IMG/VR virus record: IMGVR_UViG_3300045988_044952 | Source: a virus | Reading direction: 5' to 3' (one strand) | Length of the DNA: 47,112 nt | Part shown: piece by piece, positions 1 through 47,112 of the stretch | How the letters are laid out: each line of letters opens with the position of its first letter | Position numbering within the stretch: the stretch's first letter is position 1 | Translations under genes and position numbers: made by a program | The notes under the pieces: generated by a model | What the model was told of the DNA's origin: nothing | The model's input: only the letters and a program-made list of their open reading frames with translations | Database searches by the model: none

Positions 1-99
1 ACGGGTAGTGTCACATTAGTACAACACTACCCAAAAACAACACCCGTGATATTCTGGTCATTATCAATTCTAATTTCTTTAATGACAGAACGCCAAAGC
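1..99. repeat. Left copy of the 99-nt exact terminal direct repeat (assembly/circular-permutation overlap)
   Basis: Positions 1-99 are identical base for base to 47014-47112. The repeat covers the 3' end of the integrase gene, so it is redundancy of a circular molecule, not an element boundary. Confidence 0.95.
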
Positions 100-1424
100 G
101 TGCGTTTTTCTTCACGGGTCAAATTCTCATAAATTGTTTTGAAATCATTATCAAGGAGCCTGCGGACGGCTGCGAAGTCTGGCGGCGGTTCAATGCTGGG
201 TTCCGGTATCTGTTTAAGTGCAGCAGTATATATTTGATAGTCCCTTTTGTAGTCCTCAATGTCTATTAAGTCATTCACATATAATTCTTTTAACTTGGTC
301 AGCTTCCGTTTCAGTGCTGCTTTATCAGTGCGGGCAACGGACGCTTTCTTTTTGGCTGTGGCAACTTCCCATTCCAGCTGGCAGCGTTCCAGTTCCTCTG
401 CCAGATGTTCAAACAGCCACTTTTCCACGACGTCTTCACGGGCTGAATGATTATGAGAGCAGCGCCCACGCTGGAAATGCTGGTTGCAGCGGTAATAATA
501 ATAATCACTTGACTTGTACCCGACCAGTTTATGCCCACATTCAGCGCAAGTCAGAATGGAAGTGAAAATATATACCTTGCCAGACGGAACAGAACGTGCG
601 TTGCGTTCCAGAAGCGCTTGCACACGGTCAAACTGCTGCTTGCTGATGATTGCCGGGCAGAAATGGTCATTGAACCTGCCGCCCCGGTCATACACCCCAG
701 TATACAGCTTTTCTTTCAGCATACGCCGGAAAGTGGCGTCACACCAGTTCACGCCGTAGGTTTCCCGGATATAGCGGACAGTAGCACGCTGGGAAATCGA
801 AGTTTCAAAGTAGTTGAAAGCGTCTTGCACAATGGCTGCGTCTTCTGGCACAACTTCCAGCCGCTTTTCCTCATTAACACGGAAGCCAAAGGGAGCAGAG
901 CCGGAAACAACGGTGCCGTGGGCAATCTTACTGTCAAATACAACGTCTATTCGTTCCCCGTCAATGTCCGCTTCATTCTGGGCAATGGACAGCTTCACGT
1001 TAATATACAGACGCCCGTTTGCGGTTGTGGTGTCATATTCTTCATCAGTGGTTTTCCAGTCGCAGTTGTGCGCTTCCAGAACTTCCATGATTTTATAATA
1101 ATCTGCCACGGAACGAAACCAGCGGTCAAGGCGGCAGAAAAGCAGAATATTCACTTCATCACGCTTCACACTGTCCATCATGCGTTGAAAGTCGGTTCTT
1201 TTATGAATGTTCTTTCTGGCGGTCTTGGCAGCGTCAATGTAAATTCCAACAATGACCCAGCCACGTTCCCTTGCGTATGCTTCCAGTCGTTCTTGCTGGG
1301 CTTCCAGTGACAGACCTTTTATTTTCTGTTCTTCCCCGGAAACCCTTATATATAAAGCAACCCGGACAAGTTCCGGGCTTAAATCAATCTTTTTCACTAT
1401 TGTATCACCTGCATTTCCTTTCAT
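27..1424 (-). CDS. int: Large serine recombinase (phage integrase)
   Basis: ORF 27-1517(-). Start moved to ATG 1424 (MKGNAGD..). It has an N-terminal resolvase-type catalytic domain (VALYIRVSGEEQ), a recombinase domain, a Cys-rich zinc ribbon (CAECGHKL...CNQHFQRGRCSH) and a coiled-coil C-terminal part. Confidence 0.9.
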   Translation of the reverse strand: MKGNAGDTIVKKIDLSPELVRVALYIRVSGEEQKIKGLSLEAQQERLEAYARERGWVIVGIYIDAAKTARKNIHKRTDFQRMMDSVKRDEVNILLFCRLDRWFRSVADYYKIMEVLEAHNCDWKTTDEEYDTTTANGRLYINVKLSIAQNEADIDGERIDVVFDSKIAHGTVVSGSAPFGFRVNEEKRLEVVPEDAAIVQDAFNYFETSISQRATVRYIRETYGVNWCDATFRRMLKEKLYTGVYDRGGRFNDHFCPAIISKQQFDRVQALLERNARSVPSGKVYIFTSILTCAECGHKLVGYKSSDYYYYRCNQHFQRGRCSHNHSAREDVVEKWLFEHLAEELERCQLEWEVATAKKKASVARTDKAALKRKLTKLKELYVNDLIDIEDYKRDYQIYTAALKQIPEPSIEPPPDFAAVRRLLDNDFKTIYENLTREEKRTLWRSVIKEIRIDNDQNITGVVFG

Positions 1425-1536
1425 TTCCCGCCTGCTGGTGATATAATCAAAATTGCAGACGGTATTGTTGTATCTGGTATGACATATCTTTGCACGCCCC
1501 GGAAGTGTTCCCAGCACGACCGGGGCATTTTGTTTA

Positions 1537-2376
1537 TTAGTCTTTCAGAATGTCGTCTGTAAAGGCTGTTATTTTCTGACTTACAAAAGAAGAATAGTTT
1601 TCTAAATCCTGTTTAGGGTTATCACCTTGCAGCATGACAAATTCAGATAAAGCAACAATCTGATTTTGTACGTCAATCAAGGCTTGACCGTAGTATGAAA
1701 CGTCTGGACCGAAGCCAACGGAAGAAACCTGCTCATAATGCCACGCAGCACGCTTCTTTAAATCCACCAGAACAGGAACGGACGCTTTTTGCAGCTGGGA
1801 AACGGTATTTGCGTCGGAGTGTACCAGCTGCCCCCAGCGTGTCAGCTGTTCTTCCGTGATGTATCGTGGGTCTTCCGGGTGTCGCTTTATGTGTATAAAG
1901 TTATACAGACAGAAGATACCGAACAGGGCGGCAACAACTGAAAAAATAACATGAGAAGAAGCAAAGAGGAACACGGCACCAGCCAGAGCAACGACGCCGA
2001 ACACAACAAAGCTGGCGTCTGGTCTTTCCTGCAAAACTGCCGTGGTCTTTGGCGGCTTCTCTTTTGGCTGCGCAGCTGCTTTCTGAACTTTAGCAGGAGC
2101 AGGAGCGGCAGCAGGAGAGGAAGCAGAGGAACTGGCGGCGGCAGCAGTGGAAGAAACACGGCTGCTGACTGTCTTTTTCTTTTTGCTTTTCAAATTCTCG
2201 GTCTTAACGTAAGAAACACCAGTGCCGGGAACCCCTATGCTGGTTGTGACCCTGCCGCTGCTGTTTATACTTTTACGATACCCCTTGACGCCTGCACTTA
2301 TACCAACGCTTTTCTTGCTGATGTTAAGACGGACGCCGGGGGCAATTTTCACGCTTTTTCTGAAACGTAAACCCAT
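1537..2376 (-). CDS. DUF4236-like membrane protein (lysogeny-module gene, function unknown)
   Basis: The N-terminus MGLRFRKSVKIAPGVRLNISKKSVGISAG resembles the DUF4236 signature. It has an Ala/Ser/Pro-rich linker and a long hydrophobic segment (FVVFGVVALAGAVFLFASSHVIFSVVAALFGIFCLY). RBS AAAGGTGG. Confidence 0.6.
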   Translation of the reverse strand: MGLRFRKSVKIAPGVRLNISKKSVGISAGVKGYRKSINSSGRVTTSIGVPGTGVSYVKTENLKSKKKKTVSSRVSSTAAAASSSASSPAAAPAPAKVQKAAAQPKEKPPKTTAVLQERPDASFVVFGVVALAGAVFLFASSHVIFSVVAALFGIFCLYNFIHIKRHPEDPRYITEEQLTRWGQLVHSDANTVSQLQKASVPVLVDLKKRAAWHYEQVSSVGFGPDVSYYGQALIDVQNQIVALSEFVMLQGDNPKQDLENYSSFVSQKITAFTDDILKD

Positions 2377-2613
2377 ATAAAACCACCTTTCTTGCGAATA
2401 TCCACAAAAACATAGAAATTATAATAGTGAGTGCGCCCAGCCTTGCCACGCCGGAAAGGTGGTCACACATGATAAAAAAATATATACACTGGTATGATTG
2501 CAGAGTGTACGCAATCTATTACAGCAGCATAAACACTATTTATTATAATTTAGATTTCAATGGAGCAACGCAACTTATAATTTGTAAATAGCGGGGGGAC
2601 GCTGGGTGCGTTA

Positions 2614-3078
2614 TCACCCGGCGTCTGTCCCGGAAACACTGCCAGTGTCAACGGGCGGGCACTGGGCTTCTAAATCTTCTGGATTGTCTGGAACTAACAA
2701 TGCAGGGTCCGCAGTAACAGCAGCAACAAGCCTGCGTTTGAAAAATTCCACGGCAGTTCTTCTAATTTCTGGGTCAAGTTCAAAGTACGTCTTTATGATT
2801 TCCAATTCAAGACCCGTGGCACCTTTAGACTTCACGAAGTCGTCAAGGCTGAATGTGTCCGGCTGTATATACATTTCACCAGAACCAGTGCGCAACCATT
2901 CTTCATTCACATTATAAAGAAGACAGATTGCCTTGATTGTCTGGTCAGTGACGGTTGAGCCGTCCCGTTCCATGTAGCTGACGCCAGTTTGCTTCATTCC
3001 CAGACTTACTGCAAATTCAGTCTGGCTGATGTGCAAAACATCTTTTCTAAAATGCTTCACACGTTCATTGATAGTCAT
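2614..3078 (-). CDS. XRE-family HTH repressor (cI-like)
   Basis: The N-terminal HTH_XRE pattern (ISQTEFAVSLGMKQTGVSYMERDGSTVTDQTIKAICLLYNV) is followed by a C-terminal extension. The gene is divergent from the rightward early operon and shares an operator-rich intergenic region with it. Confidence 0.85.
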   Translation of the reverse strand: MTINERVKHFRKDVLHISQTEFAVSLGMKQTGVSYMERDGSTVTDQTIKAICLLYNVNEEWLRTGSGEMYIQPDTFSLDDFVKSKGATGLELEIIKTYFELDPEIRRTAVEFFKRRLVAAVTADPALLVPDNPEDLEAQCPPVDTGSVSGTDAG

Positions 3079-3108
3079 TTGACTTCACCGCCTTTCTTTT
3101 ATGTTTAA

Positions 3109-3211
3109 AGAATAGCAGTAACCGCTAAAAAAGTCAATATTAAAAACGGAAAAAGGGTTGACAAATAGCAGTAACCGCTATAATATATAGTTAAACAAGC
3201 AGTAACCGCTA
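3109..3211. promoter_or_regulatory. Divergent immunity promoters with three copies of operator AGCAGTAACCGCTA
   Basis: Operators lie at 3114-3127, 3167-3180 and 3198-3211. The core matches its own reverse complement at 10 of 13 positions. Rightward promoter: TTGACA 3158-3163, then TATAAT 3179-3184 (15-nt spacer) or TAATAT 3181-3186 (17 nt). Leftward promoter (minus strand): TTGACT (3132-3137), 17 nt, TATTCT (3109-3114). Each spacer holds one operator. Confidence 0.65.
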
Positions 3212-3266
3212 CAACAGAAGCGTTTACCGCTTGCGAAACCACACAGCATGAAAGGAGGAACAGACC

Positions 3267-3446
3267 ATGACAGAAGTTAAAAACATGGAAACCATGATTG
3301 CAACTGAAAACCAGCAGGAAGCAACAGAGGTCATGGCTTTTCTGGGGGAACTTGAACCGCAGGAAAAGAAAGACTTTCTGGTGTTCATGCAGGGCATAAG
3401 ATTTGCAAAGGGCATGGCACAGAAAATTGCGCCGCAGTCCGTATAA
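3267..3446 (+). CDS. Small early protein, 59 aa (below the ORF-track cutoff)
   Basis: ATG 3267 is preceded by GAAAGGAGGAA, with stop TAA at 3444-3446. Translation: MTEVKNMETMIATENQQEATEVMAFLGELEPQEKKDFLVFMQGIRFAKGMAQKIAPQSV. First gene after the rightward promoter. No HTH recognised. Confidence 0.55.
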   Translation: MTEVKNMETMIATENQQEATEVMAFLGELEPQEKKDFLVFMQGIRFAKGMAQKIAPQSV

Positions 3447-3460
3447 AGGAGGGCGCAGGA

Positions 3461-3598
3461 ATGGAAGTACAAGGAACATTCAATGCCCAGCGCTTTTTTG
3501 AAACGCTGGCGCTGATTATATCCCAGCGGGAGGGCGTGAAAGTCACCGTGACAGTGACACAGCCAGAGCCGGAGAAGAAAGAAAAGCAGTCAGCGTGA
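3461..3598 (+). CDS. Small early protein, 45 aa (below the ORF-track cutoff)
   Basis: ATG 3461 is preceded by AAAGGAGGG, with stop TGA at 3596-3598. Translation: MEVQGTFNAQRFFETLALIISQREGVKVTVTVTQPEPEKKEKQSA. Confidence 0.5.
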   Translation: MEVQGTFNAQRFFETLALIISQREGVKVTVTVTQPEPEKKEKQSA

Positions 3599-3618
3599 GC
3601 GCCGGGCAGCAGCAGAAA

Positions 3619-3641
3619 CAAAGGTTTTTCAAAAGTCAATA
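3619..3641 (+). repeat. Left 23-nt direct repeat flanking the second DGR target cassette
   Basis: CAAAGGTTTTTCAAAAGTCAATA matches 4958-4980 (CAAAGGCTTTTCAAAAGTCAATA) at 22 of 23 positions. Confidence 0.8.
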
Positions 3642-3706
3642 GCAGTGAATAGCAGCAAGGCTGTTCAAATAAAAATCATACCAGATACAAGGAGGAAAGC
3701 CACAAA

Positions 3707-4729
3707 ATGAAAGAATTTGTGAAGAAAAAAGCAGTCATTGTCATGGACAGTGCAGGACTGCCAAACTACATGACCATGTTTTATATGGAGCCGGGGACCT
3801 ATGAGCCGGAGGACGTGCCGGAACTGTTCAAAATCAGAAACAAGATTGTTCCTGCGGTTCTGGTGTCGCAGTTCACCAACACCATGATTAAGGGCGTCCC
3901 GGCGTCCTTACCTTACCAGCAGCCAAAACACACTATCAGTTATGATGAAGCGGCGGCAGCCTGCGGAAGAAAAGGCAAGGGCTGGCACCTTATGACAAAT
4001 ACAGAGTTTGTCTATCTACTGCATGAAGCAGAGGAACTGGGGCACACAATCGGCGGTAATACAAACTACGGCAGCAACTCAAAGAATGAGCAGGAAAGCG
4101 GCGTGAGATACGACAGCGCCGGACGCACGCTGACCGGGTGCGACCCCCTCACATGGTCCCATGACGGAACAGCAGACGGCGTGTTTGGTCTTTGCGGTAA
4201 TTTCTGGGAATGGGTCACGGGCTTGCGTCTGCACAAAGGCGTTGTGGAATACACGCCGAACAACGACGCAGCAGTTGAGGGCTACACAGAGAAGCCAGAC
4301 TGGACCGTTGCAGAGGTGAACGGCAGACCGTTGAAGCTGTACGGCAACAGTGCTGGTGATGTGGTAATGTCCGTTGCGGAAGAAATCGAAGAAAACTGGG
4401 AGGGCTGCCACATGGCAGACTTGCAGCTGGAAGAACTGGAAGAAATGCCAGAAATTGCGTACAAGCTGGGAATTGTACCGCATGACTGGAAGAACGAAAC
4501 AGCCGGAATATGGGCAGACAACGAACTTGAAGAAGCCGTGCCTCTCCGGGGTTCGAGTGTCAACTACTCTTCCGATGGTGGTGCTGGTGCGCTGGGCTTG
4601 GGCTACCCTCGTTCTTTCGTCTGCAACGTTGTGTCGTTCCGTTCCGCTTTATTCTTGGAAAGCTGGGAACTGGTAACTGATTTACTGAAAGCGGGTGCGG
4701 AAGCACACGCAGGAGCGAAGGACGAATGA
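3707..4729 (+). CDS. DGR variable protein 2 (C-type-lectin/FGE-sulfatase-like fold), remote target
   Basis: 340 aa. Full-length paralog of 37433-38485, sharing the motifs RKG.GWHL, GNTN, TW.HDGT and LCGN.WEWV. The C-terminal segment 4535-4649 is a VR copy of the TR at 39085-39199. Confidence 0.9.
   Translation: MKEFVKKKAVIVMDSAGLPNYMTMFYMEPGTYEPEDVPELFKIRNKIVPAVLVSQFTNTMIKGVPASLPYQQPKHTISYDEAAAACGRKGKGWHLMTNTEFVYLLHEAEELGHTIGGNTNYGSNSKNEQESGVRYDSAGRTLTGCDPLTWSHDGTADGVFGLCGNFWEWVTGLRLHKGVVEYTPNNDAAVEGYTEKPDWTVAEVNGRPLKLYGNSAGDVVMSVAEEIEENWEGCHMADLQLEELEEMPEIAYKLGIVPHDWKNETAGIWADNELEEAVPLRGSSVNYSSDGGAGALGLGYPRSFVCNVVSFRSALFLESWELVTDLLKAGAEAHAGAKDE
4535..4649 (+). repeat. DGR variable repeat 2 (VR2)
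   Basis: 115 nt align without gaps to TR 39085-39199. There are 16 differences: 15 at TR adenines and one T-to-G (TR 39109 / VR 4559). Confidence 0.9.
4691..4710 (+). other. GC-rich hairpin 42 nt downstream of VR2 (inside the coding sequence)
   Basis: GCGGGTGC-GGAA-GCACACGC. The stem pairs at 7 of 8 positions and the loop is 4 nt. A counterpart lies at 38512-38533 downstream of VR1. Confidence 0.55.
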
Positions 4730-4911
4730 GCGCAGATAATTTCCCATACGTCGAGGGACAGCCAGCGGAAATCTATTTTGACGGTAAATGGCACCGGGGC
4801 AAGATAATTGCCGGGTACAGATTTAGGGACGGAATAGTGACCATACAGACGGAAGATGGGCAGAAAATCGGGTGCGGTGAGAGCCGCAAAGAGTTATACA
4901 GAGCATTGTAA
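4726..4911 (+). CDS. Small protein, 61 aa, translationally coupled to DGR target 2
   Basis: ATGA start/stop overlap with 3707-4729. Beta-rich sequence (EIYFDGKWHRGKIIAGYRFRDGIVTIQTEDGQKIG). No family recognised. Confidence 0.55.
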   Translation: MSADNFPYVEGQPAEIYFDGKWHRGKIIAGYRFRDGIVTIQTEDGQKIGCGESRKELYRAL

Positions 4912-4923
4912 AAATGGCAAGCA

Positions 4924-4968
4924 AAAAGCCTTTGAAGCTGTGCCGGAAACACAAAATCAAAGGCTTTT
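4924..4968 (+). terminator. Stem-loop downstream of the target-2 cassette
   Basis: AAAAGCCTTTGA (4924-4935) pairs with TCAAAGGCTTTT (4957-4968): a 12-bp stem with a 21-nt loop. The A/T tracts are part of the stem. Confidence 0.4.
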
Positions 4969-4980
4969 CAAAAGTCAATA
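4958..4980 (+). repeat. Right 23-nt direct repeat flanking the second DGR target cassette
   Basis: Matches 3619-3641 at 22 of 23 positions. Overlaps the 3' arm of the 4924-4968 stem-loop. Confidence 0.8.
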
Positions 4981-5243
4981 TGTTAATAATTCAATACACG
5001 TTTATTATACCATATTGGCGGCTACAAGTCAAACATTTTAGAGGGCGAAAGCCTTTGAAAATAGCGGGTTTCAAACCTGTTAAACGGGCTTGTATGGGGT
5101 ATTAACATTCCTACGAAATATATAAATATATATACGCTGTATGGATAATGAACAGGAGGGATAAGAGTGAGAAGAAGAACCCCACCCCACTTCTGGTATA
5201 CCCTTATACGCTTAAAACGGTATAGGACAGAAAAGGAAGTGCA

Positions 5244-6182
5244 GTGGTGTTCATAAGGGAGAAGAAGATAGACTGCGCAGAGTATAGAGAAGTGGATATA
5301 ATACCACGAACAGAAGCAGCAGAGCAGGCAAGCAGAGGAAAGAGGGGTAAGAAAAGAAAGGTTAATGCCCCAAAGCAAAAGGACTTGAACGACAAGAACG
5401 CTAAACGCTATCTGGTACAGTTGGGAAATGGCAACTTCCACATAGGGGACCTGCATACAAGTTGCACATATAGCGCAGAGAACCTGCCGGGAACGGTAGA
5501 GGAAGCAGAAAACATTGTGACAAACTACCTGCGGAGAATAGCATACCGCAGAAAGAAGCTGGGGTTAGAACCCCTTAAATACATACTGGTAACAGAATAC
5601 AAGTACAGCAAGGATGGTCAGTGTCTTAAAAGAATACATCACCATATCATTATGAACGGCGGTTTAGACCGTGACGACGTGGAATTGATGTGGACGAAAG
5701 ACCGTATCAACTGGAAGAAGACAGACGACCCAGAGTATAGAGCCAGTATAAAGCAGCTGGGCTGGGTTAATGCAGACCGCCTGCAAATGAATGAGAACGG
5801 CATAGAGGGGCTTTGCAAGTATATTGTGAAAGACCCGCAGGGAAAGAAACGCTATTCAAGCAGCAGGAACCTTGACCGCCCGGAAACAACCAGAGAGGAC
5901 GGAGGGGAAAAGCGGCAGCGTGACCAGAACCACTGGAAGTATAGCCGCAATCTGTCAGACCCAACGGAAAAGTGCAATGATTTCAAGTACAGCAAACGCA
6001 AGGTAGAGCAGCTGGCGAAGTCACCAGACGGCGGGCTGGAAGAATTTAAAAAGATTTACAGTGATTATGACATTGTTTCGTGCGAACCCGTGTTTTATGA
6101 ACAAACCGGGTGGCATATTTACTTGAAAATGTGGAAAAAGAAGCCCAAAAAGGGCAGAAAGGAGGATAAAAAGTGCAGTTAG
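5244..6182 (+). CDS. Putative HUH-type replication initiation protein
   Basis: GTG start after AAAAGGAAG. Lys-rich N-terminus, a histidine cluster RIHHHIIMNGG (HUH-like) and a downstream tyrosine motif GLCKYIVKD (Y-x-x-K). First large gene of the early operon. Assigned from motifs only. Confidence 0.4.
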   Translation: MVFIREKKIDCAEYREVDIIPRTEAAEQASRGKRGKKRKVNAPKQKDLNDKNAKRYLVQLGNGNFHIGDLHTSCTYSAENLPGTVEEAENIVTNYLRRIAYRRKKLGLEPLKYILVTEYKYSKDGQCLKRIHHHIIMNGGLDRDDVELMWTKDRINWKKTDDPEYRASIKQLGWVNADRLQMNENGIEGLCKYIVKDPQGKKRYSSSRNLDRPETTREDGGEKRQRDQNHWKYSRNLSDPTEKCNDFKYSKRKVEQLAKSPDGGLEEFKKIYSDYDIVSCEPVFYEQTGWHIYLKMWKKKPKKGRKEDKKCS

Positions 6183-6472
6183 GTGAATTGATAGAGAAAA
6201 TGACGACCAGTGACCGTCTGGTTATCATCAACGCTGCCGGGCAGGTGATATACCGTGGCTATGCGGCAAACTTTGCACACGGGACAATAAACCCATTGCG
6301 CCGGGTGAAACGCTTTGGGCTGGATATGGAAACGTACAAGCGCACAGAAAAGATGTGGGACTGGGCAAACATACGGGAACTGCCGGAGCAGATACCAGTT
6401 GAACAGCTGGGACAATATGACATAGGGCAGCTGCAACAGCTGTTATTTATCCGGGTGATTTTGGAGGAATAA
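6173..6472 (+). CDS. Hypothetical protein
   Basis: GTG 6173 lies 7 nt after AAAGGAGG. 99 aa, no motif recognised. Confidence 0.55.
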   Translation: MQLGELIEKMTTSDRLVIINAAGQVIYRGYAANFAHGTINPLRRVKRFGLDMETYKRTEKMWDWANIRELPEQIPVEQLGQYDIGQLQQLLFIRVILEE

Positions 6473-6475
6473 GGC

Positions 6476-6886
6476 ATGGAGAACGAAAAGAAAGCATGGC
6501 AGACGCCAGAATTGCAGGAAATGGCAGTTGTTGTCCTATCACTGCACCAGAAATGGTGGCAGAAAATGGCAGCAGGTGAAAAGGTTCTGGAACTGCGGAA
6601 GTCAAAGCCGCAATGCAAAGCGCCGTTCCGGGTGCTGGTGTATGTCACAGGCGGCGTGGGCGTAGTCGGTGAATTTGTCTGCCCGGAAGTTCTGGAAATC
6701 AAGAACTTTGAAGAAGCAGAAAAGAAAAGCCGGGTGCCAGCACATGACATTCACAATTATGCGGCGGGCAGTAGAAACAAGGTGTATGGCTGGGAGATAA
6801 CAGCCGTCAAGGAATATCCACAGGCAGTGGCGCTGGAAGAACTGGGAATGAAGCGTGCGCCGCAGTCGTGGCAGTATGTGAGGTAG
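6476..6886 (+). CDS. ASCH (PUA-like) domain protein
   Basis: Pattern LSLHQKWWQKMAAGEKVLELRKSKP...FRVLVYVTGGVGVVGEF...VYGWEI is typical of ASCH beta-barrel proteins. Confidence 0.6.
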   Translation: MENEKKAWQTPELQEMAVVVLSLHQKWWQKMAAGEKVLELRKSKPQCKAPFRVLVYVTGGVGVVGEFVCPEVLEIKNFEEAEKKSRVPAHDIHNYAAGSRNKVYGWEITAVKEYPQAVALEELGMKRAPQSWQYVR

Positions 6887-6891
6887 AGAAC

Positions 6892-7467
6892 ATGGACCAG
6901 ATACAACGGGAAAAGATAGCTGCAAAGCTAAAGAAAATTAAAGCATTGGCAGAACGTGGAGTAGGCGGCGAGAAAGAAACCGCAATGCGTATGTATGAGG
7001 ACTTAAAAGCCAGATACGAACTGGAAGACGAAGAAATCATGCTGGACGCAGTAACGCTTCACTGGTTCGGCTATGCAACGGAACTGGAAGAAGAACTGCT
7101 GACCCAGATTTTCTACAAGGTCACGGGCGGCACGACATATCACATTTACACGGGCAAATACAGCCGCAGGAAGAAGCGTGGCTGCGATTGCACAGAGATT
7201 GAAGCAGCGGAAATCACATTGCTTTTCAATTTCTACAAAGCGGAATTGAAGCGGGAACTGGAAGCGTTCATGGTAGCTTTCAGAAGCGGCAACAACCTTT
7301 ACCCGGACAAGACCGCCCGTTGCTACAAAGAGAACAACGGACCTGCGCCGGAGAGAACCGACGAAGAAAAGCGAATGTTGAAAAAGGCTGCGTGGTATTC
7401 ACAGGTGCTTGACAAGAGAAGACCGCCACGGGCACTGATTGGAGAACCGGAGGTGGAAGAAGATTGA
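6892..7467 (+). CDS. DUF2786-like protein (paralog 1)
   Basis: Start moved to ATG 6892 (RBS GAGGT). The N-terminus EKIAAKLKKIKALAERGVGGEKETAMRMYEDLKARY resembles the DUF2786 helical motif. It is paralogous to the N-terminus of the next gene. Confidence 0.55.
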   Translation: MDQIQREKIAAKLKKIKALAERGVGGEKETAMRMYEDLKARYELEDEEIMLDAVTLHWFGYATELEEELLTQIFYKVTGGTTYHIYTGKYSRRKKRGCDCTEIEAAEITLLFNFYKAELKRELEAFMVAFRSGNNLYPDKTARCYKENNGPAPERTDEEKRMLKKAAWYSQVLDKRRPPRALIGEPEVEED

Positions 7468-7850
7468 GTGAAGACAGAAAGAAAATCATTGCAAAGCTGA
7501 TAAAGATAAAAGCCCTTGCGGAACGTGGCGTGGGCGGGGAACAGGCAACAGCGCAGCTGATGTATGACACCTTAAAAAAGCGTTACGGCATAACAGACGA
7601 AGAAGTGAGCCGGGCAGCAGGCGGCACGGTGGACATAACGGAAATTGACTTGAAACAGTGCTGGGGGCTTGCCTTTGCGCTGGGAGTGATAGCAAACAAC
7701 CTGCAAGACGAAATGGAGCTATGCACAGTTTGTCCACATACTCACACAGAGGATTGCGCCGGGTGTGGAACCAGTGAAAACATAAAGGATTTGCAGATAC
7801 AGTATGAAACCATGAAACAGAAACTTGAAGAAGTGGCAATGGAGGTATAG
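7464..7850 (+). CDS. DUF2786-like protein (paralog 2) with Cys-rich C-terminus
   Basis: TTG start overlaps the upstream stop. The N-terminus KKIIAKLIKIKALAERGVGGEQATAQLMYDTLKKRY is roughly 65 percent identical to the same segment of 6892-7467. The C-terminus contains CTVCPHTHTEDCAGC. Confidence 0.5.
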   Translation: MSEDRKKIIAKLIKIKALAERGVGGEQATAQLMYDTLKKRYGITDEEVSRAAGGTVDITEIDLKQCWGLAFALGVIANNLQDEMELCTVCPHTHTEDCAGCGTSENIKDLQIQYETMKQKLEEVAMEV

Positions 7851-7853
7851 GGC

Positions 7854-8672
7854 ATGGCAAGAACAAAAATACTGGTGCCGCCAGAAAAGCAGTGCGGGTA
7901 TACTTCCGTTATTGTTTCATACAGCACGGGGATTGACAGCACGGGCGCTATTTACTGGGCAACACAGAACTTTGCGCCGGAAAAAATATTCCTGCTGTAC
8001 TGCGACACTGGCGCAGAATACAGCGTGAATGAAGCGTTGTTTTTCAAGACTGCAAAGGTTCTGGGATTGAAACCAATATTGCTGAAAGCACCGAAAGACT
8101 TTTTATATCTGCTTTTGAATGAGCGGTTGAAGTTCCCGGACAGCAAGAACCGCTGGTGTACGGCGTATCTGAAAACGGCGGTGACAGACCACTGGATAAG
8201 AACGCACCGGGACATACTGGGTGAAAAGTGTTTGTTCATATCTGGGGAACGCAGGGACGAAAGCAGAGGGCGTGCAAAGCTGCCAGAATGTGAGTATCAC
8301 AGCACGACATTGAAAACAGAGCGCAAGGGCAAGTTTGAATGTCACTGGCTGCGCCCAGTGCTGGACTACGAAAAAGGCAAGATGTTTGAATTTGGAAAGC
8401 GTCTGGGACTGGACCCGCACCCGTGCTATGAATACATTGACCGTTGCAGCTGCATGATGTGCATATTTGCGAAAAATGAACAGGTCATGGAGAACATGAA
8501 GCGGCACCCGGAAGCAATGCGGAAATGGGTAGACGCAGAAGCAAAGCTGGGGTTCACATGGAAGCAGAAAACAAGCCTGCAAGAATTGTGGGACCAGTGC
8601 TTTGATATTGACGACGTGACCGAAACGGACACACCAGAACAGGCAGGAGGTGACGCCGGGTGCCAGCAGTAA
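7854..8672 (+). CDS. PAPS-reductase-family (PP-loop ATPase) protein
   Basis: Contains a PP-loop-like SYSTGIDST, then LLYCDTGAEY, RWCTAYLK and ISGERRDESRGRA. These match the order of conserved PAPS_reduct family motifs. Confidence 0.75.
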   Translation: MARTKILVPPEKQCGYTSVIVSYSTGIDSTGAIYWATQNFAPEKIFLLYCDTGAEYSVNEALFFKTAKVLGLKPILLKAPKDFLYLLLNERLKFPDSKNRWCTAYLKTAVTDHWIRTHRDILGEKCLFISGERRDESRGRAKLPECEYHSTTLKTERKGKFECHWLRPVLDYEKGKMFEFGKRLGLDPHPCYEYIDRCSCMMCIFAKNEQVMENMKRHPEAMRKWVDAEAKLGFTWKQKTSLQELWDQCFDIDDVTETDTPEQAGGDAGCQQ

Positions 8673-9058
8673 AAAGAAAAGCAATTCCAAAGGCGGTGCG
8701 GCAGCAGGTGTATGACAGCTTGAACGGGCACTGCGGGTATTGCGGTTGTGAAATTACATACAAGGAAATGCAGGTGGACCACATAGAAGCGGTGTACCTG
8801 CATGAAGCAGAACTGAACGCCGGGGAAGCGCAGCAGGTGAACAGCATTGAAAATTATATGCCAGCGTGCAGAATGTGCAATTTCTATAAGTCAACAATGA
8901 GCATTGAAAGTTTCAGAAAGCAGCTGGAAACGCTGCCAGAAAGACTGGAAAAGCTGTTTATATACAGATTGGCGAAGAAATATGGGATTGTGCAGGAAAT
9001 CAAAAAGCCAGTGCAGTTCTATTTTGAAAAGCAGAAAGGAGGAACGGGCAATGCCTAA
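8660..9058 (+). CDS. HNH endonuclease
   Basis: GTG start 9 nt after AGGAGG. Motifs: CGYCGCEI...QVDHIEAV...NYMPACRMCNFYK (HNH/Cys4). Confidence 0.85.
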   Translation: MPAVKRKAIPKAVRQQVYDSLNGHCGYCGCEITYKEMQVDHIEAVYLHEAELNAGEAQQVNSIENYMPACRMCNFYKSTMSIESFRKQLETLPERLEKLFIYRLAKKYGIVQEIKKPVQFYFEKQKGGTGNA

Positions 9059-9455
9059 AGGATATTACAGAAAGCGCAGCGAAGCCACAGAACAGGAAAG
9101 AGTTATAAACTGGGCGACGTTCTACGCAAAAGACTTCCCAGAACTGGCACTGCTGCACCATATCCCAAACGGCGGCAGCAGAAACCAACTGGAAGCCGCC
9201 AACCTCAAACGGCAGGGCGTGAAAGCTGGGGTGCCGGATTTATGCTTGCCAGTACCCAGAAACGGAAAACACGGGCTGTATGTGGAAATGAAGTGGCAGA
9301 AGAACAAGACCACGGACAAGCAGGACTGGTGGCTTGACCAGCTGCGGCAGCAGGGATATGAAACGGCAGTCTGCTGGACTGCGGAAGACGCAATGGACAC
9401 CATAGCGGGTTATCTGGGAGTTATGGAGCAGACAGGAAGAAAGGTGGAATTGTAA
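9051..9455 (+). CDS. VRR-NUC domain nuclease
   Basis: Start moved from 8904 to ATG 9051 (RBS AAAGGAGG). Motifs: HIPNGG...KRQGVKAGVPDLCLPVP...GLYVEMKW (PD-(D/E)xK, VRR-NUC pattern). Confidence 0.75.
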   Translation: MPKGYYRKRSEATEQERVINWATFYAKDFPELALLHHIPNGGSRNQLEAANLKRQGVKAGVPDLCLPVPRNGKHGLYVEMKWQKNKTTDKQDWWLDQLRQQGYETAVCWTAEDAMDTIAGYLGVMEQTGRKVEL

Positions 9456-9754
9456 TGGGCTACATGGACAAGACATTGAAACAGACGGTGCCGTATTACA
9501 GCACCATGAAGCGTGCAGGGGCGTTCAGACAGCCCCAGAAGCCACAGAAGCGGCAGAAAAGAACGACACTGACAGAATATAGCCAGAACGGACAGAAAGC
9601 CGTATTGAAGCCGCACGTTACCGTCAATCAAGCAGCAAAGAAGCTGTATGACTATGAGCAGACGGGACTTTCACCGCATGAGGTAGCAAACCTTGTTGAG
9701 CAGGTGCAGAACTTGACAAGGCGTGTCAAGAAGTATGAAAGCTGGGAAGAATGA
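9455..9754 (+). CDS. Hypothetical protein
   Basis: 99 aa with a basic N-terminal half. Its start overlaps the upstream stop (TAATG). Confidence 0.5.
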   Translation: MGYMDKTLKQTVPYYSTMKRAGAFRQPQKPQKRQKRTTLTEYSQNGQKAVLKPHVTVNQAAKKLYDYEQTGLSPHEVANLVEQVQNLTRRVKKYESWEE

Positions 9755-10002
9755 CCGACGTTGAACGCTGCGTGATATGTAACGAGATTATCCCGGAGGG
9801 TTCGCAGGTCTGCACCGCCTGCCAGAAGAAATATGACATTGTGACCGGGGAAACAGAGGAAATGGCGCAGGAGTTGCGGGACGTGGCAGCAGTGCTGAAA
9901 ATCACGGAAGCCACAGACACGAACATTAGAACGTCAATGGAAAGCATACTGCGGATAGCAGACAGACTGGAAAGGAAGAACAAAGGTGAAAAAAGACGAT
10001 AA
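9751..10002 (+). CDS. Small zinc-ribbon protein
   Basis: CVICNEIIPEGSQVCTACQ (CxxC..CxxC). ATGA coupling to the upstream gene. Confidence 0.5.
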   Translation: MTDVERCVICNEIIPEGSQVCTACQKKYDIVTGETEEMAQELRDVAAVLKITEATDTNIRTSMESILRIADRLERKNKGEKRR

Positions 10003-10546
10003 AATCAAATTACCCCAGTATTTGCCGTTAATCGTAAAAGCAAGGTTACATACTGGCGGCAGAGAGTATGAGAAAATCAAACAGGAATTAAAGGGGCAGG
10101 GCTTCACCTGCAATCAGATGAAAAGCATGGTGCGTGAGGGTAACTATTTTGACGGGCTGGTGTTGTATCTGTCAAAGTGGAACTGGGACAACCACGAAAG
10201 CTGGCACCTTTATAGCTGGGACGATAAAGACGACGAAAAAGTTATGCTGGGAATTTATGAAGCGGAGCAGTACCACCCATACAACCGATATAAGGGAGAT
10301 TTTGAGAAGTTCCAGAGCGACTGGAAAAACGAGGAATACGACCCCGGTATGACATTCACTTTCAAAGACAGTGAAGTTGAGGTGCTGGAAGTCCTGCAAG
10401 AGGAAGTGGACAACATAGACCATGAAGCAGTTAAAAAGCAGGTGGCGGCGGCAGAGGACGCACAGTACCAGAAACGGAGAAAACAGCGACAGCGCCGCAA
10501 GCAGAGAGCCAGCAAGGGCAGCAGGTATCACAGAAAATTCTTTTGA
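9986..10546 (+). CDS. Hypothetical protein
   Basis: GTG start after AAGGAAG. 186 aa with a basic C-terminal tail (KRRKQRQRRKQRASK). Confidence 0.5.
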   Translation: MKKDDKIKLPQYLPLIVKARLHTGGREYEKIKQELKGQGFTCNQMKSMVREGNYFDGLVLYLSKWNWDNHESWHLYSWDDKDDEKVMLGIYEAEQYHPYNRYKGDFEKFQSDWKNEEYDPGMTFTFKDSEVEVLEVLQEEVDNIDHEAVKKQVAAAEDAQYQKRRKQRQRRKQRASKGSRYHRKFF

Positions 10547-10560
10547 CGGAGGAAATGACA

Positions 10561-10821
10561 ATGGCGAAGATTTCAAAGAAAACAATAGAGAGTCTGCGGG
10601 AGTTCTTAGACCGTGGCTGCGATTATGCCGGGACACAAGAAACGGTAACAGAAATTGCAAACGAAGCGTTGAGGGAAAACGGCTGCGAGTTGTGCCAGTG
10701 TGACGACGCCAGCGTGTGCGACTGGGACGGTGACGAAGTATGCACGGTAGAAGATTTTGCAAATGTCTTCTGGGACAAAGCAGTTGAGAAAATCTTAAAC
10801 GTGTTAGCTACGGAGGAATAA
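10561..10821 (+). CDS. Hypothetical acidic protein
   Basis: ORF 10543-10821. ATG 10561 has the best spacing (8 nt) to GGAGG. Confidence 0.45.
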   Translation: MAKISKKTIESLREFLDRGCDYAGTQETVTEIANEALRENGCELCQCDDASVCDWDGDEVCTVEDFANVFWDKAVEKILNVLATEE

Positions 10822-10824
10822 GGC

Positions 10825-11019
10825 ATGGCAAAGGGTAAGAAGCATTACAGCGGCAAAGAGTTGATAAGACGCCGCCAGATAGAGCGGCAGCAGGCAGAAC
10901 AGCAGCAGGGAAACAGACTGACAAAGACATTGAAACAGGTCAACCAGTTACGCCCAGTCATTGAGAGGGCAAAACAGAGAATGAGGGAGGGCAAAGAAAA
11001 TGGCAGCGTTCTTGATTGA
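10825..11019 (+). CDS. Hypothetical basic protein, 64 aa
   Basis: ATG after GGAGGAATAAGGC. Lys/Arg/Gln-rich. Confidence 0.45.
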   Translation: MAKGKKHYSGKELIRRRQIERQQAEQQQGNRLTKTLKQVNQLRPVIERAKQRMREGKENGSVLD

Positions 11020-11179
11020 AACAGCAAAAGCACTTCTGACATTCATTGCGGTATGCGTAGGACTTGGCGTGCTGTATCTGGTGTTTGTGGTTGTTAGGGA
11101 AGTTGGTTGGATTGTAAAGCAGGAGAACCGCAGGAAATATGAGCAGGAGGGAAAAGAGAATGGAAACGGCAGTATTTAA
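11000..11179 (+). CDS. Small single-pass membrane protein, 59 aa (below the ORF-track cutoff)
   Basis: ATG 11000 lies 8 nt after GAGGGAGGG. Translation: MAAFLIETAKALLTFIAVCVGLGVLYLVFVVVREVGWIVKQENRRKYEQEGKENGNGSI. Stop TAA at 11177-11179. Confidence 0.45.
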   Translation: MAAFLIETAKALLTFIAVCVGLGVLYLVFVVVREVGWIVKQENRRKYEQEGKENGNGSI

Positions 11180-11459
11180 AGCGGTGTGCCCGTTAGAGAT
11201 TGGGGACACGGTAGCAATCGGAGTAGGAAAGACCGCAGCAGGAGTGAGAACGGCATATTATCTGCCAGCGGGCATGGAAGTAGTTGTGGCGGGTACGGTA
11301 TCAATACACACGGTCACGGACATTTCAACAACGCATTATCTGAAAAGCGGCAAAACAGTATTCAGATATGAATTGAACGGGTCCGGCAGATATGAAGTAT
11401 TAAACGTGAAAGTCCCGGTAAGAGAAACGGCAGACGAACTGAACCGCCGTGGCAGATAA
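11160..11459 (+). CDS. Hypothetical protein
   Basis: ORF 11139-11459. ATG 11160 lies 8 nt after AGGAGGG. Confidence 0.5.
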   Translation: METAVFKAVCPLEIGDTVAIGVGKTAAGVRTAYYLPAGMEVVVAGTVSIHTVTDISTTHYLKSGKTVFRYELNGSGRYEVLNVKVPVRETADELNRRGR

Positions 11460-11466
11460 AAATAAA

Positions 11467-11555
11467 TACTTACGGAAGTATACAAAATGCACAAATATAC
11501 TTCCGTAAGATTGTGTAAAATGTCGATTGCTTTTATACTTCCGTAAGTATATAAT
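11467..11555 (+). promoter_or_regulatory. Promoter/operator cassette A (3 copies of the TACTTCCGTAAGTA motif), drives the 11607-parAB operon
   Basis: Motif copies at 11467-11480 (reverse orientation), 11498-11511 and 11536-11549. Promoter: TTGCTT 11527-11532, 17 nt, TATAAT 11550-11555, with the third copy filling the spacer. Confidence 0.65.
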
Positions 11556-11606
11556 AAAGACAGTCAAAGGAACAACAACACAACATAGAAAACGGAGGTA
11601 TAAGCA

Positions 11607-11885
11607 ATGACAAAGAAGCAGTTAAAAGAAGCATACACAAACTGGAATAGAGAAATCACAAAGCTGGGAGAAAGAAAAAGAGAAATTTTCAAAGAGTTGC
11701 AGGAAATGTGCGCAGAGAAAGGCGACGGGAACCGCTGGTGTTGCATTGAAAAGTTGGTAGAGGAACTGACAAAGAAAGGCTATGTATACACCGCTATGAA
11801 CTTGATAAGCGAGTATTACAATATATGCGGACAGGAAGAAGCGTTGCTGAACCTTGCATTAGCAACAAATAATTTTGAGATTTAA
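11607..11885 (+). CDS. Hypothetical protein, first gene of the par operon
   Basis: ATG after AACGGAGG. 92 aa, helical, no motif recognised. Confidence 0.55.
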   Translation: MTKKQLKEAYTNWNREITKLGERKREIFKELQEMCAEKGDGNRWCCIEKLVEELTKKGYVYTAMNLISEYYNICGQEEALLNLALATNNFEI

Positions 11886-11888
11886 AAA

Positions 11889-11961
11889 GCACGGGTGGCG
11901 CAATGGATAGCGCAGCAGCCCCCGAAGCTGCCGGGTGCGGGTTCAAGTCCCGTCCCGTGCA
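11889..11961 (+). tRNA. tRNA-Arg (anticodon CCG) with C at position 33
   Basis: Manual cloverleaf of 73 nt: acceptor GCACGGG/CCCGTGC, D arm GCGC-AATGGATA-GCGC, anticodon arm GCAGC-CCCCGAA-GCTGC, variable loop CGGGT, T arm GCGGG-TTCAAGT-CCCGT, discriminator A. No encoded CCA. Confidence 0.8.
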
Positions 11962-12012
11962 TTACTGGGAAAAGAAACTATAAACATACCAGATACAAGG
12001 AGGAATACCCCA

Positions 12013-12773
12013 TGAAAACATTATCAATCATTAACTTAAAAGGTGGAGTGGCAAAGACCATTTCCAGCGTTAATATGGCACACATTCTGGCAGCAATACA
12101 CGGCTGCAAAGTCCTGTTAATCGACAACGACAAGCAGGGGAACGCCAGCAAGATTTTGAACCGCCACAGTTACGACCATAAGGGAACCGCAGAGGTTATG
12201 ACCCAGCGTGGCATTGACCCGGCAGCAGTTATCCAGCACACCGATTATGACGGCTTGGACATTATCACAGCAAACATGAACCTGCTGACAGCCAATTTGG
12301 AAGTCATGCTGGACCAGTCCAGACCGCAGCAGACCCGCTTTGTGAAGTTTCTTGACGGGTTACAGCAGGAATATGACTACTGCATTATTGACAACGCCCC
12401 GGACATTAACATTTCCACAATCAATGCGCTGGTGGCTTCACAAGACGTCATGGTGCCTATCACTATTGATGATTTTGCGATTGACGGGTTGGCAGAGCTG
12501 AAAGAACAGATTGACAACACCCGTGAGGATTTGAACCCGCAGCTGCGCTTTTGCGGTTGCTTTGTCACCCAGTACGACAGAACCAATGAAGCGGACACAC
12601 AGGGGGAAGAATTTCTGAAAACACTTGAATACCCGGTTTTCAATACGCATATCAGAAAGACACCGAAAATGAAGCCCAGCACGTTTGAGAGATTGCCAAT
12701 CATTCTGTATTCACCACGTTGCGGAGCAGCAGTAGACTATAAAGCATTGGTGGACGAGTGGTTGAAGATGTGA
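12013..12773 (+). CDS. parA: ParA/Soj-type partition ATPase
   Basis: Start moved to ATG 12013, because the ORF-track extension from 11895 overlaps the tRNA. Deviant Walker A (LKGGVAKTISSVN), then LLIDNDKQGN and a Walker B-like CIIDNAPD. Confidence 0.9.
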
Positions 12774-12803
12774 CCAATTCGGACACGTTAGGAGGGAAAA
12801 AGC

Positions 12804-14225
12804 ATGGCAGGAACAACACCGAAATTCAATCTGACAAGATTATTAAATGAGCGTTCCAGAGAAGCGGCAGTGCAGGAAAACAAGGAGGAGAAAACAGCAG
12901 AGATTGCCACGCCGGAAGACGGCGTGAGCAGTACCGCTGATATTTACGACCTTATACCGTCCAAAGGCAATTTTTACAGCGTGGAAGATGTGCAGGACTT
13001 GAAACAGTCCATAGAACTTCTGGGAGTATTACAACCGCTGCTGGTCACTGATGAAGAAGAAGACGGCAAGCGCCGCATTATCGCAGGACACAGAAGACGC
13101 CTTGCGGTCATGCAGCTGGTGGACGAGGGAAAAGAGCGTTTCAGACGTGTTCCAATCTTAATCAAGCCAAAGAAAAACGCTATTCTGGACAGACTGGCAC
13201 TGATTATGGCAAACCGCTTCCGTGAAAAGACAGACTGGGAACGCATGACAGAAGCATTGGAAACAGAAAAACTGGTGCTGGAATTGAAAGAAAGCATGAG
13301 TATTCCGGGTAGAACCCGTGATTTGCTGGCTGAAATCATAGAAACGTCACCTGCACAGATTGGAAGATATAAGGCAATATATAACAACCTCATTCCAGAG
13401 CTAATGGCAGAGTTTAAGGCAAACAGAATTGTTGTATCTGTAATTTATGAAGCGTCCGGGCTTCCGGCAGACTATCAGCAGCAGGCGGCAGAAATGTTCC
13501 GGGAAAATGAGGTGCTGACAATAGCAGATATTAAGCAGTTAAAGAAGAACTATGAAGCGGCGCAGCAGATACCGGGACAAATGGACATGAACCAGTTTGA
13601 AGACCAGCAGCAGGCAGCGGGAGAGGAAACAACGACCGCAGAGGGCGAAGAAGACCAGAAGCCGGAGGAAGAAACGGAAACGGGAGCAGAGGGAACAGAG
13701 GGAGCAGAGGAAGCCGCCGGGCAGCAGCCAGAATATGTGGACCCGCAGCCGGAGCAGATAACGTCATTGTGTTACAGCTGCACACATTATGAGGATTGCC
13801 ACGACAAGACAGCAACCGTGACAAGCTGCAATGCTTATAAGAACCGCAGAGAAGCCCAGAAGACGGACGAAGAACGATACAACGAGGAACAGGCAGCTAT
13901 TGACCGGGAAACCAGAAAGAAGCTGCGTGAGAAGCAACAGGAAGAAAAAATGCAGCAGTTACCGTCTGACGGTCAGCAGAAGCAGAGGGACATTAGATTG
14001 ACGCCGCAGAAGTACGCTGAAATCACCGCAGGCAAGCTGACGTTCCTTTTGCTGAAAAAAGACGGCTTCAAAATCGGTGAGGAACTGGAACTGGGAGAGT
14101 TCACGGACGGAAAAGCGACAGGACGCAAGATTGACGTTGAGATTGTTTATATCTGGGCAGACTGGACGGGGCTTGATGATGATTACTGCATTATCGGTTT
14201 CAATGTCACGGCATTTGATGAATAG
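12804..14225 (+). CDS. parB: ParB N-terminal-domain protein fused to a C-terminal DUF3850/ASCH-like domain
   Basis: ParB/Srx box (LLGVLQPLLV...IIAGHRRRLAV), an acidic low-complexity linker, a Cys cluster (CYSCTHYEDC..C) and a C-terminal PUA-like segment (KLTFLLLKKDGFKIGEELELGEF...IDVEIVYI). Confidence 0.8.
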   Translation: MAGTTPKFNLTRLLNERSREAAVQENKEEKTAEIATPEDGVSSTADIYDLIPSKGNFYSVEDVQDLKQSIELLGVLQPLLVTDEEEDGKRRIIAGHRRRLAVMQLVDEGKERFRRVPILIKPKKNAILDRLALIMANRFREKTDWERMTEALETEKLVLELKESMSIPGRTRDLLAEIIETSPAQIGRYKAIYNNLIPELMAEFKANRIVVSVIYEASGLPADYQQQAAEMFRENEVLTIADIKQLKKNYEAAQQIPGQMDMNQFEDQQQAAGEETTTAEGEEDQKPEEETETGAEGTEGAEEAAGQQPEYVDPQPEQITSLCYSCTHYEDCHDKTATVTSCNAYKNRREAQKTDEERYNEEQAAIDRETRKKLREKQQEEKMQQLPSDGQQKQRDIRLTPQKYAEITAGKLTFLLLKKDGFKIGEELELGEFTDGKATGRKIDVEIVYIWADWTGLDDDYCIIGFNVTAFDE

Positions 14226-14236
14226 GAGGTGAGGAC

Positions 14237-14482
14237 GTGCCAATAAACATGACGGACTATAAAATGATAGTCCATGAAAGAGTATACAACGTACTGCAAA
14301 TTATACTTGATTTTGACAGGGGACCCGCAGAGGACGGGACCCCGCCACAGCCGAAATTCATTGACGCAGTATACATTGACGAAGACGGAGTAATAAAGAC
14401 CATGCGTGATGAAGCGTGGTGTTTCCAGTTCGTAAGGAGAAACGGAGGTACAGCGAATGGAAAGACCAGTAATAATGGTTGA
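14237..14482 (+). CDS. Hypothetical protein
   Basis: GTG start after AGGAGGTGAGGAC. 81 aa. Confidence 0.5.
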   Translation: MPINMTDYKMIVHERVYNVLQIILDFDRGPAEDGTPPQPKFIDAVYIDEDGVIKTMRDEAWCFQFVRRNGGTANGKTSNNG

Positions 14483-14642
14483 CACGGACGAAATGCACGT
14501 GTTCTGCCGCAATCAGTGTGCAAACGTAAAATGCACAAAGCATATTTCAAAGGCTTATGAGTGCGGCGGGGCGTGTTCTATGCAGCTATTGAGAGGGCAG
14601 CCAGAATGTGCCGGGTACATATCACGGAGGAAACGCAAATGA
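14457..14642 (+). CDS. Small Cys-rich protein
   Basis: 61 aa with eight Cys (FCRNQCANVKCTKH...ECGGACS...PEC). Confidence 0.4.
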   Translation: MERPVIMVDTDEMHVFCRNQCANVKCTKHISKAYECGGACSMQLLRGQPECAGYISRRKRK

Positions 14643-14770
14643 AAGAAAACGTGTGCGTTGACTGCAAATATTATGAACGCTGCGGAAAGCCGGAAAGATA
14701 CATGAAATGCATGGGGTATGAGGAACGGCAGCAGGCAGCAGAGGAAACCGAAACTGACGTGCATGATTGA
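14639..14770 (+). CDS. Small Cys4 protein, 43 aa
   Basis: ATG 14639 after GGAGGAAACGCAA, with an ATGA overlap with the upstream stop. Translation starts MKENVCVDCKYYERCGKPERYMKCMGYEE. The motif resembles the Cys cluster inside ParB. Confidence 0.4.
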   Translation: MKENVCVDCKYYERCGKPERYMKCMGYEERQQAAEETETDVHD

Positions 14771-14816
14771 CAGCCGGGAAAGACTGGCAGAAAGGCAAGA
14801 AATGGAGGAATAGCAA

Positions 14817-15299
14817 ATGGCGCAGGCAATGGAAAAAAGCAAGGTGATTGAATTGTTGGAATACTACAAGGACATAGACGGGGAGGTGAGCATTTACAGA
14901 AAAATCATAACTGATTTAACGGACCAATACTACAACCCCATTGGCGCTATACAGTGCGACGGTCTTCCAAAGGGAAAAAATAATATATCACGACAAACAG
15001 AAAATATGGCGTTGAACATTCCAGATTATGTCAGCGGAGAAATCAGAGAGTATGAAGAAAAGGTGCAGCAGTTGCAGAACCTCAAAGCACAGATGTTACA
15101 GGAGATTTCAAGGTTGAAACTGAAAGAAAAGCGCATTATTTTTGATTTTTACATTCACAACCTCAAATGGGAGCGAGTAGCGGAACGGAACGCATACAGT
15201 GAACGGCAGTGCAAGAACATTAGAGATAATGCCCTTGAAACGCTTTCACAGAGGTTCGGAAAGAACCAGATTATTTCACAATTTCATAAGGTTGCATAA
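14817..15299 (+). CDS. ArpU/RinA-like late transcription regulator (sigma-70 region-4-like)
   Basis: 160 aa, located just upstream of the packaging genes. The C-terminal segment LKEKRIIFDFYIHNLKWERVAERNAYSERQCKNIRDNALETL resembles a sigma region-4 HTH. Confidence 0.6.
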   Translation: MAQAMEKSKVIELLEYYKDIDGEVSIYRKIITDLTDQYYNPIGAIQCDGLPKGKNNISRQTENMALNIPDYVSGEIREYEEKVQQLQNLKAQMLQEISRLKLKEKRIIFDFYIHNLKWERVAERNAYSERQCKNIRDNALETLSQRFGKNQIISQFHKVA

Positions 15300-15392
15300 A
15301 GCAATCATTGCCCGCCATTGCCTGCGATTTGCTGATATAATTTATATCAGTAAAGCAGGCTTTACGCCGTTATATTTGCACGTTGGCAATAG

Positions 15393-15437
15393 TGGGCTTT
15401 GACGATTTTTTGAAATTACAAAGCCCATAATTTTTTT
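15393..15437 (+). terminator. Rho-independent terminator between the late regulator and the packaging genes
   Basis: GGGCTTTG (15393-15400) pairs with CAAAGCCC (15419-15426) and is followed by a T7 run (15431-15437). Confidence 0.6.
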
Positions 15438-15496
15438 ATACTTCCGTAAACCGGGAGGGTTCGGAAGAATGAAAACAAACGAAAAGAGGTGAGGAC

Positions 15497-16306
15497 ATGG
15501 GAAGACCACGCAACCCAGAACGGGACAAGTCGCTACAACGCTATCTGGACGCAGACGGCAAGATTGGAACAGCAGAACTGGCGAAGCTGGCAGGTGTGCC
15601 GGAAAGCCGTATAAGGAAATGGAAGTCAGAAGACAGCTGGGAAGAAGCGCTAAAAAAGAAGCCCAGAAAAAGAGGGGGGCAAAAGGGAAATAAAAATGCA
15701 GCAGGAAAAACCCCAGCAAAAAAGGGGAATAAAAACGCCGTGACGCATGGTGCCTTTGCACAGGCGGGCTATGAGGATATAGACCCGGAGCAGGCAGAAG
15801 CAATAAAGAACATGGGCACGCCGTCTGCACTATCGCAAATGATGAATGAATTGCAGGCGTTGTATGTACGCAAAGCCTATCTGGAAAGCCTACTGCAACA
15901 GTATGAAGCAGCAGACGCCGGGGGCTTCTACACTGATAAGGTAGTACACATGATTGTACCAAAGAGTATGGAGGAACGCCGGGAGGAAGAAGACTGCGGC
16001 ATGGAGCAGACGCAGGCAGCAGACCCAGAGGGCGGCAAGGAGATATACAAAACGGCTATGAAATCCATTATCAAGTCAAGCCCATTCGACAGGGCAATGA
16101 AAGTGGAAGCCGAACTAAACAAGCTGCATGGGCGTATCATTAAGCAGCTGGACAGCATCAAAGCCTATGAGTTGGAGGACAGACGCTTGACGCTGGCTGA
16201 AAAGCAATTTGAATTGAATAAACAGAAACTAACGGGTGAATTTAAGATTGACCCAGAGGAAGACGGAGAAAACGACGAAATAACGGGAATTGTGGACGAG
16301 GTTTGA
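15497..16306 (+). CDS. XtmA/YjcR-like small terminase-type protein (HTH plus GNKNA repeats)
   Basis: N-terminal HTH (IGTAELAKLAGVPESRIRKWKSEDSWEE) followed by GGQKGNKNAAG...KGNKNAVTHGAF, the pattern of PBSX-type small terminase subunits. Confidence 0.65.
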   Translation: MGRPRNPERDKSLQRYLDADGKIGTAELAKLAGVPESRIRKWKSEDSWEEALKKKPRKRGGQKGNKNAAGKTPAKKGNKNAVTHGAFAQAGYEDIDPEQAEAIKNMGTPSALSQMMNELQALYVRKAYLESLLQQYEAADAGGFYTDKVVHMIVPKSMEERREEEDCGMEQTQAADPEGGKEIYKTAMKSIIKSSPFDRAMKVEAELNKLHGRIIKQLDSIKAYELEDRRLTLAEKQFELNKQKLTGEFKIDPEEDGENDEITGIVDEV

Positions 16307-16418
16307 TAGGTTCTGTCAGCGCACCAGAAGCACTGCGGGTACGCCGACGCCCAAAGGTTCCCTAGATATAAATTAAAAATTTTCACTTCCGCTTCCGAAC
16401 CAGAAAAAAAGAAAGGGG

Positions 16419-16919
16419 GTGCGGTTTTTGAAAGCGTATACGTCAAAAGCGGTTGCCGCATGGCTTGACATATCAGAACGCAGAGTGCGCCAGCTGCGGG
16501 ACGAAAAAGTGATAACGGAAATCAGACCGGGGCTGTACGATTTGAAAACCGTAAACCACCAATACATAAACTACCTGCGGAAGAACAACCCGGACAGCGA
16601 AAGCACAATAAATTACAATGCGGAGCGGGCAAAACTGGTGAGAGCAAAGAGGGAAGCGCAAGAACTGGAATTGAAGCTGCGCAGAAATGAAGTTCACACC
16701 ACAGAGGACGTGGAACAGGTAATGACAGACACGCTGGTTAGGTTCAAAACAAGACTTATGGCAATACCTGCAAAGTTAAGTCCGATTTTATCAAAGAAAA
16801 AGGACCAGACAGAAATTTTCAAGCTGCTGAAAAGCGCTATTGATGAGGTACTGGAAGAACTTTCAGACTTTCAGACAGTGTTTGGGTACGGTGTAGAAGA
16901 TGAAGAAACACACAGCTGA
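16419..16919 (+). CDS. terS: Nu1-like small terminase subunit
   Basis: N-terminal HTH (AVAAWLDISERRVRQLRDEKVI). The middle segment ERAKLVRAKREAQELELKLRRNEVHTTEDVEQVMTDTLVRFKTRLMAIPAKL parallels the lambda Nu1 core. The start may be TTG 16428 instead of GTG 16419. Confidence 0.65.
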   Translation: MRFLKAYTSKAVAAWLDISERRVRQLRDEKVITEIRPGLYDLKTVNHQYINYLRKNNPDSESTINYNAERAKLVRAKREAQELELKLRRNEVHTTEDVEQVMTDTLVRFKTRLMAIPAKLSPILSKKKDQTEIFKLLKSAIDEVLEELSDFQTVFGYGVEDEETHS

Positions 16920-18735
16920 TATGTTCGCCCGCATTTTTAAGGTATTGCAGCCGCCACCGGAAATGACACTTTCCCAGTGGGCAGATAAATTCCGCAGGCT
17001 GTCTGCCGGGTCTTCCGCAGAACCGGGACGCTGGAAGACAGCAAAAGCCCCGTACCAGAAAGAAATCATGGACGCAATAACAGACATCACAATTAAAAAA
17101 GTGGTGATAATGTCAGCGGCGCAGGTGGGAAAAACAGACGCAATGGTGCTGAACCCTATTGGCTACTATGTGCATTATGACCCGTCACCGATTATGGTTA
17201 TACAGCCCACAATAGACATGGCAGAGAAGTTTTCAAAAGAAAAGCTGTCACCCATGCTGCGTGATACCCCCGTACTTGCGGACAGAATAAACGAAAAGTC
17301 ACGAAACAGCGGTAATACAATCATGCAGAAGATATTCCCCGGCGGTTTTATCACTATTGCCGGGGCAAATAGCCCAACGGGATTGCGTAGCCACACAATC
17401 AGAATATTGCTTGCGGACGAAATAGACGCATACCCAGCCAGTGCAGGAAAAGAGGGCGACCCGCTTCTATTGGCTTCAAAAAGACAGACGACGTTCTGGA
17501 ACAAGAAGCAAGTGGACATTTCCACACCGACGGTCAAGGGCGTATCAAGAATAGAAGTGGAGTACGAAAACAGCAGCCGGGGAGAGTGGAACACGCCTTG
17601 CCCGTGCTGCGGAGAACTGCAACCGCTGGTCTGGTCAAATGTAGTCTTTGACAAAGAGGACTTGTCAGAAATCAAATACGCTTGCAGCAAATGCGGCGTC
17701 ATATCCAGTGAAGCAGAGTGGAAAGAACACTTTACAGAGGGAACCTTTGTGCATGAGGACCCGGAAAACCCCGTGCGTGGGTTCCATTTGAACACGCTTG
17801 CGTCAACACTGACCACATGGCAAGAAGTGGTTGAAAAATTCTTGATTGCCAATGCAGAAATGAAAAAAGGCAATGTGGAATTGATGAAAGTATGGACCAA
17901 TACGGAAATGGGGCAGACGTGGGAGGAAGACGGCGAAACCGTAGAAGACGACGAACTGATGAAGCGCAGGGAGAAGTACAACTGCGAAGTGCCAGAAGAA
18001 GTGCTGTATTTGACCGCAGGCGTGGACACACAGGACGATAGATTTGAAATTGAGGTTGTGGGCTGGGGTCCAGAATATGAAAGCTGGGGAATTAAGTATG
18101 CCGTGATATACGGTGACACGTCGAACATGGAAGACCAGTGCTGGAAAGACCTTGACACGTTTTTGCAGCAGTCGTGGAAAAAAGCAGACGAAACGCAGCT
18201 GAAATTGTCATGCACCTGCATAGATAGTGGAGGACACCGAAGCAATCAAGTATATAAGTTCTGCAAAGCACGGTTCAATCGCAGGGTATTTGCAATCAAA
18301 GGTTCAAACGATAGTGCAGCGGCATACATTCAGAAGCCGACAAAAAGCAACCGTGAGGGCGCATATCTGTTCACGCTGGGAGTAGACACAGGAAAAAGTT
18401 TGTTAATGGACAGATTGAAGCTGGAAGACGAGGGACCCGGCTTTTGCCACTTCCCAAAGGAAGACGGCAGGGGCTATGATGAAAAGTATTTCAAGGGGCT
18501 AACGTCGGAAAAAAAGGTCATGCGCTATAAAATGGGCAGACCGTATTTTGCATGGGACCTGAAAGACAAAGGACAGCACAAACGAAACGAAGCGCTTGAC
18601 TGCCGGAACTACGCCACGGCAGCTATTGAAATAACGGGCGTACCATTAAAGAAACCGAAAAAGAAAGAGAATAAGCCGCAGACAACAAAGAAAGTTGTGA
18701 AGCGGGGAAGAAGAAACAGTGGAGGTATATTATAA
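16900..18735 (+). CDS. terL: Terminase large subunit, GpA family
   Basis: 611 aa. Motifs: LSQWADKFRRLS...GRWKTAKAPYQKEIMDA, Walker A-like MSAAQVGKTD and LADEIDAYP. Confidence 0.9.
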   Translation: MKKHTADMFARIFKVLQPPPEMTLSQWADKFRRLSAGSSAEPGRWKTAKAPYQKEIMDAITDITIKKVVIMSAAQVGKTDAMVLNPIGYYVHYDPSPIMVIQPTIDMAEKFSKEKLSPMLRDTPVLADRINEKSRNSGNTIMQKIFPGGFITIAGANSPTGLRSHTIRILLADEIDAYPASAGKEGDPLLLASKRQTTFWNKKQVDISTPTVKGVSRIEVEYENSSRGEWNTPCPCCGELQPLVWSNVVFDKEDLSEIKYACSKCGVISSEAEWKEHFTEGTFVHEDPENPVRGFHLNTLASTLTTWQEVVEKFLIANAEMKKGNVELMKVWTNTEMGQTWEEDGETVEDDELMKRREKYNCEVPEEVLYLTAGVDTQDDRFEIEVVGWGPEYESWGIKYAVIYGDTSNMEDQCWKDLDTFLQQSWKKADETQLKLSCTCIDSGGHRSNQVYKFCKARFNRRVFAIKGSNDSAAAYIQKPTKSNREGAYLFTLGVDTGKSLLMDRLKLEDEGPGFCHFPKEDGRGYDEKYFKGLTSEKKVMRYKMGRPYFAWDLKDKGQHKRNEALDCRNYATAAIEITGVPLKKPKKKENKPQTTKKVVKRGRRNSGGIL

Positions 18736-18972
18736 ATGGCAGGAATTACACTGGAAACAGCAAAAAGGCACCTTGACGCATGGCTGGAAGCAGAACTGGC
18801 GGTGACAAATGCGCAGTCATACACAATCGGCAGCAGGACCATGACAAAAGCTGATTTAGCGGAAATCAGAAAGTCTATTGAATATTGGCAAGGAAAGGTC
18901 AATGCGCTGGAGAACGCAGCCAAACACGGCGGCAGAAACCGGGTAAAACGATTTGTACCCCGTGACTTGTAA
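18736..18972 (+). CDS. gpW-like head-tail joining protein
   Basis: 78 aa. LETAKRHLDAWLEAELAVTNAQSYTIGSRTMTKADLAEIRKSIEYW matches the gpW pattern and sits in the gpW position between terL and the portal gene. Confidence 0.75.
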   Translation: MAGITLETAKRHLDAWLEAELAVTNAQSYTIGSRTMTKADLAEIRKSIEYWQGKVNALENAAKHGGRNRVKRFVPRDL

Positions 18973-19070
18973 AGATTGCCCGCTATTGCCCGTTTTAGGG
19001 GTTTATTTCCCCCCATTGCCCGCAAAAATGAGGTAATATTGTAGCGTGGAAAAATAAGAAAAGACAAAAA

Positions 19071-19094
19071 GCACCCGTGAAAAGGTGCTTTTTT
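19071..19094 (+). terminator. Stem-loop plus T-run immediately upstream of the portal gene
   Basis: GCACC-CGTGAAAA-GGTGC followed by TTTTTT, with an A-tract upstream. Confidence 0.45.
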
Positions 19095-19117
19095 CATGCC
19101 ATAAAGGAGGTGAGAAC

Positions 19118-20674
19118 GTGGGGATTGCAGCGGGAATTGATAAGGCAATAGCAGCGATTGCGCCGCAAACAGCACTGAAAAGGATTGCTGCAAGACAGAA
19201 ATTGCAGATATTAAACAGCGGTTACAGCAATTATGGGGCAAGCGTAACAAAAAAATCACTTATGGGCTGGCTTCATGCTGGCGGCAGCAGCCGTGAGGAC
19301 ATAGAAGACAATGTTTCTGTCCTGCGGCAGCGCACCCGTGATTTATATATGGGCGTACCGATTGCCAACGGCGCTGTCAAGACCATGCGCACCAATGTAG
19401 TTGGGCGTGGACTACGTTTGAAACCGAACATAGACGCTGAAATATTAGGGCTGACACCAGAAGAAAGAAGAAGTCTGGAAAAGCAGATTGAAAGGGAATG
19501 GAACATCTGGGCAGAAAGCACAGATTGTGACATGGCACGCATTGATAATTTTTATGAGTTGCAGCAGTTGGTGTTTCTGAACTGGCTTATTTCTGGTGAC
19601 TGCTTGGCAGTGCTGCCAGTAAAGCCCAGATTAAACCAGCCGTATGATTTGCGTGTGCAGCTGATTGAAGCGGACAGGCTTTGCAGCCCGGACAACTGCG
19701 ACACAATAGACAACAAGATTGTTGGAGGTGTAGAGGTTGACCAGTCCGGGGAGGTGGTAGCGTACCACATAGCAGACCACCACCCGTTGTCATACGCATA
19801 CACAGACATTAAATGGCAGAGGGTAGAAGCATTTGGAATAAAGACGGGCAGAAGAAATGTGCTGCACTTGATGAACCGTGAGAGGATAGAGCAGCGCAGG
19901 GGCGTTCCGTTCCTTGCCCCGGTCATTGAGAGCTTGAAGCAGCTTGGACGCTATACAGACGCAGAACTGGTGGCGGCGGTTGTGTCTGGAATGTTTACGG
20001 TGTTTATTGAAAAGGCAGACGCCAGCAACGAGGACGCAATAGGAAGCATGATACCAGAGGAAGTGCAGGTTGACGCAGAGGACGAAACCACCATTGAACT
20101 TGCGCCGGGTGCTGTCTTTGACTTAAACGAGGGCGAAAAAGCACATGACATGAACCCCGGAAGACCAAACGCCAATTTTAATGGCTTTGTGGAAGCTATA
20201 TGCCAGCAAATAGGCGCTTCACTTGAAATTCCTTATGAATTGCTTGTAAAACGCTTTAACGCCAGTTATACAGCCAGCAAAGGGGCACTGGAAGAAGCAT
20301 GGAAAATGTTCAATATGTACCGGGATTGGTTGGCAACAGACTTTTGCCAGCCCGTGTACGAAGAATGGCTGACAGAAGCGGTGGCAAAAGGGCGCATCAA
20401 GGCACCGGGTTTCTTTACTGACGCAGTAATCAGAAAAGCATATTGCACGGCAAAATGGAACGGTCCGGCAAAAGGTATGCTTGACCCAGTAAAAGAGGTT
20501 ACGGCAGCGGAAAAGAGAGTGCAAAACGGTTTCAGCACCAGAAGTGATGAAACAATGCAAATGACAGGTAGCGGCTATTACAGCAATGTTGAGCAGCTGA
20601 AACATGAAGAAAAAGAACTAAGGGAGGTAAGGAAAATTGCCAATGGAAATGCAGACGACCCGGCAACAGGATAA
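19118..20674 (+). CDS. Portal protein, lambda family
   Basis: GTG 19118 after AAAGGAGGTGAGAAC. Contains SGYSNYGAS...WLHAGGSSREDI...LRQRTRDLYMGVPIANGAVKT, typical of lambda-family portals. Confidence 0.85.
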   Translation: MGIAAGIDKAIAAIAPQTALKRIAARQKLQILNSGYSNYGASVTKKSLMGWLHAGGSSREDIEDNVSVLRQRTRDLYMGVPIANGAVKTMRTNVVGRGLRLKPNIDAEILGLTPEERRSLEKQIEREWNIWAESTDCDMARIDNFYELQQLVFLNWLISGDCLAVLPVKPRLNQPYDLRVQLIEADRLCSPDNCDTIDNKIVGGVEVDQSGEVVAYHIADHHPLSYAYTDIKWQRVEAFGIKTGRRNVLHLMNRERIEQRRGVPFLAPVIESLKQLGRYTDAELVAAVVSGMFTVFIEKADASNEDAIGSMIPEEVQVDAEDETTIELAPGAVFDLNEGEKAHDMNPGRPNANFNGFVEAICQQIGASLEIPYELLVKRFNASYTASKGALEEAWKMFNMYRDWLATDFCQPVYEEWLTEAVAKGRIKAPGFFTDAVIRKAYCTAKWNGPAKGMLDPVKEVTAAEKRVQNGFSTRSDETMQMTGSGYYSNVEQLKHEEKELREVRKIANGNADDPATG

Positions 20675-21824
20675 CAGGCAACCGGGCAACCCATACGGGG
20701 TCACAACAAATAAATTCTGGAATTTCATTCCGGCAGCAGGCGACAAGCCACCAGAACTGCTTCTGTACGGAGCAATCAGCAGTCAGCAGTCATGGTGGGA
20801 AGACAGGGTAACACCGCAGCAATTCAACGCAGAACTTGCGGAACTGGGCGACGTCCCGGAAATTATCGTGCGCATTAACAGCGGCGGCGGTGATGTGTTC
20901 GCAGCAAACGCAATATTTACACGGTTGAAAGACTGTTCGGCGAAAGTGACGGTCAAAATTGACGGCTGGGCAGCTTCCGCAGCCACAATCATTGCAATGG
21001 CGGGCGACACAATCAAGATTGCCCGCAACGGCGTGTTTATGATACATGACCCAGCAATGACAGTCTGGGACACTTTCAAGGCAGAAGACTTTCTGAAAAT
21101 GGCTGATGAATTGAAAGTGATTAAACAAAGCATTGTCAACACATACGCCAGCAAGACCGGGAGAAATGCAGAGGACATAGAACAGCTTATGTCAAATGAA
21201 ACATGGTGGACAGGAGACACAGCCGTTGAAAATGGGTTTTGTGATGAACTAATGTTTGAAGAAAGCAGCACAGTTGTTGAAAATTCTTCAAAAATTGTGG
21301 TTAATTCAGTGCCCATTGATGTTTCTATGTTCAAAAGTATTCCAACACAGTTATTAAACAGCCCGCACAATCAAAATCCGGGTAGTTTGATAAATAATAG
21401 TGCAGCAGCAAGCAAAAAGCCACAGGAAAAGGAGGAACAACAAATGGCAGCACAAGAAAACAAAATCACAACGGTTGACACACTAAAAGCCGCTTACCCG
21501 GATTTAGTAGCGACAATTCAGAACGACGCAGCCGCCGCAGAACGTGCCAGAATTAAAAGCATTGAGGATTTGACAAACGGTAACTATGCAGCACTTGCGG
21601 CAGACGCAAAATTCACGAACCCAACTTCTGCGCAGGAATTGGCAGTGAAAATCATTGCAGAGCAGAACAAAGCTGGGGGCACATACATTGAGAACCGCCA
21701 GAAAGACGCACAGGACAGCGGGGCAAATGGAGTGCTTGGAGCAGTGCCGGAGGACGGAGCAGGCGACAACGGCAAGAATGTTTTTGAAGCAGCTATTGAC
21801 AAGCTGTTTCCAGAAGTGAAGTAA
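20643..21824 (+). CDS. ClpP-family head maturation protease fused to a scaffold-like C-terminus (gpC-like)
   Basis: Motifs INSGGGDVFAANAI...IDGWAASAATIIAMAGD...MIHDP (ClpP/S49-like), followed by an Ala/Gln-rich helical C-terminal half. The start could be TTG 20637 or ATG 20643. Confidence 0.8.
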   Translation: MEMQTTRQQDNRQPGNPYGVTTNKFWNFIPAAGDKPPELLLYGAISSQQSWWEDRVTPQQFNAELAELGDVPEIIVRINSGGGDVFAANAIFTRLKDCSAKVTVKIDGWAASAATIIAMAGDTIKIARNGVFMIHDPAMTVWDTFKAEDFLKMADELKVIKQSIVNTYASKTGRNAEDIEQLMSNETWWTGDTAVENGFCDELMFEESSTVVENSSKIVVNSVPIDVSMFKSIPTQLLNSPHNQNPGSLINNSAAASKKPQEKEEQQMAAQENKITTVDTLKAAYPDLVATIQNDAAAAERARIKSIEDLTNGNYAALAADAKFTNPTSAQELAVKIIAEQNKAGGTYIENRQKDAQDSGANGVLGAVPEDGAGDNGKNVFEAAIDKLFPEVK

Positions 21825-21837
21825 GGAGGTAGCAGGC

Positions 21838-22173
21838 ATGAGCGAATATGCAGTAGAGAAAAGAGAAACAGCGCCGAAAAACTTCTTTGCTGGCGACTTC
21901 CCAACAGTGCCGGAAACGGGGACTGCGGGTGCGGATATTAAAGAGTATGCGCCAGTAATGGTTGACACGGCGAGTGACAACAAAATTATCCCGGTAGCCA
22001 AAGGAAGCGAAGCAAGCGCAATCGGCATTTCTGCGGCAGCAGCAGGAAACGGGGAACCCGTGACATATTACATGACAGGTGAGTTTTTCACCGACGCATT
22101 AAGCGTTGAAAGCGGCACTGATGTGGCGAAAATCAAAGAAGCATTAAGAAAAGTATCAATCTTTTTGAGATAA
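21838..22173 (+). CDS. Head decoration protein (gpD-like)
   Basis: 111 aa between the protease and the major capsid gene. NFFAGDFP...EPVTYYMTGEFFTDAL resembles the gpD family. Confidence 0.7.
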   Translation: MSEYAVEKRETAPKNFFAGDFPTVPETGTAGADIKEYAPVMVDTASDNKIIPVAKGSEASAIGISAAAAGNGEPVTYYMTGEFFTDALSVESGTDVAKIKEALRKVSIFLR

Positions 22174-22189
22174 GGAGGAAAAAGAAATC

Positions 22190-23245
22190 ATGGCAAATGA
22201 AGTATCTATTTATGAGCCACGGACAATGGGCAGAGTGGTTCAGAAATTACCGCCCGTGCGTACCTTTTTCAGAAGTACGTTTTTCAAACATGAGGAAACT
22301 TTCACAACAAAAAATGTTGATGTAGATTTCAGAAAGGGCAGCAGAAAGGTTGCGCCGTTTGTAAGCCGCTTAATTGGTGGAAAGGTAGTGCCGAACACTG
22401 GCTATGAAACAAAGACCTATACGCCGCCTTTAGTAGCCCCGGAAAAGGTCACAACGGTTGACGACCTTTTACAGAGAAGACCGGGTGAAAGTATTTATTC
22501 CGGCAGAACACCTGCGGAACGTGCCGTATTGAAAATGGCAGACGATTTTGTGGAATTAAGAGAACAGATTGTGCGCCGTGAAGAATTGATGTGCGCCCAG
22601 ACAATCTTCACTGGTAAAATTCCCATTATCGGTGACGGCGTGAATGAAGAAATTGACTTCTTTTTCACCAACAAAGAAACCATTTCAGAAGCAAAGAAGA
22701 AATGGACTGCCGACACTTCCGACCCTATCGCAGATTTAAAACGCTGGCATGAAACCGTCCAGAAGACAGGTTTTGTGAACTGCGATATTTGCGTTATGGG
22801 AACAGGCGTTGCAAATGCGTTTGTGGGCAATGCAAAGGTGCAGAAAGTTCTTGACGTAAAGAACTACAATTTAGCAGTTATTCAGCCACGACAGCTTCCG
22901 AACGGTACAACGTATCTGGGAACCATTCACGAATTAGGGCTTGATATTTACAAGTACAACGAATGGTATTTGGACGACTGGACAAACCCGGCAGCACCAG
23001 AGGACAAGCCGCTTGTACCTGCGGACAGTCTGGCACTGTTAAGCACAAGCAGTGACTATTCCATGTACTACGGCGCAATTACACTGATTAAGGAGCCGGA
23101 CGGCAACTTTATGACCGTTGAGGGAAAATATGTGCCGGACACATGGACAAAGCGCAAGCCTGCAAGAAGATTTCTCAATCTGTCTTCCGCACCGTTATGC
23201 GTACCGCATGACGTTGACAGCTGGTTTGTTGCAACGCCTATTTAA
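22190..23245 (+). CDS. Major capsid protein, gpE family
   Basis: 351 aa. The N-terminus YEPRTMGRVVQKLPPVRTFFRSTFF..VDVDFRKGSRKVAPFVSR is typical of the Phage_cap_E family. Confidence 0.85.
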   Translation: MANEVSIYEPRTMGRVVQKLPPVRTFFRSTFFKHEETFTTKNVDVDFRKGSRKVAPFVSRLIGGKVVPNTGYETKTYTPPLVAPEKVTTVDDLLQRRPGESIYSGRTPAERAVLKMADDFVELREQIVRREELMCAQTIFTGKIPIIGDGVNEEIDFFFTNKETISEAKKKWTADTSDPIADLKRWHETVQKTGFVNCDICVMGTGVANAFVGNAKVQKVLDVKNYNLAVIQPRQLPNGTTYLGTIHELGLDIYKYNEWYLDDWTNPAAPEDKPLVPADSLALLSTSSDYSMYYGAITLIKEPDGNFMTVEGKYVPDTWTKRKPARRFLNLSSAPLCVPHDVDSWFVATPI

Positions 23246-23589
23246 TGGACTTCAAAGCACAGCTTGTCAGTGACATGAAAGTGTTTCATAACTGCGGCGA
23301 AATGGCAACCATGACAGACGTATGGTATCAAGAAAAACAACACTATATACCCATTATCATTGACCACACGGCAGCCGACGAACGGCAGAGAGGAAGCGGG
23401 GACAATGCAGAGGGGTTACACCGTGCGTCATGTCTTGTCTATATGTCGCTGTATGACTTTGGTTGCGTACCAAAGCAGGGGCGGCAGATAGAAATTGACG
23501 AAGCCGGGGCGGTAAATATGTACCGTATCGCAAAGGCAGATTGTGAAGACGGGGAAATAATTCTGGAATTGGAGATGTTGGAAGAATGA
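23245..23589 (+). CDS. Head-tail connector candidate (hypothetical)
   Basis: 114 aa, translationally coupled (TAATG). Assigned by position only. Confidence 0.45.
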   Translation: MDFKAQLVSDMKVFHNCGEMATMTDVWYQEKQHYIPIIIDHTAADERQRGSGDNAEGLHRASCLVYMSLYDFGCVPKQGRQIEIDEAGAVNMYRIAKADCEDGEIILELEMLEE

Positions 23590-24146
23590 TTGAAATAACA
23601 TCTGACGCAATAGAAAGAGTTGGAACCCTGCTGGCAGACGTCCCAAAGGGTGCGGAACGGGTCTTTGCTAACGCAATGAACCGTGGTATTTCCAGAGTGA
23701 AGACACAGGCTTTGAAAAGAACAAAGCAGGTATACACGGTAAACAATGGCGCACTGACAGCGAGAACAACAATGCAGATAAACAAAGCCAGCACGGGAAA
23801 CCTTGCGGGCTTTGTTTCGTTTGCAGGAACAAAACTGCCGTTATATCAATTCAAGGTGACGCCCACGAAATCTGGAACAGGAAAACAGGTGCGCGCGGCA
23901 GTTAAGAAAGGCGGCAGCGCAACACCGTTTGAAGACGCCTTTGTTGCGAACATGAAAAACGGCATGGGCGTATATGAGAGAGTAACCAGAAAGCGTGTAC
24001 CGACAGAACAGCTTATGGGTCTTTCAGCTGCGCAAATGGTAGGAAGCCCGGAAGTTATAGACGGACTGCAAGACGAGGTACAAGAACTGGTGAATGAACG
24101 TATTGTCCATGAAATGAACAGAATTTTGAATGGATATGGAGGATAA
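23586..24146 (+). CDS. gpZ-like head-tail/tail completion protein (putative)
   Basis: 186 aa. The position and pattern (FANAMNRGISRVKTQALKRTKQVYTV) are reminiscent of minor tail protein Z-like proteins. Confidence 0.4.
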   Translation: MIEITSDAIERVGTLLADVPKGAERVFANAMNRGISRVKTQALKRTKQVYTVNNGALTARTTMQINKASTGNLAGFVSFAGTKLPLYQFKVTPTKSGTGKQVRAAVKKGGSATPFEDAFVANMKNGMGVYERVTRKRVPTEQLMGLSAAQMVGSPEVIDGLQDEVQELVNERIVHEMNRILNGYGG

Positions 24147-24151
24147 AAAGC

Positions 24152-24649
24152 ATGACACCAGTTTTTTTGCTGGAAAATTTGCAGCGGTTCATAGAAGAAA
24201 AAACGGCTGACATTATTTTACCAGTGAGAACCAGAACGGGCAGAAATGAAGTGAAAGAGCGCCCGGCGGCGGTCTACAAAATGGGACTGCCGGAAGCGGA
24301 CGACGCACAACAGAAAGTGCCATACATTCTGGTTAAGTTCCTAACAGGGACGGACGACAAGGCAGCGGGAGAGCCAGAAGAAGACAGCTGCAAAGTAAGA
24401 ATTATATTTGCGGTGTATTCCGAAAACGGACAGGACGGACCACTTGCACTTCTCAACCTCATGTTGAGAGTGCGAAGCGAATTGAAGAAAGCCGGAGCAG
24501 TTGGCGGCGGTCAATTTGTGCTGGAAATGCCACTGGAATATATCGTGTATCAAGACACCACGCCGCCGTATTACATGGGGGAAATGGTGACAAATTGGAG
24601 CCTGCCAGTCGTACAACGTGACGTGGCAGCAGTTCTGCAAAATTTATAA
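24152..24649 (+). CDS. Neck/tail terminator candidate (hypothetical)
   Basis: 165 aa. Assigned by position between the head and sheath genes. Confidence 0.4.
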   Translation: MTPVFLLENLQRFIEEKTADIILPVRTRTGRNEVKERPAAVYKMGLPEADDAQQKVPYILVKFLTGTDDKAAGEPEEDSCKVRIIFAVYSENGQDGPLALLNLMLRVRSELKKAGAVGGGQFVLEMPLEYIVYQDTTPPYYMGEMVTNWSLPVVQRDVAAVLQNL

Positions 24650-24665
24650 ACAGGAGGTAGAAGAC

Positions 24666-25052
24666 ATGGCAAAAGCGACCACAGCAAACGCCACAGCAGC
24701 CGAAAAGGACGCTGAAAAGGTGCAGGCGGTAGAAAATACCAGTGAAGCGGAAAAAGCCGCAGAAACGGCAAATGAGCAGCCGGAAACGGTAAAGCTGATT
24801 TACATTGGACCGAACCTGCCAAAAGCAATGTTGCAGTGCAACAGAATTTTTGAGGGAACAGAAGAAGAAATTGACAAGGAATTGTCTTTTATTCTTGAAA
24901 AGTTCCCACTTGTAAAGAAAATGCTTGTTCCGACAACGGAACTTGCGGAGAAGAAAGACAAGGTGAAGACAGCCGGGAACGTATACAACAAGTGGTATTC
25001 CGACTTAAAAGCTGCCGCCCTTGCATACGCAGAACGAGAACAGGAGGTATAA
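24666..25052 (+). CDS. Hypothetical structural protein
   Basis: Start moved to ATG 24666 (RBS AGGAGGTAGAAGAC). 128 aa with an Ala/Glu-rich N-terminus. Confidence 0.45.
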   Translation: MAKATTANATAAEKDAEKVQAVENTSEAEKAAETANEQPETVKLIYIGPNLPKAMLQCNRIFEGTEEEIDKELSFILEKFPLVKKMLVPTTELAEKKDKVKTAGNVYNKWYSDLKAAALAYAEREQEV

Positions 25053-25055
25053 GCA

Positions 25056-26486
25056 ATGAGTGACGTATCACATGGAGTAAATGCCGGAAAGACCGACAGC
25101 GGAGCAATCACGCCCGTTTCCGTAGACACTGGCGTACATTTTGTAGTCGGTACAGCACCCGTGCAGGCGACCAACGGAAAAGTAAATGAAGTTATCATGG
25201 CTTCCAGCTACGCAGAAGCGGTGCAGGCGTTGGGATATTCCGACGACTGGAAAAAATACAGCCTTTGCGAAGAAATCTACACAGCGTTTACGCTTTTTAA
25301 CAGTGCGCAGGTATTCTTTGTAAATGTGCTTGACCCTAAAAAGCATAAGAAGACAGTAGCAGCAAAGGAAATGGACGTGGCAGACAACCAGATTGAATTA
25401 CCACTGGAAGCAATCGCAGGAAGCGTGGAAGTGACTGGAAAGACAGCTGGGGAAGACTACGAAGTGTTCTACGGTGACACAGCCTGCATTGTGGAGTTTC
25501 TGAAAGAAACAACCGGAAAAGCAAACGTAAAATATGAAGCCGTGGACCCTACACAGGTTACAAAGAGTGACATTATCGGCGGTTACAGCGTAAGCACACA
25601 CAAGACCACAGGGCTTGAACTGATTAACAGCGTGTTCCCACGCTTCACGAAAGTTCCAGACCTTATTTTGTGTCCGAATTGGTCACATGACCCGGAGGTT
25701 GCAGCCGTCATGTCTGCAAAGGCAGAGAACATCAACGGTCTGTTTGAAGCAGAAGCAATTCTGGACGTAGACTGCACAGAGGAAACAGGCGCAATCTACT
25801 ATACAGAGGTGCCGGAGTGGAAAAAGAAAAAGAATTTCACAAAGAAAACGGAAATTCTTTGCTTTCCTAAAGTTGCGCTGGGCGATAGGGTTTTTAATCT
25901 TTCCACACAGCTTGCAGCCAGCATTTCTGCCGTAGACAATGCGACAGCATACGGCGACGGTACACCGTGCGAAAGTGCTTCAAACAAGGGCATACAGGCA
26001 GATAGAATGGTTGTTGCGGACGGTTCAGAAGTTATTCTGGACGTACAGCAGGCAAACTATCTGAATGAAAACGGCGTGGTTACAGCACTTAATTTCTACA
26101 ACGGTTTTGTAAGTTGGGGGAATTATACAGCGTGCTACCCTGCCGATACTGACATGACAAATTATTTCTACTGTATCAACCGTATGTTCAAATGGGTTGG
26201 AAAGACCCTTATTTTGACATACTGGAACTACCTTGACAGAGGTATTAAAAGACGTCTTCTGGACGCAATCGTGCAGTCCGTCAACGATTGGCTGTCAAGC
26301 CTTGCGACTGATGAAAAAATCATTGGCGGGCGTGTCGAACTGAACGCAAGCGAGAACAGCGCAAGCCAGCTGGCAGCAGGAATTGTCCGTTTTCATATCT
26401 ACATGACACCGCCGTCACCATTACAGAAAATGGACTTTGTGCTTGAATATGACCTTTCATATCTTGAAGCACTGGTGGCGGCATAA
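25056..26486 (+). CDS. Tail sheath protein
   Basis: 476 aa. The N-terminus GAITPVSVDTGVHFVVGTAPV...ASSYAEAVQALGYSDDW is typical of contractile-tail sheath proteins. A tube gene follows. Confidence 0.85.
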   Translation: MSDVSHGVNAGKTDSGAITPVSVDTGVHFVVGTAPVQATNGKVNEVIMASSYAEAVQALGYSDDWKKYSLCEEIYTAFTLFNSAQVFFVNVLDPKKHKKTVAAKEMDVADNQIELPLEAIAGSVEVTGKTAGEDYEVFYGDTACIVEFLKETTGKANVKYEAVDPTQVTKSDIIGGYSVSTHKTTGLELINSVFPRFTKVPDLILCPNWSHDPEVAAVMSAKAENINGLFEAEAILDVDCTEETGAIYYTEVPEWKKKKNFTKKTEILCFPKVALGDRVFNLSTQLAASISAVDNATAYGDGTPCESASNKGIQADRMVVADGSEVILDVQQANYLNENGVVTALNFYNGFVSWGNYTACYPADTDMTNYFYCINRMFKWVGKTLILTYWNYLDRGIKRRLLDAIVQSVNDWLSSLATDEKIIGGRVELNASENSASQLAAGIVRFHIYMTPPSPLQKMDFVLEYDLSYLEALVAA

Positions 26487-26503
26487 AGGGGAGGTGAAAC
26501 AGA

Positions 26504-27022
26504 ATGTCTAAAGTTGATGAATTAGTAATTAACTATGCGATTTACGAAGACGCCACGGAGTATCTGGGAACAACAGAAGTGACCCTGCCGGATTTAGAGT
26601 ACATGACGGAAGAATTAAGCGGCGCAGGCATTGCGGGCAATATTGAAGAAATCATTATTGGTCACTTAAATGCCATGACAACAACTTTCAATTTCCGAAC
26701 CGTAACGGCAGCAGCGGTCAAGTTAATGGAACCCCGTGTGCATAGAATTGATTTGCGTGTGGCACAGCAGAGAATGAACCTGCGTACCAGTGCAAATGAA
26801 ATCACCGGGGTAAAGCATATTATGAAAGTGAAACCGAAGAAAACAGCACTGGGCAAGGTTGCTGCTGCGTCCACTGCTGATGTAAGCGGAGAATATGCCG
26901 TTTCATACTACGCAATGTATATGGACGGTTCAAAGGTAACGGAGATTGACCCGTTGAACTTCATTTGTATTATCAATGGCAAAGACTACTTAAAGGACGT
27001 TAGAAAAGCGTTAGGAAAGTAA
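26504..27022 (+). CDS. Tail tube protein
   Basis: 172 aa. VINYAIYEDATEYLGTTEVTLPDLEYMTEELSGAGIAGNIE matches the P2 FII-like tube pattern. Confidence 0.8.
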   Translation: MSKVDELVINYAIYEDATEYLGTTEVTLPDLEYMTEELSGAGIAGNIEEIIIGHLNAMTTTFNFRTVTAAAVKLMEPRVHRIDLRVAQQRMNLRTSANEITGVKHIMKVKPKKTALGKVAAASTADVSGEYAVSYYAMYMDGSKVTEIDPLNFICIINGKDYLKDVRKALGK

Positions 27023-27080
27023 AGACAGAAAAGCAGGAGCCAGCGGGGAACCGCTGGTTTTTTCCTGCAATAAATCAGAT

Positions 27081-27515
27081 ATGGAGGAAAACAAAATGGC
27101 AGATACAACAAAAAACACTGAAAACATGGAGCAGGCGGCAGAGCAGGCAAAAGAAATGCAGGAAGCACAGGCAAGCGGCGTGGTGAGTTTTGAGGAAAAG
27201 AAGACAGAGAAAGAAAACACCAGTCTGAACTACACCCACACTTTCAAAGCACCCAGAGAGATTGAGGGCAAGAAGTACACCGCATTAACCTTTTATTTTG
27301 ACAATCTGACTGGTGAGGATATAGAAGCAGTGGAACAGGAACTTGCGGACATGAACAAATATGTTCTTTCCCCGGAAATTTCTTCTGCGTTCCAGTGTAT
27401 TCTTGCGGCAAAGGCTGCGGGGGTTGCTTCTGACGAAATCAGACGGCTTCCAGTGCCAGACTATATGAAAATTAAGAACAAAGCAAGGGATTTTTTAATT
27501 GCTGCGGGCTATTAA
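27081..27515 (+). CDS. Tail assembly chaperone (gpE/gpG-like), frame-0 product
   Basis: 144 aa, located between the tube and tape-measure genes. Contains LTFYFDNLTGEDIEAVE. A slippery site lies near the 3' end. Confidence 0.75.
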   Translation: MEENKMADTTKNTENMEQAAEQAKEMQEAQASGVVSFEEKKTEKENTSLNYTHTFKAPREIEGKKYTALTFYFDNLTGEDIEAVEQELADMNKYVLSPEISSAFQCILAAKAAGVASDEIRRLPVPDYMKIKNKARDFLIAAGY

Positions 27516-27691
27516 AGATTAAAGAACCCGCAAAGTTCATAAGAAAGCAGATATATAAAATGTCAAGGGCTTCACATACGCCCGTCCCATTCTGGTTAAA
27601 AATGCCCATACGCAGGCTTTTTGCATGGATTGAAACAATCAATGAAGTGGAAAAAGAAGAAGCGGAAGAACGGCAGCAGAATAAAGCGTAG
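27081..27691 (+). CDS. Tail assembly chaperone -1 frameshift fusion product (gpE+E'/gpGT-like)
   Basis: The heptamer T TTT TTA (27491-27497) is in X XXY YYZ register. The -1 frame stays open to TAG 27689-27691 and encodes ..FWLKMPIRRLFAWIETINEVEKEEAEERQQNKA. Confidence 0.65.
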
Positions 27692-27705
27692 GGAGGTGAA
27701 ACAGC

Positions 27706-30700
27706 TTGGCAGGGTCACAAAAGGAATTTGAACTGCTTTTCAAGCTGAAAGCGGCGCTGGGTCCCAACTTCAATGGGGCGTTCAAAAGTGCGATAAACAC
27801 CAATAACCAGTTGCGGGACAGCATGAAAAACGTAAATTCCTTGCAATCGAAGATTGACGGCTACACAAAGCAGTCTGCCGCTATTGACAAGAACAAAGAA
27901 CGGCTGGCGTTGCTTAATGCTGAACATGACAGGTTGCAGCAGGAGTTACAGCAGACGGGCGAACCCACAGACGCACTGCGGAAGAAGCTCGAAAGAAATG
28001 AAAGCCAGATACAACAGACCACTGCCAAAATACAGGAACAGGAAAGACAATTAAACAGTTACGCAGAAGAACTGCGGGAAGCCGGGGTAAATACAGACAA
28101 TCTGGAAGAAGCCAACGGCAGGTTGCAAAAATCGTATGAAAAGTTGCAGAGTTCACAGCAGACGTTGCAGAAGATAAATGAAAAGCAACAGCAGGTACAG
28201 CAGAGCATTTCTAAAACAAAAGGGCAACTGCTGGGAACGATTGGCGCTATCGGTGCAATAGCAACGGCGGTATATGCGGGACCAGTGCAGGCGGCGCAGA
28301 AATATGAAACGGCAATAGCAAAGGTTGGAACCATTGCGGATACGCAGGAAGTACCACTGGGAACATTGTCACAACAGATTATGCAGCTGTCAAACCAGAC
28401 AGGAATTGCAGCCAGCGCCGTTGCTGATGATGTATACAACGCAATATCTGCCGGGCAGAAAACGGCAGACGCAGTAAACTTTGTTACAAACAGTACGAAG
28501 TTAGCGAAAGCCGGATTTGCCGAAAGTTCGCAAACGCTGGACGTATTGACAACCGTATTGAACGCATACGGCATGAGTGCGGACAAGGTAGGTACTGTAT
28601 CAGATATGCTGGTACAGACGCAGAACAAAGGTAAAGTAACCGTAGGCGAACTGGCAAGCAGCATGGGTAAAATTATCCCAACTGCAAACGCAAGCAATGT
28701 TTCATTGGAACAGTTGTGCGCTGGCTATGCGATAATGACCAGCAAAGGTATTGCAGCCGCAGAAACGACAACGTACATGAACAGTATGTTGAATGAGTTG
28801 TCGAAGTCTGGAAGTACAACGGACAAGCTATTGCGTGAGAAAATGGGCGGTAGCTTTTCAGAATTGATGAAAAGTGGGAAATCACTTGGGGAAATTCTGG
28901 GAGGAATACAAGACGAAGCCAGCAAGTCTGGTCTTGCCCTGTCCGATATGTTCAGCAGTTCGGAAGCAGGAAAAGCGGCAATGTCGCTGTTATCAAACGG
29001 CGTTGACGGCTTCAATGCAAGCGTACAAGATATGGTGAATAGCGTTGGAGCAACAGACAGCGCATTTGCCAAAATGGAAGACACCACAGAAGCCAAAATG
29101 GAAAAGGCAAAGAACAGTATTGCGAATTTGAGCATTGTTCTTGGTCAAAACCTACTGCCGATTGTAGGAAACATGGCAGACAAAGTGGCAACCGTGGTCA
29201 CGAAAGTTTCAGAATTTGCAGCAGCAAACCCAAAGTTAGTGCAAACGGTCTTAAAGGTAGCAGCAGGACTGGCAGCACTGAAAGTGGGAATGTTGACAAC
29301 AAAGCTGGTTACTTTATCAGCGGAAGACGGCATATTGTCACTGGCAAAGAAGCTGGTTGGCTTGCGTGCCGGATTTATTGAGAACGCAGCAACAAGCGCA
29401 GGTTTTGCAGCAAAGCTGAAAGCAGCCGGAAGCGGTGTACTTTCTTACTTTGGCAACGTCAAAGGTGCTTTGGGCGGCGTAGGTTCTGCAATAGGTAATA
29501 TTTTCAGCGGAAACAGAGTAATTGGAGCAGTTACGGGCTTCATGGGCAATGTGAAAGCGTCCGTTGTCAATGGCTTCATGGGACTTGCTACAAAGGCAGG
29601 CGGGGCACTGACAGGCGCAGGAACAAAGCTGCTGGGGCTTTTACTCAAACCGTTTTCACTGGTTGGCGGCAAACTGGGTCCGATACTTGGAACCGTAGGA
29701 ACTGCGATTGCAAACAGCCCGCTTGGGAAAATAGGCGGTCTGATAACAAGAGGAATTACCGGGGCTTTCAGTAAGGCAACAACACTGATTGCACCGCTCG
29801 GAAACGCAGTCAAAACAGTTCTGGGACCGCTCGGAAACCTTGCCAAAACAGCACTAGGACCGCTGGGAGGTATCGCAGGAAAGATATTGCCAGTTGTGGG
29901 CGCTATCACAACAATTATCACGGTCATTAAGCTGGTACAAACACACCTTGAAGAAATACGCAGTTTCATTCAGCGCACTTTTGGTGATGAAGCACTGGCG
30001 GTATTTGACAAAATCGTTGCGGTTATAACAAACGTAGAAAACACAATAAAAAATGTGTTTTCTGGTGAGAACATAGGCGCAGCCCGTGACAAAATACAAG
30101 AACTGTTCGGAGATAAAGGGGCAGCAGTCTTTGACACGTTTGTAAATGTGCTGGGAACAGTAAAGAACGCAGTTTCAGAGGTTGTGGGCTTCATAACGGC
30201 AAATGTTGTGCCAGTAGCAGAACAGGTATTGCAGGTAATCACAACACAAGTGATACCGGGGATTGTTAGCTTTATTCAAGCGGCAGCCCCAACAATCATG
30301 CAAATTATACAAAGCGTTGCGGATTTTATCGGGGCAATTATCCCGGTGATAGGCAGCTTTATTGCTGGGCTTATGCCAATTATAAGCGAAATAATCACGT
30401 TTATTTCAACTTACGTTTTACCGATTATTTCAGAACTGTTCAGCTTTATTTGCAGCACGGTTCTTCCGGCAATTTCAGACGCAATACAAGCAATTTTACC
30501 AGTCGTACAAAACGTACTGCAAACACTGCTTCCAGCCATTCAAACCGCTTTATCAACTATCTGGAATATTGTCAGTCCGATAATTCAAGGAATTTTAGCG
30601 GCGGTACAATTTGTAATGCCGACAATTCAAGCTATCGTTCAAAGCGGAGTTCAAGCAATTTCCGGCGTGATTTCTGGAATTGTAACCGTGCTGAATGGAA

Positions 30701-31350
30701 TTATCACTTTTATAACTGGCGTCTTTTCCGGGAACTGGCGGCAGGCTTGGGAGGGCATAAAGTCCATTTTTTCTGGAATTTGGCAGGCTATCAAGTCAGT
30801 GTGTACGGGTGCAATTAACGGCATTATATCTGCGGTCAACACGGTTATTCGTGGATTGAACAAAGTAAAAGTGCCAGACTGGGTGCCGGGCGTAGGTGGA
30901 AAAGGTATAAACATATCTGAAATACCTATGCTGGCGAAAGGTTCAAGCAATACCCCAGATACATTCATAGCGGGCGAAGCTGGACCAGAGTTAATCACAA
31001 ACGCACCGGGGCGCACGGTGTTTACTGCCAGCCAGACAAGAAGTATCATGGCGGCACAGAATACGGCAGCCACAACAGCGGCAGCGGTAGCGCCAACAAC
31101 AGCACCGACCACAACAGCGCAGACGGTAAATAATTACAATACAGCGCCGGAGGTGACAGCAGGAGCAGGCAACAACGGCGGCGGTGCAAAGAATGTAACT
31201 ATCAACAATAATCCAACAATCGTGGTAAACGGAGATAAGCCGGAAGACTTAGACGCAAAGCTGGAAGAAAACAACAAACGGCTGCTGCGTGACGTTGAAG
31301 AATTGCTGGACGAAAAAGAAGACAAAGAAAGGCGGCAGAAATATGACTAA
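27706..31350 (+). CDS. Tail tape measure protein
   Basis: 1214 aa. TTG start after GGGAGGTGAAACAGC. Coiled-coil N-terminus, a TP901-type core (LSNQTGIAASAVADDVYNAISAGQ) and Gly/Ala/Ile-rich hydrophobic repeats. Confidence 0.9.
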   Translation: MAGSQKEFELLFKLKAALGPNFNGAFKSAINTNNQLRDSMKNVNSLQSKIDGYTKQSAAIDKNKERLALLNAEHDRLQQELQQTGEPTDALRKKLERNESQIQQTTAKIQEQERQLNSYAEELREAGVNTDNLEEANGRLQKSYEKLQSSQQTLQKINEKQQQVQQSISKTKGQLLGTIGAIGAIATAVYAGPVQAAQKYETAIAKVGTIADTQEVPLGTLSQQIMQLSNQTGIAASAVADDVYNAISAGQKTADAVNFVTNSTKLAKAGFAESSQTLDVLTTVLNAYGMSADKVGTVSDMLVQTQNKGKVTVGELASSMGKIIPTANASNVSLEQLCAGYAIMTSKGIAAAETTTYMNSMLNELSKSGSTTDKLLREKMGGSFSELMKSGKSLGEILGGIQDEASKSGLALSDMFSSSEAGKAAMSLLSNGVDGFNASVQDMVNSVGATDSAFAKMEDTTEAKMEKAKNSIANLSIVLGQNLLPIVGNMADKVATVVTKVSEFAAANPKLVQTVLKVAAGLAALKVGMLTTKLVTLSAEDGILSLAKKLVGLRAGFIENAATSAGFAAKLKAAGSGVLSYFGNVKGALGGVGSAIGNIFSGNRVIGAVTGFMGNVKASVVNGFMGLATKAGGALTGAGTKLLGLLLKPFSLVGGKLGPILGTVGTAIANSPLGKIGGLITRGITGAFSKATTLIAPLGNAVKTVLGPLGNLAKTALGPLGGIAGKILPVVGAITTIITVIKLVQTHLEEIRSFIQRTFGDEALAVFDKIVAVITNVENTIKNVFSGENIGAARDKIQELFGDKGAAVFDTFVNVLGTVKNAVSEVVGFITANVVPVAEQVLQVITTQVIPGIVSFIQAAAPTIMQIIQSVADFIGAIIPVIGSFIAGLMPIISEIITFISTYVLPIISELFSFICSTVLPAISDAIQAILPVVQNVLQTLLPAIQTALSTIWNIVSPIIQGILAAVQFVMPTIQAIVQSGVQAISGVISGIVTVLNGIITFITGVFSGNWRQAWEGIKSIFSGIWQAIKSVCTGAINGIISAVNTVIRGLNKVKVPDWVPGVGGKGINISEIPMLAKGSSNTPDTFIAGEAGPELITNAPGRTVFTASQTRSIMAAQNTAATTAAAVAPTTAPTTTAQTVNNYNTAPEVTAGAGNNGGGAKNVTINNNPTIVVNGDKPEDLDAKLEENNKRLLRDVEELLDEKEDKERRQKYD

Positions 31351-31558
31351 AAGCTACACCACAATATCTGGGGATATGTGGGACAAAATCGCATACAACG
31401 AAATGGGAAGCGTTCTGCATACAGATAAGCTGATGAAAGCCAATGTCAAATATGCCAGCACCTACGTTTTCCCAGCCGGGGTTGTTTTAACAATCCCGGA
31501 GGTGGAAGACGAAGAAGACTTGGAACTGCCACCGTGGAAAAGGGGGCTGCTGACATAG
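31343..31558 (+). CDS. Tail protein X (LysM-like, P2 gpX family)
   Basis: Start moved to ATG 31343. Translation starts MTKSYTTISGDMWDKIAYNEMGS...VLTIPEV. Confidence 0.7.
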   Translation: MTKSYTTISGDMWDKIAYNEMGSVLHTDKLMKANVKYASTYVFPAGVVLTIPEVEDEEDLELPPWKRGLLT

Positions 31559-31559
31559 A

Positions 31560-32858
31560 ATGAGTGCAAAGAACTTGGCACGCCGGGTGGAATTGAAACT
31601 GAAATTTGAAAATGTTTCTGTCCCGGCAGACATCAACAAATATTTAAGCAGCCTTACTTTCACTGATGAAGAAGAAGACAACGCAGACGATTTGCAGCTT
31701 GCGTTTGATGATAGAGAAAGTAAGTGGCTGGGAAGCTGGCTGGAAGTAAAACCGACATTTGTTAAGACTTCAACGACGGTACAAAAGCAGGTGGAAGCTG
31801 CAAGCGTCGTCAATTATGTAGTTAAAAAAGGTGATACCCTTTGGGCTATTGCCAAAAAGTATCTGGGAAGCGGCACGAAATACCCGCAGATTGCCAGTGA
31901 AAACAATATCAAGAACCCCAATTTGATATATCCGGGGCAGGTATTTAAAATCACGACAGGCGGGACAGCAACCCAGACGGTTTCAGAAACAAAAGAAACC
32001 ACAAAAAAGGTGTCAGACCCTAAATTGATAACGGCAACTATTGTGCAGAAAAACTGGCATGACAACGGAAAAGATGTGCATTTGAATTGCGGAACCTTTG
32101 AACTGGACAGCGTAGACGCCAGCGGACCGCCAACCAAAATCACATTAAAAGGCACGTCAATTCCGTACACCTCAACCATGAGGGTTGCGAGAAAGTCAAA
32201 AGCATGGGAAAACACGACACTGAAAGTGATTGCGGAGCAGATAGCGAAAGAAAGCCGTTTAAAACTGATGTACCTTGCTGGGTCAAACCCGAAATATAAG
32301 CGAAAAGAACAGGTGCAGCAGTCAGACATTGTATTTTTGCAGAAGCTATGCAAGGCGGCTGGGCTGGCGTTGAAAGTAACCACAATGAACGTGGTTATTT
32401 ATGACGCCGAAGAATACGACAGCAAGCCACCTATAAAAACCATAAAATATGGCAGCGGTGATTATTTGTCATACAAGCTGGGAACCAGCCTGCATGATAC
32501 AGCATACACCAGCTGCCATGTTTCGTATACTGACCCGGACAGCAAGGAAACGATAGAAAGTACATACACCCCGGACAGTACAGAGGGAACCGGGCAGGTG
32601 CTTGAAATCAACGAAAAGGTGAACAGCACCAGTGAAGCGCACGAACTGGCGAAAAAGCGGCTGCGTGAAAAGAATACACAGCAGTATACAGCCAGTTTCA
32701 CCATGCTTGGTGACGTGCAGCTGGTGGCGGGCGCAACGGTTCGGTTGAAAGGGTTTCAGAAGTTCGACCGCAAGTATAAAATCACGAAAGCAACGCACAA
32801 GCTGACGGGAGGTTATACAACGCAAATTGAATTAAAACAGGTATTGGAGGGCTACTAA
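31560..32858 (+). CDS. Late control D-like baseplate hub protein with an inserted LysM domain
   Basis: The LysM segment is VVKKGDTLWAIAKKYLGSGTKYPQIASENNIKNPNLIYPGQVFKI. The C-terminus FDRKYKITKATHKLTGGYTTQIEL is gpD-like. Confidence 0.75.
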   Translation: MSAKNLARRVELKLKFENVSVPADINKYLSSLTFTDEEEDNADDLQLAFDDRESKWLGSWLEVKPTFVKTSTTVQKQVEAASVVNYVVKKGDTLWAIAKKYLGSGTKYPQIASENNIKNPNLIYPGQVFKITTGGTATQTVSETKETTKKVSDPKLITATIVQKNWHDNGKDVHLNCGTFELDSVDASGPPTKITLKGTSIPYTSTMRVARKSKAWENTTLKVIAEQIAKESRLKLMYLAGSNPKYKRKEQVQQSDIVFLQKLCKAAGLALKVTTMNVVIYDAEEYDSKPPIKTIKYGSGDYLSYKLGTSLHDTAYTSCHVSYTDPDSKETIESTYTPDSTEGTGQVLEINEKVNSTSEAHELAKKRLREKNTQQYTASFTMLGDVQLVAGATVRLKGFQKFDRKYKITKATHKLTGGYTTQIELKQVLEGY

Positions 32859-33209
32859 ATGGCAGACATGACAGAACTTAAAAACGCCATACGCATTGGC
32901 ACGGTGCAAAGTGTGAGTGCGGAAAAAATGACAGCCCGTGTGAAGTTCAAGGACAAAGGCGGCATAACTTCCGGCGACCTGCACATTATCAAACGCCCGG
33001 TGTACGTCATACCAGCAATGGAAAGCGGAACAGAGGGGCAGACAGCAAAAACAGAATTGCAATATGACTACGGCGGCGAACTGAAAAAGAAAGTGAGCCA
33101 CTACCACGAAGCCTTTGTTTCTGCATGGGTGCCGGACGTCAACGACATGGTTCTTTGTATTATGCTTCCAGACGGTGACGGTGACGGCTTCATTGTGGGG
33201 GAGGTGTAA
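32859..33209 (+). CDS. Baseplate spike/assembly protein V-like
   Basis: 116 aa. IRIGTVQSVSAEKMTARVKFKD fits an OB-fold gpV N-terminal pattern. Confidence 0.6.
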   Translation: MADMTELKNAIRIGTVQSVSAEKMTARVKFKDKGGITSGDLHIIKRPVYVIPAMESGTEGQTAKTELQYDYGGELKKKVSHYHEAFVSAWVPDVNDMVLCIMLPDGDGDGFIVGEV

Positions 33210-33212
33210 CGC

Positions 33213-33614
33213 ATGGCGAAGATAGGCAGCTTTGGAAAGCTGGCTTTTTCGGTATCAGAAAAGACGGTGCGCACGTTTGATGAAATCAGCTGGAAAGTGT
33301 CTGCAAAGTACGCAACGCATGACAGACATATAAAACGTGATGTGCTGGAATTTCTGGGACCAGAGCCGGACACAATCAGTTTCAAAATGGCGTTCAGTGT
33401 ATTTCACGGAACAAACCCGCTGAATGAAATTAAAAAGCTAAACAAAATGTGTAGCAACGGTGAAGTAAACTACTTGATTTTAGGCGGGAAAAAGTACGGG
33501 TCATATAAGTGGGTAATAACGGGAGTCAGCAGCACATTGAAACGCTACGACAATAAAGGTAACTGCTGGGCTGCCACAGCAGATGTGACCTTGAAAGAAT
33601 ATCCAAAGAGGTGA
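33213..33614 (+). CDS. GpU-like tail protein
   Basis: 133 aa. Pattern: FSVSEKTVRTFDEISWKVSAKYATHDRHIKRDVLEFLGPEPDTISF...GGKKYGSYKWVITGVS. Confidence 0.5.
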   Translation: MAKIGSFGKLAFSVSEKTVRTFDEISWKVSAKYATHDRHIKRDVLEFLGPEPDTISFKMAFSVFHGTNPLNEIKKLNKMCSNGEVNYLILGGKKYGSYKWVITGVSSTLKRYDNKGNCWAATADVTLKEYPKR

Positions 33615-33620
33615 AAAAGC

Positions 33621-33950
33621 ATGGACGTAATAAGAGGTGACGGCTCATTGCTGAAAGAAATTGACCTTGCGCCAGCAAATGAACATCAAGCCGTAATACA
33701 GAATGTTGCAGTTATTCTGGACACAGTGCAAGGGTCATGCCCCATGTTCCGTGACTTTGGATTGCCGGGCAGCTTATATGGCAGACCGCAGCCAGTAGTT
33801 GAAAGTATACTGGTTGGCTATCTGTATGACCAGATAGAACAATTTGAACCACGAGCGGTGGTTTCAGACATTACATTTGACCACGACGCAGGAACAGGGC
33901 GTACAGTTCCTATAATCTATTTGGAGGAGGTGAGAACAGACAATGAGTGA
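33621..33950 (+). CDS. Baseplate wedge protein (gpW/gp25-like)
   Basis: 109 aa. GSCPMFRDFGLPGSLYGRP...LYDQIEQFEPRAVV. Confidence 0.7.
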   Translation: MDVIRGDGSLLKEIDLAPANEHQAVIQNVAVILDTVQGSCPMFRDFGLPGSLYGRPQPVVESILVGYLYDQIEQFEPRAVVSDITFDHDAGTGRTVPIIYLEEVRTDNE

Positions 33951-35085
33951 CAGAAAATACCCAGACATTGAGTTTGTGGAAACAGACACAGAAACGATAG
34001 AAAGCAATCTGATTGCACTATATGAAAACATGGTGCAGCAGGTGCCGGGGCGTGAGCATTACAAAGTTTACCCGGCGTCACCAGAAAGGCTGTTTATTTC
34101 ATGGGTGGCAAATATCATTGTGCAGCAGCGTGTCATTATCAACGAAACTGCAAAAAAGAACGTGCCACGCTATGCGGACGGTGAATACTTGGACAGTCTG
34201 GCAGAACTGTTCAAGGATTTGGAAAGGCTGCCAGCAAGTCCGGCGTCTGCAATGTTCCGCTTCTACATATCGCAGGCGCAGACACAATCAGTAATTATCC
34301 CGGCGGGCACAAGAATTTCCTTTGACGGCGCAATATTGTTCGAAACGAAAGAAATTCTTGAAATCAAAGCCGGGCAGACATACGGGGACGTTGAGGGCGT
34401 CTGCACAACAGCTGGGACAGTTGGAAACAATCTGGCAGCAGGGCAGGTCAAAGAAATTGTGGACCTATACGACTACTACCAGAAAGCAGAGAATATCACA
34501 GCAACCAGCGGCGGTGCAGAGGAAGAAGACGACGACAGTTATTATGAGCGTATGCGGGAGAGTATGGAGAGTTTCAGCACAGCAGGTCCCGTAAATGGTT
34601 ATATTTACTTCACAAAGTCGGTGTCCCCAGCAGTTGCAGACGTGGCGGTGACAAGCCCGGAACCTTGCGTGGTAGACGTCCGGGTGCTTTTACAGAATGG
34701 AGCGCAGGCAACGGAAGCGGTACTGAAAGAGATTGAAACAGCGTTGAACGCTTCTGACGTCCGACCATTGACAGACACCGTGACCGTATCGGTGCCGGAA
34801 ACAGTGCCGTTTGACATTGATGTGACCTTTTATATTCCACAGCCAGACGCAGCCAGCGCAACGATTATTGAAGCGGCAGCACGGCAGGCGGTAGAAGATT
34901 ACAAGACGTGGCAAACAAGCAAAATGGGGCGGGACATTAACCCGTCATACCTTACGGCACGACTAATGGAAGCAGGCGTGAAACGTGTCGAAGTTCGCAA
35001 GCCTGTTTTCACGGTGGTTGAAGACATAAAGGTTGCAAAGTTGGGAAACACAACGGTTCTGAATGGAGGTATTGAGAATGTCTAA
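33943..35085 (+). CDS. Baseplate J-like protein
   Basis: 380 aa, in the position and with the pattern of the Baseplate_J family (PASPERLFISWVANIIVQQRVIINETAK). Confidence 0.8.
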   Translation: MSDRKYPDIEFVETDTETIESNLIALYENMVQQVPGREHYKVYPASPERLFISWVANIIVQQRVIINETAKKNVPRYADGEYLDSLAELFKDLERLPASPASAMFRFYISQAQTQSVIIPAGTRISFDGAILFETKEILEIKAGQTYGDVEGVCTTAGTVGNNLAAGQVKEIVDLYDYYQKAENITATSGGAEEEDDDSYYERMRESMESFSTAGPVNGYIYFTKSVSPAVADVAVTSPEPCVVDVRVLLQNGAQATEAVLKEIETALNASDVRPLTDTVTVSVPETVPFDIDVTFYIPQPDAASATIIEAAARQAVEDYKTWQTSKMGRDINPSYLTARLMEAGVKRVEVRKPVFTVVEDIKVAKLGNTTVLNGGIENV

Positions 35086-36079
35086 AACAATTTACAATGC
35101 CGACTATTCAGAATGTTTGCCGGAAGCATTAAAGAAAGACCCTAAAATGGTTGCACTGGCAAACGCCACGGCAGCAGCACTTCTGGACACTTCCGGGATA
35201 ATGAACAGCGTTTTGATATATTCCCGGTTTGACGAACTGCCGGAAGAACTGGTGGACATTCTGGCGTATGACCTGCACGTTGACTGGTACGACTATAACT
35301 ACCCACTGGAAGCAAAACGGGACTTAGTGAAAAACAGCGTCAAGGTTCACAAAAAAATGGGGACAAAGTACGCCATTGAAACAGCACTGGGCAGCCTATT
35401 TCCAGAAAGTGAAGTGGAAGAATGGTTCCAGTATGAGGGAGAACCCGGACACTTTCACATTATTTTAGATGTAACAAACCAGAAAATCACGGCAGACTAT
35501 GCAGCTATTATCCGGGCGGTAAAGATGTATAAAAGGCTGTCAGCGCACATGGACGAACTGACATATCAAGGGCAGGTCCACGGGGTAATATACACCCACG
35601 GTGAATATTTCAGATATAAAACACCGCTGACAGGCAGACTGAAAGCCGGAACGCACCCGCAGAGGAACACAAGGGGCAGTATCGGTGCCGGAACATTCGT
35701 TGTGGGGACAGAAGCAGCCGGGTTCATATTCAACGCCCCAGCAGCAGGTACAAAACCGTACAGAAACACGATATTTGCCAATCAGACAACGCATATTGAC
35801 GCAGAAACGGCGTTAAATGCGTTTGGGTATACAAATACACCAGCCGGACGCATAAGAGCCGGAGAAAGCCCGCAGAGGAACACCAGAGGGCAGACGGACG
35901 GGGCAGCGGTCACAATGGGCGACACAGCGGAAGCATACCACTTCACAACCCCAGCAGCCGGGACCGTCCCGGAAAGAAGCACGGTGCAGGGGACAGAGGG
36001 CGGCACCGTGGGCAGCAGTACGCAGGCAATGGGGTATTCATACGGCGTCAAGCCGTGCGGAAGCACCCGGAAGCTATAA
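35078..36079 (+). CDS. Tail protein I-like (baseplate/fibre attachment)
   Basis: Start moved to ATG 35078 (MSKTIY). LPEELVDILAYDLHVDWYD...AKRDLVKNSVKVHKKMGTKYAIE is gpI/DUF2313-like. Confidence 0.7.
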   Translation: MSKTIYNADYSECLPEALKKDPKMVALANATAAALLDTSGIMNSVLIYSRFDELPEELVDILAYDLHVDWYDYNYPLEAKRDLVKNSVKVHKKMGTKYAIETALGSLFPESEVEEWFQYEGEPGHFHIILDVTNQKITADYAAIIRAVKMYKRLSAHMDELTYQGQVHGVIYTHGEYFRYKTPLTGRLKAGTHPQRNTRGSIGAGTFVVGTEAAGFIFNAPAAGTKPYRNTIFANQTTHIDAETALNAFGYTNTPAGRIRAGESPQRNTRGQTDGAAVTMGDTAEAYHFTTPAAGTVPERSTVQGTEGGTVGSSTQAMGYSYGVKPCGSTRKL

Positions 36080-36094
36080 AAGGAGGTGAAGACC

Positions 36095-36406
36095 ATGTTG
36101 ACAACGGACGCAATCAATGATTTTAAAGATTTCATTGACAATATCATTGCCTATGCGAAAGTAACGGTCAACGGCGTTTCCGAAAAAAAGGTGATACACC
36201 GCAGGGAACGTCTGAAAGACGGCAGGGTGGCTGTATATGTGCAGATTACCCCGCAGGTAAGCGGAACCGCTACGGTGCAGCGGGTGCAGCTTTACAACAA
36301 GAATAATAAGTTGTGGGCAGATAAAGCGGTAAACATTCCCTTGAACAACGTACAAGAGGGCGTGTTATACCGCTTTACATTTGACTTTGTAGAAAAGGAG
36401 GTGTAA
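36095..36406 (+). CDS. Hypothetical tail-fibre-module protein
   Basis: ATG 36095 lies 8 nt after AGGAGG (the ORF track starts at GTG 36086). Confidence 0.45.
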   Translation: MLTTDAINDFKDFIDNIIAYAKVTVNGVSEKKVIHRRERLKDGRVAVYVQITPQVSGTATVQRVQLYNKNNKLWADKAVNIPLNNVQEGVLYRFTFDFVEKEV

Positions 36407-36409
36407 CAG

Positions 36410-36904
36410 ATGTACGAACCTAAATTGTGGCAGGACCATGTAACAGAATTTGAAGACAGATACACCGAAAGCAGAAATGACGACGGGACAATAACGCATA
36501 CACCCGTTGAGGGTGAAATTATTCAGCAGGGAACGCCGCAGAACGCAACCAACTTCAATCACATGGAGGAGGGAATTTCAAATGCGACGGAAACAGCGGC
36601 GCTTCTGGCACTGGCAACAATCCACCAGCAGCAGGCAACAGCTGACTTGCAGGGCGAAACAAAAACGGTGACACTGAAAAATACGCAGCAGTACCCGTTC
36701 AACAATTCCAAACAGGCAGTTGCGCTGAAGACTGAAAGGAACCACATGGACTACACCGTGGAAACGGAAGTTGTGGAGTACACGGGCGGTTTTCCGGGTG
36801 ACATTGTTATTACTGAAAAACTGTTAAATGGTTTCAAAATCGCACACACTGGCAGCGCAACCAGCGTGACGGTGAAAATCTATGTGAAAGGCGGGTTTTA
36901 CTAA
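36410..36904 (+). CDS. Putative tail fibre protein
   Basis: 164 aa. QQGTPQNATNFNHMEEGI is a motif common in the N-terminal parts of Firmicutes phage fibres. Confidence 0.5.
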   Translation: MYEPKLWQDHVTEFEDRYTESRNDDGTITHTPVEGEIIQQGTPQNATNFNHMEEGISNATETAALLALATIHQQQATADLQGETKTVTLKNTQQYPFNNSKQAVALKTERNHMDYTVETEVVEYTGGFPGDIVITEKLLNGFKIAHTGSATSVTVKIYVKGGFY

Positions 36905-37083
36905 TGGCAGGCGTAATTATTAAGACAGAGGAACGCAGACAGCATGAAGAAGCTGTCTTGCGTTCTTTTGGCGTGCAGGGCAGAGGAACAGCAGCCCAGA
37001 GGGAAGCTGCGGAAGTTATCGCAGCCAGAAGCAATGAGGTAGTAAAGAACCAGAATGGAGGTAGAAAATATTATGGCTACTAA
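36904..37083 (+). CDS. Possible small protein, 59 aa (below the ORF-track cutoff)
   Basis: ATG 36904 overlaps the upstream TAA. Translation: MAGVIIKTEERRQHEEAVLRSFGVQGRGTAAQREAAEVIAARSNEVVKNQNGGRKYYGY. Overlaps the next gene by 11 nt. Confidence 0.3.
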   Translation: MAGVIIKTEERRQHEEAVLRSFGVQGRGTAAQREAAEVIAARSNEVVKNQNGGRKYYGY

Positions 37084-37426
37084 TAAAATCAACGTAGTTG
37101 AAAAGACGCCAGGAACCCATATTGAATATGCGTTGTCTGGCGGTAAAAAAATCACGTTTGGTGATGATGAATTGACAATCAACCTTGCCACCCGTGAAAG
37201 AGATTATGAAGTGTCACTGGACATTTGCATTGACGAAGAAGACGGCGTGGTGATTGGAACTGGCGGCAAGGCGCAGAAGTACGCTGCGCAAGTCATTGTT
37301 CCTGCCAGACGTTATGACGTTATCGAGGACGGAGAGGACGAAAACGGAGAACCAAAGGAAATCCCGGTGCCTATTCCGTTTGATATGTCGCTTTGCACAC
37401 TGATTTTATGGGGATTGGAGGTATAA
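37073..37426 (+). CDS. Hypothetical tail-fibre-module protein
   Basis: ORF 37055-37426. ATG 37073 follows GGAGG. Acidic, 117 aa. Confidence 0.45.
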   Translation: MATNKINVVEKTPGTHIEYALSGGKKITFGDDELTINLATRERDYEVSLDICIDEEDGVVIGTGGKAQKYAAQVIVPARRYDVIEDGEDENGEPKEIPVPIPFDMSLCTLILWGLEV

Positions 37427-37432
37427 AACATT

Positions 37433-38485
37433 ATGTCTAATTTTGATGATTTAAGCATGGCGGTTGCTTCCTTTGGTGGAAACAACGCTGTAAAGTTTGA
37501 TGATTTGGGTATGCCGTCAATTATGGTGGCTATTCCGAAAATGAAGTATTCCGACATTATCACCGGGGGCACACAGGAAACTTTGCCGTGGTGGATTGTG
37601 GACGGCGTAGAGAAAGAAGCTATCTGGGTTTCAAAGTACATCAATACCGTGGTGAATGACCGTGCGTATTCACTGCCAATGAAAGACCCGAAAGCCTATA
37701 TTGATTTTGACACGGCGCTTGCGGTATGCCGCAGAAAAGGTGAGGGCTGGCACCTCAACCAGAACGGCGTCTTTGCTGCAATCAATCTTTGGTGTATGAA
37801 AAACGGCTTCACGCCCCGTGGTAACACAAACTGGGATAGAAGCTATGAAAAAGCCTATGAAAAGGGTATCAATACATACATTGACGGTTCACATGGCGGC
37901 GGAAGAACTGCAACGGGTTCTGGTCCTGTAACTTGGTATCACGACGGCACCCCGGCGGGCATTGCTGACCTTTGCGGCAACTGCTGGGAGTGGGTTTCTG
38001 GTATGCGCTGCGTAAATGGTGAAATCCAGATTATTCCATACGGCAACAGCATGAAGTCTGATTGCAATATGGGCGCAGCAAGTACGGAGTGGAAAGCAAT
38101 CATGCCAAACGGCACGCTTGTTGAACCGGGAACCGCCGGAACCTTAAAGATTGACAGAACCAGTGCTAGTGACGCTACGCTGCGTATCAATACAGCGGTA
38201 ACAACCCAGACAACCGACAGCAACGACACCAGCACACCTTTTAAAGATGTAAAGGCAGTAAGCGGCGTAAGTATTCCGCAGATTTTAATTGCAGCCGGAT
38301 TGTTCCCAGACAGTGCCCAGACAACGCCGGGCAGATTTTGGGCGAGAAATAACGGCGAAAGGCTGCCTATCCGGGGTTCGAGTTTCTACCACACTTCCGG
38401 TGGTGGTGCTGGTGCGCTGGGCTTGTACTACCCTCGTTCTTTCGTCGGCGGCAATGTGTCGTTCCGTTCCGCTTTATATGAGTAA
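37433..38485 (+). CDS. DGR variable protein 1 (C-type-lectin/FGE-sulfatase-like fold), probable receptor-binding tail protein
   Basis: 350 aa, last gene of the tail-fibre module. Motifs RKGEGWHL, GNTNW and LCGNCWEWV. The C-terminal 37 codons (38364-38474) are VR1. Confidence 0.9.
   Translation: MSNFDDLSMAVASFGGNNAVKFDDLGMPSIMVAIPKMKYSDIITGGTQETLPWWIVDGVEKEAIWVSKYINTVVNDRAYSLPMKDPKAYIDFDTALAVCRRKGEGWHLNQNGVFAAINLWCMKNGFTPRGNTNWDRSYEKAYEKGINTYIDGSHGGGRTATGSGPVTWYHDGTPAGIADLCGNCWEWVSGMRCVNGEIQIIPYGNSMKSDCNMGAASTEWKAIMPNGTLVEPGTAGTLKIDRTSASDATLRINTAVTTQTTDSNDTSTPFKDVKAVSGVSIPQILIAAGLFPDSAQTTPGRFWARNNGERLPIRGSSFYHTSGGGAGALGLYYPRSFVGGNVSFRSALYE
38364..38474 (+). repeat. DGR variable repeat 1 (VR1)
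   Basis: 111 nt align without gaps to TR 39089-39199. All 14 differences lie at TR adenines. Confidence 0.9.
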
Positions 38486-38511
38486 CTGGAAACTGGGAAC
38501 TGATACACTGC

Positions 38512-38540
38512 GGGGCTTGCGGCAGCAAGCCCCCTATTTT
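38512..38540 (+). terminator. GC hairpin (4-nt loop) plus T-tract, 38 nt downstream of VR1
   Basis: GGGGCTTGC-GGCA-GCAAGCCCC (38512-38533) followed by CTATTTT. It could serve both as a terminator and as a DGR target-recognition hairpin. Confidence 0.55.
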
Positions 38541-38647
38541 GAAACTAAATAACAAAGGTGGTTTAAGGAGAAATGCCAGAAAATACAACAGAACAGCTTC
38601 CGCAACTGGACAACGTGCGGGATAACGCAACGCAGGAAGATTTCAAA

Positions 38648-39031
38648 ATGAAAAACAAGGTTTATGAAATGCTGCTGTATGCGTACCCGGCGTTAGAACA
38701 GTTTCCGAAAGCTGACAGAAAACTTGCTGACCATATCCGGGAAGCAATATTGCAGGTGTTTGAATTGGTGATACACCTTGAAAACAAACACTATAAGAAA
38801 ACGACGCTGGGAGAACTTGACGACCAGCTGGACGTTTTGCGGCACCTTGTAAGACTGGCGGCAGACCAGCAGTTGCACCCAGACAAGAAACCATGCCTGC
38901 CCATGCGCAAGTATGAAATATTGTCACGAAAGATAAATGAAATAGGGTGCATGATTGGCGGGTATTATAAATCACTGAACGGCAGCACGGCTGGAAACGG
39001 CGGTGCTGCAAATAAAAGCAATGGTAAATAG
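38648..39031 (+). CDS. avd: Accessory variability determinant (Avd-like four-helix-bundle protein)
   Basis: Start moved to ATG 38648 (127 aa). MKNKVYEMLLYAYPALEQFPKADRKLADHIREAILQVFELVIHLENKHYK matches the Avd / 23S-rRNA-IVS-protein family pattern. Sits between the target and the TR. Confidence 0.8.
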   Translation: MKNKVYEMLLYAYPALEQFPKADRKLADHIREAILQVFELVIHLENKHYKKTTLGELDDQLDVLRHLVRLAADQQLHPDKKPCLPMRKYEILSRKINEIGCMIGGYYKSLNGSTAGNGGAANKSNGK

Positions 39032-39084
39032 CAGGGTAACACCTGCTTTTTATATTATGGGAATAAGCCGTTAATAGAGGACTT

Positions 39085-39199
39085 GCCGTGCCTATCCGGG
39101 GTTCGAGTTTCAACAACACTTCCAATGGTGGTGCTGGTGCGCTGAACTTGAACAACCCTCGTTCTAACGTCAACAACAATGTGTCGTTCCGTTCCGCTT
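39085..39199 (+). repeat. DGR template repeat (TR)
   Basis: 115 nt with 23 adenines, 20 of them in 8 AAC and 2 AAT codons in the VR reading frame. Matches VR1 and VR2 except at adenines, plus one T in VR2. The track ORF 39088-39303 is this repeat, not a gene. Confidence 0.9.
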
Positions 39200-39460
39200 C
39201 ACCCCATTTCTGCCAGCAGTCGTGTTCACAAGTGGGCACGTCCAGTGCGTATGGGTTAAAGGGGTTTATTTCCATTCCAAAGGCTGCCAGCCGGGAGCCG
39301 TAGGAAAAATATTGAATTGCCGTAAAGATAGTTAGTAAGCCGCAGGCTGAAAGTCAGAGCTGGAAACACTGGCACTGAATGTATATATCACGTTTGGGCT
39401 GCGGAAGAACCGCAGTTTGATTTGTACGGCGAAATTTTAACAACAGGAGGGAAAAGGGAA

Positions 39461-40675
39461 TTGCACAAAATCAAAAACATTTTCCCTATAATTTATGACT
39501 TTGAAAATCTCTTCAATGCGTATAAAGCCGGGATAAAGTGCAAGAGGTACAGACCAGATGTGATGGCGTACACGGATAAGCTGGAAGAAAACTTGATTGA
39601 ATTACAGAATGAATTTATCTGGCAGACCTACACCGTGGGGCGCTACAACATATTTTATGTTTACGAACCGAAAAAGCGCATGATTATGTCATTGCAATTC
39701 AAAGACCGGGTGGCACAGCACGCTATATATAGCCAGCTGAACCCGTATTTTGAAAAGCAGTTCATACATGACAGCTACGCTTGCAGAGTAGGCAAGGGAA
39801 CACACAAAGCAGTCAACCGCCTGCATAACTGGTTGAAGCAGACAGACCGGAAGCCGCAGCGTTTCTATTATTTGAAACTGGATATTGCAAAGTATTTTTA
39901 CCGGATAGACCATGAAGTATTGATGGACATTTTGCGGAAAAAGATTGCTGATAAAGATTTGTTGCACGTCTTGTCAGTAATTATAAACTGCGAAGACACA
40001 AACTTTGGTCTGCCGCTGGGCGCAGATATTGGCGACGTGGCGTTTGATGAATTGCTGGGAGAAGTTGGGCTGCCTATTGGCAATCTGACTTCACAAATGT
40101 TTGCAAATTTGTATTTGAATGAACTTGACCAGTTCTGCAAACACAAATTGCACCTGCGTTATTACATACGTTACATGGACGACATTATAATTTTGCACCC
40201 AGATAAAAAGTATCTGGAAAAGATAAAGAACAAAATTGCGGACTTTCTGGAAAAAGAACTGCGGTTGCAGCTTAACAAGAAAACCTGCATAAGACCAACC
40301 AGCATGGGCATTGAGTTTGTAGGGTTCCGCATTTGGTCAACGCACATAAAATTGCGCAAGAAGACGGCAAAGAAGCTGAAACGTAGATTGAAATATATGT
40401 TTGCAGCATATCACGCAGGAGAGATTGACAAAGATACACTGGATAGGTCCGTTGCTTCATACCGGGGCATATTACAGCATTTCAACAGCTACGGTATGCG
40501 CCAGAGCCTAAACGAACTGTACTTGCAGGAAATGGGCAAGCCATATCCAGAGCCGGAGAAGAAGCCAGCAAGTAAATGCGGTATATTCTGCGGATATTAC
40601 GGCAGCGCTGATGATTATATCAAGCAGCCAGAAGAAAAGGAGGTGACGGACAGTGGAAGCAATGCAGACGCTTAA
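39461..40675 (+). CDS. DGR reverse transcriptase
   Basis: Contains LPIGNLTSQMFANLYLNELD (the DGR-type I/LGxxxSQ motif) and YIRYMDDIIIL (YxDD). There is no in-frame ATG near the N-terminus, so the start is TTG 39461 (10 nt after AGGAGG) or TTG 39422. Confidence 0.9.
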   Translation: MHKIKNIFPIIYDFENLFNAYKAGIKCKRYRPDVMAYTDKLEENLIELQNEFIWQTYTVGRYNIFYVYEPKKRMIMSLQFKDRVAQHAIYSQLNPYFEKQFIHDSYACRVGKGTHKAVNRLHNWLKQTDRKPQRFYYLKLDIAKYFYRIDHEVLMDILRKKIADKDLLHVLSVIINCEDTNFGLPLGADIGDVAFDELLGEVGLPIGNLTSQMFANLYLNELDQFCKHKLHLRYYIRYMDDIIILHPDKKYLEKIKNKIADFLEKELRLQLNKKTCIRPTSMGIEFVGFRIWSTHIKLRKKTAKKLKRRLKYMFAAYHAGEIDKDTLDRSVASYRGILQHFNSYGMRQSLNELYLQEMGKPYPEPEKKPASKCGIFCGYYGSADDYIKQPEEKEVTDSGSNADA

Positions 40676-41105
40676 CCCAGCGGACGTCTGGGACATGGTG
40701 CAAAAAGCTATTGTATGGCTTGCGGGGATTGGGATTGTTATTGACTTAACGCCGGGAATTAAAATACAGCCCGTTCGCTGGTTGATTAAACAGCTGGGAA
40801 ATCTTATGAACCACGACTTGAAAGAGCAGCTGAACCAGCTTGAAAATGACTTTATAGAACACAAGGTTGATAGCTGGCGCACGGAGATACTATCATTCCA
40901 GAGCAGTTGCATAAACCATGAACGCCATACAAAAGAAGAGTTTGACCATGTTATTGATACATTGGCGAAGTATGACAAGTATATTAAGGACCACAAGTTG
41001 ACAAACGGACAAGTTGACGTTGCGCATGAGTACATAGTGGATATTTACAAAGAATGTATGCGCACAAACGACTTTGCTTTGACAAAGCCGGAAGAAGAAC
41101 CATAG
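40653..41105 (+). CDS. Conserved hypothetical protein preceding the lysis genes
   Basis: GTG start 8 nt after AGGAGG, overlapping the RT 3' end by 23 nt. One hydrophobic segment (AIVWLAGIGIVIDL). No function recognised. Confidence 0.5.
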   Translation: MEAMQTLNPADVWDMVQKAIVWLAGIGIVIDLTPGIKIQPVRWLIKQLGNLMNHDLKEQLNQLENDFIEHKVDSWRTEILSFQSSCINHERHTKEEFDHVIDTLAKYDKYIKDHKLTNGQVDVAHEYIVDIYKECMRTNDFALTKPEEEP

Positions 41106-41123
41106 GAGGCACAAAACAGAAAC

Positions 41124-41507
41124 ATGAAAAGTTTAATATTTTTTATCATTGGATTTGCACTGGCATTAGCAGTGCTTTTTTTATGGAATTTACAGTATTT
41201 CAGACAGCGCAGGAAGAAGAGAAAAGAAGAGTTGCAGGAACACCCGGAAAGAAAGACCAGCGCAACAAAAATCATTATCTTTTCAATCCTGGCGACTTAC
41301 TACATAGCATTTGCCGTGGGCGTGTGGGTGGTAGTCACAAAGGATTTTTACCAGTTATCAGTCCTTTTGACGTTCGTTGGCGGGGTAACTGCTGCCGCAG
41401 TAGCGTTCTATTGCTGGAAAGCAAAGGCAGAAAACCTGCTGAAAATCAAAGCTGCATACCCGGAGTTGTCCGGCACGCTGTCTGACTTTTCAAGCATGAC
41501 ACAGTAG
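41124..41507 (+). CDS. Putative holin (multi-pass membrane protein)
   Basis: 127 aa with three hydrophobic segments, a charged loop (RQRRKKRKEE) and a position immediately upstream of the endolysin. Confidence 0.5.
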   Translation: MKSLIFFIIGFALALAVLFLWNLQYFRQRRKKRKEELQEHPERKTSATKIIIFSILATYYIAFAVGVWVVVTKDFYQLSVLLTFVGGVTAAAVAFYCWKAKAENLLKIKAAYPELSGTLSDFSSMTQ

Positions 41508-41526
41508 TGCAGGGGAGGTATAAGAC

Positions 41527-42945
41527 ATGGGACTAATAGGAGAAACAACACCAGAAAAGATTTGGAATTTTCTGAAATCAAAAGGGCTGTCCAGTTGTGG
41601 GGCAGCCGGATTGATGGGGAACCTATATGCAGAAAGCGGGCTGAACCCGCAGAACTTGCAGAACAGCTATGAAAAGAAGCTGGGACACACTGACGCAAGC
41701 TACACAGCAGCCGTGGACAACGGCAGCTATGGAAACTTTGCAAGGGACGGCGCAGGCTATGGGCTGGCACAGTGGACATACCACACAAGAAAAGCTGCTT
41801 TGCTGGAATATGCAAAAGCCGCCGGGAAGTCTATTGGCGACCTTGAAACACAGCTGGGGTTCCTTATGAAAGAATTGACAGAGGGCTACAAAGCCACACT
41901 GTCAGTATTAAAGAGCGCACAGACCGTCACTGCTGCTTCAAATGCAGTGCTGACACAGTTTGAGCGCCCGGCAGACCAGAGCGACACGGTGAAGACAAAG
42001 CGTGCAGGATATGGGCAGAAATACTATGACCAGTACGCAGCCGGAGCCGTTAGCAATAAAAAGAATGGAGGTACAAGCAATATGAATGTATCAGAAGTAA
42101 GAAAGAAATTTGCAGCAAGGGCGGCAGCGTATGTGGGAGTGAAAGAGGGTACAGCAGCACACCACGCAATCATTGACGCCTACAACAACCACAAGCCGTT
42201 AGCGCAGGGGTACAAAGTGACATACCGTGACGCATGGTGCGCAACCTTTGGTTCAAAGATTGCCATTGAAGCGGGCTACACAGACATTATCCCTACGGAG
42301 TGCAGCTGTGACCGCCAGATTAAGTTGTGGCAGCAGATGGGGCGCTGGTGCGAGAATGACGCAAAGGTGCCGGAACCGGGCGACTATATCTATTATGACT
42401 GGGACGACAACGGCGCTGGTGACTGCACAGGCAGTTCAGACCATGTGGGCGTTGTAGAAAGCTGCGACGGTAACACTATCACAGTTGTTGAGGGCAACAA
42501 GTCCAATGCCGTTGAAAGAAGAACACTGGAAGTCAACGGGCGTTATATCAGAGGTTATGGCGTGCCGGACTTCTCAAAGAAAGCAACAAGCGAACCTGCA
42601 AAGCCTGCGGCACCTGCACAGCCTGCACAGGGAACAGCCGGAGAACAGGTATACACCGTGCAGAAAGGTGACACACTTTCTGGCATTGCTGCAAAGTATG
42701 GCACCACATACCAGAAGTTAGCAAGCTACAACGGAATTGCAAACCCTAACGTCATTAGTGTTGGGCAGAAAATCAAAATTCCGGGAAGCGGCGTGCGTAC
42801 ATACACCGTGAAGAGCGGTGACAGCCTTTGGGCAATCGCAGCAAAGCAGCTGGGCGACGGTTCCAGATACAATGAAATTAAGACCATGAACGGTCTTACA
42901 AGTAACACCATTTACGCTGGGCAGACATTGAAGCTGCCTGCATAA
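41527..42945 (+). CDS. Endolysin: lysozyme-like domain + CHAP domain + two LysM repeats
   Basis: N-terminal [14 protein letters not shown]...[13 protein letters not shown]; central CHAP-like AWCATFGS...DHVGVVES...VVEGN; C-terminal 2x LysM ([17 protein letters not shown].., [18 protein letters not shown]..). Confidence 0.85.
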
Positions 42946-42964
42946 TCAACAGGAGGAAAAGACA

Positions 42965-43552
42965 ATGGATAATGTAATTTATGCAGCCGTATATTTTGCC
43001 GTAACACTGGGGGCGTTCTTAATCGGAAAGTACGTTTGCCCAAACATTCCAAAGACCGTCACAGACAAGCTGGGCGAACTGTCAGAGTGGGCAGCAAAGT
43101 TTGTGGAATGGGCAAAAGAGTTCAAAAAGGATAAGACCGGGGAAGAGAAGATGGCGGCAGTTGTGGAACAGTTGAAGAAGATTGCTGATGAAGCCGGGCT
43201 GAATGTCACAGAAGACCAGCTGAAAGCCATTGCACAGACGGCATACAATGCCATGAAAGCCGGAGAGAAAGAAAGCAACACCGCAGAACCGCTGGAAGCA
43301 CTCACAGCTACACCAGCTGCAACGGTAGTGATTAACACCACGGCACCAGTGACAACAACAGAGAAAGTGGCTATTGCCACAGACAATGTGCCGGAGGGTG
43401 CCACGGAAACCAACGCAGACGGCACAGTGAACCTTTACGACGCAGCCGGGAACATTACCGGGAGCGTGACAAAGGAAGAAGCAGAGAAGATGGCGGCAGA
43501 AGTCACGAAGATTGTTGACGAAGAGGGAAACACGCTGGCAGACCTTAAATAA
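42965..43552 (+). CDS. LL-H-family holin-like protein
   Basis: An N-terminal TM segment (VIYAAVYFAVTLGAFLIGKYV) is followed by a helical region (EKMAAVVEQLKKIADEAGL..) resembling LL-H holins. Confidence 0.5.
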   Translation: MDNVIYAAVYFAVTLGAFLIGKYVCPNIPKTVTDKLGELSEWAAKFVEWAKEFKKDKTGEEKMAAVVEQLKKIADEAGLNVTEDQLKAIAQTAYNAMKAGEKESNTAEPLEALTATPAATVVINTTAPVTTTEKVAIATDNVPEGATETNADGTVNLYDAAGNITGSVTKEEAEKMAAEVTKIVDEEGNTLADLK

Positions 43553-43590
43553 TGCCGCTGACGCTTTGCAGAATAAGCCAGAATGAGAAG

Positions 43591-43632
43591 AAAAGACCGT
43601 AAGTGGATAAATACACCACTTGCGGTCTTTTT
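43591..43632. terminator. Bidirectional terminator between the convergent lysis operon and the minus-strand accessory genes
   Basis: AAAAGACCGTAAGTGG - ATAAATACA - CCACTTGCGGTCTTTT. 13-bp core stem with one G-T pair, flanked by A and T tracts. Confidence 0.65.
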
Positions 43633-43655
43633 ACGTTTACGGGGCAAATACGGTG

Positions 43656-43973
43656 TTATATCGGTTTATATGTGTAATCAATGCCGTTTTCAACAGCTTT
43701 GATACTGTCTATCTGGTCTTTATAGCAGCCACGGGAAGCAATCACACGGGCTTTGCTGACAGCTGCATTTTCACTTCCTGCATTAACATTCAGCCAATCA
43801 ATGCGCACACCGTCATTGTCCACAATGGAGATTTGAAAAGACTTGTGAGGTATGCGCTTCACAGAGCCTTTGCCGTTGCACTGGTAGCAAGGACCAGTCA
43901 TGCCGGATTTATAAATGAATTTGCCGGAACCATTACACTTGCTGCAAGTAACAATATCTGTTTTCATAGTCAT
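43656..43973 (-). CDS. Small zinc-finger protein (two CxxCxGxG motifs)
   Basis: CSKCNGSG and CYQCNGKG, like the DnaJ cysteine-rich motif. 105 aa. Confidence 0.55.
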   Translation of the reverse strand: MTMKTDIVTCSKCNGSGKFIYKSGMTGPCYQCNGKGSVKRIPHKSFQISIVDNDGVRIDWLNVNAGSENAAVSKARVIASRGCYKDQIDSIKAVENGIDYTYKPI

Positions 43974-43987
43974 TCACCATTCTTTCT

Positions 43988-44007
43988 GGGCGGCAGCAAT
44001 GCCGCCC
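43988..44007. repeat. GC hairpin copy 1 (GGGCGGCA-GCAA-TGCCGCCC) in front of the RBS of the 43973 gene
   Basis: Shares about 30 nt (TTCTTTCTGGGCGGCAGCARTGCCGCCC) with 44938-44965. Confidence 0.7.
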
Positions 44008-44014
44008 GGTTGCA

Positions 44015-44299
44015 TTATACTTCTTTTGCTTGCAATTCGTCCCATGTATGCTGGGCAAGTTCTGCCATAGCCTGCGGCGTTTCTTTCACGAACATTGCGA
44101 AAAGGAAAGTCAAGAACTGGCTTTTTGTGTCCTGCCATTCTTCCGCTGTCATATCCGGGTTTTCTTCCAACTTCATTTTCAGAAGCCGTTCTGTTATTTC
44201 CTGCCCAAAAGGAGTGTTAAGCGCTTTGCGTTCTGCCTGCGCTATCTTTTCCACAAATTCATCAAAGCTTCCAGCTATCATCATTTTTGCTTCCATCAT
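44015..44299 (-). CDS. Hypothetical protein
   Basis: 94 aa, helical and acidic. RBS AAAGGTGG. Confidence 0.5.
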   Translation of the reverse strand: MMEAKMMIAGSFDEFVEKIAQAERKALNTPFGQEITERLLKMKLEENPDMTAEEWQDTKSQFLTFLFAMFVKETPQAMAELAQHTWDELQAKEV

Positions 44300-44327
44300 T
44301 CATTCCACCTTTCTTTCCGGCTGGCTG

Positions 44328-44552
44328 CTATGCAATAGCAACCAGTCTTTCTGCACCCATTTTTCTTTCACGAACAACGCCATCTTGATTGCTTTTCAGA
44401 AGACAAGTGATTGTCTTTCCGGTCTTGCTTGGGATAAGGTCAACCACGGTGCTTGTATATCCGTAGTTCCACATGATAACGTCCCCGGTCTTTAATTCTT
44501 TTACTGCCTTTGCTTCCTGCTTGTTATATATTCCTTGAAGTTTTACTGTCAT
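44328..44552 (-). CDS. Hypothetical protein
   Basis: Start moved to ATG 44552 (MTVKLQG..) behind GGAGGGCAAAGCA. The ORF-track N-terminal extension runs through the promoter cassette. Confidence 0.55.
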   Translation of the reverse strand: MTVKLQGIYNKQEAKAVKELKTGDVIMWNYGYTSTVVDLIPSKTGKTITCLLKSNQDGVVRERKMGAERLVAIA

Positions 44553-44592
44553 TGCTTTGCCCTCCGTGTTCTGTATTTCTTTAACTGCCTTT

Positions 44593-44681
44593 ATTATATA
44601 CTTACGGAAGTATAAAAGCAATAGACACAATGCACAAACTTACGGAAGTATAATTGTATAATATGTATACTTCCGTAAGAT
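44593..44681 (-). promoter_or_regulatory. Promoter/operator cassette C (3 motif copies)
   Basis: Minus-strand promoter: TTGCTT (44616-44621), 17 nt, TATAAT (44593-44598). Motif copies at 44599-44612 (in the spacer), 44637-44650 and 44668-44681. Confidence 0.65.
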
Positions 44682-44690
44682 AAAAGCATT

Positions 44691-44924
44691 TTACATGGTG
44701 CCGATAAAATCAGAACTGGTCAGCGTCCAGAACTGCGCAGCGTGGATAGTTGGGAATTTTGGAATTTCCCATGTGATATTGTCATACACAATTTTATATA
44801 TACCATTCTGGTTGACTGTCAGATAATATTTATCTGTATCAGTTTTGCGGTCTGCCGGGTGCGTGTCCTGCACCATGAATGAAAGCCCGTTCTTTCTAAA
44901 GCGTCTATTATAAGATTTTGCCAT
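44691..44924 (-). CDS. Hypothetical protein
   Basis: 77 aa. RBS AAAGGTGA. No motif recognised. Confidence 0.5.
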   Translation of the reverse strand: MAKSYNRRFRKNGLSFMVQDTHPADRKTDTDKYYLTVNQNGIYKIVYDNITWEIPKFPTIHAAQFWTLTSSDFIGTM

Positions 44925-44945
44925 ATTATTTCACCTTTTCTTTCT

Positions 44946-44965
44946 GGGCGGCAGCAGTGCCGCCC
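44946..44965. repeat. GC hairpin copy 2 (GGGCGGCA-GCAG-TGCCGCCC) in front of the RBS of the 44924 gene
   Basis: Same stem as 43988-44007, and the same flanking TTCTTTCT. Confidence 0.7.
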
Positions 44966-44974
44966 GTGTAATGT

Positions 44975-45271
44975 TTAATCAAGCACACATTCCATTGATA
45001 TTGGGTATTGCGCTTGCAGCTTTTCAAATGCCTTTTCAGTGACACGATAGGAAAGCCAGTTTTCAATTTGCTGCTTGCAGCCAGCCACCCAGCAGACTTC
45101 CTGCTTTGTAATGCCCCTGCCGTTGAGTTCAAGCGGGGTATCTACAATGTAATAGTTACCGTAATGTGAAAGTCTGGCTTCCAGTTTCACGTCCGGTTTA
45201 CGTTGTCCCATTTCTGGGGTGTAGCAGTGCAGCCCGTTTATTCTGTCTTCTAAATAAATTATTTTTGCCAT
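44975..45271 (-). CDS. Hypothetical protein
   Basis: 98 aa. ATG 45271 behind GGAGGGCAAACGAT. No motif recognised. Confidence 0.55.
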   Translation of the reverse strand: MAKIIYLEDRINGLHCYTPEMGQRKPDVKLEARLSHYGNYYIVDTPLELNGRGITKQEVCWVAGCKQQIENWLSYRVTEKAFEKLQAQYPISMECVLD

Positions 45272-45312
45272 ATCGTTTGCCCTCCGTGTTCTGTATTTCC
45301 TTAACTGTCTTT

Positions 45313-45401
45313 ATTATATACTTACGGAAGTATAAAAGCAATAGACACAATGCACAAATATACTTCCGTAAGATTGTATAAAATGTATACTTCCGTAAGA
45401 A
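45313..45401. promoter_or_regulatory. Divergent promoter/operator cassette D (3 motif copies)
   Basis: Minus-strand promoter: TTGCTT (45336-45341), 17 nt, TATAAT (45313-45318). Motif copies at 45319-45332, 45361-45374 and 45388-45401. A possible plus-strand extended -10, TGATATACT, lies near 45411-45419. Confidence 0.6.
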
Positions 45402-45446
45402 AAGAAAGTGTGATATACTAATTAAAAATCACAGGAGGTGCAGAAA

Positions 45447-45689
45447 ATGCCAGATACAACAGAAAAGAAGACAATACCCAGAGGACCAGCAGCCACGGCA
45501 GCAAAAAATAAATACCGTGACAGCAATTATGACCGCATGGAACTTGCAGTGCCAAAGGGAATGAAAGCACGCATAAAAGAGATTGCGAAGCAGCAGGGCT
45601 ATTCTTCCCAGAACAACTATGTTGTGGAAGCGGTGAAAGAGAAATACAAGCGGGACACCGGGGAGGAATTGACGTGGCAGAAAGAGTAA
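45447..45689 (+). CDS. Ribbon-helix-helix (Arc/CopG-like) DNA-binding protein
   Basis: ATG 45447 lies 8 nt after AGGAGG. KYRDSNYDRMELAVPKGMKARIKEIAKQQGYSSQNNYVVEAVKEKY fits a beta-strand-helix-helix pattern. Confidence 0.6.
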   Translation: MPDTTEKKTIPRGPAATAAKNKYRDSNYDRMELAVPKGMKARIKEIAKQQGYSSQNNYVVEAVKEKYKRDTGEELTWQKE

Positions 45690-45859
45690 AAGAACAGGAA
45701 TTTGAAACGGGCTTTTTGCATGGCTGGGACGGCTCGGACTGTATATATTATACAGACGAAAAGTGCCTATATTATAATGACGCAGAAGCACCGTGCCACC
45801 ATTGCCACCACTACACAAGGAAGACACAACAGAAAGGGGGAATAGTCTATGGAATATAG
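45674..45859 (+). CDS. Small Cys/His-rich protein
   Basis: GTG start 7 nt after GGAGG. Contains CIYYTDEKCLYYNDAEAPCHHCHHY. Confidence 0.45.
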   Translation: MAERVKEQEFETGFLHGWDGSDCIYYTDEKCLYYNDAEAPCHHCHHYTRKTQQKGGIVYGI

Positions 45860-46124
45860 AATGAAAGATATTATGGAACCACCAAAGACATTGGAGGAGC
45901 AGAAGAAAGAAGCCAGAGAAGCGGCAATGGCAGCAGGAGCAGAGGTGCTGGGCGAAGAATGGAAGCCGGGAACACTGGAAAACGTGAAAAGACAGGTTGA
46001 AAACGCCTACACAGATTTAAAAGGGTGTGGACTATACAAAGAAGAAAAGCATTTCAGAAATGGAATGGACCTCATGTATAATAATGTGATTGACATTATA
46101 AATTCAGAACTGGGGAGGAAGTAG
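45849..46124 (+). CDS. Hypothetical protein
   Basis: 91 aa. RBS AAAGGGGG. Confidence 0.5.
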   Translation: MEYRMKDIMEPPKTLEEQKKEAREAAMAAGAEVLGEEWKPGTLENVKRQVENAYTDLKGCGLYKEEKHFRNGMDLMYNNVIDIINSELGRK

Positions 46125-46125
46125 C

Positions 46126-46281
46126 GTGGAAGAAAAGCGGTGCTGCATAATTCATAATTACTATGTATGCCCGGTATGCAAAACGGGGTACTGCAAACCG
46201 TTTGGAGAGGTGAAAACAAGACCAATACAGAAATGCAGGAAGTGCAATAAAACTGTTAGAATGACAATAAATGGAAAATAA
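46126..46281 (+). CDS. Small zinc-ribbon protein, 51 aa (below the ORF-track cutoff)
   Basis: GTG 46126 lies 7 nt after GGAGG. Translation: MEEKRCCIIHNYYVCPVCKTGYCKPFGEVKTRPIQKCRKCNKTVRMTINGK. Stop TAA at 46279-46281. Confidence 0.45.
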   Translation: MEEKRCCIIHNYYVCPVCKTGYCKPFGEVKTRPIQKCRKCNKTVRMTINGK

Positions 46282-46293
46282 TTAAAAAAACTA

Positions 46294-46322
46294 TTGATAA
46301 TATACTTCCGTAAGTATATAAT
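46294..46322 (+). promoter_or_regulatory. Promoter/operator cassette E
   Basis: TTGATA (46294-46299), 17 nt, TATAAT (46317-46322). The motif copy at 46303-46316 fills the spacer. Confidence 0.7.
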
Positions 46323-46388
46323 AAAGGCAGTTAAAGCAATAGTGCTTAACACAAAAAGTCAATACAATTCAATACGGAGGAAATCAAA

Positions 46389-46682
46389 ATGGCAGAAATG
46401 ACAAAGAAAGCATTAAACAAAATCAAGGCAGCAGCGTTCACAGAATTTAAGCAGGGTTTTTCAGAGGAAGAATTTAGAAACCTGTTCGCAGGCGGCAAGA
46501 ACGTAGTGACAGCGTGGAGAATTACAGAGGGAACAAAAAGCAAGATTGTGATTACACAGTATGACACGCAGATTAACACGAACACTTTACAGCAGGACGG
46601 CTTCACAGAAGCAGCAACAGCAGAAAAGCTGTTCTATGCTGACCGCCAGACAAAGACACTGGAATTTGTAGGCAGAATGTAA
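46389..46682 (+). CDS. Hypothetical protein
   Basis: 97 aa. ATG after ACGGAGGAAATCAAA. Confidence 0.55.
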   Translation: MAEMTKKALNKIKAAAFTEFKQGFSEEEFRNLFAGGKNVVTAWRITEGTKSKIVITQYDTQINTNTLQQDGFTEAATAEKLFYADRQTKTLEFVGRM

Positions 46683-46732
46683 AAAGACATTCCCGGCAGG
46701 TGGTAGGCTTGCCGGGAGGAATGGGGCATTGA

Positions 46733-46915
46733 ATGATAAACAAAGAAGCGGCGGCAGAATTTGCAAATAAAAACTGCGTGCGGTCAAATTGCTTCATGTG
46801 CAGAGAGGGTGACAAGTACGAAACATACAGAAAATGTCCGTTTTTGCCGTTGAAGCTGATTGCAAGAGAAAGAACGGTCACGGAAGAAGACGTGCCAGAC
46901 AATATGGGAGAATAA
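46733..46915 (+). CDS. Small Cys-rich protein
   Basis: 60 aa. Contains NCVRSNCFMCREGDKYETYRKC. Weak RBS. Confidence 0.35.
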   Translation: MINKEAAAEFANKNCVRSNCFMCREGDKYETYRKCPFLPLKLIARERTVTEEDVPDNMGE

Positions 46916-46959
46916 CAAAACCCCGGCAGGCAGCAGACTTGCTGGGGTTCGTTGCAGAG

Positions 46960-46988
46960 GGGTACACAGTCAGTGTGTAGCCTTTTTA
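46960..46988 (+). terminator. Stem-loop plus T5 run ending the accessory operon, next to the candidate attP
   Basis: GGTACACA-GTCAG-TGTGTA(G)CC followed by TTTTT (46983-46987). Confidence 0.5.
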
Positions 46989-46991
46989 TAT

Positions 46992-47037
46992 TTGTACTAA
47001 CTTAACACTGCCCACGGGTAGTGTCACATTAGTACAA
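46992..47037. other. Candidate attP: 46-bp imperfect dyad next to the serine integrase stop codon
   Basis: TTGTACTAACTTAACACTGCCCA | CGGGTAGTGTCACATTAGTACAA. The arms match in 18 of 23 positions as inverted repeats, with perfect 9-bp outer arms TTGTACTAA/TTAGTACAA. The right arm (= positions 2-24) ends 2 nt from the int stop codon (27-29). Confidence 0.4.
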
Positions 47038-47112
47038 CACTACCCAAAAACAACACCCGTGATATTCTGGTCATTATCAATTCTAATTTCTTTAATGACA
47101 GAACGCCAAAGC
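47014..47112. repeat. Right copy of the 99-nt exact terminal direct repeat
   Basis: Identical to 1-99. It contains a second partial copy of the integrase C-terminal coding sequence. Confidence 0.95.

Follow-up and report, generated by a model that had tools for sequence, protein, structure and literature searches.

The open reading frame at positions 3707 to 4729 (plus strand) of IMG/VR record IMGVR_UViG_3300045988_044952 very probably serves the phage's only DGR as a functional second target at a non-adjacent site. This gene, T2, encodes a 340-aa TaqVP-like variable protein of the FGE-type C-type-lectin (CLec) kind, a paralog of the adjacent target in the tail module, T1 (350 aa; positions 37433 to 38485, plus strand). 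In this gut temperate phage, one DGR rewrites two related binding proteins, one on the tail side and the other on the early side. The two-target layout is real and active, yet it has already been described in related phages. The window, i.e., the whole 47,112-nucleotide stretch that was analyzed, has an exact 99-bp terminal repeat, indicating that the genome is a circle of 47,013 bp; its position 1 coincides with the prophage-host junction in integrated relatives.

One TR, one Avd gene, and one RT gene were identified in the window, all on the plus strand. The Avd accessory protein (positions 38573 to 39031) matched PF22296 bAvd (E = 4e-21) and NF033474 DivGenRetAVD (93.8 bits, cut-off 80 bits). 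The template repeat (TR), with 23 adenines, occupies positions 39085 to 39199 between Avd and the reverse transcriptase (RT; 39422 to 40675; RVT_1, E = 3e-23). The latter carries the motifs IGNLTSQ and YMDD next to the TR, as in DGR-clade RTs (I/LGxxxSQ, YxDD, adjoining TR). In the mechanism that we propose, an RT/Avd complex (encoded at 38573 to 40675) would copy the TR RNA with errors specific to adenines, and the mutagenized cDNA would replace the variable repeat (VR) of T2, VR2, and also that of T1, VR1.

The initial annotation had aligned VR2 to the TR without gaps, with 16 differences, 15 of them at adenines, and recomputation over the 115 nt (VR2, positions 4535 to 4649, plus strand, versus TR 39085 to 39199) returned the same figures. 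The one remaining mismatch in the source genome is a T>G at TR position 25. Under a hypergeometric model, placing at least 15 of the 16 mismatches at the 23 adenines among 115 sites has a probability of 3e-12; chance similarity between VR2 and the TR was considered and rejected. VR1 (positions 38360 to 38474, plus strand), in which homology to the TR begins 4 nt inward at 38364, differs from the TR at 14 sites, 14/14 at adenines. In both VRs the homology to the TR stops abruptly at the identical 3′ base. All 23 TR adenines fall in codon positions 1 or 2, and the VR corresponds to residues 277 to 314 of the T2 protein; the VR1 and VR2 peptides quoted previously are encoded as stated.

Comparison across relatives shows that the TR is the source from which VR2 is rewritten. 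Thirteen related genomes carry the TR and both VRs on a single contig; within each, VR2 departed from that genome's TR at 7 to 15 adenine sites and at 0 to 2 other sites. The lineage-specific non-adenine substitutions in the TR of these relatives (3 to 14 per genome) were mirrored in both VRs. Among 45 T2 orthologs, entropy was 1.56 bits in columns aligned to TR adenines, compared with 0.12 for the remaining VR columns and 0.28 for the gene outside the VR. Pairs of T2 genes with 0/908 differences outside the VR differed at 10 to 18 VR sites. Clusters at 90% protein identity held 8,624 distinct sequences for T2 and 16,255 for T1, and VR1 and VR2 had a similar substitution load and spectrum. Adenine-restricted mismatches, mirrored TR changes, and variation among orthologs together bear out the earlier proposal that VR2 is diversified from the same TR as VR1.

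That VR2 might instead be the decaying relic of an old duplication, a DGR substrate no longer, would be in line with its single non-adenine mismatch. The initial annotation had named VR2 invariance among relatives as the sign of a dead relic, and VR2 was found to vary strongly. Besides the 10 to 18 VR differences between otherwise identical genes, the non-adenine TR changes of each lineage were present in VR2 in 13/13 genomes, and the 3′ cis-elements are kept, with a hairpin that covaries (see below). The T2 ORF is intact in the 45 orthologs; outside the VR, entropy at their third codon positions was 2.5 to 3 times that at positions 1 and 2, pointing to purifying selection on T2. The relic reading is contradicted by the ortholog variation and the TR-mirrored changes; we consider it highly improbable and reject it.

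Each genome holds three 115-nt repeats, and recombination between them is possible in principle. On that view, VR2 would stay like the TR without retrohoming, through ordinary recombination between homologous sequences or through gene conversion, the partner being VR1 or the TR. Against this, the differences from the TR are restricted to adenines and are independent between VR1 and VR2. Convergence of the two VRs was sought and not found: VR1 and VR2 of the same genome agreed at 9.1 of 23 sites, versus 8.6 of 23 between genomes (P = 0.28). Information appears to flow one way, the TR retaining 23/23 adenines in every genome compared, and the homology ends sharply at a shared 3′ base in both VRs. 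With changes that are adenine-only, one-way, and independent between VR1 and VR2, gene conversion has a very small probability as the source of the VR2-TR likeness and was likewise rejected. As a separate matter, convergent VR1 and VR2 in one genome would have suggested a shared ligand.

The two VRs have similar 3′ flanks. Downstream of VR2 is an ACTG-repeat motif, GCTGGGAACTGGTAACTGATTTACTG (positions 4662 to 4687, plus strand, coding), followed by a GC-rich hairpin/cruciform with a GRNA loop, GCGGGTGC-GGAA-GCACACGC (4691 to 4710, plus strand, also coding). The corresponding VR1 elements (38484 to 38533, plus strand) consist of ACTG repeats at 38484 to 38510 and a hairpin, GGGGCTTGC-GGCA-GCAAGCCCC, at 38512 to 38533; both are positioned beyond the stop codon of T1, with a T-rich run downstream. 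The spaced ACTG repeats are common to the VR1 and VR2 flanks and absent 3′ of the TR, and their units were invariant in 20 diverse VR2 flanks. The motif is a candidate IMH-like, VR-specific recognition element, an IMH being the VR-specific 3′ sequence that keeps transfer one-way. We know of no experimental precedent for an ACTG-repeat motif acting as an IMH. In the VR2 hairpin, a GGAA loop caps a stem of 8 bp that contains a single internal mismatch, and compensatory changes were observed in 5/8 pairs. Pairing was maintained in 89% of cells versus ≤52% when the partner was slid, and 0/500 shuffles reached the observed values.

Guo et al. 2011 (PMC3240598) described a GC stem of 7 to 10 bp with a GRNA loop 3′ of the VR, located 4 to 34 bp away in phage DGRs. 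The stem-loop at 4691 to 4710 matches this feature except in distance, starting 41 nt past the end of TR-VR homology, slightly outside the published range. In BPP-1, the phage studied in that work, adenine mutagenesis likewise proceeds from a TR, and 3′ of the VR there is again a GC-rich hairpin of 8 bp whose loop is GRNA; it is the structure of the stem that is conserved, not its sequence. The BPP-1 IMH, by contrast, is a GC-rich stretch with partial homology to the TR, whereas in the source phage the homology ends abruptly and ACTG repeats ensue, a motif that does not resemble the BPP-1 IMH; the VR2 elements, unlike those of BPP-1, are coding. By analogy with the BPP-1 precedent, the 3′ elements may take part in targeting. 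The cis mark of each VR would consist of the ACTG-repeat motif and then a GC-rich hairpin of 8 to 9 bp with a 4-nt GRNA loop, and at VR2 this signature lies in the reading frame and encodes a conserved C-terminal helix.

T2 and T1 are 36% identical over 288 aa (BLASTP, E = 7e-45), and both match phrog_2889, an unnamed family in PHROGs. Neither gave a Pfam hit at E ≤ 0.01, including to FGE-sulfatase PF03781, and an NCBIfam scan returned no match to either. PF03781 was matched by some orthologs, by the targets of phage Lagaffe, and by the L224 protein; the model is simply too distant for the T2 and T1 sequences. The profile of the T2 family matched TaqVP (PDB 5VF4) with E = 2e-67, and the AF2 model of T2 (pLDDT 85, pTM 0.88; 80.6 pLDDT for that of T1) aligned with 5vf4 in Foldseek at a TM of 0.77 (E = 1e-24). 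TaqVP, from a Thermus aquaticus prophage DGR, is homologous to T2 over nearly the full length, with the same single-domain fold (FGE-type CLec) and likewise a VR at the C-terminal end, at ~26% identity and without the added C-terminal helix of T2; it is a monomeric single-domain protein. T2 is accordingly predicted to be a soluble single-domain TaqVP-like C-type-lectin binder, and its variable residues are predicted, from model and homology, to form the ligand-binding face. The Mtd protein of BPP-1 differs in being the trimeric, three-domain tip protein of a tail fiber and a single target.

The initial annotation had called T2 a full-length paralog of T1. The paralogy stands, the full-length likeness only in part. 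Comparison of the N-terminal parts of both models, a check suggested at the time, showed, together with the alignment, that the conserved N-terminal helix of T1 (residues 5 to 12) is missing from T2. The inserts also differ, acidic in T2 where that of T1 is β-rich, and the DGR cis-elements at VR2 encode a C-terminal helix that T1 does not have. The predicted pI is 4.7 (acidic) for T2 and 6.1 for T1. Residues 5 to 13 of T2 were confidently modeled as a β-strand of the fold; a secreted or surface role by way of a signal peptide was rejected, this segment being modeled as a fold strand instead.

Annotation of the surrounding genes confirmed that T2 lies downstream of a repressor/operator switch and two tiny ORFs and upstream of the replication genes. 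On the minus strand are a large serine recombinase (integrase; positions 27 to 1517; domain match) and an HTH_3 repressor (2614 to 3078; domain match). Next is an operator region (3111 to 3211) with three copies of AATAGCAGTAACCGCTA, at 3111, 3164, and 3195, and divergent promoter-like sites, of which the plus-strand one is at 3158 to 3186 (consensus match only). Two small early plus-strand ORFs follow (3267 to 3598), of 59 aa (3267 to 3446) and 45 aa (3461 to 3598), the latter conserved beside T2 and occurring in T2-less relatives too. Consensus scans found neither a plus-strand terminator-like site before T2 nor a plus-strand promoter-like site directly upstream of it. From the gene order, the repressor-controlled rightward promoter would drive T2 together with the early genes. 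It heads the early rightward gene block, outside any structural operon, as had been noted.

T2 sits in a slot flanked by a 29-nt direct repeat (left copy, positions 3613 to 3641; right copy, 4952 to 4980; both plus strand) that was found at these two sites only. The slot also holds orf61 (4726 to 4911, plus strand), an optional small ORF that overlaps the T2 stop codon (ATGA) and is present in some relatives only. Farther downstream is the replication initiator, Rep (5244 to 6182, plus strand; PF23343, phrog_3584). T2 was directly upstream of Rep in 44/57 Rep-anchored loci and kept its place even where the immunity region (1517 to 3447) is replaced. In two relatives, L221 and L449, a DUF6273 protein occupies the same repeat-flanked slot instead of T2; judging from sequence variation, it is probably another early DGR target, the indication in L221 (contig 3300010270_000007) being variation that clusters in the first and second positions of codons.

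The TR and VR2 are 34.4 kb apart in linear order and 12.35 kb apart via the circular junction, in agreement with the initial annotation, although the word "remote" used there overstates the case. At this distance T2 is a non-adjacent target in the sense of Wu et al. 2018 (PMC5758913), whose term applies within single prophages and who reported "many examples" of it there. As with T2, their non-adjacent targets are in the same prophage, <50 kb from the RT, and their systems also combine one adjacent and one non-adjacent target with differing 5′ homology boundaries. That survey is a catalogue and does not analyze the phage module that holds the non-adjacent target. Benler et al. 2018 do not mention second DGR targets.

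In addition to that 2018 catalogue, two Faecalibacterium phages, Lagaffe and Lelie, have been published with two VRs, and our analysis confirmed that the second VR of each is located in the early gene block. Lagaffe/Lagaffe_CP (MG711461; PMC11792537) has two paralogous TaqVP/Mtd-like targets, both of whose VRs vary among cognate genomes. Like the source phage, it combines a single TR with two FGE-type CLec targets that are paralogs, the first of them after baseplate genes and beside Avd/RT. The second target is found among early genes ~9.5 kb away from the TR, with integrase and HTH genes preceding it and exonuclease, Gam, Erf, and SSB genes following, and the two VRs of Lagaffe differ from the TR at adenines only (13 and 11 differences). 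Lagaffe departs from the source phage in that its proteins are only ~31% identical to T2, its VR2 lies inside the protein, with ~115 aa of helical extension after it, its replication/recombination module is different, and its integrase is of the IS30 type. In the text of PMC11792537 covered by a term search, the early location and cis-elements of the second target are apparently not discussed.

The genome architecture of the source phage recurs in Clostridium phage Saumur (ON453901), which is an inducible prophage in Enterocloster clostridioformis YL32. The T2 ortholog there, WAK79604, is 63% identical and immediately precedes the replication initiator; 15/16 of the TR-VR2 mismatches in Saumur are at adenines. 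Other genes, including a PAPS-reductase-like gene, are found upstream of T2 in Saumur, and the ortholog is annotated only as "hypothetical protein"; PMC10197239, which names Saumur, does not mention a DGR. Two-target DGRs were also described in phage Lelie and the nd4 and nd12 phages (PMC10743442), with targets of a different domain family, DUF6273/C-lec; both targets of nd4 and nd12 are described within the DGR cassette. The second VR of Lelie (PP479942; positions 40451 to 40554) is in a small protein, orf58, of the early plus-strand block, ~16 kb from the TR, and 15/17 of its mismatches with the TR are at adenines.

Phage DGR targets are usually read as tail receptor-binding proteins. T2 does not lie in the tail/baseplate module where a receptor-binding protein would be expected, whereas T1 follows baseplate genes (33943 to 36079). 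The initial annotation had suggested a function other than, or additional to, virion receptor binding, and the present data are compatible with a function of another kind. We lean, by a modest margin of confidence, toward a non-virion role for T2, e.g., as an early cytoplasmic binder or a lectin released at lysis; the ligand of a cytoplasmic binder could be a variable molecule of the host or of a rival element. This leaning is based on the absence of a T1-type N-terminal helix and of a signal peptide, the acidic character of the protein, and the comparison of VR1 with VR2, in which pairs from a single genome showed no greater similarity than pairs drawn from different genomes.

A real but lesser probability attaches to T2 being an alternative or auxiliary receptor-binding protein in virions. 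In that case it would be a tail gene out of place, giving the phage a broader or doubled receptor search. T2 and its tail-module paralog have a CLec binding face and a TR in common, the BFVD structural neighbors of T2 are mostly annotated as tail (collar) fiber proteins, and both Lagaffe copies have been read as acting in host recognition (PMC11792537). Against a place in the virion, T2 stays first in the early operon through immunity-module swaps and in several phage lineages, and no structural gene is near it. The N-terminal helix that T2 lacks is strongly conserved among T1 orthologs, the T2 insert is different and acidic, and the contents of VR1 and VR2 are uncorrelated within a genome. 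In addition, the second targets of Lelie and L221 are small (215 and 271 aa), with DUF6273 as the only recognized domain. The literature was searched for virion proteomes and for transcriptomes, and none was found for Saumur, Lagaffe, or Shimadzu.

If T2 indeed acts outside the virion, its case might extend further. Quite tentatively, second DGR targets among early genes may be a recurring class of their own: soluble hypervariable binders that are not part of the virion. If so, its members would be T2, the orthologs in Saumur and other Lachnospiraceae prophages, the second target of Lagaffe, and Lelie orf58, and probably also the DUF6273 protein of L221 and L449. They would be antibody-like binders, made at the outset of infection or induction, of a fast-changing intracellular or competitor molecule such as a host defense protein or a component of a rival phage, and would not bind receptors for the virion. 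The T2 slot, delimited by 23-nt repeats at 3619 to 3641 and 4958 to 4980, would be an exchange site for such cassettes.

Surveys that look only beside the RT miss non-adjacent targets (Roux et al. 2021). The VR2 flank indicates that candidate DGR target-recognition elements can be part of a reading frame and there give form to a conserved tail of the protein, and such coding cis-elements may help in finding non-adjacent targets and in engineering DGRs. The early-operon position of a rewritten paralog, seen in several phage lineages and with two target domain families, makes it testable whether phages use targeted hypermutation beyond adsorption, and cultured lysogens exist for this purpose: E. 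clostridioformis YL32/Saumur, F. prausnitzii A2-165/Lagaffe, and Hominiventricola filiformis CLA-AA-H276.

The second variable repeat of the DGR (VR2, 4535-4649) lies in an early-region gene, T2 (3707-4729), and, as the initial annotation had claimed, aligns without gaps to the template repeat (TR, 39085-39199) with 16 differences, 15 of which fall on TR adenines. With 23 adenines in the 115-nt TR, the chance probability of this distribution is ~3e-12 (hypergeometric); the sole non-adenine mismatch is a T>G at TR position 25. VR1, in the tail-module target gene T1 (37433-38485), occupies positions 38360-38474 and shows 14 differences from the TR, 14/14 at adenines; homology to the TR starts 4 nt further along than at VR2. 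Following the classic AAC design, each of the 23 TR adenines is the first or second base of its codon. The DGR machinery of the window is complete and includes Avd (38573-39031; PF22296, with an NF033474 match above its cut-off) and the RT (39422-40675; RVT_1, with IGNLTSQ and YMDD motifs). A conserved stem-loop (CGTGTTCA-CAAG-TGGGCACG, 39221-39240) stands 22 nt 3′ of the TR; its stems covary, by eye, among related TR flanks (e.g., CACAAGCA-CAAG-TGCTTGTG), and the element probably belongs to the spacer structure of the DGR RNA.

Judged from sequence comparisons, three independent lines of evidence point to VR2 being alive as a DGR target. The initial annotation had considered that VR2 might prove invariant; it varies among relatives, mainly at adenine columns. 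In the 13 related contigs carrying TR, VR1, and VR2 together, which were used for comparison with their own TR, VR2 differs from the TR at 7 to 15 adenine positions and at only 0 to 2 others. The TRs of these contigs have 3 to 14 non-adenine differences from the window TR, each mirrored in VR1 and VR2, a pattern that would be predicted from repeated overwriting from the TR and not from decay. Decay of VR2 was rejected on these lineage-specific TR changes, present in both VRs. Across 45 aligned T2 orthologs, TR-adenine columns had an entropy of 1.56 bits, the remaining VR columns 0.12, and the columns outside the VR 0.28; several T2 gene pairs showed 0/908 non-VR differences yet 10 to 18 VR differences, nearly all at adenine columns. 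VR1 and VR2 have the same substitution load and the same spectrum, and the 90%-identity protein clusters hold 8,624 distinct sequences around T2 and 16,255 for T1. Outside the VR, third-codon-position variation among T2 orthologs is 2.5 to 3 times that at positions 1 and 2, and the T2 protein is therefore under purifying selection. One further pair of orthologs (L007 and L008), identical outside the VR, has 20 VR differences, 4 of them at non-adenine columns, as would be expected had two TR alleles rewritten one T2 gene, e.g., after phage recombination.

TR-VR homology stops at the same base in VR1 and VR2, beyond which the TR is flanked by CACCCC... and the VRs by other sequence. Spaced ACTG repeats are common to VR1 (AACTGGAAACTGGGAACTGATACACTG) and VR2 (GCTGGGAACTGGTAACTGATTTACTG) on this 3′ side and may act as the IMH, a VR-specific element that makes transfer one-way. 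Next comes, in each case, a GC-rich hairpin whose loop is 4 nt long, GGGGCTTGC-GGCA-GCAAGCCCC (38512-38533) 3′ of VR1 and GCGGGTGC-GGAA-GCACACGC (4691-4710) 3′ of VR2. The VR2 hairpin matches the target-recognition structure of BPP-1 and other phage DGRs, i.e., a 7- to 10-bp GC-rich stem with a GRNA loop, in which stem structure and not sequence matters, as established experimentally in BPP-1 (Guo et al. 2011, PMC3240598). In a set of 20 distinct VR2 flanks, drawn from divergent lineages, 89% of the stem cells were paired compared to ≤52% when the 3′ partner was slid by 1 to 3 columns; compensatory changes occurred in 5 of 8 pairs, and the observed values were reached by none of 500 shuffles. 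The VR1 elements come after the T1 stop codon, where they probably also serve as a terminator. Those of VR2 lie inside the T2 ORF and code for a conserved tail, ...ESWELVTDLLKAGAEAHA, modelled by AlphaFold as an extra helix (residues 320 to 335).

The window ends in an exact 99-bp terminal repeat (1-99 = 47014-47112) and therefore corresponds to a 47,013-bp circle, the junction being read straight across in three related contigs (L004, L016, and L024). A Hominiventricola filiformis genome and long viral contigs become homologous to the window at position 1, and to the left of that position, the prophage-host junction in integrated relatives (L019, around 6130-6295), lies an interrupted ABC-transporter ATPase gene of the host flank; the window is thus linearized at the attachment site, with a serine integrase gene (27-1517, minus strand) at its left end. 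The terminal repeat and the position of the prophage-host junction fit an assembly graph broken at the attachment site, with excised and integrated forms both in the sample. The distances first proposed between TR and VR2 hold, at 34.4 kb in the prophage and 12.35 kb in the circular form. The hosts are Lachnospiraceae.

The early setting originally described for T2, between the repressor/operator switch with two small ORFs and the replication initiator gene (Rep, 5244-6182), was borne out. Upstream are a minus-strand HTH repressor gene (2614-3078), three operator repeats, divergent promoter-like sites, and the two small ORFs, and a scan of this region found no plus-strand terminator-like site before T2; downstream, an optional 61-aa ORF (orf61) precedes Rep. 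Relatives carry unrelated sequence in place of the immunity region (1517-3447), a typical immunity-module swap, and homology resumes at 3447 with T2 in place. In L004, L016, L022, and L024, the DUF4236 gene, repressor, and first small ORF are swapped as a block relative to the window, the repressor homologs having only ~34% identity while the integrase and T2/Rep sides keep 80 to 96%. In a survey anchored on Rep, T2 stood directly upstream in 44 of the 57 loci with enough upstream sequence (gap, 330 to 518 nt), and in all but one of those with Rep at ≥88% identity. In a more distant lineage, Rep is followed, 1.6 kb downstream, by a T2-like gene of 40% identity (L224, 6559-7557; L226, 4071-5069); its VRs differ between otherwise near-identical contigs, and ACTG repeats and a GGAA-loop hairpin are present as at VR2. 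T2-like genes also lie near a Rep gene in L377 and L064.

The strongest promoter-like match of the region (5004-5032, minus strand; TTGACT-17-TATAAT with upstream TG, 11/12) is directed leftwards, so as to read orf61 and the T2 3′ end in antisense, and adjoins a terminator-like inverted repeat (4924-4968). A 29-nt direct repeat (core CAAAGG(T/C)TTTTCAAAAGTCAATA), found nowhere else in the window, brackets the slot of T2 and orf61 at 3613-3641 and 4952-4980. In L221 (2773-3744), L449 (1401-2370), and L450, this slot holds the gene of a 271-aa DUF6273 protein in place of T2. The L221 and L449 genes differ at 17 sites within a 53-nt C-terminal patch (16/17 at codon positions 1 or 2) and at 26, mostly third positions, in the other 763 nt; the patch looks like another DGR variable repeat.

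A second DGR target within the same prophage is of an already-known kind, and the present case is a clean and testable one, not a new mechanism. For phage-associated DGRs, Wu et al. 2018 (PMC5758913) reported “many examples” of targets that are non-adjacent yet within 50 kb of the RT, and Roux et al. 2021 stated that targets away from the RT were beyond detection of their own survey. A 2024 Faecalibacterium prophage study (PMC11792537) described a second VR for Lagaffe_CP, CP11, and Lelie, found variation among cognate genomes at both VRs of Lagaffe_CP and CP11, and remarked that the function of the target pairs was “even more intriguing”; a text search of that paper found no mention of the early position or module of the second target. 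In phage Lagaffe (MG711461), the gene with VR2 (32602-32706) is preceded by the integrase and HTH genes and followed by those for exonuclease, Gam, Erf, and SSB. In the region 30796-33060, this second target has an acidic, helical extension of ~115 aa after the internal VR, and the gene just upstream encodes an LPD15 (large polyvalent-protein-associated) domain. Phage Lelie (PP479942) has one TR and two VRs (TR/VR sites, 24484-24610, 26513-26639, and 40451-40554), one VR being in orf31, adjoining the RT, and VR2 (40451-40554) in a small DUF6273 protein gene (orf58) of an early plus-strand block ~16 kb from the TR, with 15 of 17 mismatches at adenines. Lelie thus shares the layout seen here, its second target being placed among early genes but drawn from a different family. 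In Saumur, a cultured prophage of Enterocloster clostridioformis YL32, a T2 ortholog lies directly upstream of Rep and 15 of 16 TR-VR2 mismatches are at adenines. What is added here is that the early-module position of the second target recurs across lineages and two target families, that DGR recognition elements can be coding, and that T2 differs from T1 in family-specific ways.

T2 (340 aa) and T1 (350 aa) are indeed paralogs (BLASTP, 36% identity over 288 aa, E = 7e-45; both match phrog_2889), but the full-length match initially claimed holds only roughly: T2 lacks the helix at T1 residues 5 to 12, whose motif NFDDLALAVASFGG shows strong conservation among T1 orthologs, has an acidic insert in place of T1’s beta-rich one, and carries a C-terminal helix, unlike T1. 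T2 as a whole is acidic (pI 4.7; T1, 6.1). A T2 family profile search matched PDB 5VF4 (E = 2e-67), i.e., TaqVP, the monomeric, single-domain variable protein with an FGE-type C-type-lectin fold from a Thermus prophage DGR; T2 is homologous to it and similar in fold (AF2 model, pLDDT 85, pTM 0.88; TM 0.77 when superposed). A signal peptide was rejected, since the model places the T2 N-terminus with confidence in a strand of the fold.

The earlier reading is partly supported. The diversification mechanism is well supported, unlike the roles considered for the protein. That T2 is a virion receptor-binding protein would accord with its paralogy to T1, the published guess for Lagaffe (PMC11792537), and BFVD structural neighbors annotated as tail fibers, but sits poorly with its conserved early position, its acidity, the absence of T1’s N-terminal helix, the small second targets of Lelie and L221, in which the variable domain alone is recognized, and the lack of correlation between VR1 and VR2 contents within genomes. 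We consider such a virion role somewhat doubtful and a role outside the virion, on balance, probable. LPD15 domains are known from polyvalent proteins of phage-host conflict, and the LPD15 neighbor of the Lagaffe second target may be a hint in that direction. In the boldest version of a non-virion role, which is unlikely enough to be put forward only tentatively, T2 would act early and inside the cell, as a hypervariable protein binding some variable molecule of the host or of a competitor.

What the first reader, a model, noticed from the sequence alone, without database searches (positions are those of the whole stretch)
37433..40675. Complete DGR (target - avd - TR - RT) between the tail-fibre module and the lysis cassette
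TR 39089-39199 and VR1 38364-38474 align without gaps over 111 nt. They show 14 differences, and every one falls on a TR adenine (AAC to TAC, CAC, GGC or TTC; AAT to GGT). None falls on C, G or T. Of the 23 TR adenines, 20 sit in 8 AAC and 2 AAT codons in the VR reading frame, the codon design that avoids stop codons under adenine mutagenesis. The cassette also has an Avd-like 127-aa ORF and an RT carrying IGNLTSQ and YMDD. My own codon arithmetic gives 15 possible residues at each of 10 AAY codons, times 4 each for ATC, AGT and ACT. That puts the theoretical repertoire at order 10^13 variants. DGRs are a known system class. The interest here is that this one is intact, phage-borne and apparently serves two loci (next finding).
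Basis: partly seen in the sequence, partly recalled or inferred. Interest (0 to 1): 0.7.

Follow-up and report, generated by a model that had tools for sequence, protein, structure and literature searches.

The report
Intact two-target phage diversity-generating retroelement
This is a complete diversity-generating retroelement in a temperate gut phage: a reverse transcriptase copies a 111-base template with errors only at adenines and overwrites the tips of two phage proteins; it is a well-known kind of system, and close relatives with the same layout are already on record.

Summary
TR 39089-39199 and VR1 38364-38474 align without gaps, and all 14 differences fall on TR adenines (chance about 4e-12). 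A second copy, VR2 4539-4649, has 15 adenine differences plus one other.

- Avd passes NCBI's DGR-Avd cut-off.
- The RT carries IGNLTSQ and YMDD. Its best solved relative is Bordetella bRT (E 1e-50, against 1e-19 for group II intron RTs).
- Both targets are homologues of the TaqVP C-type-lectin variable protein.
- Both VRs, but not TR, are followed by a CTG array and a GC-rich hairpin with a GRNA loop.
- Covariation supports a structured RNA around TR that matches the element order of the Bordetella DGR RNA.

In 27 distinct VR copies from gut metagenomes, 339 differences lie at adenine sites and 7 elsewhere, while clean TR copies are almost invariant. This holds even where the rest of the gene is 99.4-99.9% identical.

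The phage is collinear with Enterocloster phage Saumur. Faecalibacterium phage Lagaffe has the same module order, including the remote second target. Two-target DGRs are already published.

Verdict: real, intact, recently active in the lineage, and a new member of a known kind. One minor correction: Avd is probably 152 aa, not 127.

The parts
37433..38485 (+). Target gene 1, a 350-aa variable protein. It has the FGE-type C-type-lectin fold by homology and is probably the receptor-binding protein.
   Evidence: PDB 5vf4 (TaqVP) matches at E 8.1e-62 over residues 5-337. The family is phrog_2889, E 8e-122. Homologues include Vibrio phage VHML ORF35 and proteins annotated 'antireceptor' (run with paralogue 2). 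The gene follows baseplate J (33943-35085) and the P2 gpI-like gene (35063-36079).
38364..38474 (+). VR1, the variable repeat that encodes the last 37 codons of target 1.
   Evidence: It aligns to TR over 111 nt without gaps, with 14 differences, all at TR adenines. It is hypervariable at adenine sites across metagenome copies.
38486..38510 (+). Array of four CTG triplets at a 7-8 nt period, 3' of VR1. This is the candidate VR-specific recognition sequence (IMH equivalent).
   Evidence: The array is shared by VR1 and VR2 and absent after TR. Of 63 distinct VR flanks in this RT family, 97% have at least 3 CTG in the first 45 nt, against a mean of 0.76 after TR and 0.53 in shuffles. Its function is inferred, not shown.
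38512..38533 (+). GC-rich hairpin or cruciform, GGGGCTTGC-GGCA-GCAAGCCCC, followed by a T-run. This is the target-site hairpin and probably also the terminator of target gene 1.
   Evidence: The stem has 9 bp and the 4-nt loop fits GRNA. A sister lineage shows a compensatory G:C to A:T change (GGGGCTTAC...GTAAGCCCC). It matches the element shown to be needed for homing in BPP-1: 7-10 bp GC-rich stem with a GRNA loop (PMC3240598).
   Evidence: NCBIfam NF033474 DivGenRetAVD scores 93.8 bits (cut-off 80). Pfam bAvd scores 76 bits. phrog_3206 'Avd protein of DGR' matches at 5e-30. The N-terminal extension is conserved in relatives.
39030..39047 (+). Hairpin plus T-run between avd and TR. It looks like a terminator, and its role is unknown (attenuator or RNA structural element).
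   Evidence: Found by the terminator scan. It is conserved in 11 relatives with compensatory changes.
39058..39069 (+). Upstream arm (TGGGAATAAGCC) of a 12-bp long-range RNA duplex that brackets TR.
   Evidence: It pairs with 39263-39274. Cells are 97.7% paired, and 5 of 12 pairs show changes on both sides across 11 relatives. It is the analogue of the avd:Sp 'cPRT Stop' duplex of BPP-1 (bioRxiv 10.1101/2023.10.23.563531).
39089..39199 (+). TR, the invariant template repeat (23 adenines).
   Evidence: Ten clean copies were recovered: the window's own and nine from other contigs, eight of them identical to the window's and one with a single G-to-A change.
39200..39460 (+). Structured spacer RNA between TR and RT. 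It contains a stem-loop at 39221-39240 (8 bp, CAAG loop), the downstream arm of the bracketing duplex at 39263-39274, a stem-loop at 39275-39306 followed by an A-run, and a long branched stem at 39318-39431.
   Evidence: Of 49 predicted pairs, 95.4% of cells are paired, against 27-46% when partners are slid. Twenty pairs change on both sides, and 0 of 500 shuffles reach the observed covariation score. The order of elements matches the BPP-1 DGR RNA.
39461..40675 (+). DGR reverse transcriptase (404 aa from TTG 39461; the ORF is open from 39422).
   Evidence: Pfam RVT_1 matches at 3e-23. PDB 8ub7 bRT matches at E 1.3e-50. phrog_1423 matches at 7e-139. The motifs IGNLTSQ and YMDD are present, and the residues equivalent to bRT K29, F66, R74, I76, I181, G182 and Q187 are conserved in the alignment.
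3707..4729 (+). Remote target gene 2, a 340-aa paralogue of target 1 in the early region between the repressor and the replication initiator.
   Evidence: It is 36% identical to target 1 (E 5e-46). PDB 5vf4 matches at E 1.8e-24. The family is phrog_2889. Its neighbours are an XRE-like repressor at 2614-3078 (-) and a replication initiator at 5244-6182.
4539..4649 (+). VR2, the second variable repeat served by the same TR.
   Evidence: It has 15 differences at TR adenines plus one T-to-G at 4559. It is hypervariable at adenine sites in 14 distinct metagenome copies.
4663..4710 (+). CTG array (4663-4687) and hairpin GCGGGTGC-GGAA-GCACACGC (4691-4710) 3' of VR2. Here both lie inside the coding sequence.
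   Evidence: The hairpin has a 7-bp stem with one G-A mismatch and a GRNA loop. The Saumur equivalent is a perfect 8-bp stem with a GAGA loop.

Best explanation
This is a complete, canonical diversity-generating retroelement (DGR) carried by a temperate tailed phage of a gut Lachnospiraceae-type host.

How it works, by analogy with the Bordetella BPP-1 DGR (inferred):
1. An RNA spanning roughly 39058-39431 is transcribed. It holds the upstream arm, TR and the structured spacer.
2. Avd (38573-39031) and the RT (39461-40675) bind the spacer structures.
3. A 12-bp duplex between 39058-39069 and 39263-39274 brackets the TR, and cDNA synthesis is primed in cis from the spacer near the 3' end of TR.
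4. The RT copies C, G and U faithfully but inserts any nucleotide opposite adenine.
5. The mutagenised cDNA replaces the homologous 111-bp VR at the 3' end of two paralogous C-type-lectin-fold genes: 37433-38485, next to the cassette, and 3707-4729, 34 kb away.

The TR is spared and the VRs are recognised because only the VRs are followed by a CTG array and a GC-rich GRNA-loop hairpin.

The result is up to about 3.7e13 protein variants of the ligand-binding face of each target. Target 1 most probably adapts host-receptor binding. The role of target 2 is unknown.

Shown here: the anatomy, the homologies, the RNA covariation, and the adenine-restricted variation across natural copies. Inferred: priming, homing, target discrimination and the biological role.
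For: TR/VR anatomy:
- VR1 has 14 of 14 differences on adenines, and VR2 has 15 of 16. The chance values are about 4e-12 and 5e-12.
- The AAY codon design leaves 20 of 23 adenines in AAC or AAT codons, so no stop codon can arise.

Proteins:
- Avd scores above NCBI's equivalog cut-off.
- The RT is closest to bRT (E 1.3e-50 against 1e-19 for group II). It has IGNLTSQ and YMDD, and it conserves the equivalents of bRT R74 and I181, the residues that promote adenine mutagenesis.
- tblastn finds its relatives in classic DGR phages: Lagaffe, BalMu-1, VP585, Bordetella phages and ANMV-1.
- Of 80 genomic loci with RT relatives, 69 have an adenine-biased TR/VR pair in the same order.
- Both targets are TaqVP homologues.

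Cis elements:
- GRNA-loop hairpins follow VR1 and VR2 but not TR, and one shows a compensatory change. This matches PMC3240598.
- RNA structure around TR is supported by covariation. Its element order is the same as in the BPP-1 ribonucleoprotein.

Activity in the lineage:
- Across 27 distinct VRs from human-gut viral and metagenome contigs there are 339 differences at adenine sites and 7 at the other 88 positions. All 23 adenine columns vary. Of adenine cells, 55% are substituted, close to the 52% misincorporation measured for bRT-Avd in vitro (PMC7826257).
- Of the ten clean TR copies, nine are identical and one has a single change.
- Contigs whose target gene is 99.4-99.9% identical upstream of the VR still differ at 12-17 of 111 VR positions.
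- In strains only 78-88% identical upstream, the non-adenine VR positions stay identical to TR.
Against: There are no reads, so heterogeneity within one population and current activity of this particular genome are not shown.

The cross-sample comparison shows past homing in the lineage, not its rate.

No promoter-like site was found for the TR RNA, and a terminator-like hairpin sits between avd and TR (39030-39047). How the template RNA is made is therefore unclear.

The single-sequence fold of the region is no more stable than shuffles (z = -0.55), so the structure rests on covariation in 11-12 fairly close relatives.

The VR2 hairpin has an internal mismatch.

The pairing of ACCCC (39201-39205) with a downstream G-run, taken as the template:primer analogue, is invariant and so has no covariation support.

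That target 1 is a virion receptor-binding protein rests on gene position and on annotations of distant homologues only.
Confidence: 0.95

Rival explanations
1. The cassette is a relic. It diversified the VRs in the past but is now inactive in this genome, for example through loss of the TR RNA promoter or subtle defects in RT or Avd.
For: No reads are available to show current heterogeneity. No promoter-like site was found near TR, and a terminator-like hairpin lies between avd and TR. VR2 carries one non-adenine substitution at 4559 that is private to this genome.
Against: All ORFs are intact with their catalytic and fidelity-related residues. The TR is identical to that of eight other contigs. 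Near-identical genomes (99.4-99.9% in the target gene) carry different VRs, so homing is very recent on the scale of point mutation. The hairpin between avd and TR is conserved with covariation in all relatives, so it is a feature of the system rather than a lesion.
Confidence: 0.04
2. The RT belongs to another retroelement or defence system (group II intron, retron, Drt/UG), and the three repeats are ordinary paralogous C-termini kept similar by gene conversion.
For: NCBIfam's best-scoring model for the RT is the group II intron maturase (127 bits). Records of related phages label the homologue 'retron-type' or 'group II intron RT'.
Against: All those models score far below their cut-offs: 127 against 300, 54.7 against 235, and 63 against 200. 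bRT scores 100 bits better than any group II RT in the PDB. Rfam finds no intron or retron RNA in the window. Gene conversion does not explain differences confined to the adenines of a non-coding third copy, nor the 339:7 split across natural copies.
Confidence: 0.005
3. The VR polymorphism across contigs is an assembly or sequencing artefact of a three-copy repeat, not biological variation.
For: Three metagenome contigs (L022, L035, L036) are chimeric across the repeat, for example a TR 5' flank joined to a VR2 3' flank. Several of the contigs have low coverage.
Against: Chimeras between TR, VR1 and VR2 of one genome could only reshuffle existing bases. The 27 distinct VRs (chimeric contigs excluded) show many different bases at each adenine site and almost none elsewhere. 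The pattern is seen in independent samples and in the isolate-derived Saumur genome.
Confidence: 0.005

Closest known systems
Bordetella phage BPP-1 DGR (mtd-avd-TR-brt), the prototype
   Same: Gene order is the same: target, avd, TR, RT. The VR lies at the 3' end of a C-type-lectin-fold target. The codon design is AAY. The RT carries [I/V/L]GxxxSQ and YMDD. A GC-rich hairpin with a GRNA loop follows VR but not TR. The order of RNA elements around TR is the same: upstream arm, TR, stem-loop just after TR, downstream arm of the bracketing duplex, a short stem-loop followed by adenosines, then a long stem.
   Different: RT identity is modest (176 bits). The target is a single-domain TaqVP-like protein rather than trimeric Mtd with its prism and sandwich domains. 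The TR is 111 nt rather than 134 nt. The upstream arm lies in a 57-nt non-coding gap after a terminator-like hairpin, not inside avd. TR and VR are identical through their A-free 3' ends, so discrimination must lie downstream, in a periodic CTG array that BPP-1 lacks in this form. There are two targets, one of them 34 kb away.
Faecalibacterium phage FP_Lagaffe / Lagaffe_CP DGR (NC_047911)
   Same: The module order is the same: baseplate J, baseplate I, three small ORFs, FGE/CLec target, Avd, TR, RT, two small ORFs, endolysin, holin, lysogeny genes, then a second paralogous target at the head of the early replication/recombination genes. Both VRs are adenine-biased (13 and 11 adenine differences, 0 others), and both are followed by a CTG array. 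Its two VRs are published (PMC11792537).
   Different: RT identity is only about 50% and target identity about 32%. The host family differs (Oscillospiraceae). The integrase is IS30-type rather than a large serine recombinase. No obvious hairpin follows the Lagaffe VR2.
Clostridium (Enterocloster) phage Saumur, ON453901, an inducible prophage of E. clostridioformis YL32
   Same: This is the closest sequenced phage. About 69% of the window aligns collinearly at about 70% nucleotide identity. The RT is 73% identical and target 2 is 63% identical at protein level. It has the same TR length and frame, the same two targets (each VR with 14 adenine differences), the same hairpins with GRNA loops, and the same spacer RNA structure.
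   Different: It is a different species-level phage. Its record annotates Avd and RT but not TR or the VRs, and it calls two spurious ORFs across the TR and spacer. The papers I checked that mention Saumur do not mention its DGR.
Thermus aquaticus prophage DGR variable protein TaqVP (PDB 5vf4)
   Same: Target 1 aligns over its full length at E 8e-62, including the C-terminal variable segment (LPIRG...PR). TaqVP is a monomeric, single-domain FGE-type C-type-lectin fold.
   Different: The host phylum is different and thermophilic. The ligand and virion role of TaqVP are also unknown, so the homology fixes the fold but not the function.

Membership tests
Diversity-generating retroelement (DGR) | A template repeat and a variable repeat that differ (almost) only at template adenines. 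| tested here: met
   VR1 has 14 of 14 differences on adenines and VR2 has 15 of 16, over 111 ungapped nt. P is about 4e-12.
Diversity-generating retroelement (DGR) | A reverse transcriptase of the DGR clade, with the signature [I/V/L]GxxxSQ in place of QGxxxSP, and a catalytic YxDD. | tested here: met
   IGNLTSQ and YMDD are present, and the motif definition comes from PMC7826257. The best PDB hit is bRT at E 1.3e-50, against 1e-19 for group II. Of 80 loci with relatives, 69 carry adenine-biased TR/VR pairs. No formal phylogeny with reference RTs was built.
Diversity-generating retroelement (DGR) | The VR lies inside a protein-coding target gene, usually at its C-terminus in a C-type-lectin fold, with AAY codons in TR. 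| tested here: met
   VR1 encodes the last 37 codons of ORF 37433-38485, and VR2 lies near the 3' end of 3707-4729. Both proteins are TaqVP homologues. The TR has 8 AAC and 2 AAT codons. The fold is inferred from sequence homology to a solved structure, and no model was built.
Diversity-generating retroelement (DGR) | An accessory variability determinant (Avd) next to TR and RT. This is present in most DGRs but not all. | tested here: met
   NF033474 scores 93.8 bits against a cut-off of 80. Pfam PF22296 scores 76 bits against a cut-off of 40.
Diversity-generating retroelement (DGR) | Target-site elements that distinguish VR from TR: an IMH at the VR 3' end and a GC-rich inverted repeat with a GRNA loop downstream. 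| tested here: met
   Hairpins at 38512-38533 (loop GGCA) and 4691-4710 (loop GGAA) follow the VRs, and none follows TR. The criteria come from PMC3240598. The exact IMH is not defined. The repeats are identical through their 3' ends, so the discriminating sequence is inferred to be the CTG array downstream. This situation is foreseen in PMC5758913.
Diversity-generating retroelement (DGR) | [quoted passage not shown] | tested here: met
   The 12-bp duplex 39058-39069 with 39263-39274 has 5 covarying pairs. The stem-loop 39221-39240 has 6 of 7 pairs covarying. The criteria come from bioRxiv 10.1101/2023.10.23.563531.
Diversity-generating retroelement (DGR) | Demonstrated adenine mutagenesis and homing (activity). 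| tested here: inconclusive
   At lineage level the pattern is clear. There are 339 adenine-site differences against 7 others in 27 distinct VRs, the TR is almost invariant, and VRs differ between genomes 99.4-99.9% identical in the rest of the gene. Activity of this genome itself needs reads or an experiment, which these tools cannot provide.
Group II intron (RT/maturase) | A maturase-type RT reaching the family threshold, embedded in a ribozyme with domains I-VI. | tested here: not met
   TIGR04416 scores 127 bits against a cut-off of 300. Rfam finds no group II intron RNA in the window at gathering thresholds. The RT has SQ rather than SP in motif 4.
Retron or defence-associated RTs (Drt2/3/5, TIR-RT) | An RT reaching the family model threshold, with the associated msr/msd RNA or effector genes. 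| tested here: not met
   Retron St85 scores 54.7 against 235, Drt3a 63 against 200, Drt2 46 against 390, and Drt5 21 against 550. Rfam finds no retron RNA.

The most novel reading that the evidence does not exclude
In this clade of Bacillota-phage DGRs, the element that marks a locus as a homing target may not be a BPP-1-type IMH inside the repeat. It may instead be a bipartite tag just 3' of the repeat: 3-5 CTG triplets at a 7-8 nt period, followed at 32-44 nt by a GRNA-loop hairpin. The tag can sit in non-coding DNA (VR1) or inside a reading frame (VR2). That would explain how one TR can serve a second, early-expressed paralogue 34 kb away, whose product need not be a virion protein. I did not find the CTG array described in the DGR papers I read. 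The literature check was not exhaustive.
Probability: 0.35. Interest if true: 0.5.

Novelty: new member of a known kind. Interest (0 to 1): 0.3.

Why it matters
As a DGR it adds little that is new. DGRs are very common in gut phages, about 13% of DGRs have two targets (PMC5758913), and the same module, remote second target included, is already on record in phage Lagaffe.

Its practical value is as a clean, fully parsed example with a cultivable close relative: phage Saumur in Enterocloster clostridioformis YL32, a member of the OMM12 mouse consortium. Three open questions about DGRs could be tested there:
- how the VR is told apart from the TR when the repeats are identical through their 3' ends;
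- what a second, early-region variable protein does;
- when in the phage life cycle homing occurs.

The covariation-supported RNA structure and the CTG-array-plus-hairpin signature could also sharpen DGR callers for Bacillota phages.

Tried and rejected
- Pfam and NCBIfam gave no hit for either target protein. The fold assignment came from the PDB sequence search instead.
- An exact-pattern scan of genome contigs with the 25-nt VR/TR core found nothing. The host inference therefore rests on RT relatives in Lachnospiraceae genomes and on phage Saumur.
- My first TR/VR caller had a clipping bug and returned nothing. It was fixed.
- Two metagenome contigs seemed to show a mutagenised TR (L035 and L036, with 4 and 8 adenine changes). 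I rejected this reading because their 3' flanks are VR2-type. These contigs, and L022, are chimeric joints across the repeat, most likely misassemblies at low coverage. They were excluded from the final counts.
- The single-sequence fold of 39025-39465 is not more stable than shuffles (z = -0.55), so I relied on covariation.
- The sigma-70-type promoter scan found no more sites than expected in shuffled sequence (5 against 6.5 expected) and none near TR.
- A resemblance between spacer 39360-39381 (GCTGGAAACACTGGCACTGAAT) and the VR1 CTG array was considered as a possible RNA-target pairing or mimic. I dropped it because that segment is an insertion absent from all relatives.
- Rfam has no family matching the DGR RNA. 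Its only hit in the window is a tRNA.
- I did not run structure prediction, the large protein-database searches or a reference RT phylogeny. The existing evidence already decided the question.

Full report
**1. The observation**

I re-read the two stretches and compared them base by base. TR 39089-39199 and VR1 38364-38474 align over 111 nt without gaps. They differ at 14 positions, and every one is an adenine in TR. TR has 23 A, 31 C, 25 G and 32 T. The chance that 14 of 14 differences land on the 23 adenines is 3.9e-12.

In the frame of ORF 37433-38485 the TR reads as 8 AAC, 2 AAT and single ATC, AGT and ACT codons. This accounts for all 23 adenines. It gives 15^10 x 4^3 = 3.7e13 possible peptides with no stop codon.

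I scanned both strands of the window, allowing up to 12 mismatches at non-adenine TR positions. This found exactly one more copy, VR2 4539-4649, with 15 adenine differences and one T-to-G at 4559. The repeat finder gives the same three-copy family.

**2. The genes**

- **Avd.** The ORF 38573-39031 matches Pfam bAvd (76 bits) and NCBI's equivalog model for DGR Avd (93.8 bits, cut-off 80).
  - In relatives the 25 residues upstream are conserved (for example MTEEQKEQLPELDPVRDNTTPEDFK in Saumur). The internal Met is a Thr in five of the closest relatives, including Saumur.
  - So 152 aa from ATG 38573 is the better call.
- **RT.** The ORF is open from 39422, but the start is probably TTG 39461 behind AGGAGGG. 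It has RVT_1, IGNLTSQ and YMDD.
  - Its best match among solved structures is Bordetella bRT (8ub7, E 1.3e-50, 176 bits). The best group II intron RT reaches 1e-19.
  - The NCBIfam models for group II maturase, retron and Drt RTs all fall far below their cut-offs.
  - In the bRT alignment, the residues that contact the template and the incoming nucleotide are conserved (K29, F66, R74, I76, I181, G182, Q187). These include R74 and I181, which promote adenine misincorporation (PMC7826257).
- **Target 1.** The protein from 37433-38485 aligns over its whole length with TaqVP (PDB 5vf4, E 8e-62). TaqVP is the variable protein of a Thermus aquaticus prophage DGR, a monomeric FGE-type C-type-lectin fold.
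- **Target 2.** The protein from 3707-4729 is a paralogue of target 1: 36% identity (E 5e-46) and 5vf4 at E 2e-24.

**3. The genome and its relatives**

The window carries a 99-nt terminal direct repeat, so it is a complete circular assembly of about 47.0 kb. It encodes:
- a large serine recombinase, an XRE-type repressor and a replication initiator;
- ParA/ParB-like proteins, terminase, portal and major capsid protein;
- a contractile-tail baseplate (gpD-like hub, baseplate J, P2 gpI);
- then the DGR, then two small ORFs, an endolysin and a holin.

No separate long tail-fibre gene is evident.

The nearest sequenced phage is Clostridium phage Saumur, an inducible prophage of Enterocloster clostridioformis YL32. 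It is collinear with the window over 69% of the window's length at about 70% nucleotide identity. RT relatives at up to 90% identity sit in Lachnospiraceae genomes.

**4. The proposed population test, run across samples**

I scanned public viral and metagenome contigs for the 25-nt adenine-poor core of the repeat. I then compared every full-length copy with the TR.

- After removing three chimeric contigs, 27 distinct VRs remain, 13 of type VR1 and 14 of type VR2. They come from human-gut samples.
- They carry 339 differences at the 23 adenine positions and 7 at the other 88 positions.
- Every adenine column varies, and 55% of adenine cells are substituted. That is close to the 52% misincorporation measured for bRT-Avd in vitro (PMC7826257).
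- Apart from the window's own TR, nine clean TR copies were recovered. Eight are identical to it and one has a single G-to-A change.
- Contigs whose target gene is 99.4-99.9% identical to the window upstream of the VR still differ at 12-17 of the 111 VR positions.
- In strains only 78-88% identical upstream, the non-adenine VR positions remain identical to TR.

This is the footprint of repeated, recent homing from a conserved template. It does not show that this particular genome is active now.

**5. The RT family behaves as a DGR family**

Of 80 genomic loci encoding relatives of this RT (44-90% identity, mostly Lachnospiraceae and other Bacillota), 69 have an adenine-biased TR/VR pair in a fixed layout. 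The VR ends 435-644 nt upstream of the TR, and the TR ends 150-300 nt upstream of the RT. tblastn against phage records finds the RT's relatives in classic DGR phages: Lagaffe, BalMu-1, VP585, Bordetella phages and ANMV-1. A search with target 2 finds VHML ORF35 and proteins annotated 'antireceptor'.

**6. How the VRs are distinguished from the TR**

TR and the VRs are identical through their adenine-free last 20 nt and diverge immediately after. The discriminating element must therefore lie downstream, a case foreseen by Wu et al. (PMC5758913).

Both VRs are followed by four CTG triplets at a 7-8 nt period (38486-38510 and 4663-4687). A GC-rich hairpin with a 4-nt loop then follows:
- 38512-38533, GGGGCTTGC-GGCA-GCAAGCCCC;
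- 4691-4710, GCGGGTGC-GGAA-GCACACGC.

The TR has neither element.

The loops fit the GRNA consensus. The stems fit the 7-10 bp GC-rich stems that Guo et al. showed to be needed for efficient homing in BPP-1 (PMC3240598). A sister lineage carries a compensatory G:C to A:T change in the VR1 stem. Saumur has different stems with GGTA and GAGA loops.

At VR1 these elements are non-coding, and the hairpin also looks like the gene's terminator. At VR2 they lie inside the reading frame. This argues for constraint at the DNA level.

**7. The template RNA**

I aligned the stretch from the avd stop codon to the RT start in 11-12 relatives. This gives a consensus structure with strong covariation.

- In the spacer, 49 pairs have 95.4% of cells paired, against 27-46% when partners are slid. 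Twenty pairs change on both sides, and 0 of 500 shuffles reach the observed score.
- Including the upstream flank reveals a 12-bp long-range duplex between 39058-39069 (TGGGAATAAGCC) and 39263-39274 (GGTTTATTTCCA). It brackets the TR and has compensatory changes at five pairs. Saumur, for example, has TGGGGAAGAACC with GGTTCTTCTCCA.

The order of elements is:
1. upstream arm;
2. TR;
3. stem-loop with a tetraloop just after TR (39221-39240, 6 of 7 pairs covarying);
4. a G-rich strand that can pair with ACCCC at the TR 3' edge;
5. downstream arm;
6. short stem-loop followed by adenosines (39275-39311);
7. long branched stem (39318-39431).

This is the order seen in the cryo-EM structure of the BPP-1 bRT-Avd-RNA particle: Avd-binding stem-loop, template:primer duplex, avd:Sp 'cPRT Stop' duplex, stem-loop plus A-minor adenosines, then the bRT-binding stem. 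The same authors predicted it for 207 of 278 Avd-type DGRs (bioRxiv 10.1101/2023.10.23.563531).

Two differences from BPP-1 stand out. The upstream arm lies in a 57-nt non-coding gap rather than inside avd. It is also preceded by a conserved terminator-like hairpin (39030-39047). The priming nucleotide and the transcript ends are not determined.

**8. The second target**

VR2 sits in a gene that follows two small ORFs downstream of the divergently transcribed repressor. It precedes the replication initiator, so it lies in the early region.

The same arrangement is present in Saumur. There VR2 lies at 44254-44364 of ON453901, with 14 adenine differences, in a 326-aa protein next to the replication initiator.

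It is also present in Faecalibacterium phage Lagaffe. There gp26-Avd-TR-RT lie between the baseplate and lysis genes, and a second FGE-family target, gp40, heads the exonuclease/Gam/ERF genes. Both Lagaffe VRs are adenine-biased.

Two VRs in Lagaffe_CP, Lelie, CP11 and Roseburia phage Shimadzu are already published, with the role of the second protein left open (PMC11792537). About 13% of DGRs have two targets (PMC5758913).

**9. Rivals**

- A relic DGR cannot be excluded for this one genome, but it is unlikely given intact genes and very recent VR turnover in near-identical genomes.
- A non-DGR RT with coincidental repeats is excluded by the scores and by the adenine restriction.
- Assembly artefact explains three chimeric contigs (L022, L035, L036). 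It cannot create new bases at adenine sites only.

**10. Verdict**

This is a canonical, complete, two-target DGR, a new member of a known kind. Its layout is already represented by Lagaffe and, unannotated, by Saumur.

Interest is modest (0.3). Its value lies in the clean anatomy and in a cultivable relative for testing target recognition and the role of the early-region target. The periodic CTG array downstream of VRs is the one feature I did not find described in the papers I read.

Noticed in passing
window 38486-38510 and 4663-4687; also L001, L118, L119 and L038-L117 just 3' of each VR: A periodic array of 3-5 CTG triplets, 7-8 nt apart, follows almost every VR in this RT family. Of 63 distinct flanks, 97% have at least 3 CTG in the first 45 nt (mean 3.75, against 0.76 after TR and 0.53 in shuffles). 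A GRNA-loop hairpin follows at 32-44 nt. Only the CTG triplets and their spacing are conserved; the bases between them vary. BPP-1 has only two CTG, 10 nt apart, in its IMH. I did not find the array described in the DGR papers I read.
   Followed up: partly
L035 (OLJF01002796.1), L036 (ENA-OROZ01003465), L022 (OIXH01008065.1): These metagenome contigs join flanks of different repeat copies across the 111-nt repeat. Examples are a TR 5' flank with a VR2 3' flank, and a VR2 5' flank with a VR1 3' flank. At first sight this looks like a mutagenised TR. At low coverage they are most likely misassemblies. Real recombinants that delete the 12.5 kb between TR and VR2 are not excluded.
   Followed up: partly
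window 39030-39047: A terminator-like hairpin plus T-run lies between the avd stop codon and the TR. It is conserved with compensatory changes in all 11 relatives. It could attenuate read-through into TR-RT or be part of the DGR RNA. No promoter-like site lies between it and the TR.
   Followed up: partly
window 3707-4729; ON453901 44213-45193; NC_047911 31798-33060: The second DGR target keeps the same position in three phages of two host families. It sits in the early region, after the repressor or integrase module and just before the replication or recombination genes. This suggests early or lysogenic expression rather than late structural expression. Its function is unknown.
   Followed up: partly
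window 4559: This is the only non-adenine difference between VR2 and TR (T to G, Phe to Val). It is private to this genome among 30 VR copies, so it is a point mutation, a rare non-adenine RT error, or a sequencing error.
   Followed up: yes
window 39088-39303; L001 7606-7845 and 7852-7950: An ORF of 71 aa runs across the TR in the VR reading frame and is surely not a gene. The Saumur record annotates two such 'hypothetical proteins' (WAK79544.1, WAK79543.1) over its TR and spacer RNA. It does not annotate TR, VR1 or VR2.
   Followed up: yes
window 1-99 and 47014-47112: A perfect 99-nt direct repeat sits at the two ends of the window. This is the usual sign of a circular or circularly assembled complete genome, with a unique length of about 47,013 bp.
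   Followed up: no
window 11469-11572, 44556-44683, 45276-45403, 46283-46341: A repeated intergenic element of about 50-128 nt (78-93% identity) occurs in both orientations. It contains TATACTTCCGTAAGTATATAAT-like sequence and lies next to ribosome-binding sites of small genes. It is possibly a repeated promoter or operator region.
   Followed up: no
window 11889-11961: A tRNA-Arg (anticodon CCG) gene (Rfam 63 bits, also called by ARAGORN) lies just upstream of, and overlapping the first in-frame start of, the ParA-like ORF 11895-12773.
   Followed up: no

Follow-up and report, generated by a model that had tools for sequence, protein, structure and literature searches.

The prophage of a gut bacterium in IMG/VR record IMGVR_UViG_3300045988_044952 (47,112 nt; this whole stretch is called the window here) carries 11 copies of a short repeated site, which are best explained as operators of the phage's own adjacent 80-aa ribbon-helix-helix (RHH) protein. 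We give this reading a probability of about 0.7, after comparing the sites and their surroundings in ~200 related sequences. The sites appear to form a real regulatory network of a kind already known, resembling those of P22 Arc, plasmid Reg576 and Aca14. We infer that the regulon takes in variable small genes, an operon encoding a 92-aa protein, tRNA-Arg, ParA and a ParB-like protein, and the RHH gene itself; the terS promoter perhaps also belongs to it.

The repeated site and its promoter cassettes

The invariant unit of the site is the 13-mer ATACTTCCGTAAG, present ten times exactly and once with one mismatch, and all 11 copies are intergenic within the window (Table 1). At up to two mismatches the 14-mer TACTTCCGTAAGTA has 15 strand-wise matches in the window, against 0.25 expected by chance and a maximum of 3 in 100 shuffles. 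This count against shuffled sequence had been suggested as a check in the first-pass annotation, and every motif copy listed there was found in its place. The site has also been written as TATACTTCCGTAAGTATA and TATACTTCCGTAA.

The inverted repeat is real, but the 5-nt arms and 4-nt core first described for it give way to an 18-bp near-palindrome, TATACT-TCCGTA-AGTATA (that is, TATACT-N6-AGTATA), whose right arm runs into the -10 box. The core is TCCGTA throughout the window, none of the sites is a perfect palindrome, and the auxiliary sites O2 and O3 are asymmetric, so that a simple symmetric dimer model falls short as an explanation. The copy at 15439-15452, upstream of terS and previously called degenerate, is present with one mismatch to the 13-mer, but its 12-mer core is exact. 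As had been claimed, this site differs from the XRE-switch operator AGCAGTAACCGCTA, which occurs as a triple repeat at 3114-3211.

Four copies occupy the 17-nt spacers of TTGCTT/TTGATA–TATAAT promoters, as read directly from the sequence. The earlier statement that the motif exactly fills the spacer is right about the four cassettes and the spacer length, but the 14-mer takes 14 of the 17 positions, abutting the -10 box. TTGCTT, found in three of the four -35 boxes, agrees with the consensus TTGACA at 3 of 6 positions; it thus fell under the 4-of-6 rule of a simple promoter scan, which called only cassette D at 46.3 kb (score 11/12). All four promoters, A to D, are predicted to be strong. Promoter C is divergent from the RHH gene, an arrangement kept in relatives, which also repeat the layout of the RHH promoter (site, then TGnTATAnT).

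Table 1. Repeated sites, promoters and genes of the proposed regulon (window positions)
Feature	Position	Strand	Details
Exact 13-mer copies	11469(-), 11497(+), 11535(+), 44601(-), 44639(-), 44667(+), 45321(-), 45360(+), 45387(+), 46302(+)		
13-mer copy with one mismatch	15438		
Cluster A	11467-11555	+	A-O3 11467-11480, A-O2 11498-11511, promoter A
Promoter A		+	-35 TTGCTT 11527-11532, site 11536-11549, -10 11550-11555
Promoter A operon	11607-14225	+	92-aa gene 11607-11885, tRNA-Arg(CCG) 11889-11961, ParA, ParB-like
ParA	12012-12773	+	253 aa, small Walker-type
ParB_N+DUF3850 protein	12804-14225	+	
terS-upstream single site	15438-15450	+	12-mer exact; after terminator hairpin, 47 bp 5' of terS
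Promoter B target	44328-44552		74-aa gene
Promoter B	44593-44621	-	-35 TTGCTT 44616-44621, site B-O1 44599-44612, -10 TATAAT 44593-44598
Auxiliary site B-O2	44637-44650		38 bp from B-O1; B-O2 and B-O3 mutually inverted
Auxiliary site B-O3	44668-44681		69 bp from B-O1
Promoter C target	44975-45271		98-aa gene
Promoter C	45313-45341	-	-35 TTGCTT 45336-45341, full site 45319-45332, -10 TATAAT 45313-45318
Site C-O2	45361-45374	+	half-palindromic, ATACTTCCGTAAGat
Site C-O3	45388-45401	+	covers -35 position of RHH promoter
RHH gene's own promoter	45388-45419	+	extended -10 TGaTATACT 45411-45419, without good -35
RHH gene (proposed repressor)	45447-45689	+	80-aa ribbon-helix-helix protein
Promoter D	46294-46322	+	TTGATA 46294-46299, single site 46303-46316, TATAAT 46317-46322
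Promoter D target	46389-46682		97-aa gene

Two further observations of the first-pass annotation were reproduced: an 83-nt repeat (44556-44638 and 45276-45358, 81/83 identical) and a conserved leader, AAAG[A/G]CAGT[T/C]AA, downstream of the cassette promoters. As a family-wide element the leader was ruled out, being absent from distant classes. Rfam over the whole window matched one tRNA and nothing else, so the conserved leaders hold no known RNA family. Among 148 distinct cassettes, information content peaks at the TTG of the -35 box, within the operator and at the -10 box; it drops in the flanks. The single site upstream of terS is possibly an operator over the -10 box of a late promoter; it is kept where terS identity is at least 77%, and is degenerate in the cultured phage Saumur and in the relatives L105 and L155.

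At least 19 cargo gene families were retrieved via the operator-tagged promoter. Scans of the window's cargo genes with Pfam, PHROG and NCBIfam gave zero matches, and so did Pfam when run on ten cargo families of relatives, so that a role in an 'anti-defence burst' is proposed by analogy only. The comparison with Aca repressors made in the first-pass annotation fits the promoter architecture, but the regulated small genes match no known family.

The RHH protein and the sites in relatives

By sequence and profile similarity, the 80-aa protein is placed in the ribbon-helix-helix (Arc/MetJ/CopG) superfamily. It matches phrog_13890 (E=2.8e-18) and the Arc-like phrog_582, phrog_3178 and phrog_228 (E=1.5e-5, for phrog_582, to 7e-3). 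Neither Pfam nor NCBIfam gives a family match for the window protein, and certain homologues bear the Arc/RepB Pfam domains PF03869 or PF10723. In PDB searches the family profile finds AmrZ (3qoq, E=0.01) and Arc (E=0.014), with an alignment that spans strand, helix and helix. An AF2 monomer of moderate confidence (pLDDT 75) has helices at 39-50 and 55-71 as expected, and makes residues 30-34 helix rather than strand; searched with Foldseek in the PDB, this model had no hit better than E=2, the monomer of an obligate-dimer fold being a poor query. The family amounts to 2391 clusters at 50% identity (E<=1e-3), and ranges over phages and prophages of gut Lachnospiraceae and other Firmicutes. Saumur is the sole meaningful relative among deposited phage genomes; its host, Enterocloster clostridioformis, is a strain of the OMM12 mouse consortium, and its RHH gene is annotated as 'Arc-like repressor' from HHpred only.

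At ~130 related loci, in phages and prophages, the RHH gene is immediately preceded by the site cluster, which covers the gene's promoter in an autoregulatory geometry. For 50 IMG/VR and 25 genome loci, found via the RHH protein, the cluster is at most ~130 bp upstream of the gene; because the distant loci were retrieved with RHH as the query, adjacency there is partly by construction. Down to ~58% identity the divergent layout is constant: O1 sits in the spacer of a promoter, and the RHH promoter is overlain by O2/O3. At locus L043 the RHH gene is instead 3' of a cassette and likely co-transcribed with the cargo gene, again a feedback layout. Genes flanking the RHH gene vary among relatives, which leaves RHH as the only constant partner of the sites.

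Site and protein also appear to vary together. Among homologues at 47-64% identity, the TATACT/AGTATA arms and an N-terminal AKNKY persist; variation falls in the core (ACCGTA, TGTACA, TATATA, GGTACC, CACGTG, TGCGTA and others) and in the beta-strand and the residues just before it (DRMELAV vs DSLRIVV, DQFLITV, DQVKLWV and DRLYPYA). The ACCGTA core is accompanied by N27V, and within any locus all two or three sites carry one common core. These patterns suggest that the central 6 bp and the RHH beta-strand change together, giving a small number of specificity classes, about 8-10. A sister subfamily (N-terminal SKAQQKAVHKY) has the three-site architecture unchanged, with arms ATATT/AATAT, and one member with beta-strand DRMELTV has the core TACGGG, nearly the window's TACGGA. 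The proposal of a second dedicated regulator at several near-identical promoters is supported by this comparative evidence, and the autoregulatory geometry and operator/protein covariation make the RHH protein very probably that regulator.

Other readings of the sites

The first-pass annotation had offered the ParB_N+DUF3850 protein as another candidate. This protein has a genuine ParB N-terminal domain with an arginine patch (GHRRRLA), and the operon that encodes it together with ParA is directly preceded by a three-site cluster, both in the window and across dozens of relatives. The full sites, as near-palindromes of 16-18 bp, also resemble parS and the KorB operator, which are near-palindromes of that size. 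It is nevertheless very improbable that this protein binds the sites, whether as a KorB-like global repressor or as a centromere binder with the clusters as parS-like sites. The relative L138 lacks the 3' end of ParA and the entire ParB-like gene, yet keeps the cluster and the terS site, and the ParB-like protein ranges over 43-100% identity among loci with identical operator. It is with the RHH sequence that the operator varies, and it always adjoins the RHH gene; the prophage map puts 33 kb between that gene and the ParB-like one. The ParB/KorB candidate is dropped. A little less improbable, but still poorly favoured, is that the RHH protein is itself an omega/ParG-like centromere binder, with the clusters serving as centromeres together with ParA for an extrachromosomal phage genome and with regulation secondary. 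A cluster is indeed 5' of the small Walker-type ParA, and the RHH protein weakly matches phrog_795, a 'partition protein ATPase' (E=0.0054). Omega of pSM19035 is an RHH regulator linked to partition. ArtA of pSK41 is another (PMC2777438). Against this, the RHH gene is apart from parA, and the partner position is held by the ParB-like gene; relative to a type Ib partition layout, repeats 5' of parA are present but it is the ParB-like gene that follows parA. The phage has a large serine recombinase (27-1517) and relatives sit integrated in chromosomes, the ParA of L138 is truncated while its sites persist, and a centromere fails to explain the exact spacer placement of most sites at unrelated small genes.

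Least probable of all is an account without a dedicated regulator, in which the sites are parts of a duplicated mobile promoter cassette, RNA hairpins or terminators formed by O3-O2, or sites for a host factor. Cassettes B and C are 81/83 identical, and this near-identity suggests recent duplication or gene conversion. The O3-O2 pairs fold at -18 (cluster A) and -21 (cluster B) kcal/mol, with z ~ -6; the B-O2/B-O3 hairpin, with a potential of -21.3 kcal/mol, is without a U tract. A hairpin or terminator was rejected as the primary function, since there is no U tract, cluster C is without the hairpin (z = -1.3), and O2 orientation flips among relatives at one position. The 12-mer is invariant while flanks diverge across the 148 cassettes and across phages no more than ~72% DNA-identical, and a host factor cannot account for cores that vary with a phage protein. 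A weightier alternative, one that we take seriously though we think it doubtful, keeps the RHH protein as the binder but makes it mainly an Mnt-like second immunity repressor, silencing toxic or lytic-promoting genes in the lysogen as well as the cassettes of incoming relatives, instead of shaping an Aca-like entry burst. In its favour, the RHH gene is part of the accessory region, past the lysis genes and before the right prophage end, and is served by a separate, putatively autoregulated promoter that does not depend on the XRE switch; the controlled operon points in the direction of a late activator (14817-15299, phrog_36/248) and of terS; and the diversification of cores into specificity classes recalls immunity groups. 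There is a precedent in P22 immI, where Mnt and Arc, both RHH proteins, work at a single divergent promoter pair. On the other side, no antirepressor-like gene was recognised in the cargo by the Pfam and PHROG scans, and the Mnt-like and entry-burst roles are mutually compatible.

Known systems, possible mechanism and significance

In P22, the Arc operator is placed in the -35/-10 spacer of a strong promoter. The proposed RHH regulation shares with P22 Arc/Mnt (Pant/Pmnt) a small phage RHH protein, an operator in this position, a divergent regulator promoter and negative feedback. It differs in that Arc acts at one locus, as a tetramer on a 21-bp operator, whereas the 18-bp element of the window has 11 sites spread over five or more loci. 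The window RHH also has an extra conserved N-terminal helix, its type is usually on its own promoter rather than co-transcribed with a target, and no ant-like gene is recognised here.

Reg576 of the Bacillus plasmid p576, also an RHH protein, represses both the weak promoter of its own gene and several strong ones, which drive variable and mostly uncharacterised 'establishment' genes in several small operons, with a transient burst proposed on entering a repressor-free cell (PMC6294495; PMC8708921). The layout of self-regulation plus multiple promoters, with operator numbers differing by promoter, is common to both systems; it is experimentally supported for Reg576 and sequence-based here. Reg576 belongs to a conjugative plasmid rather than a phage, and its target promoter is flanked by the operator, a dual TTATCCC direct repeat (PMC6294495), in contrast to the spacer palindrome of the window. 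In the PDB profile search Reg576 was absent, with AmrZ, Arc and 1y9b the only entries listed.

Aca14 (WP_005725436.1) is a mobile-element RHH protein that represses its own and a neighbouring operon via an inverted repeat overlapping the -10 box, with a helical extension predicted to reach into the major groove (PMC13551039). The likeness is one of architecture only: the inverted repeat overlaps -10 boxes and the N-terminal helix is comparable to the Aca14 extension. At the sequence level the operators are placed as those of Aca proteins, O1 overlapping four -10 boxes and O3 covering the -35 position of the RHH promoter. Aca14, however, is tied to known acr and anti-defence genes in Proteobacteria, whereas here the cargo is unrecognisable and the hosts are Lachnospiraceae. 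AmrZ of P. aeruginosa, the best solved-structure match, belongs to the Arc-like RHH proteins and extends N-terminally of its beta-strand. It is chromosomally encoded and controls alginate synthesis and motility; it matches the family profile marginally and has no genomic context in common with the window gene. Omega (pSM19035) and ArtA (pSK41, PMC2777438) likewise serve dispersed promoters, including that of a partition operon, with one small RHH protein, but they act at arrays of heptads or other repeats, and omega doubles as the centromere partner of a ParA-type protein, whereas the RHH gene here is far from parA. KorB of IncP has about a dozen dispersed near-palindromic operators per replicon, and a ParB-domain protein is in the present regulon, but the sites here follow the RHH protein.

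In the mechanism that we propose for the RHH protein, its beta-sheet would read the central 6 bp, through putative residue-base contacts, and its conserved N-terminal helix (A-T-x-AKNKY) would read the TATACT arms. Four of the promoters are of the host sigma-A type, and in each O1 sits in the 17-bp spacer and covers the first two -10 bases, so that bound RHH should exclude RNA polymerase and repress. The half-palindromic O2 and O3, at 38-42 and 69 bp upstream, probably add cooperativity; beside the RHH gene this pair of sites covers its weak extended -10 promoter, so that RHH should limit its own synthesis. By analogy with Reg576, Aca and Arc, phage DNA entering an RHH-free cell would most likely give a burst from the cassettes, which accumulating RHH would then shut off and keep silent in the lysogen.

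A more speculative extension, which we consider unlikely, is a two-part code in which the N-terminal helix reads constant arms and the beta-sheet a swappable 6-bp core, yielding many orthogonal classes of 'regulatory immunity'. The promoter, operator and leader would then be a capture unit for anti-defence or establishment genes, and a resident RHH protein would silence incoming cassettes of its own class. If so, such classes arose among gut Firmicutes phages, silencing would reach the ParA and late-gene operon of an incoming relative, and the phage would have a second layer of superinfection immunity, separate from the CI repressor.

To our knowledge, almost none of the regulation of gut Lachnospiraceae and other Firmicutes phages has been worked out. 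The proposed RHH protein and its sites would supply this large and so far uncharacterised family of small RHH proteins with a concrete regulator–operator pair, and since the cultured phage Saumur carries the same system, experiments are feasible. The family's natural specificity classes, in which the core shifts with the beta-strand and the arms with the N-terminal motif, may serve as a data set for the RHH recognition code and as orthogonal repressor–promoter parts. Searching with the operator-tagged promoter brings up co-regulated small genes, of at least 19 families, which become candidates for functions in anti-defence, establishment and exclusion by the logic applied to Aca proteins, Reg576 and archaeal viruses (PMC13551039, PMC8708921, PMC11065993).

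Operator sites and promoter cassettes

The window is a temperate prophage with a contractile tail, and its nearest deposited relative is Clostridium phage Saumur (Enterocloster clostridioformis). Allowing up to two mismatches, TACTTCCGTAAGTA has 15 strand-wise matches in the window against 0.25 expected, so the motif claimed in the first-pass annotation is real. Its invariant unit is the 13-mer ATACTTCCGTAAG, present in 10 exact copies and one single-mismatch copy at 15438, all intergenic. Four copies of the motif lie, as had been claimed, in 17-nt spacers that have TTGCTT or TTGATA on one side and a perfect TATAAT on the other, and the 83-nt repeat reported there was recovered with 81/83 positions identical. 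Alignment of the four cassettes leaves an invariant block of -35 TTG, operator, -10 box and leader AAAGrCAGTyAA, in agreement with the leader conservation already noted. The same annotation called these promoters strong; the spacer and -10 layout holds, but strength can only be inferred, since TTGCTT matches the -35 consensus at 3/6 positions and a simple promoter scan called the 46.3 kb promoter alone.

Features of the window (positions in nucleotides)
Feature	Position	Strand	Remarks
Large serine recombinase	27-1517	minus	
XRE repressor	2614-3078	minus	
AGCAGTAACCGCTA, three exact copies	3114-3211		Between XRE repressor gene and first rightward gene
Replication genes			Between XRE repressor and ParA
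Cluster A	11467-11555		Drives 92-aa gene, tRNA-Arg(CCG), ParA, ParB-like gene
Inverted O3-O2 pairs	11467-11511, 44637-44681		
Leader AAAGrCAGTyAArG	11550-11575, 44570-44598, 45290-45318, 46317-46345		Directly 3′ of -10 box
tRNA-Arg(CCG)	11889-11961	plus	Between 92-aa gene and ParA, in operon of operator-controlled promoter
ParA	12012-12773		
ParB_N+DUF3850 protein	12804-14225		
Late activator (probable)	14817-15299	plus	160 aa
Region of terS-upstream site	15395-15497		
terS	15497-16306		Rightward: structural genes, diversity-generating retroelement, lysis genes
Diversity-generating retroelement	38573-40675	plus	bAvd-like protein 38573-39031, reverse transcriptase 39422-40675; Saumur likewise
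Accessory region			Right end
Cluster B	44593-44681		Drives 74-aa gene, minus strand
Cluster C	45313-45401		O1 controls 98-aa gene, minus strand; O2 and O3 over divergent RHH promoter
RHH promoter	45411-45419		Extended -10 TGaTATACT without usable -35; O3 over -35 position
RHH protein	45447-45689	plus	80 aa
Cassette D	46294-46322		O1 alone

Clusters A, B and C share a common plan of three sites. O1 is the full site TATACTTCCGTAAGTATA, whose final two bases double as the first two of TATAAT, while O2 and O3 retain ATACTTCCGTAAG only, that is, one arm and the core. In cluster C, O2 stands 42 bp upstream, against 38 bp in clusters A and B, and the O3-to-O1 distance is 69 bp in all three. The inverted O3-O2 pairs could form 13-14-bp RNA hairpins in read-through transcripts (predicted at -18 and -21 kcal/mol, z about -6); in cluster C, O2 and O3 are direct repeats without a hairpin. 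The longer leader, AAAGrCAGTyAArG, is conserved like the operator in closer relatives and missing from distant specificity classes. Rfam gave no match to it; candidate roles are an element of the mRNA or of initial transcription, or a portion of the footprint.

A further 12-mer, ATACTTCCGTAA, stands just 3′ of a terminator-like hairpin (gggctttg...caaagccc, then a T run), 47 bp upstream of terS. This site is exact at terS identity of at least 77% and reads TATAATTCCG in Saumur and TATTATTTCCG in a related database locus, L105, both of which have a -10-like box and then TTCCG at this position (a third, L155, is less clear). The site may therefore have arisen as an operator on the -10 box of a late promoter in this subgroup. 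For the product of the preceding 14817-15299 gene, the matches are phrog_36/248 (transcriptional regulator or activator) and, at a weak level (E=1.7e-4), the sigma-70 ECF superfamily. Its gene closes the operon begun by the operator-controlled promoter, and the protein is probably a late-gene activator. A GTG-11895 extension of the ParA ORF overlaps the tRNA gene and was rejected as spurious; the ParA start is ATG 12012. The AGCAGTAACCGCTA triplet is the separate operator of the lysis–lysogeny switch, as mentioned in the first-pass annotation.

The ribbon-helix-helix protein as putative binder

The ribbon-helix-helix (RHH) protein is a member of phrog_13890 and matches Arc-like PHROGs; its family profile aligns with AmrZ and Arc across the region of strand, helix and helix, and Arc or RepB domains of Pfam are present in some of its homologues. 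Lachnospiraceae genomes contain near-identical genes, as do metagenome-assembled genomes with an Oscillospiraceae label, e.g. Hominiventricola filiformis. Retrieval via this protein gave 50 IMG/VR and 25 genome loci, and the same divergent layout and the same 12-mer were found in every locus with upstream sequence and identity of ~58% or more. Three exceptions fit the model of RHH as the binder: in L043 a cassette and a small cargo gene precede the RHH gene, which is probably co-transcribed with the latter, and in L042 and L044 the same protein lacks an upstream operator and a cassette follows directly. At only ~72-74% DNA identity, Saumur still has the same sites: they surround its 'Arc-like repressor' gene, precede its ParA operon and recur in the replication region. 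An exact-match IMG/VR scan for operator plus -10 box found at least 118 stretches; among the matches listed, nearly all lie upstream of ParA or adjoin an RHH gene, and listed stretches also holding terS usually have one more single site ~50 bp upstream of it. Because the genes flanking RHH on either side differ between loci, RHH is the sole constant partner of the sites.

The strongest evidence for the binder, drawn from sequence comparison, is the joint change of operator and RHH protein. Distant homologues (47-64% identity) retain the architecture, the arms TATACT/AGTATA and the N-terminal motif A-T-x-AKNKY; the central 6 bp differs, as does the segment of and just before the beta-strand, and each locus has one core common to all its two or three sites.

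RHH protein segments and operator cores
Segment	Core
KNKY..NYDRMELAV	TCCGTA
KKKY..VYDRMELAL	ACCGTA
NYDSLRIVV	TGTACA
AYDQFLITV	TATATA
HYDQVKLWV	GGTACC
NYDRLYPYA	CACGTG
HYDRLYPVV	TGCGTA / TGCACA
NYDRISIVV	TGAACA / TGCACA

A prediction that a sister subfamily with another N-terminal motif, SKAQQKAVHKY, should have other arms was tested, and the arms are ATATT/AATAT. These loci (SKAQQKAVHKY..NYDR, IMG/VR L269-L275) have the same three-site divergent-promoter layout with locus-specific cores, so the three-site architecture is family-wide in Firmicutes mobile elements; the member with beta-strand DRMELTV has the core TACGGG, almost identical to TACGGA of the window. Conserved layout and concerted change thus favour RHH, one of two candidates put forward earlier, as the putative binder.

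A host factor or unrelated phage protein cannot account for the covariation and the constant RHH partner. In the other candidate, the ParB-like protein, the N-terminal domain is a genuine ParB domain bearing an arginine patch, and the protein may well recognise another site, but the operator tracks RHH instead, and ParB-like identity runs from 43 to 100% across loci in which the operator is unchanged. Moreover, a natural deletion variant, L138 (IMGVR_UViG_3300045988_007948, about 1500-4100), lacks the entire ParB-like gene and the 3′ end of ParA, which is cut to 193 aa, and retains the three-site cluster, small downstream genes, activator, terS and its upstream site. That RHH is an omega/ParG-like centromere binder is a weakened reading, given that its gene does not adjoin parA, that the phage integrates via a serine recombinase and that most sites lie within promoter spacers of unrelated genes.

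Proposed regulation and regulon content

From sequence we infer a mechanism of binding, block, cooperativity and burst. An RHH dimer or dimer of dimers would bind the 18-bp site, its beta-sheet entering the major groove at the centre while the conserved N-terminal helix (residues 14-24, AF2 model) contacts the arms. At O1 it would block sigma-A RNA polymerase, since the site fills a spacer of the optimal 17 bp and also overlaps the -10 box. O2 and O3 would give cooperative binding and, at the weak RHH promoter, cap RHH synthesis. Activation by RHH is unlikely with a spacer already at its optimum. On the precedent of Reg576 (PMC6294495), Aca proteins (Aca14 being an RHH member; PMC13551039) and P22 Arc, the cassettes are expected to burst when DNA enters an RHH-free cell, then to be shut off and remain silent in the lysogen. 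A Mnt-like variant, in which RHH would serve as a second immunity repressor, is also a live reading.

In the loci retrieved, the genes that come first after operator-tagged promoters represent at least 19 unrelated families (47-190 aa). The window's own cargo genes had no hit in Pfam, PHROG or NCBIfam, and a Pfam scan of ten of the relatives' cargo families likewise gave none. While the cargo is swapped, the regulatory cassette stays conserved, a pattern described for establishment and anti-defence regions (PMC8708921). Extra operator copies occur in the early or replication region of L098 (8753-8897) and Saumur (43895-43907), upstream of a gene beginning MFIREKKTDC, so the make-up of the regulon is not the same in every phage.

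Each single feature of the system has precedent: Arc of P22 has an RHH operator inside a promoter spacer, Reg576 and Aca14 are RHH autorepressors with several strong promoters and variable cargo, and omega and ArtA are RHH regulators whose targets include a partition operon. A literature search found no paper describing this RHH–operator system, and among deposited phages Saumur alone has a family member, annotated from HHpred alone. The family is large (2391 representative clusters) and uncharacterised as far as the libraries searched show. What the system adds is a set of natural specificity classes, and an operator that provides a search handle for co-regulated unknown genes.
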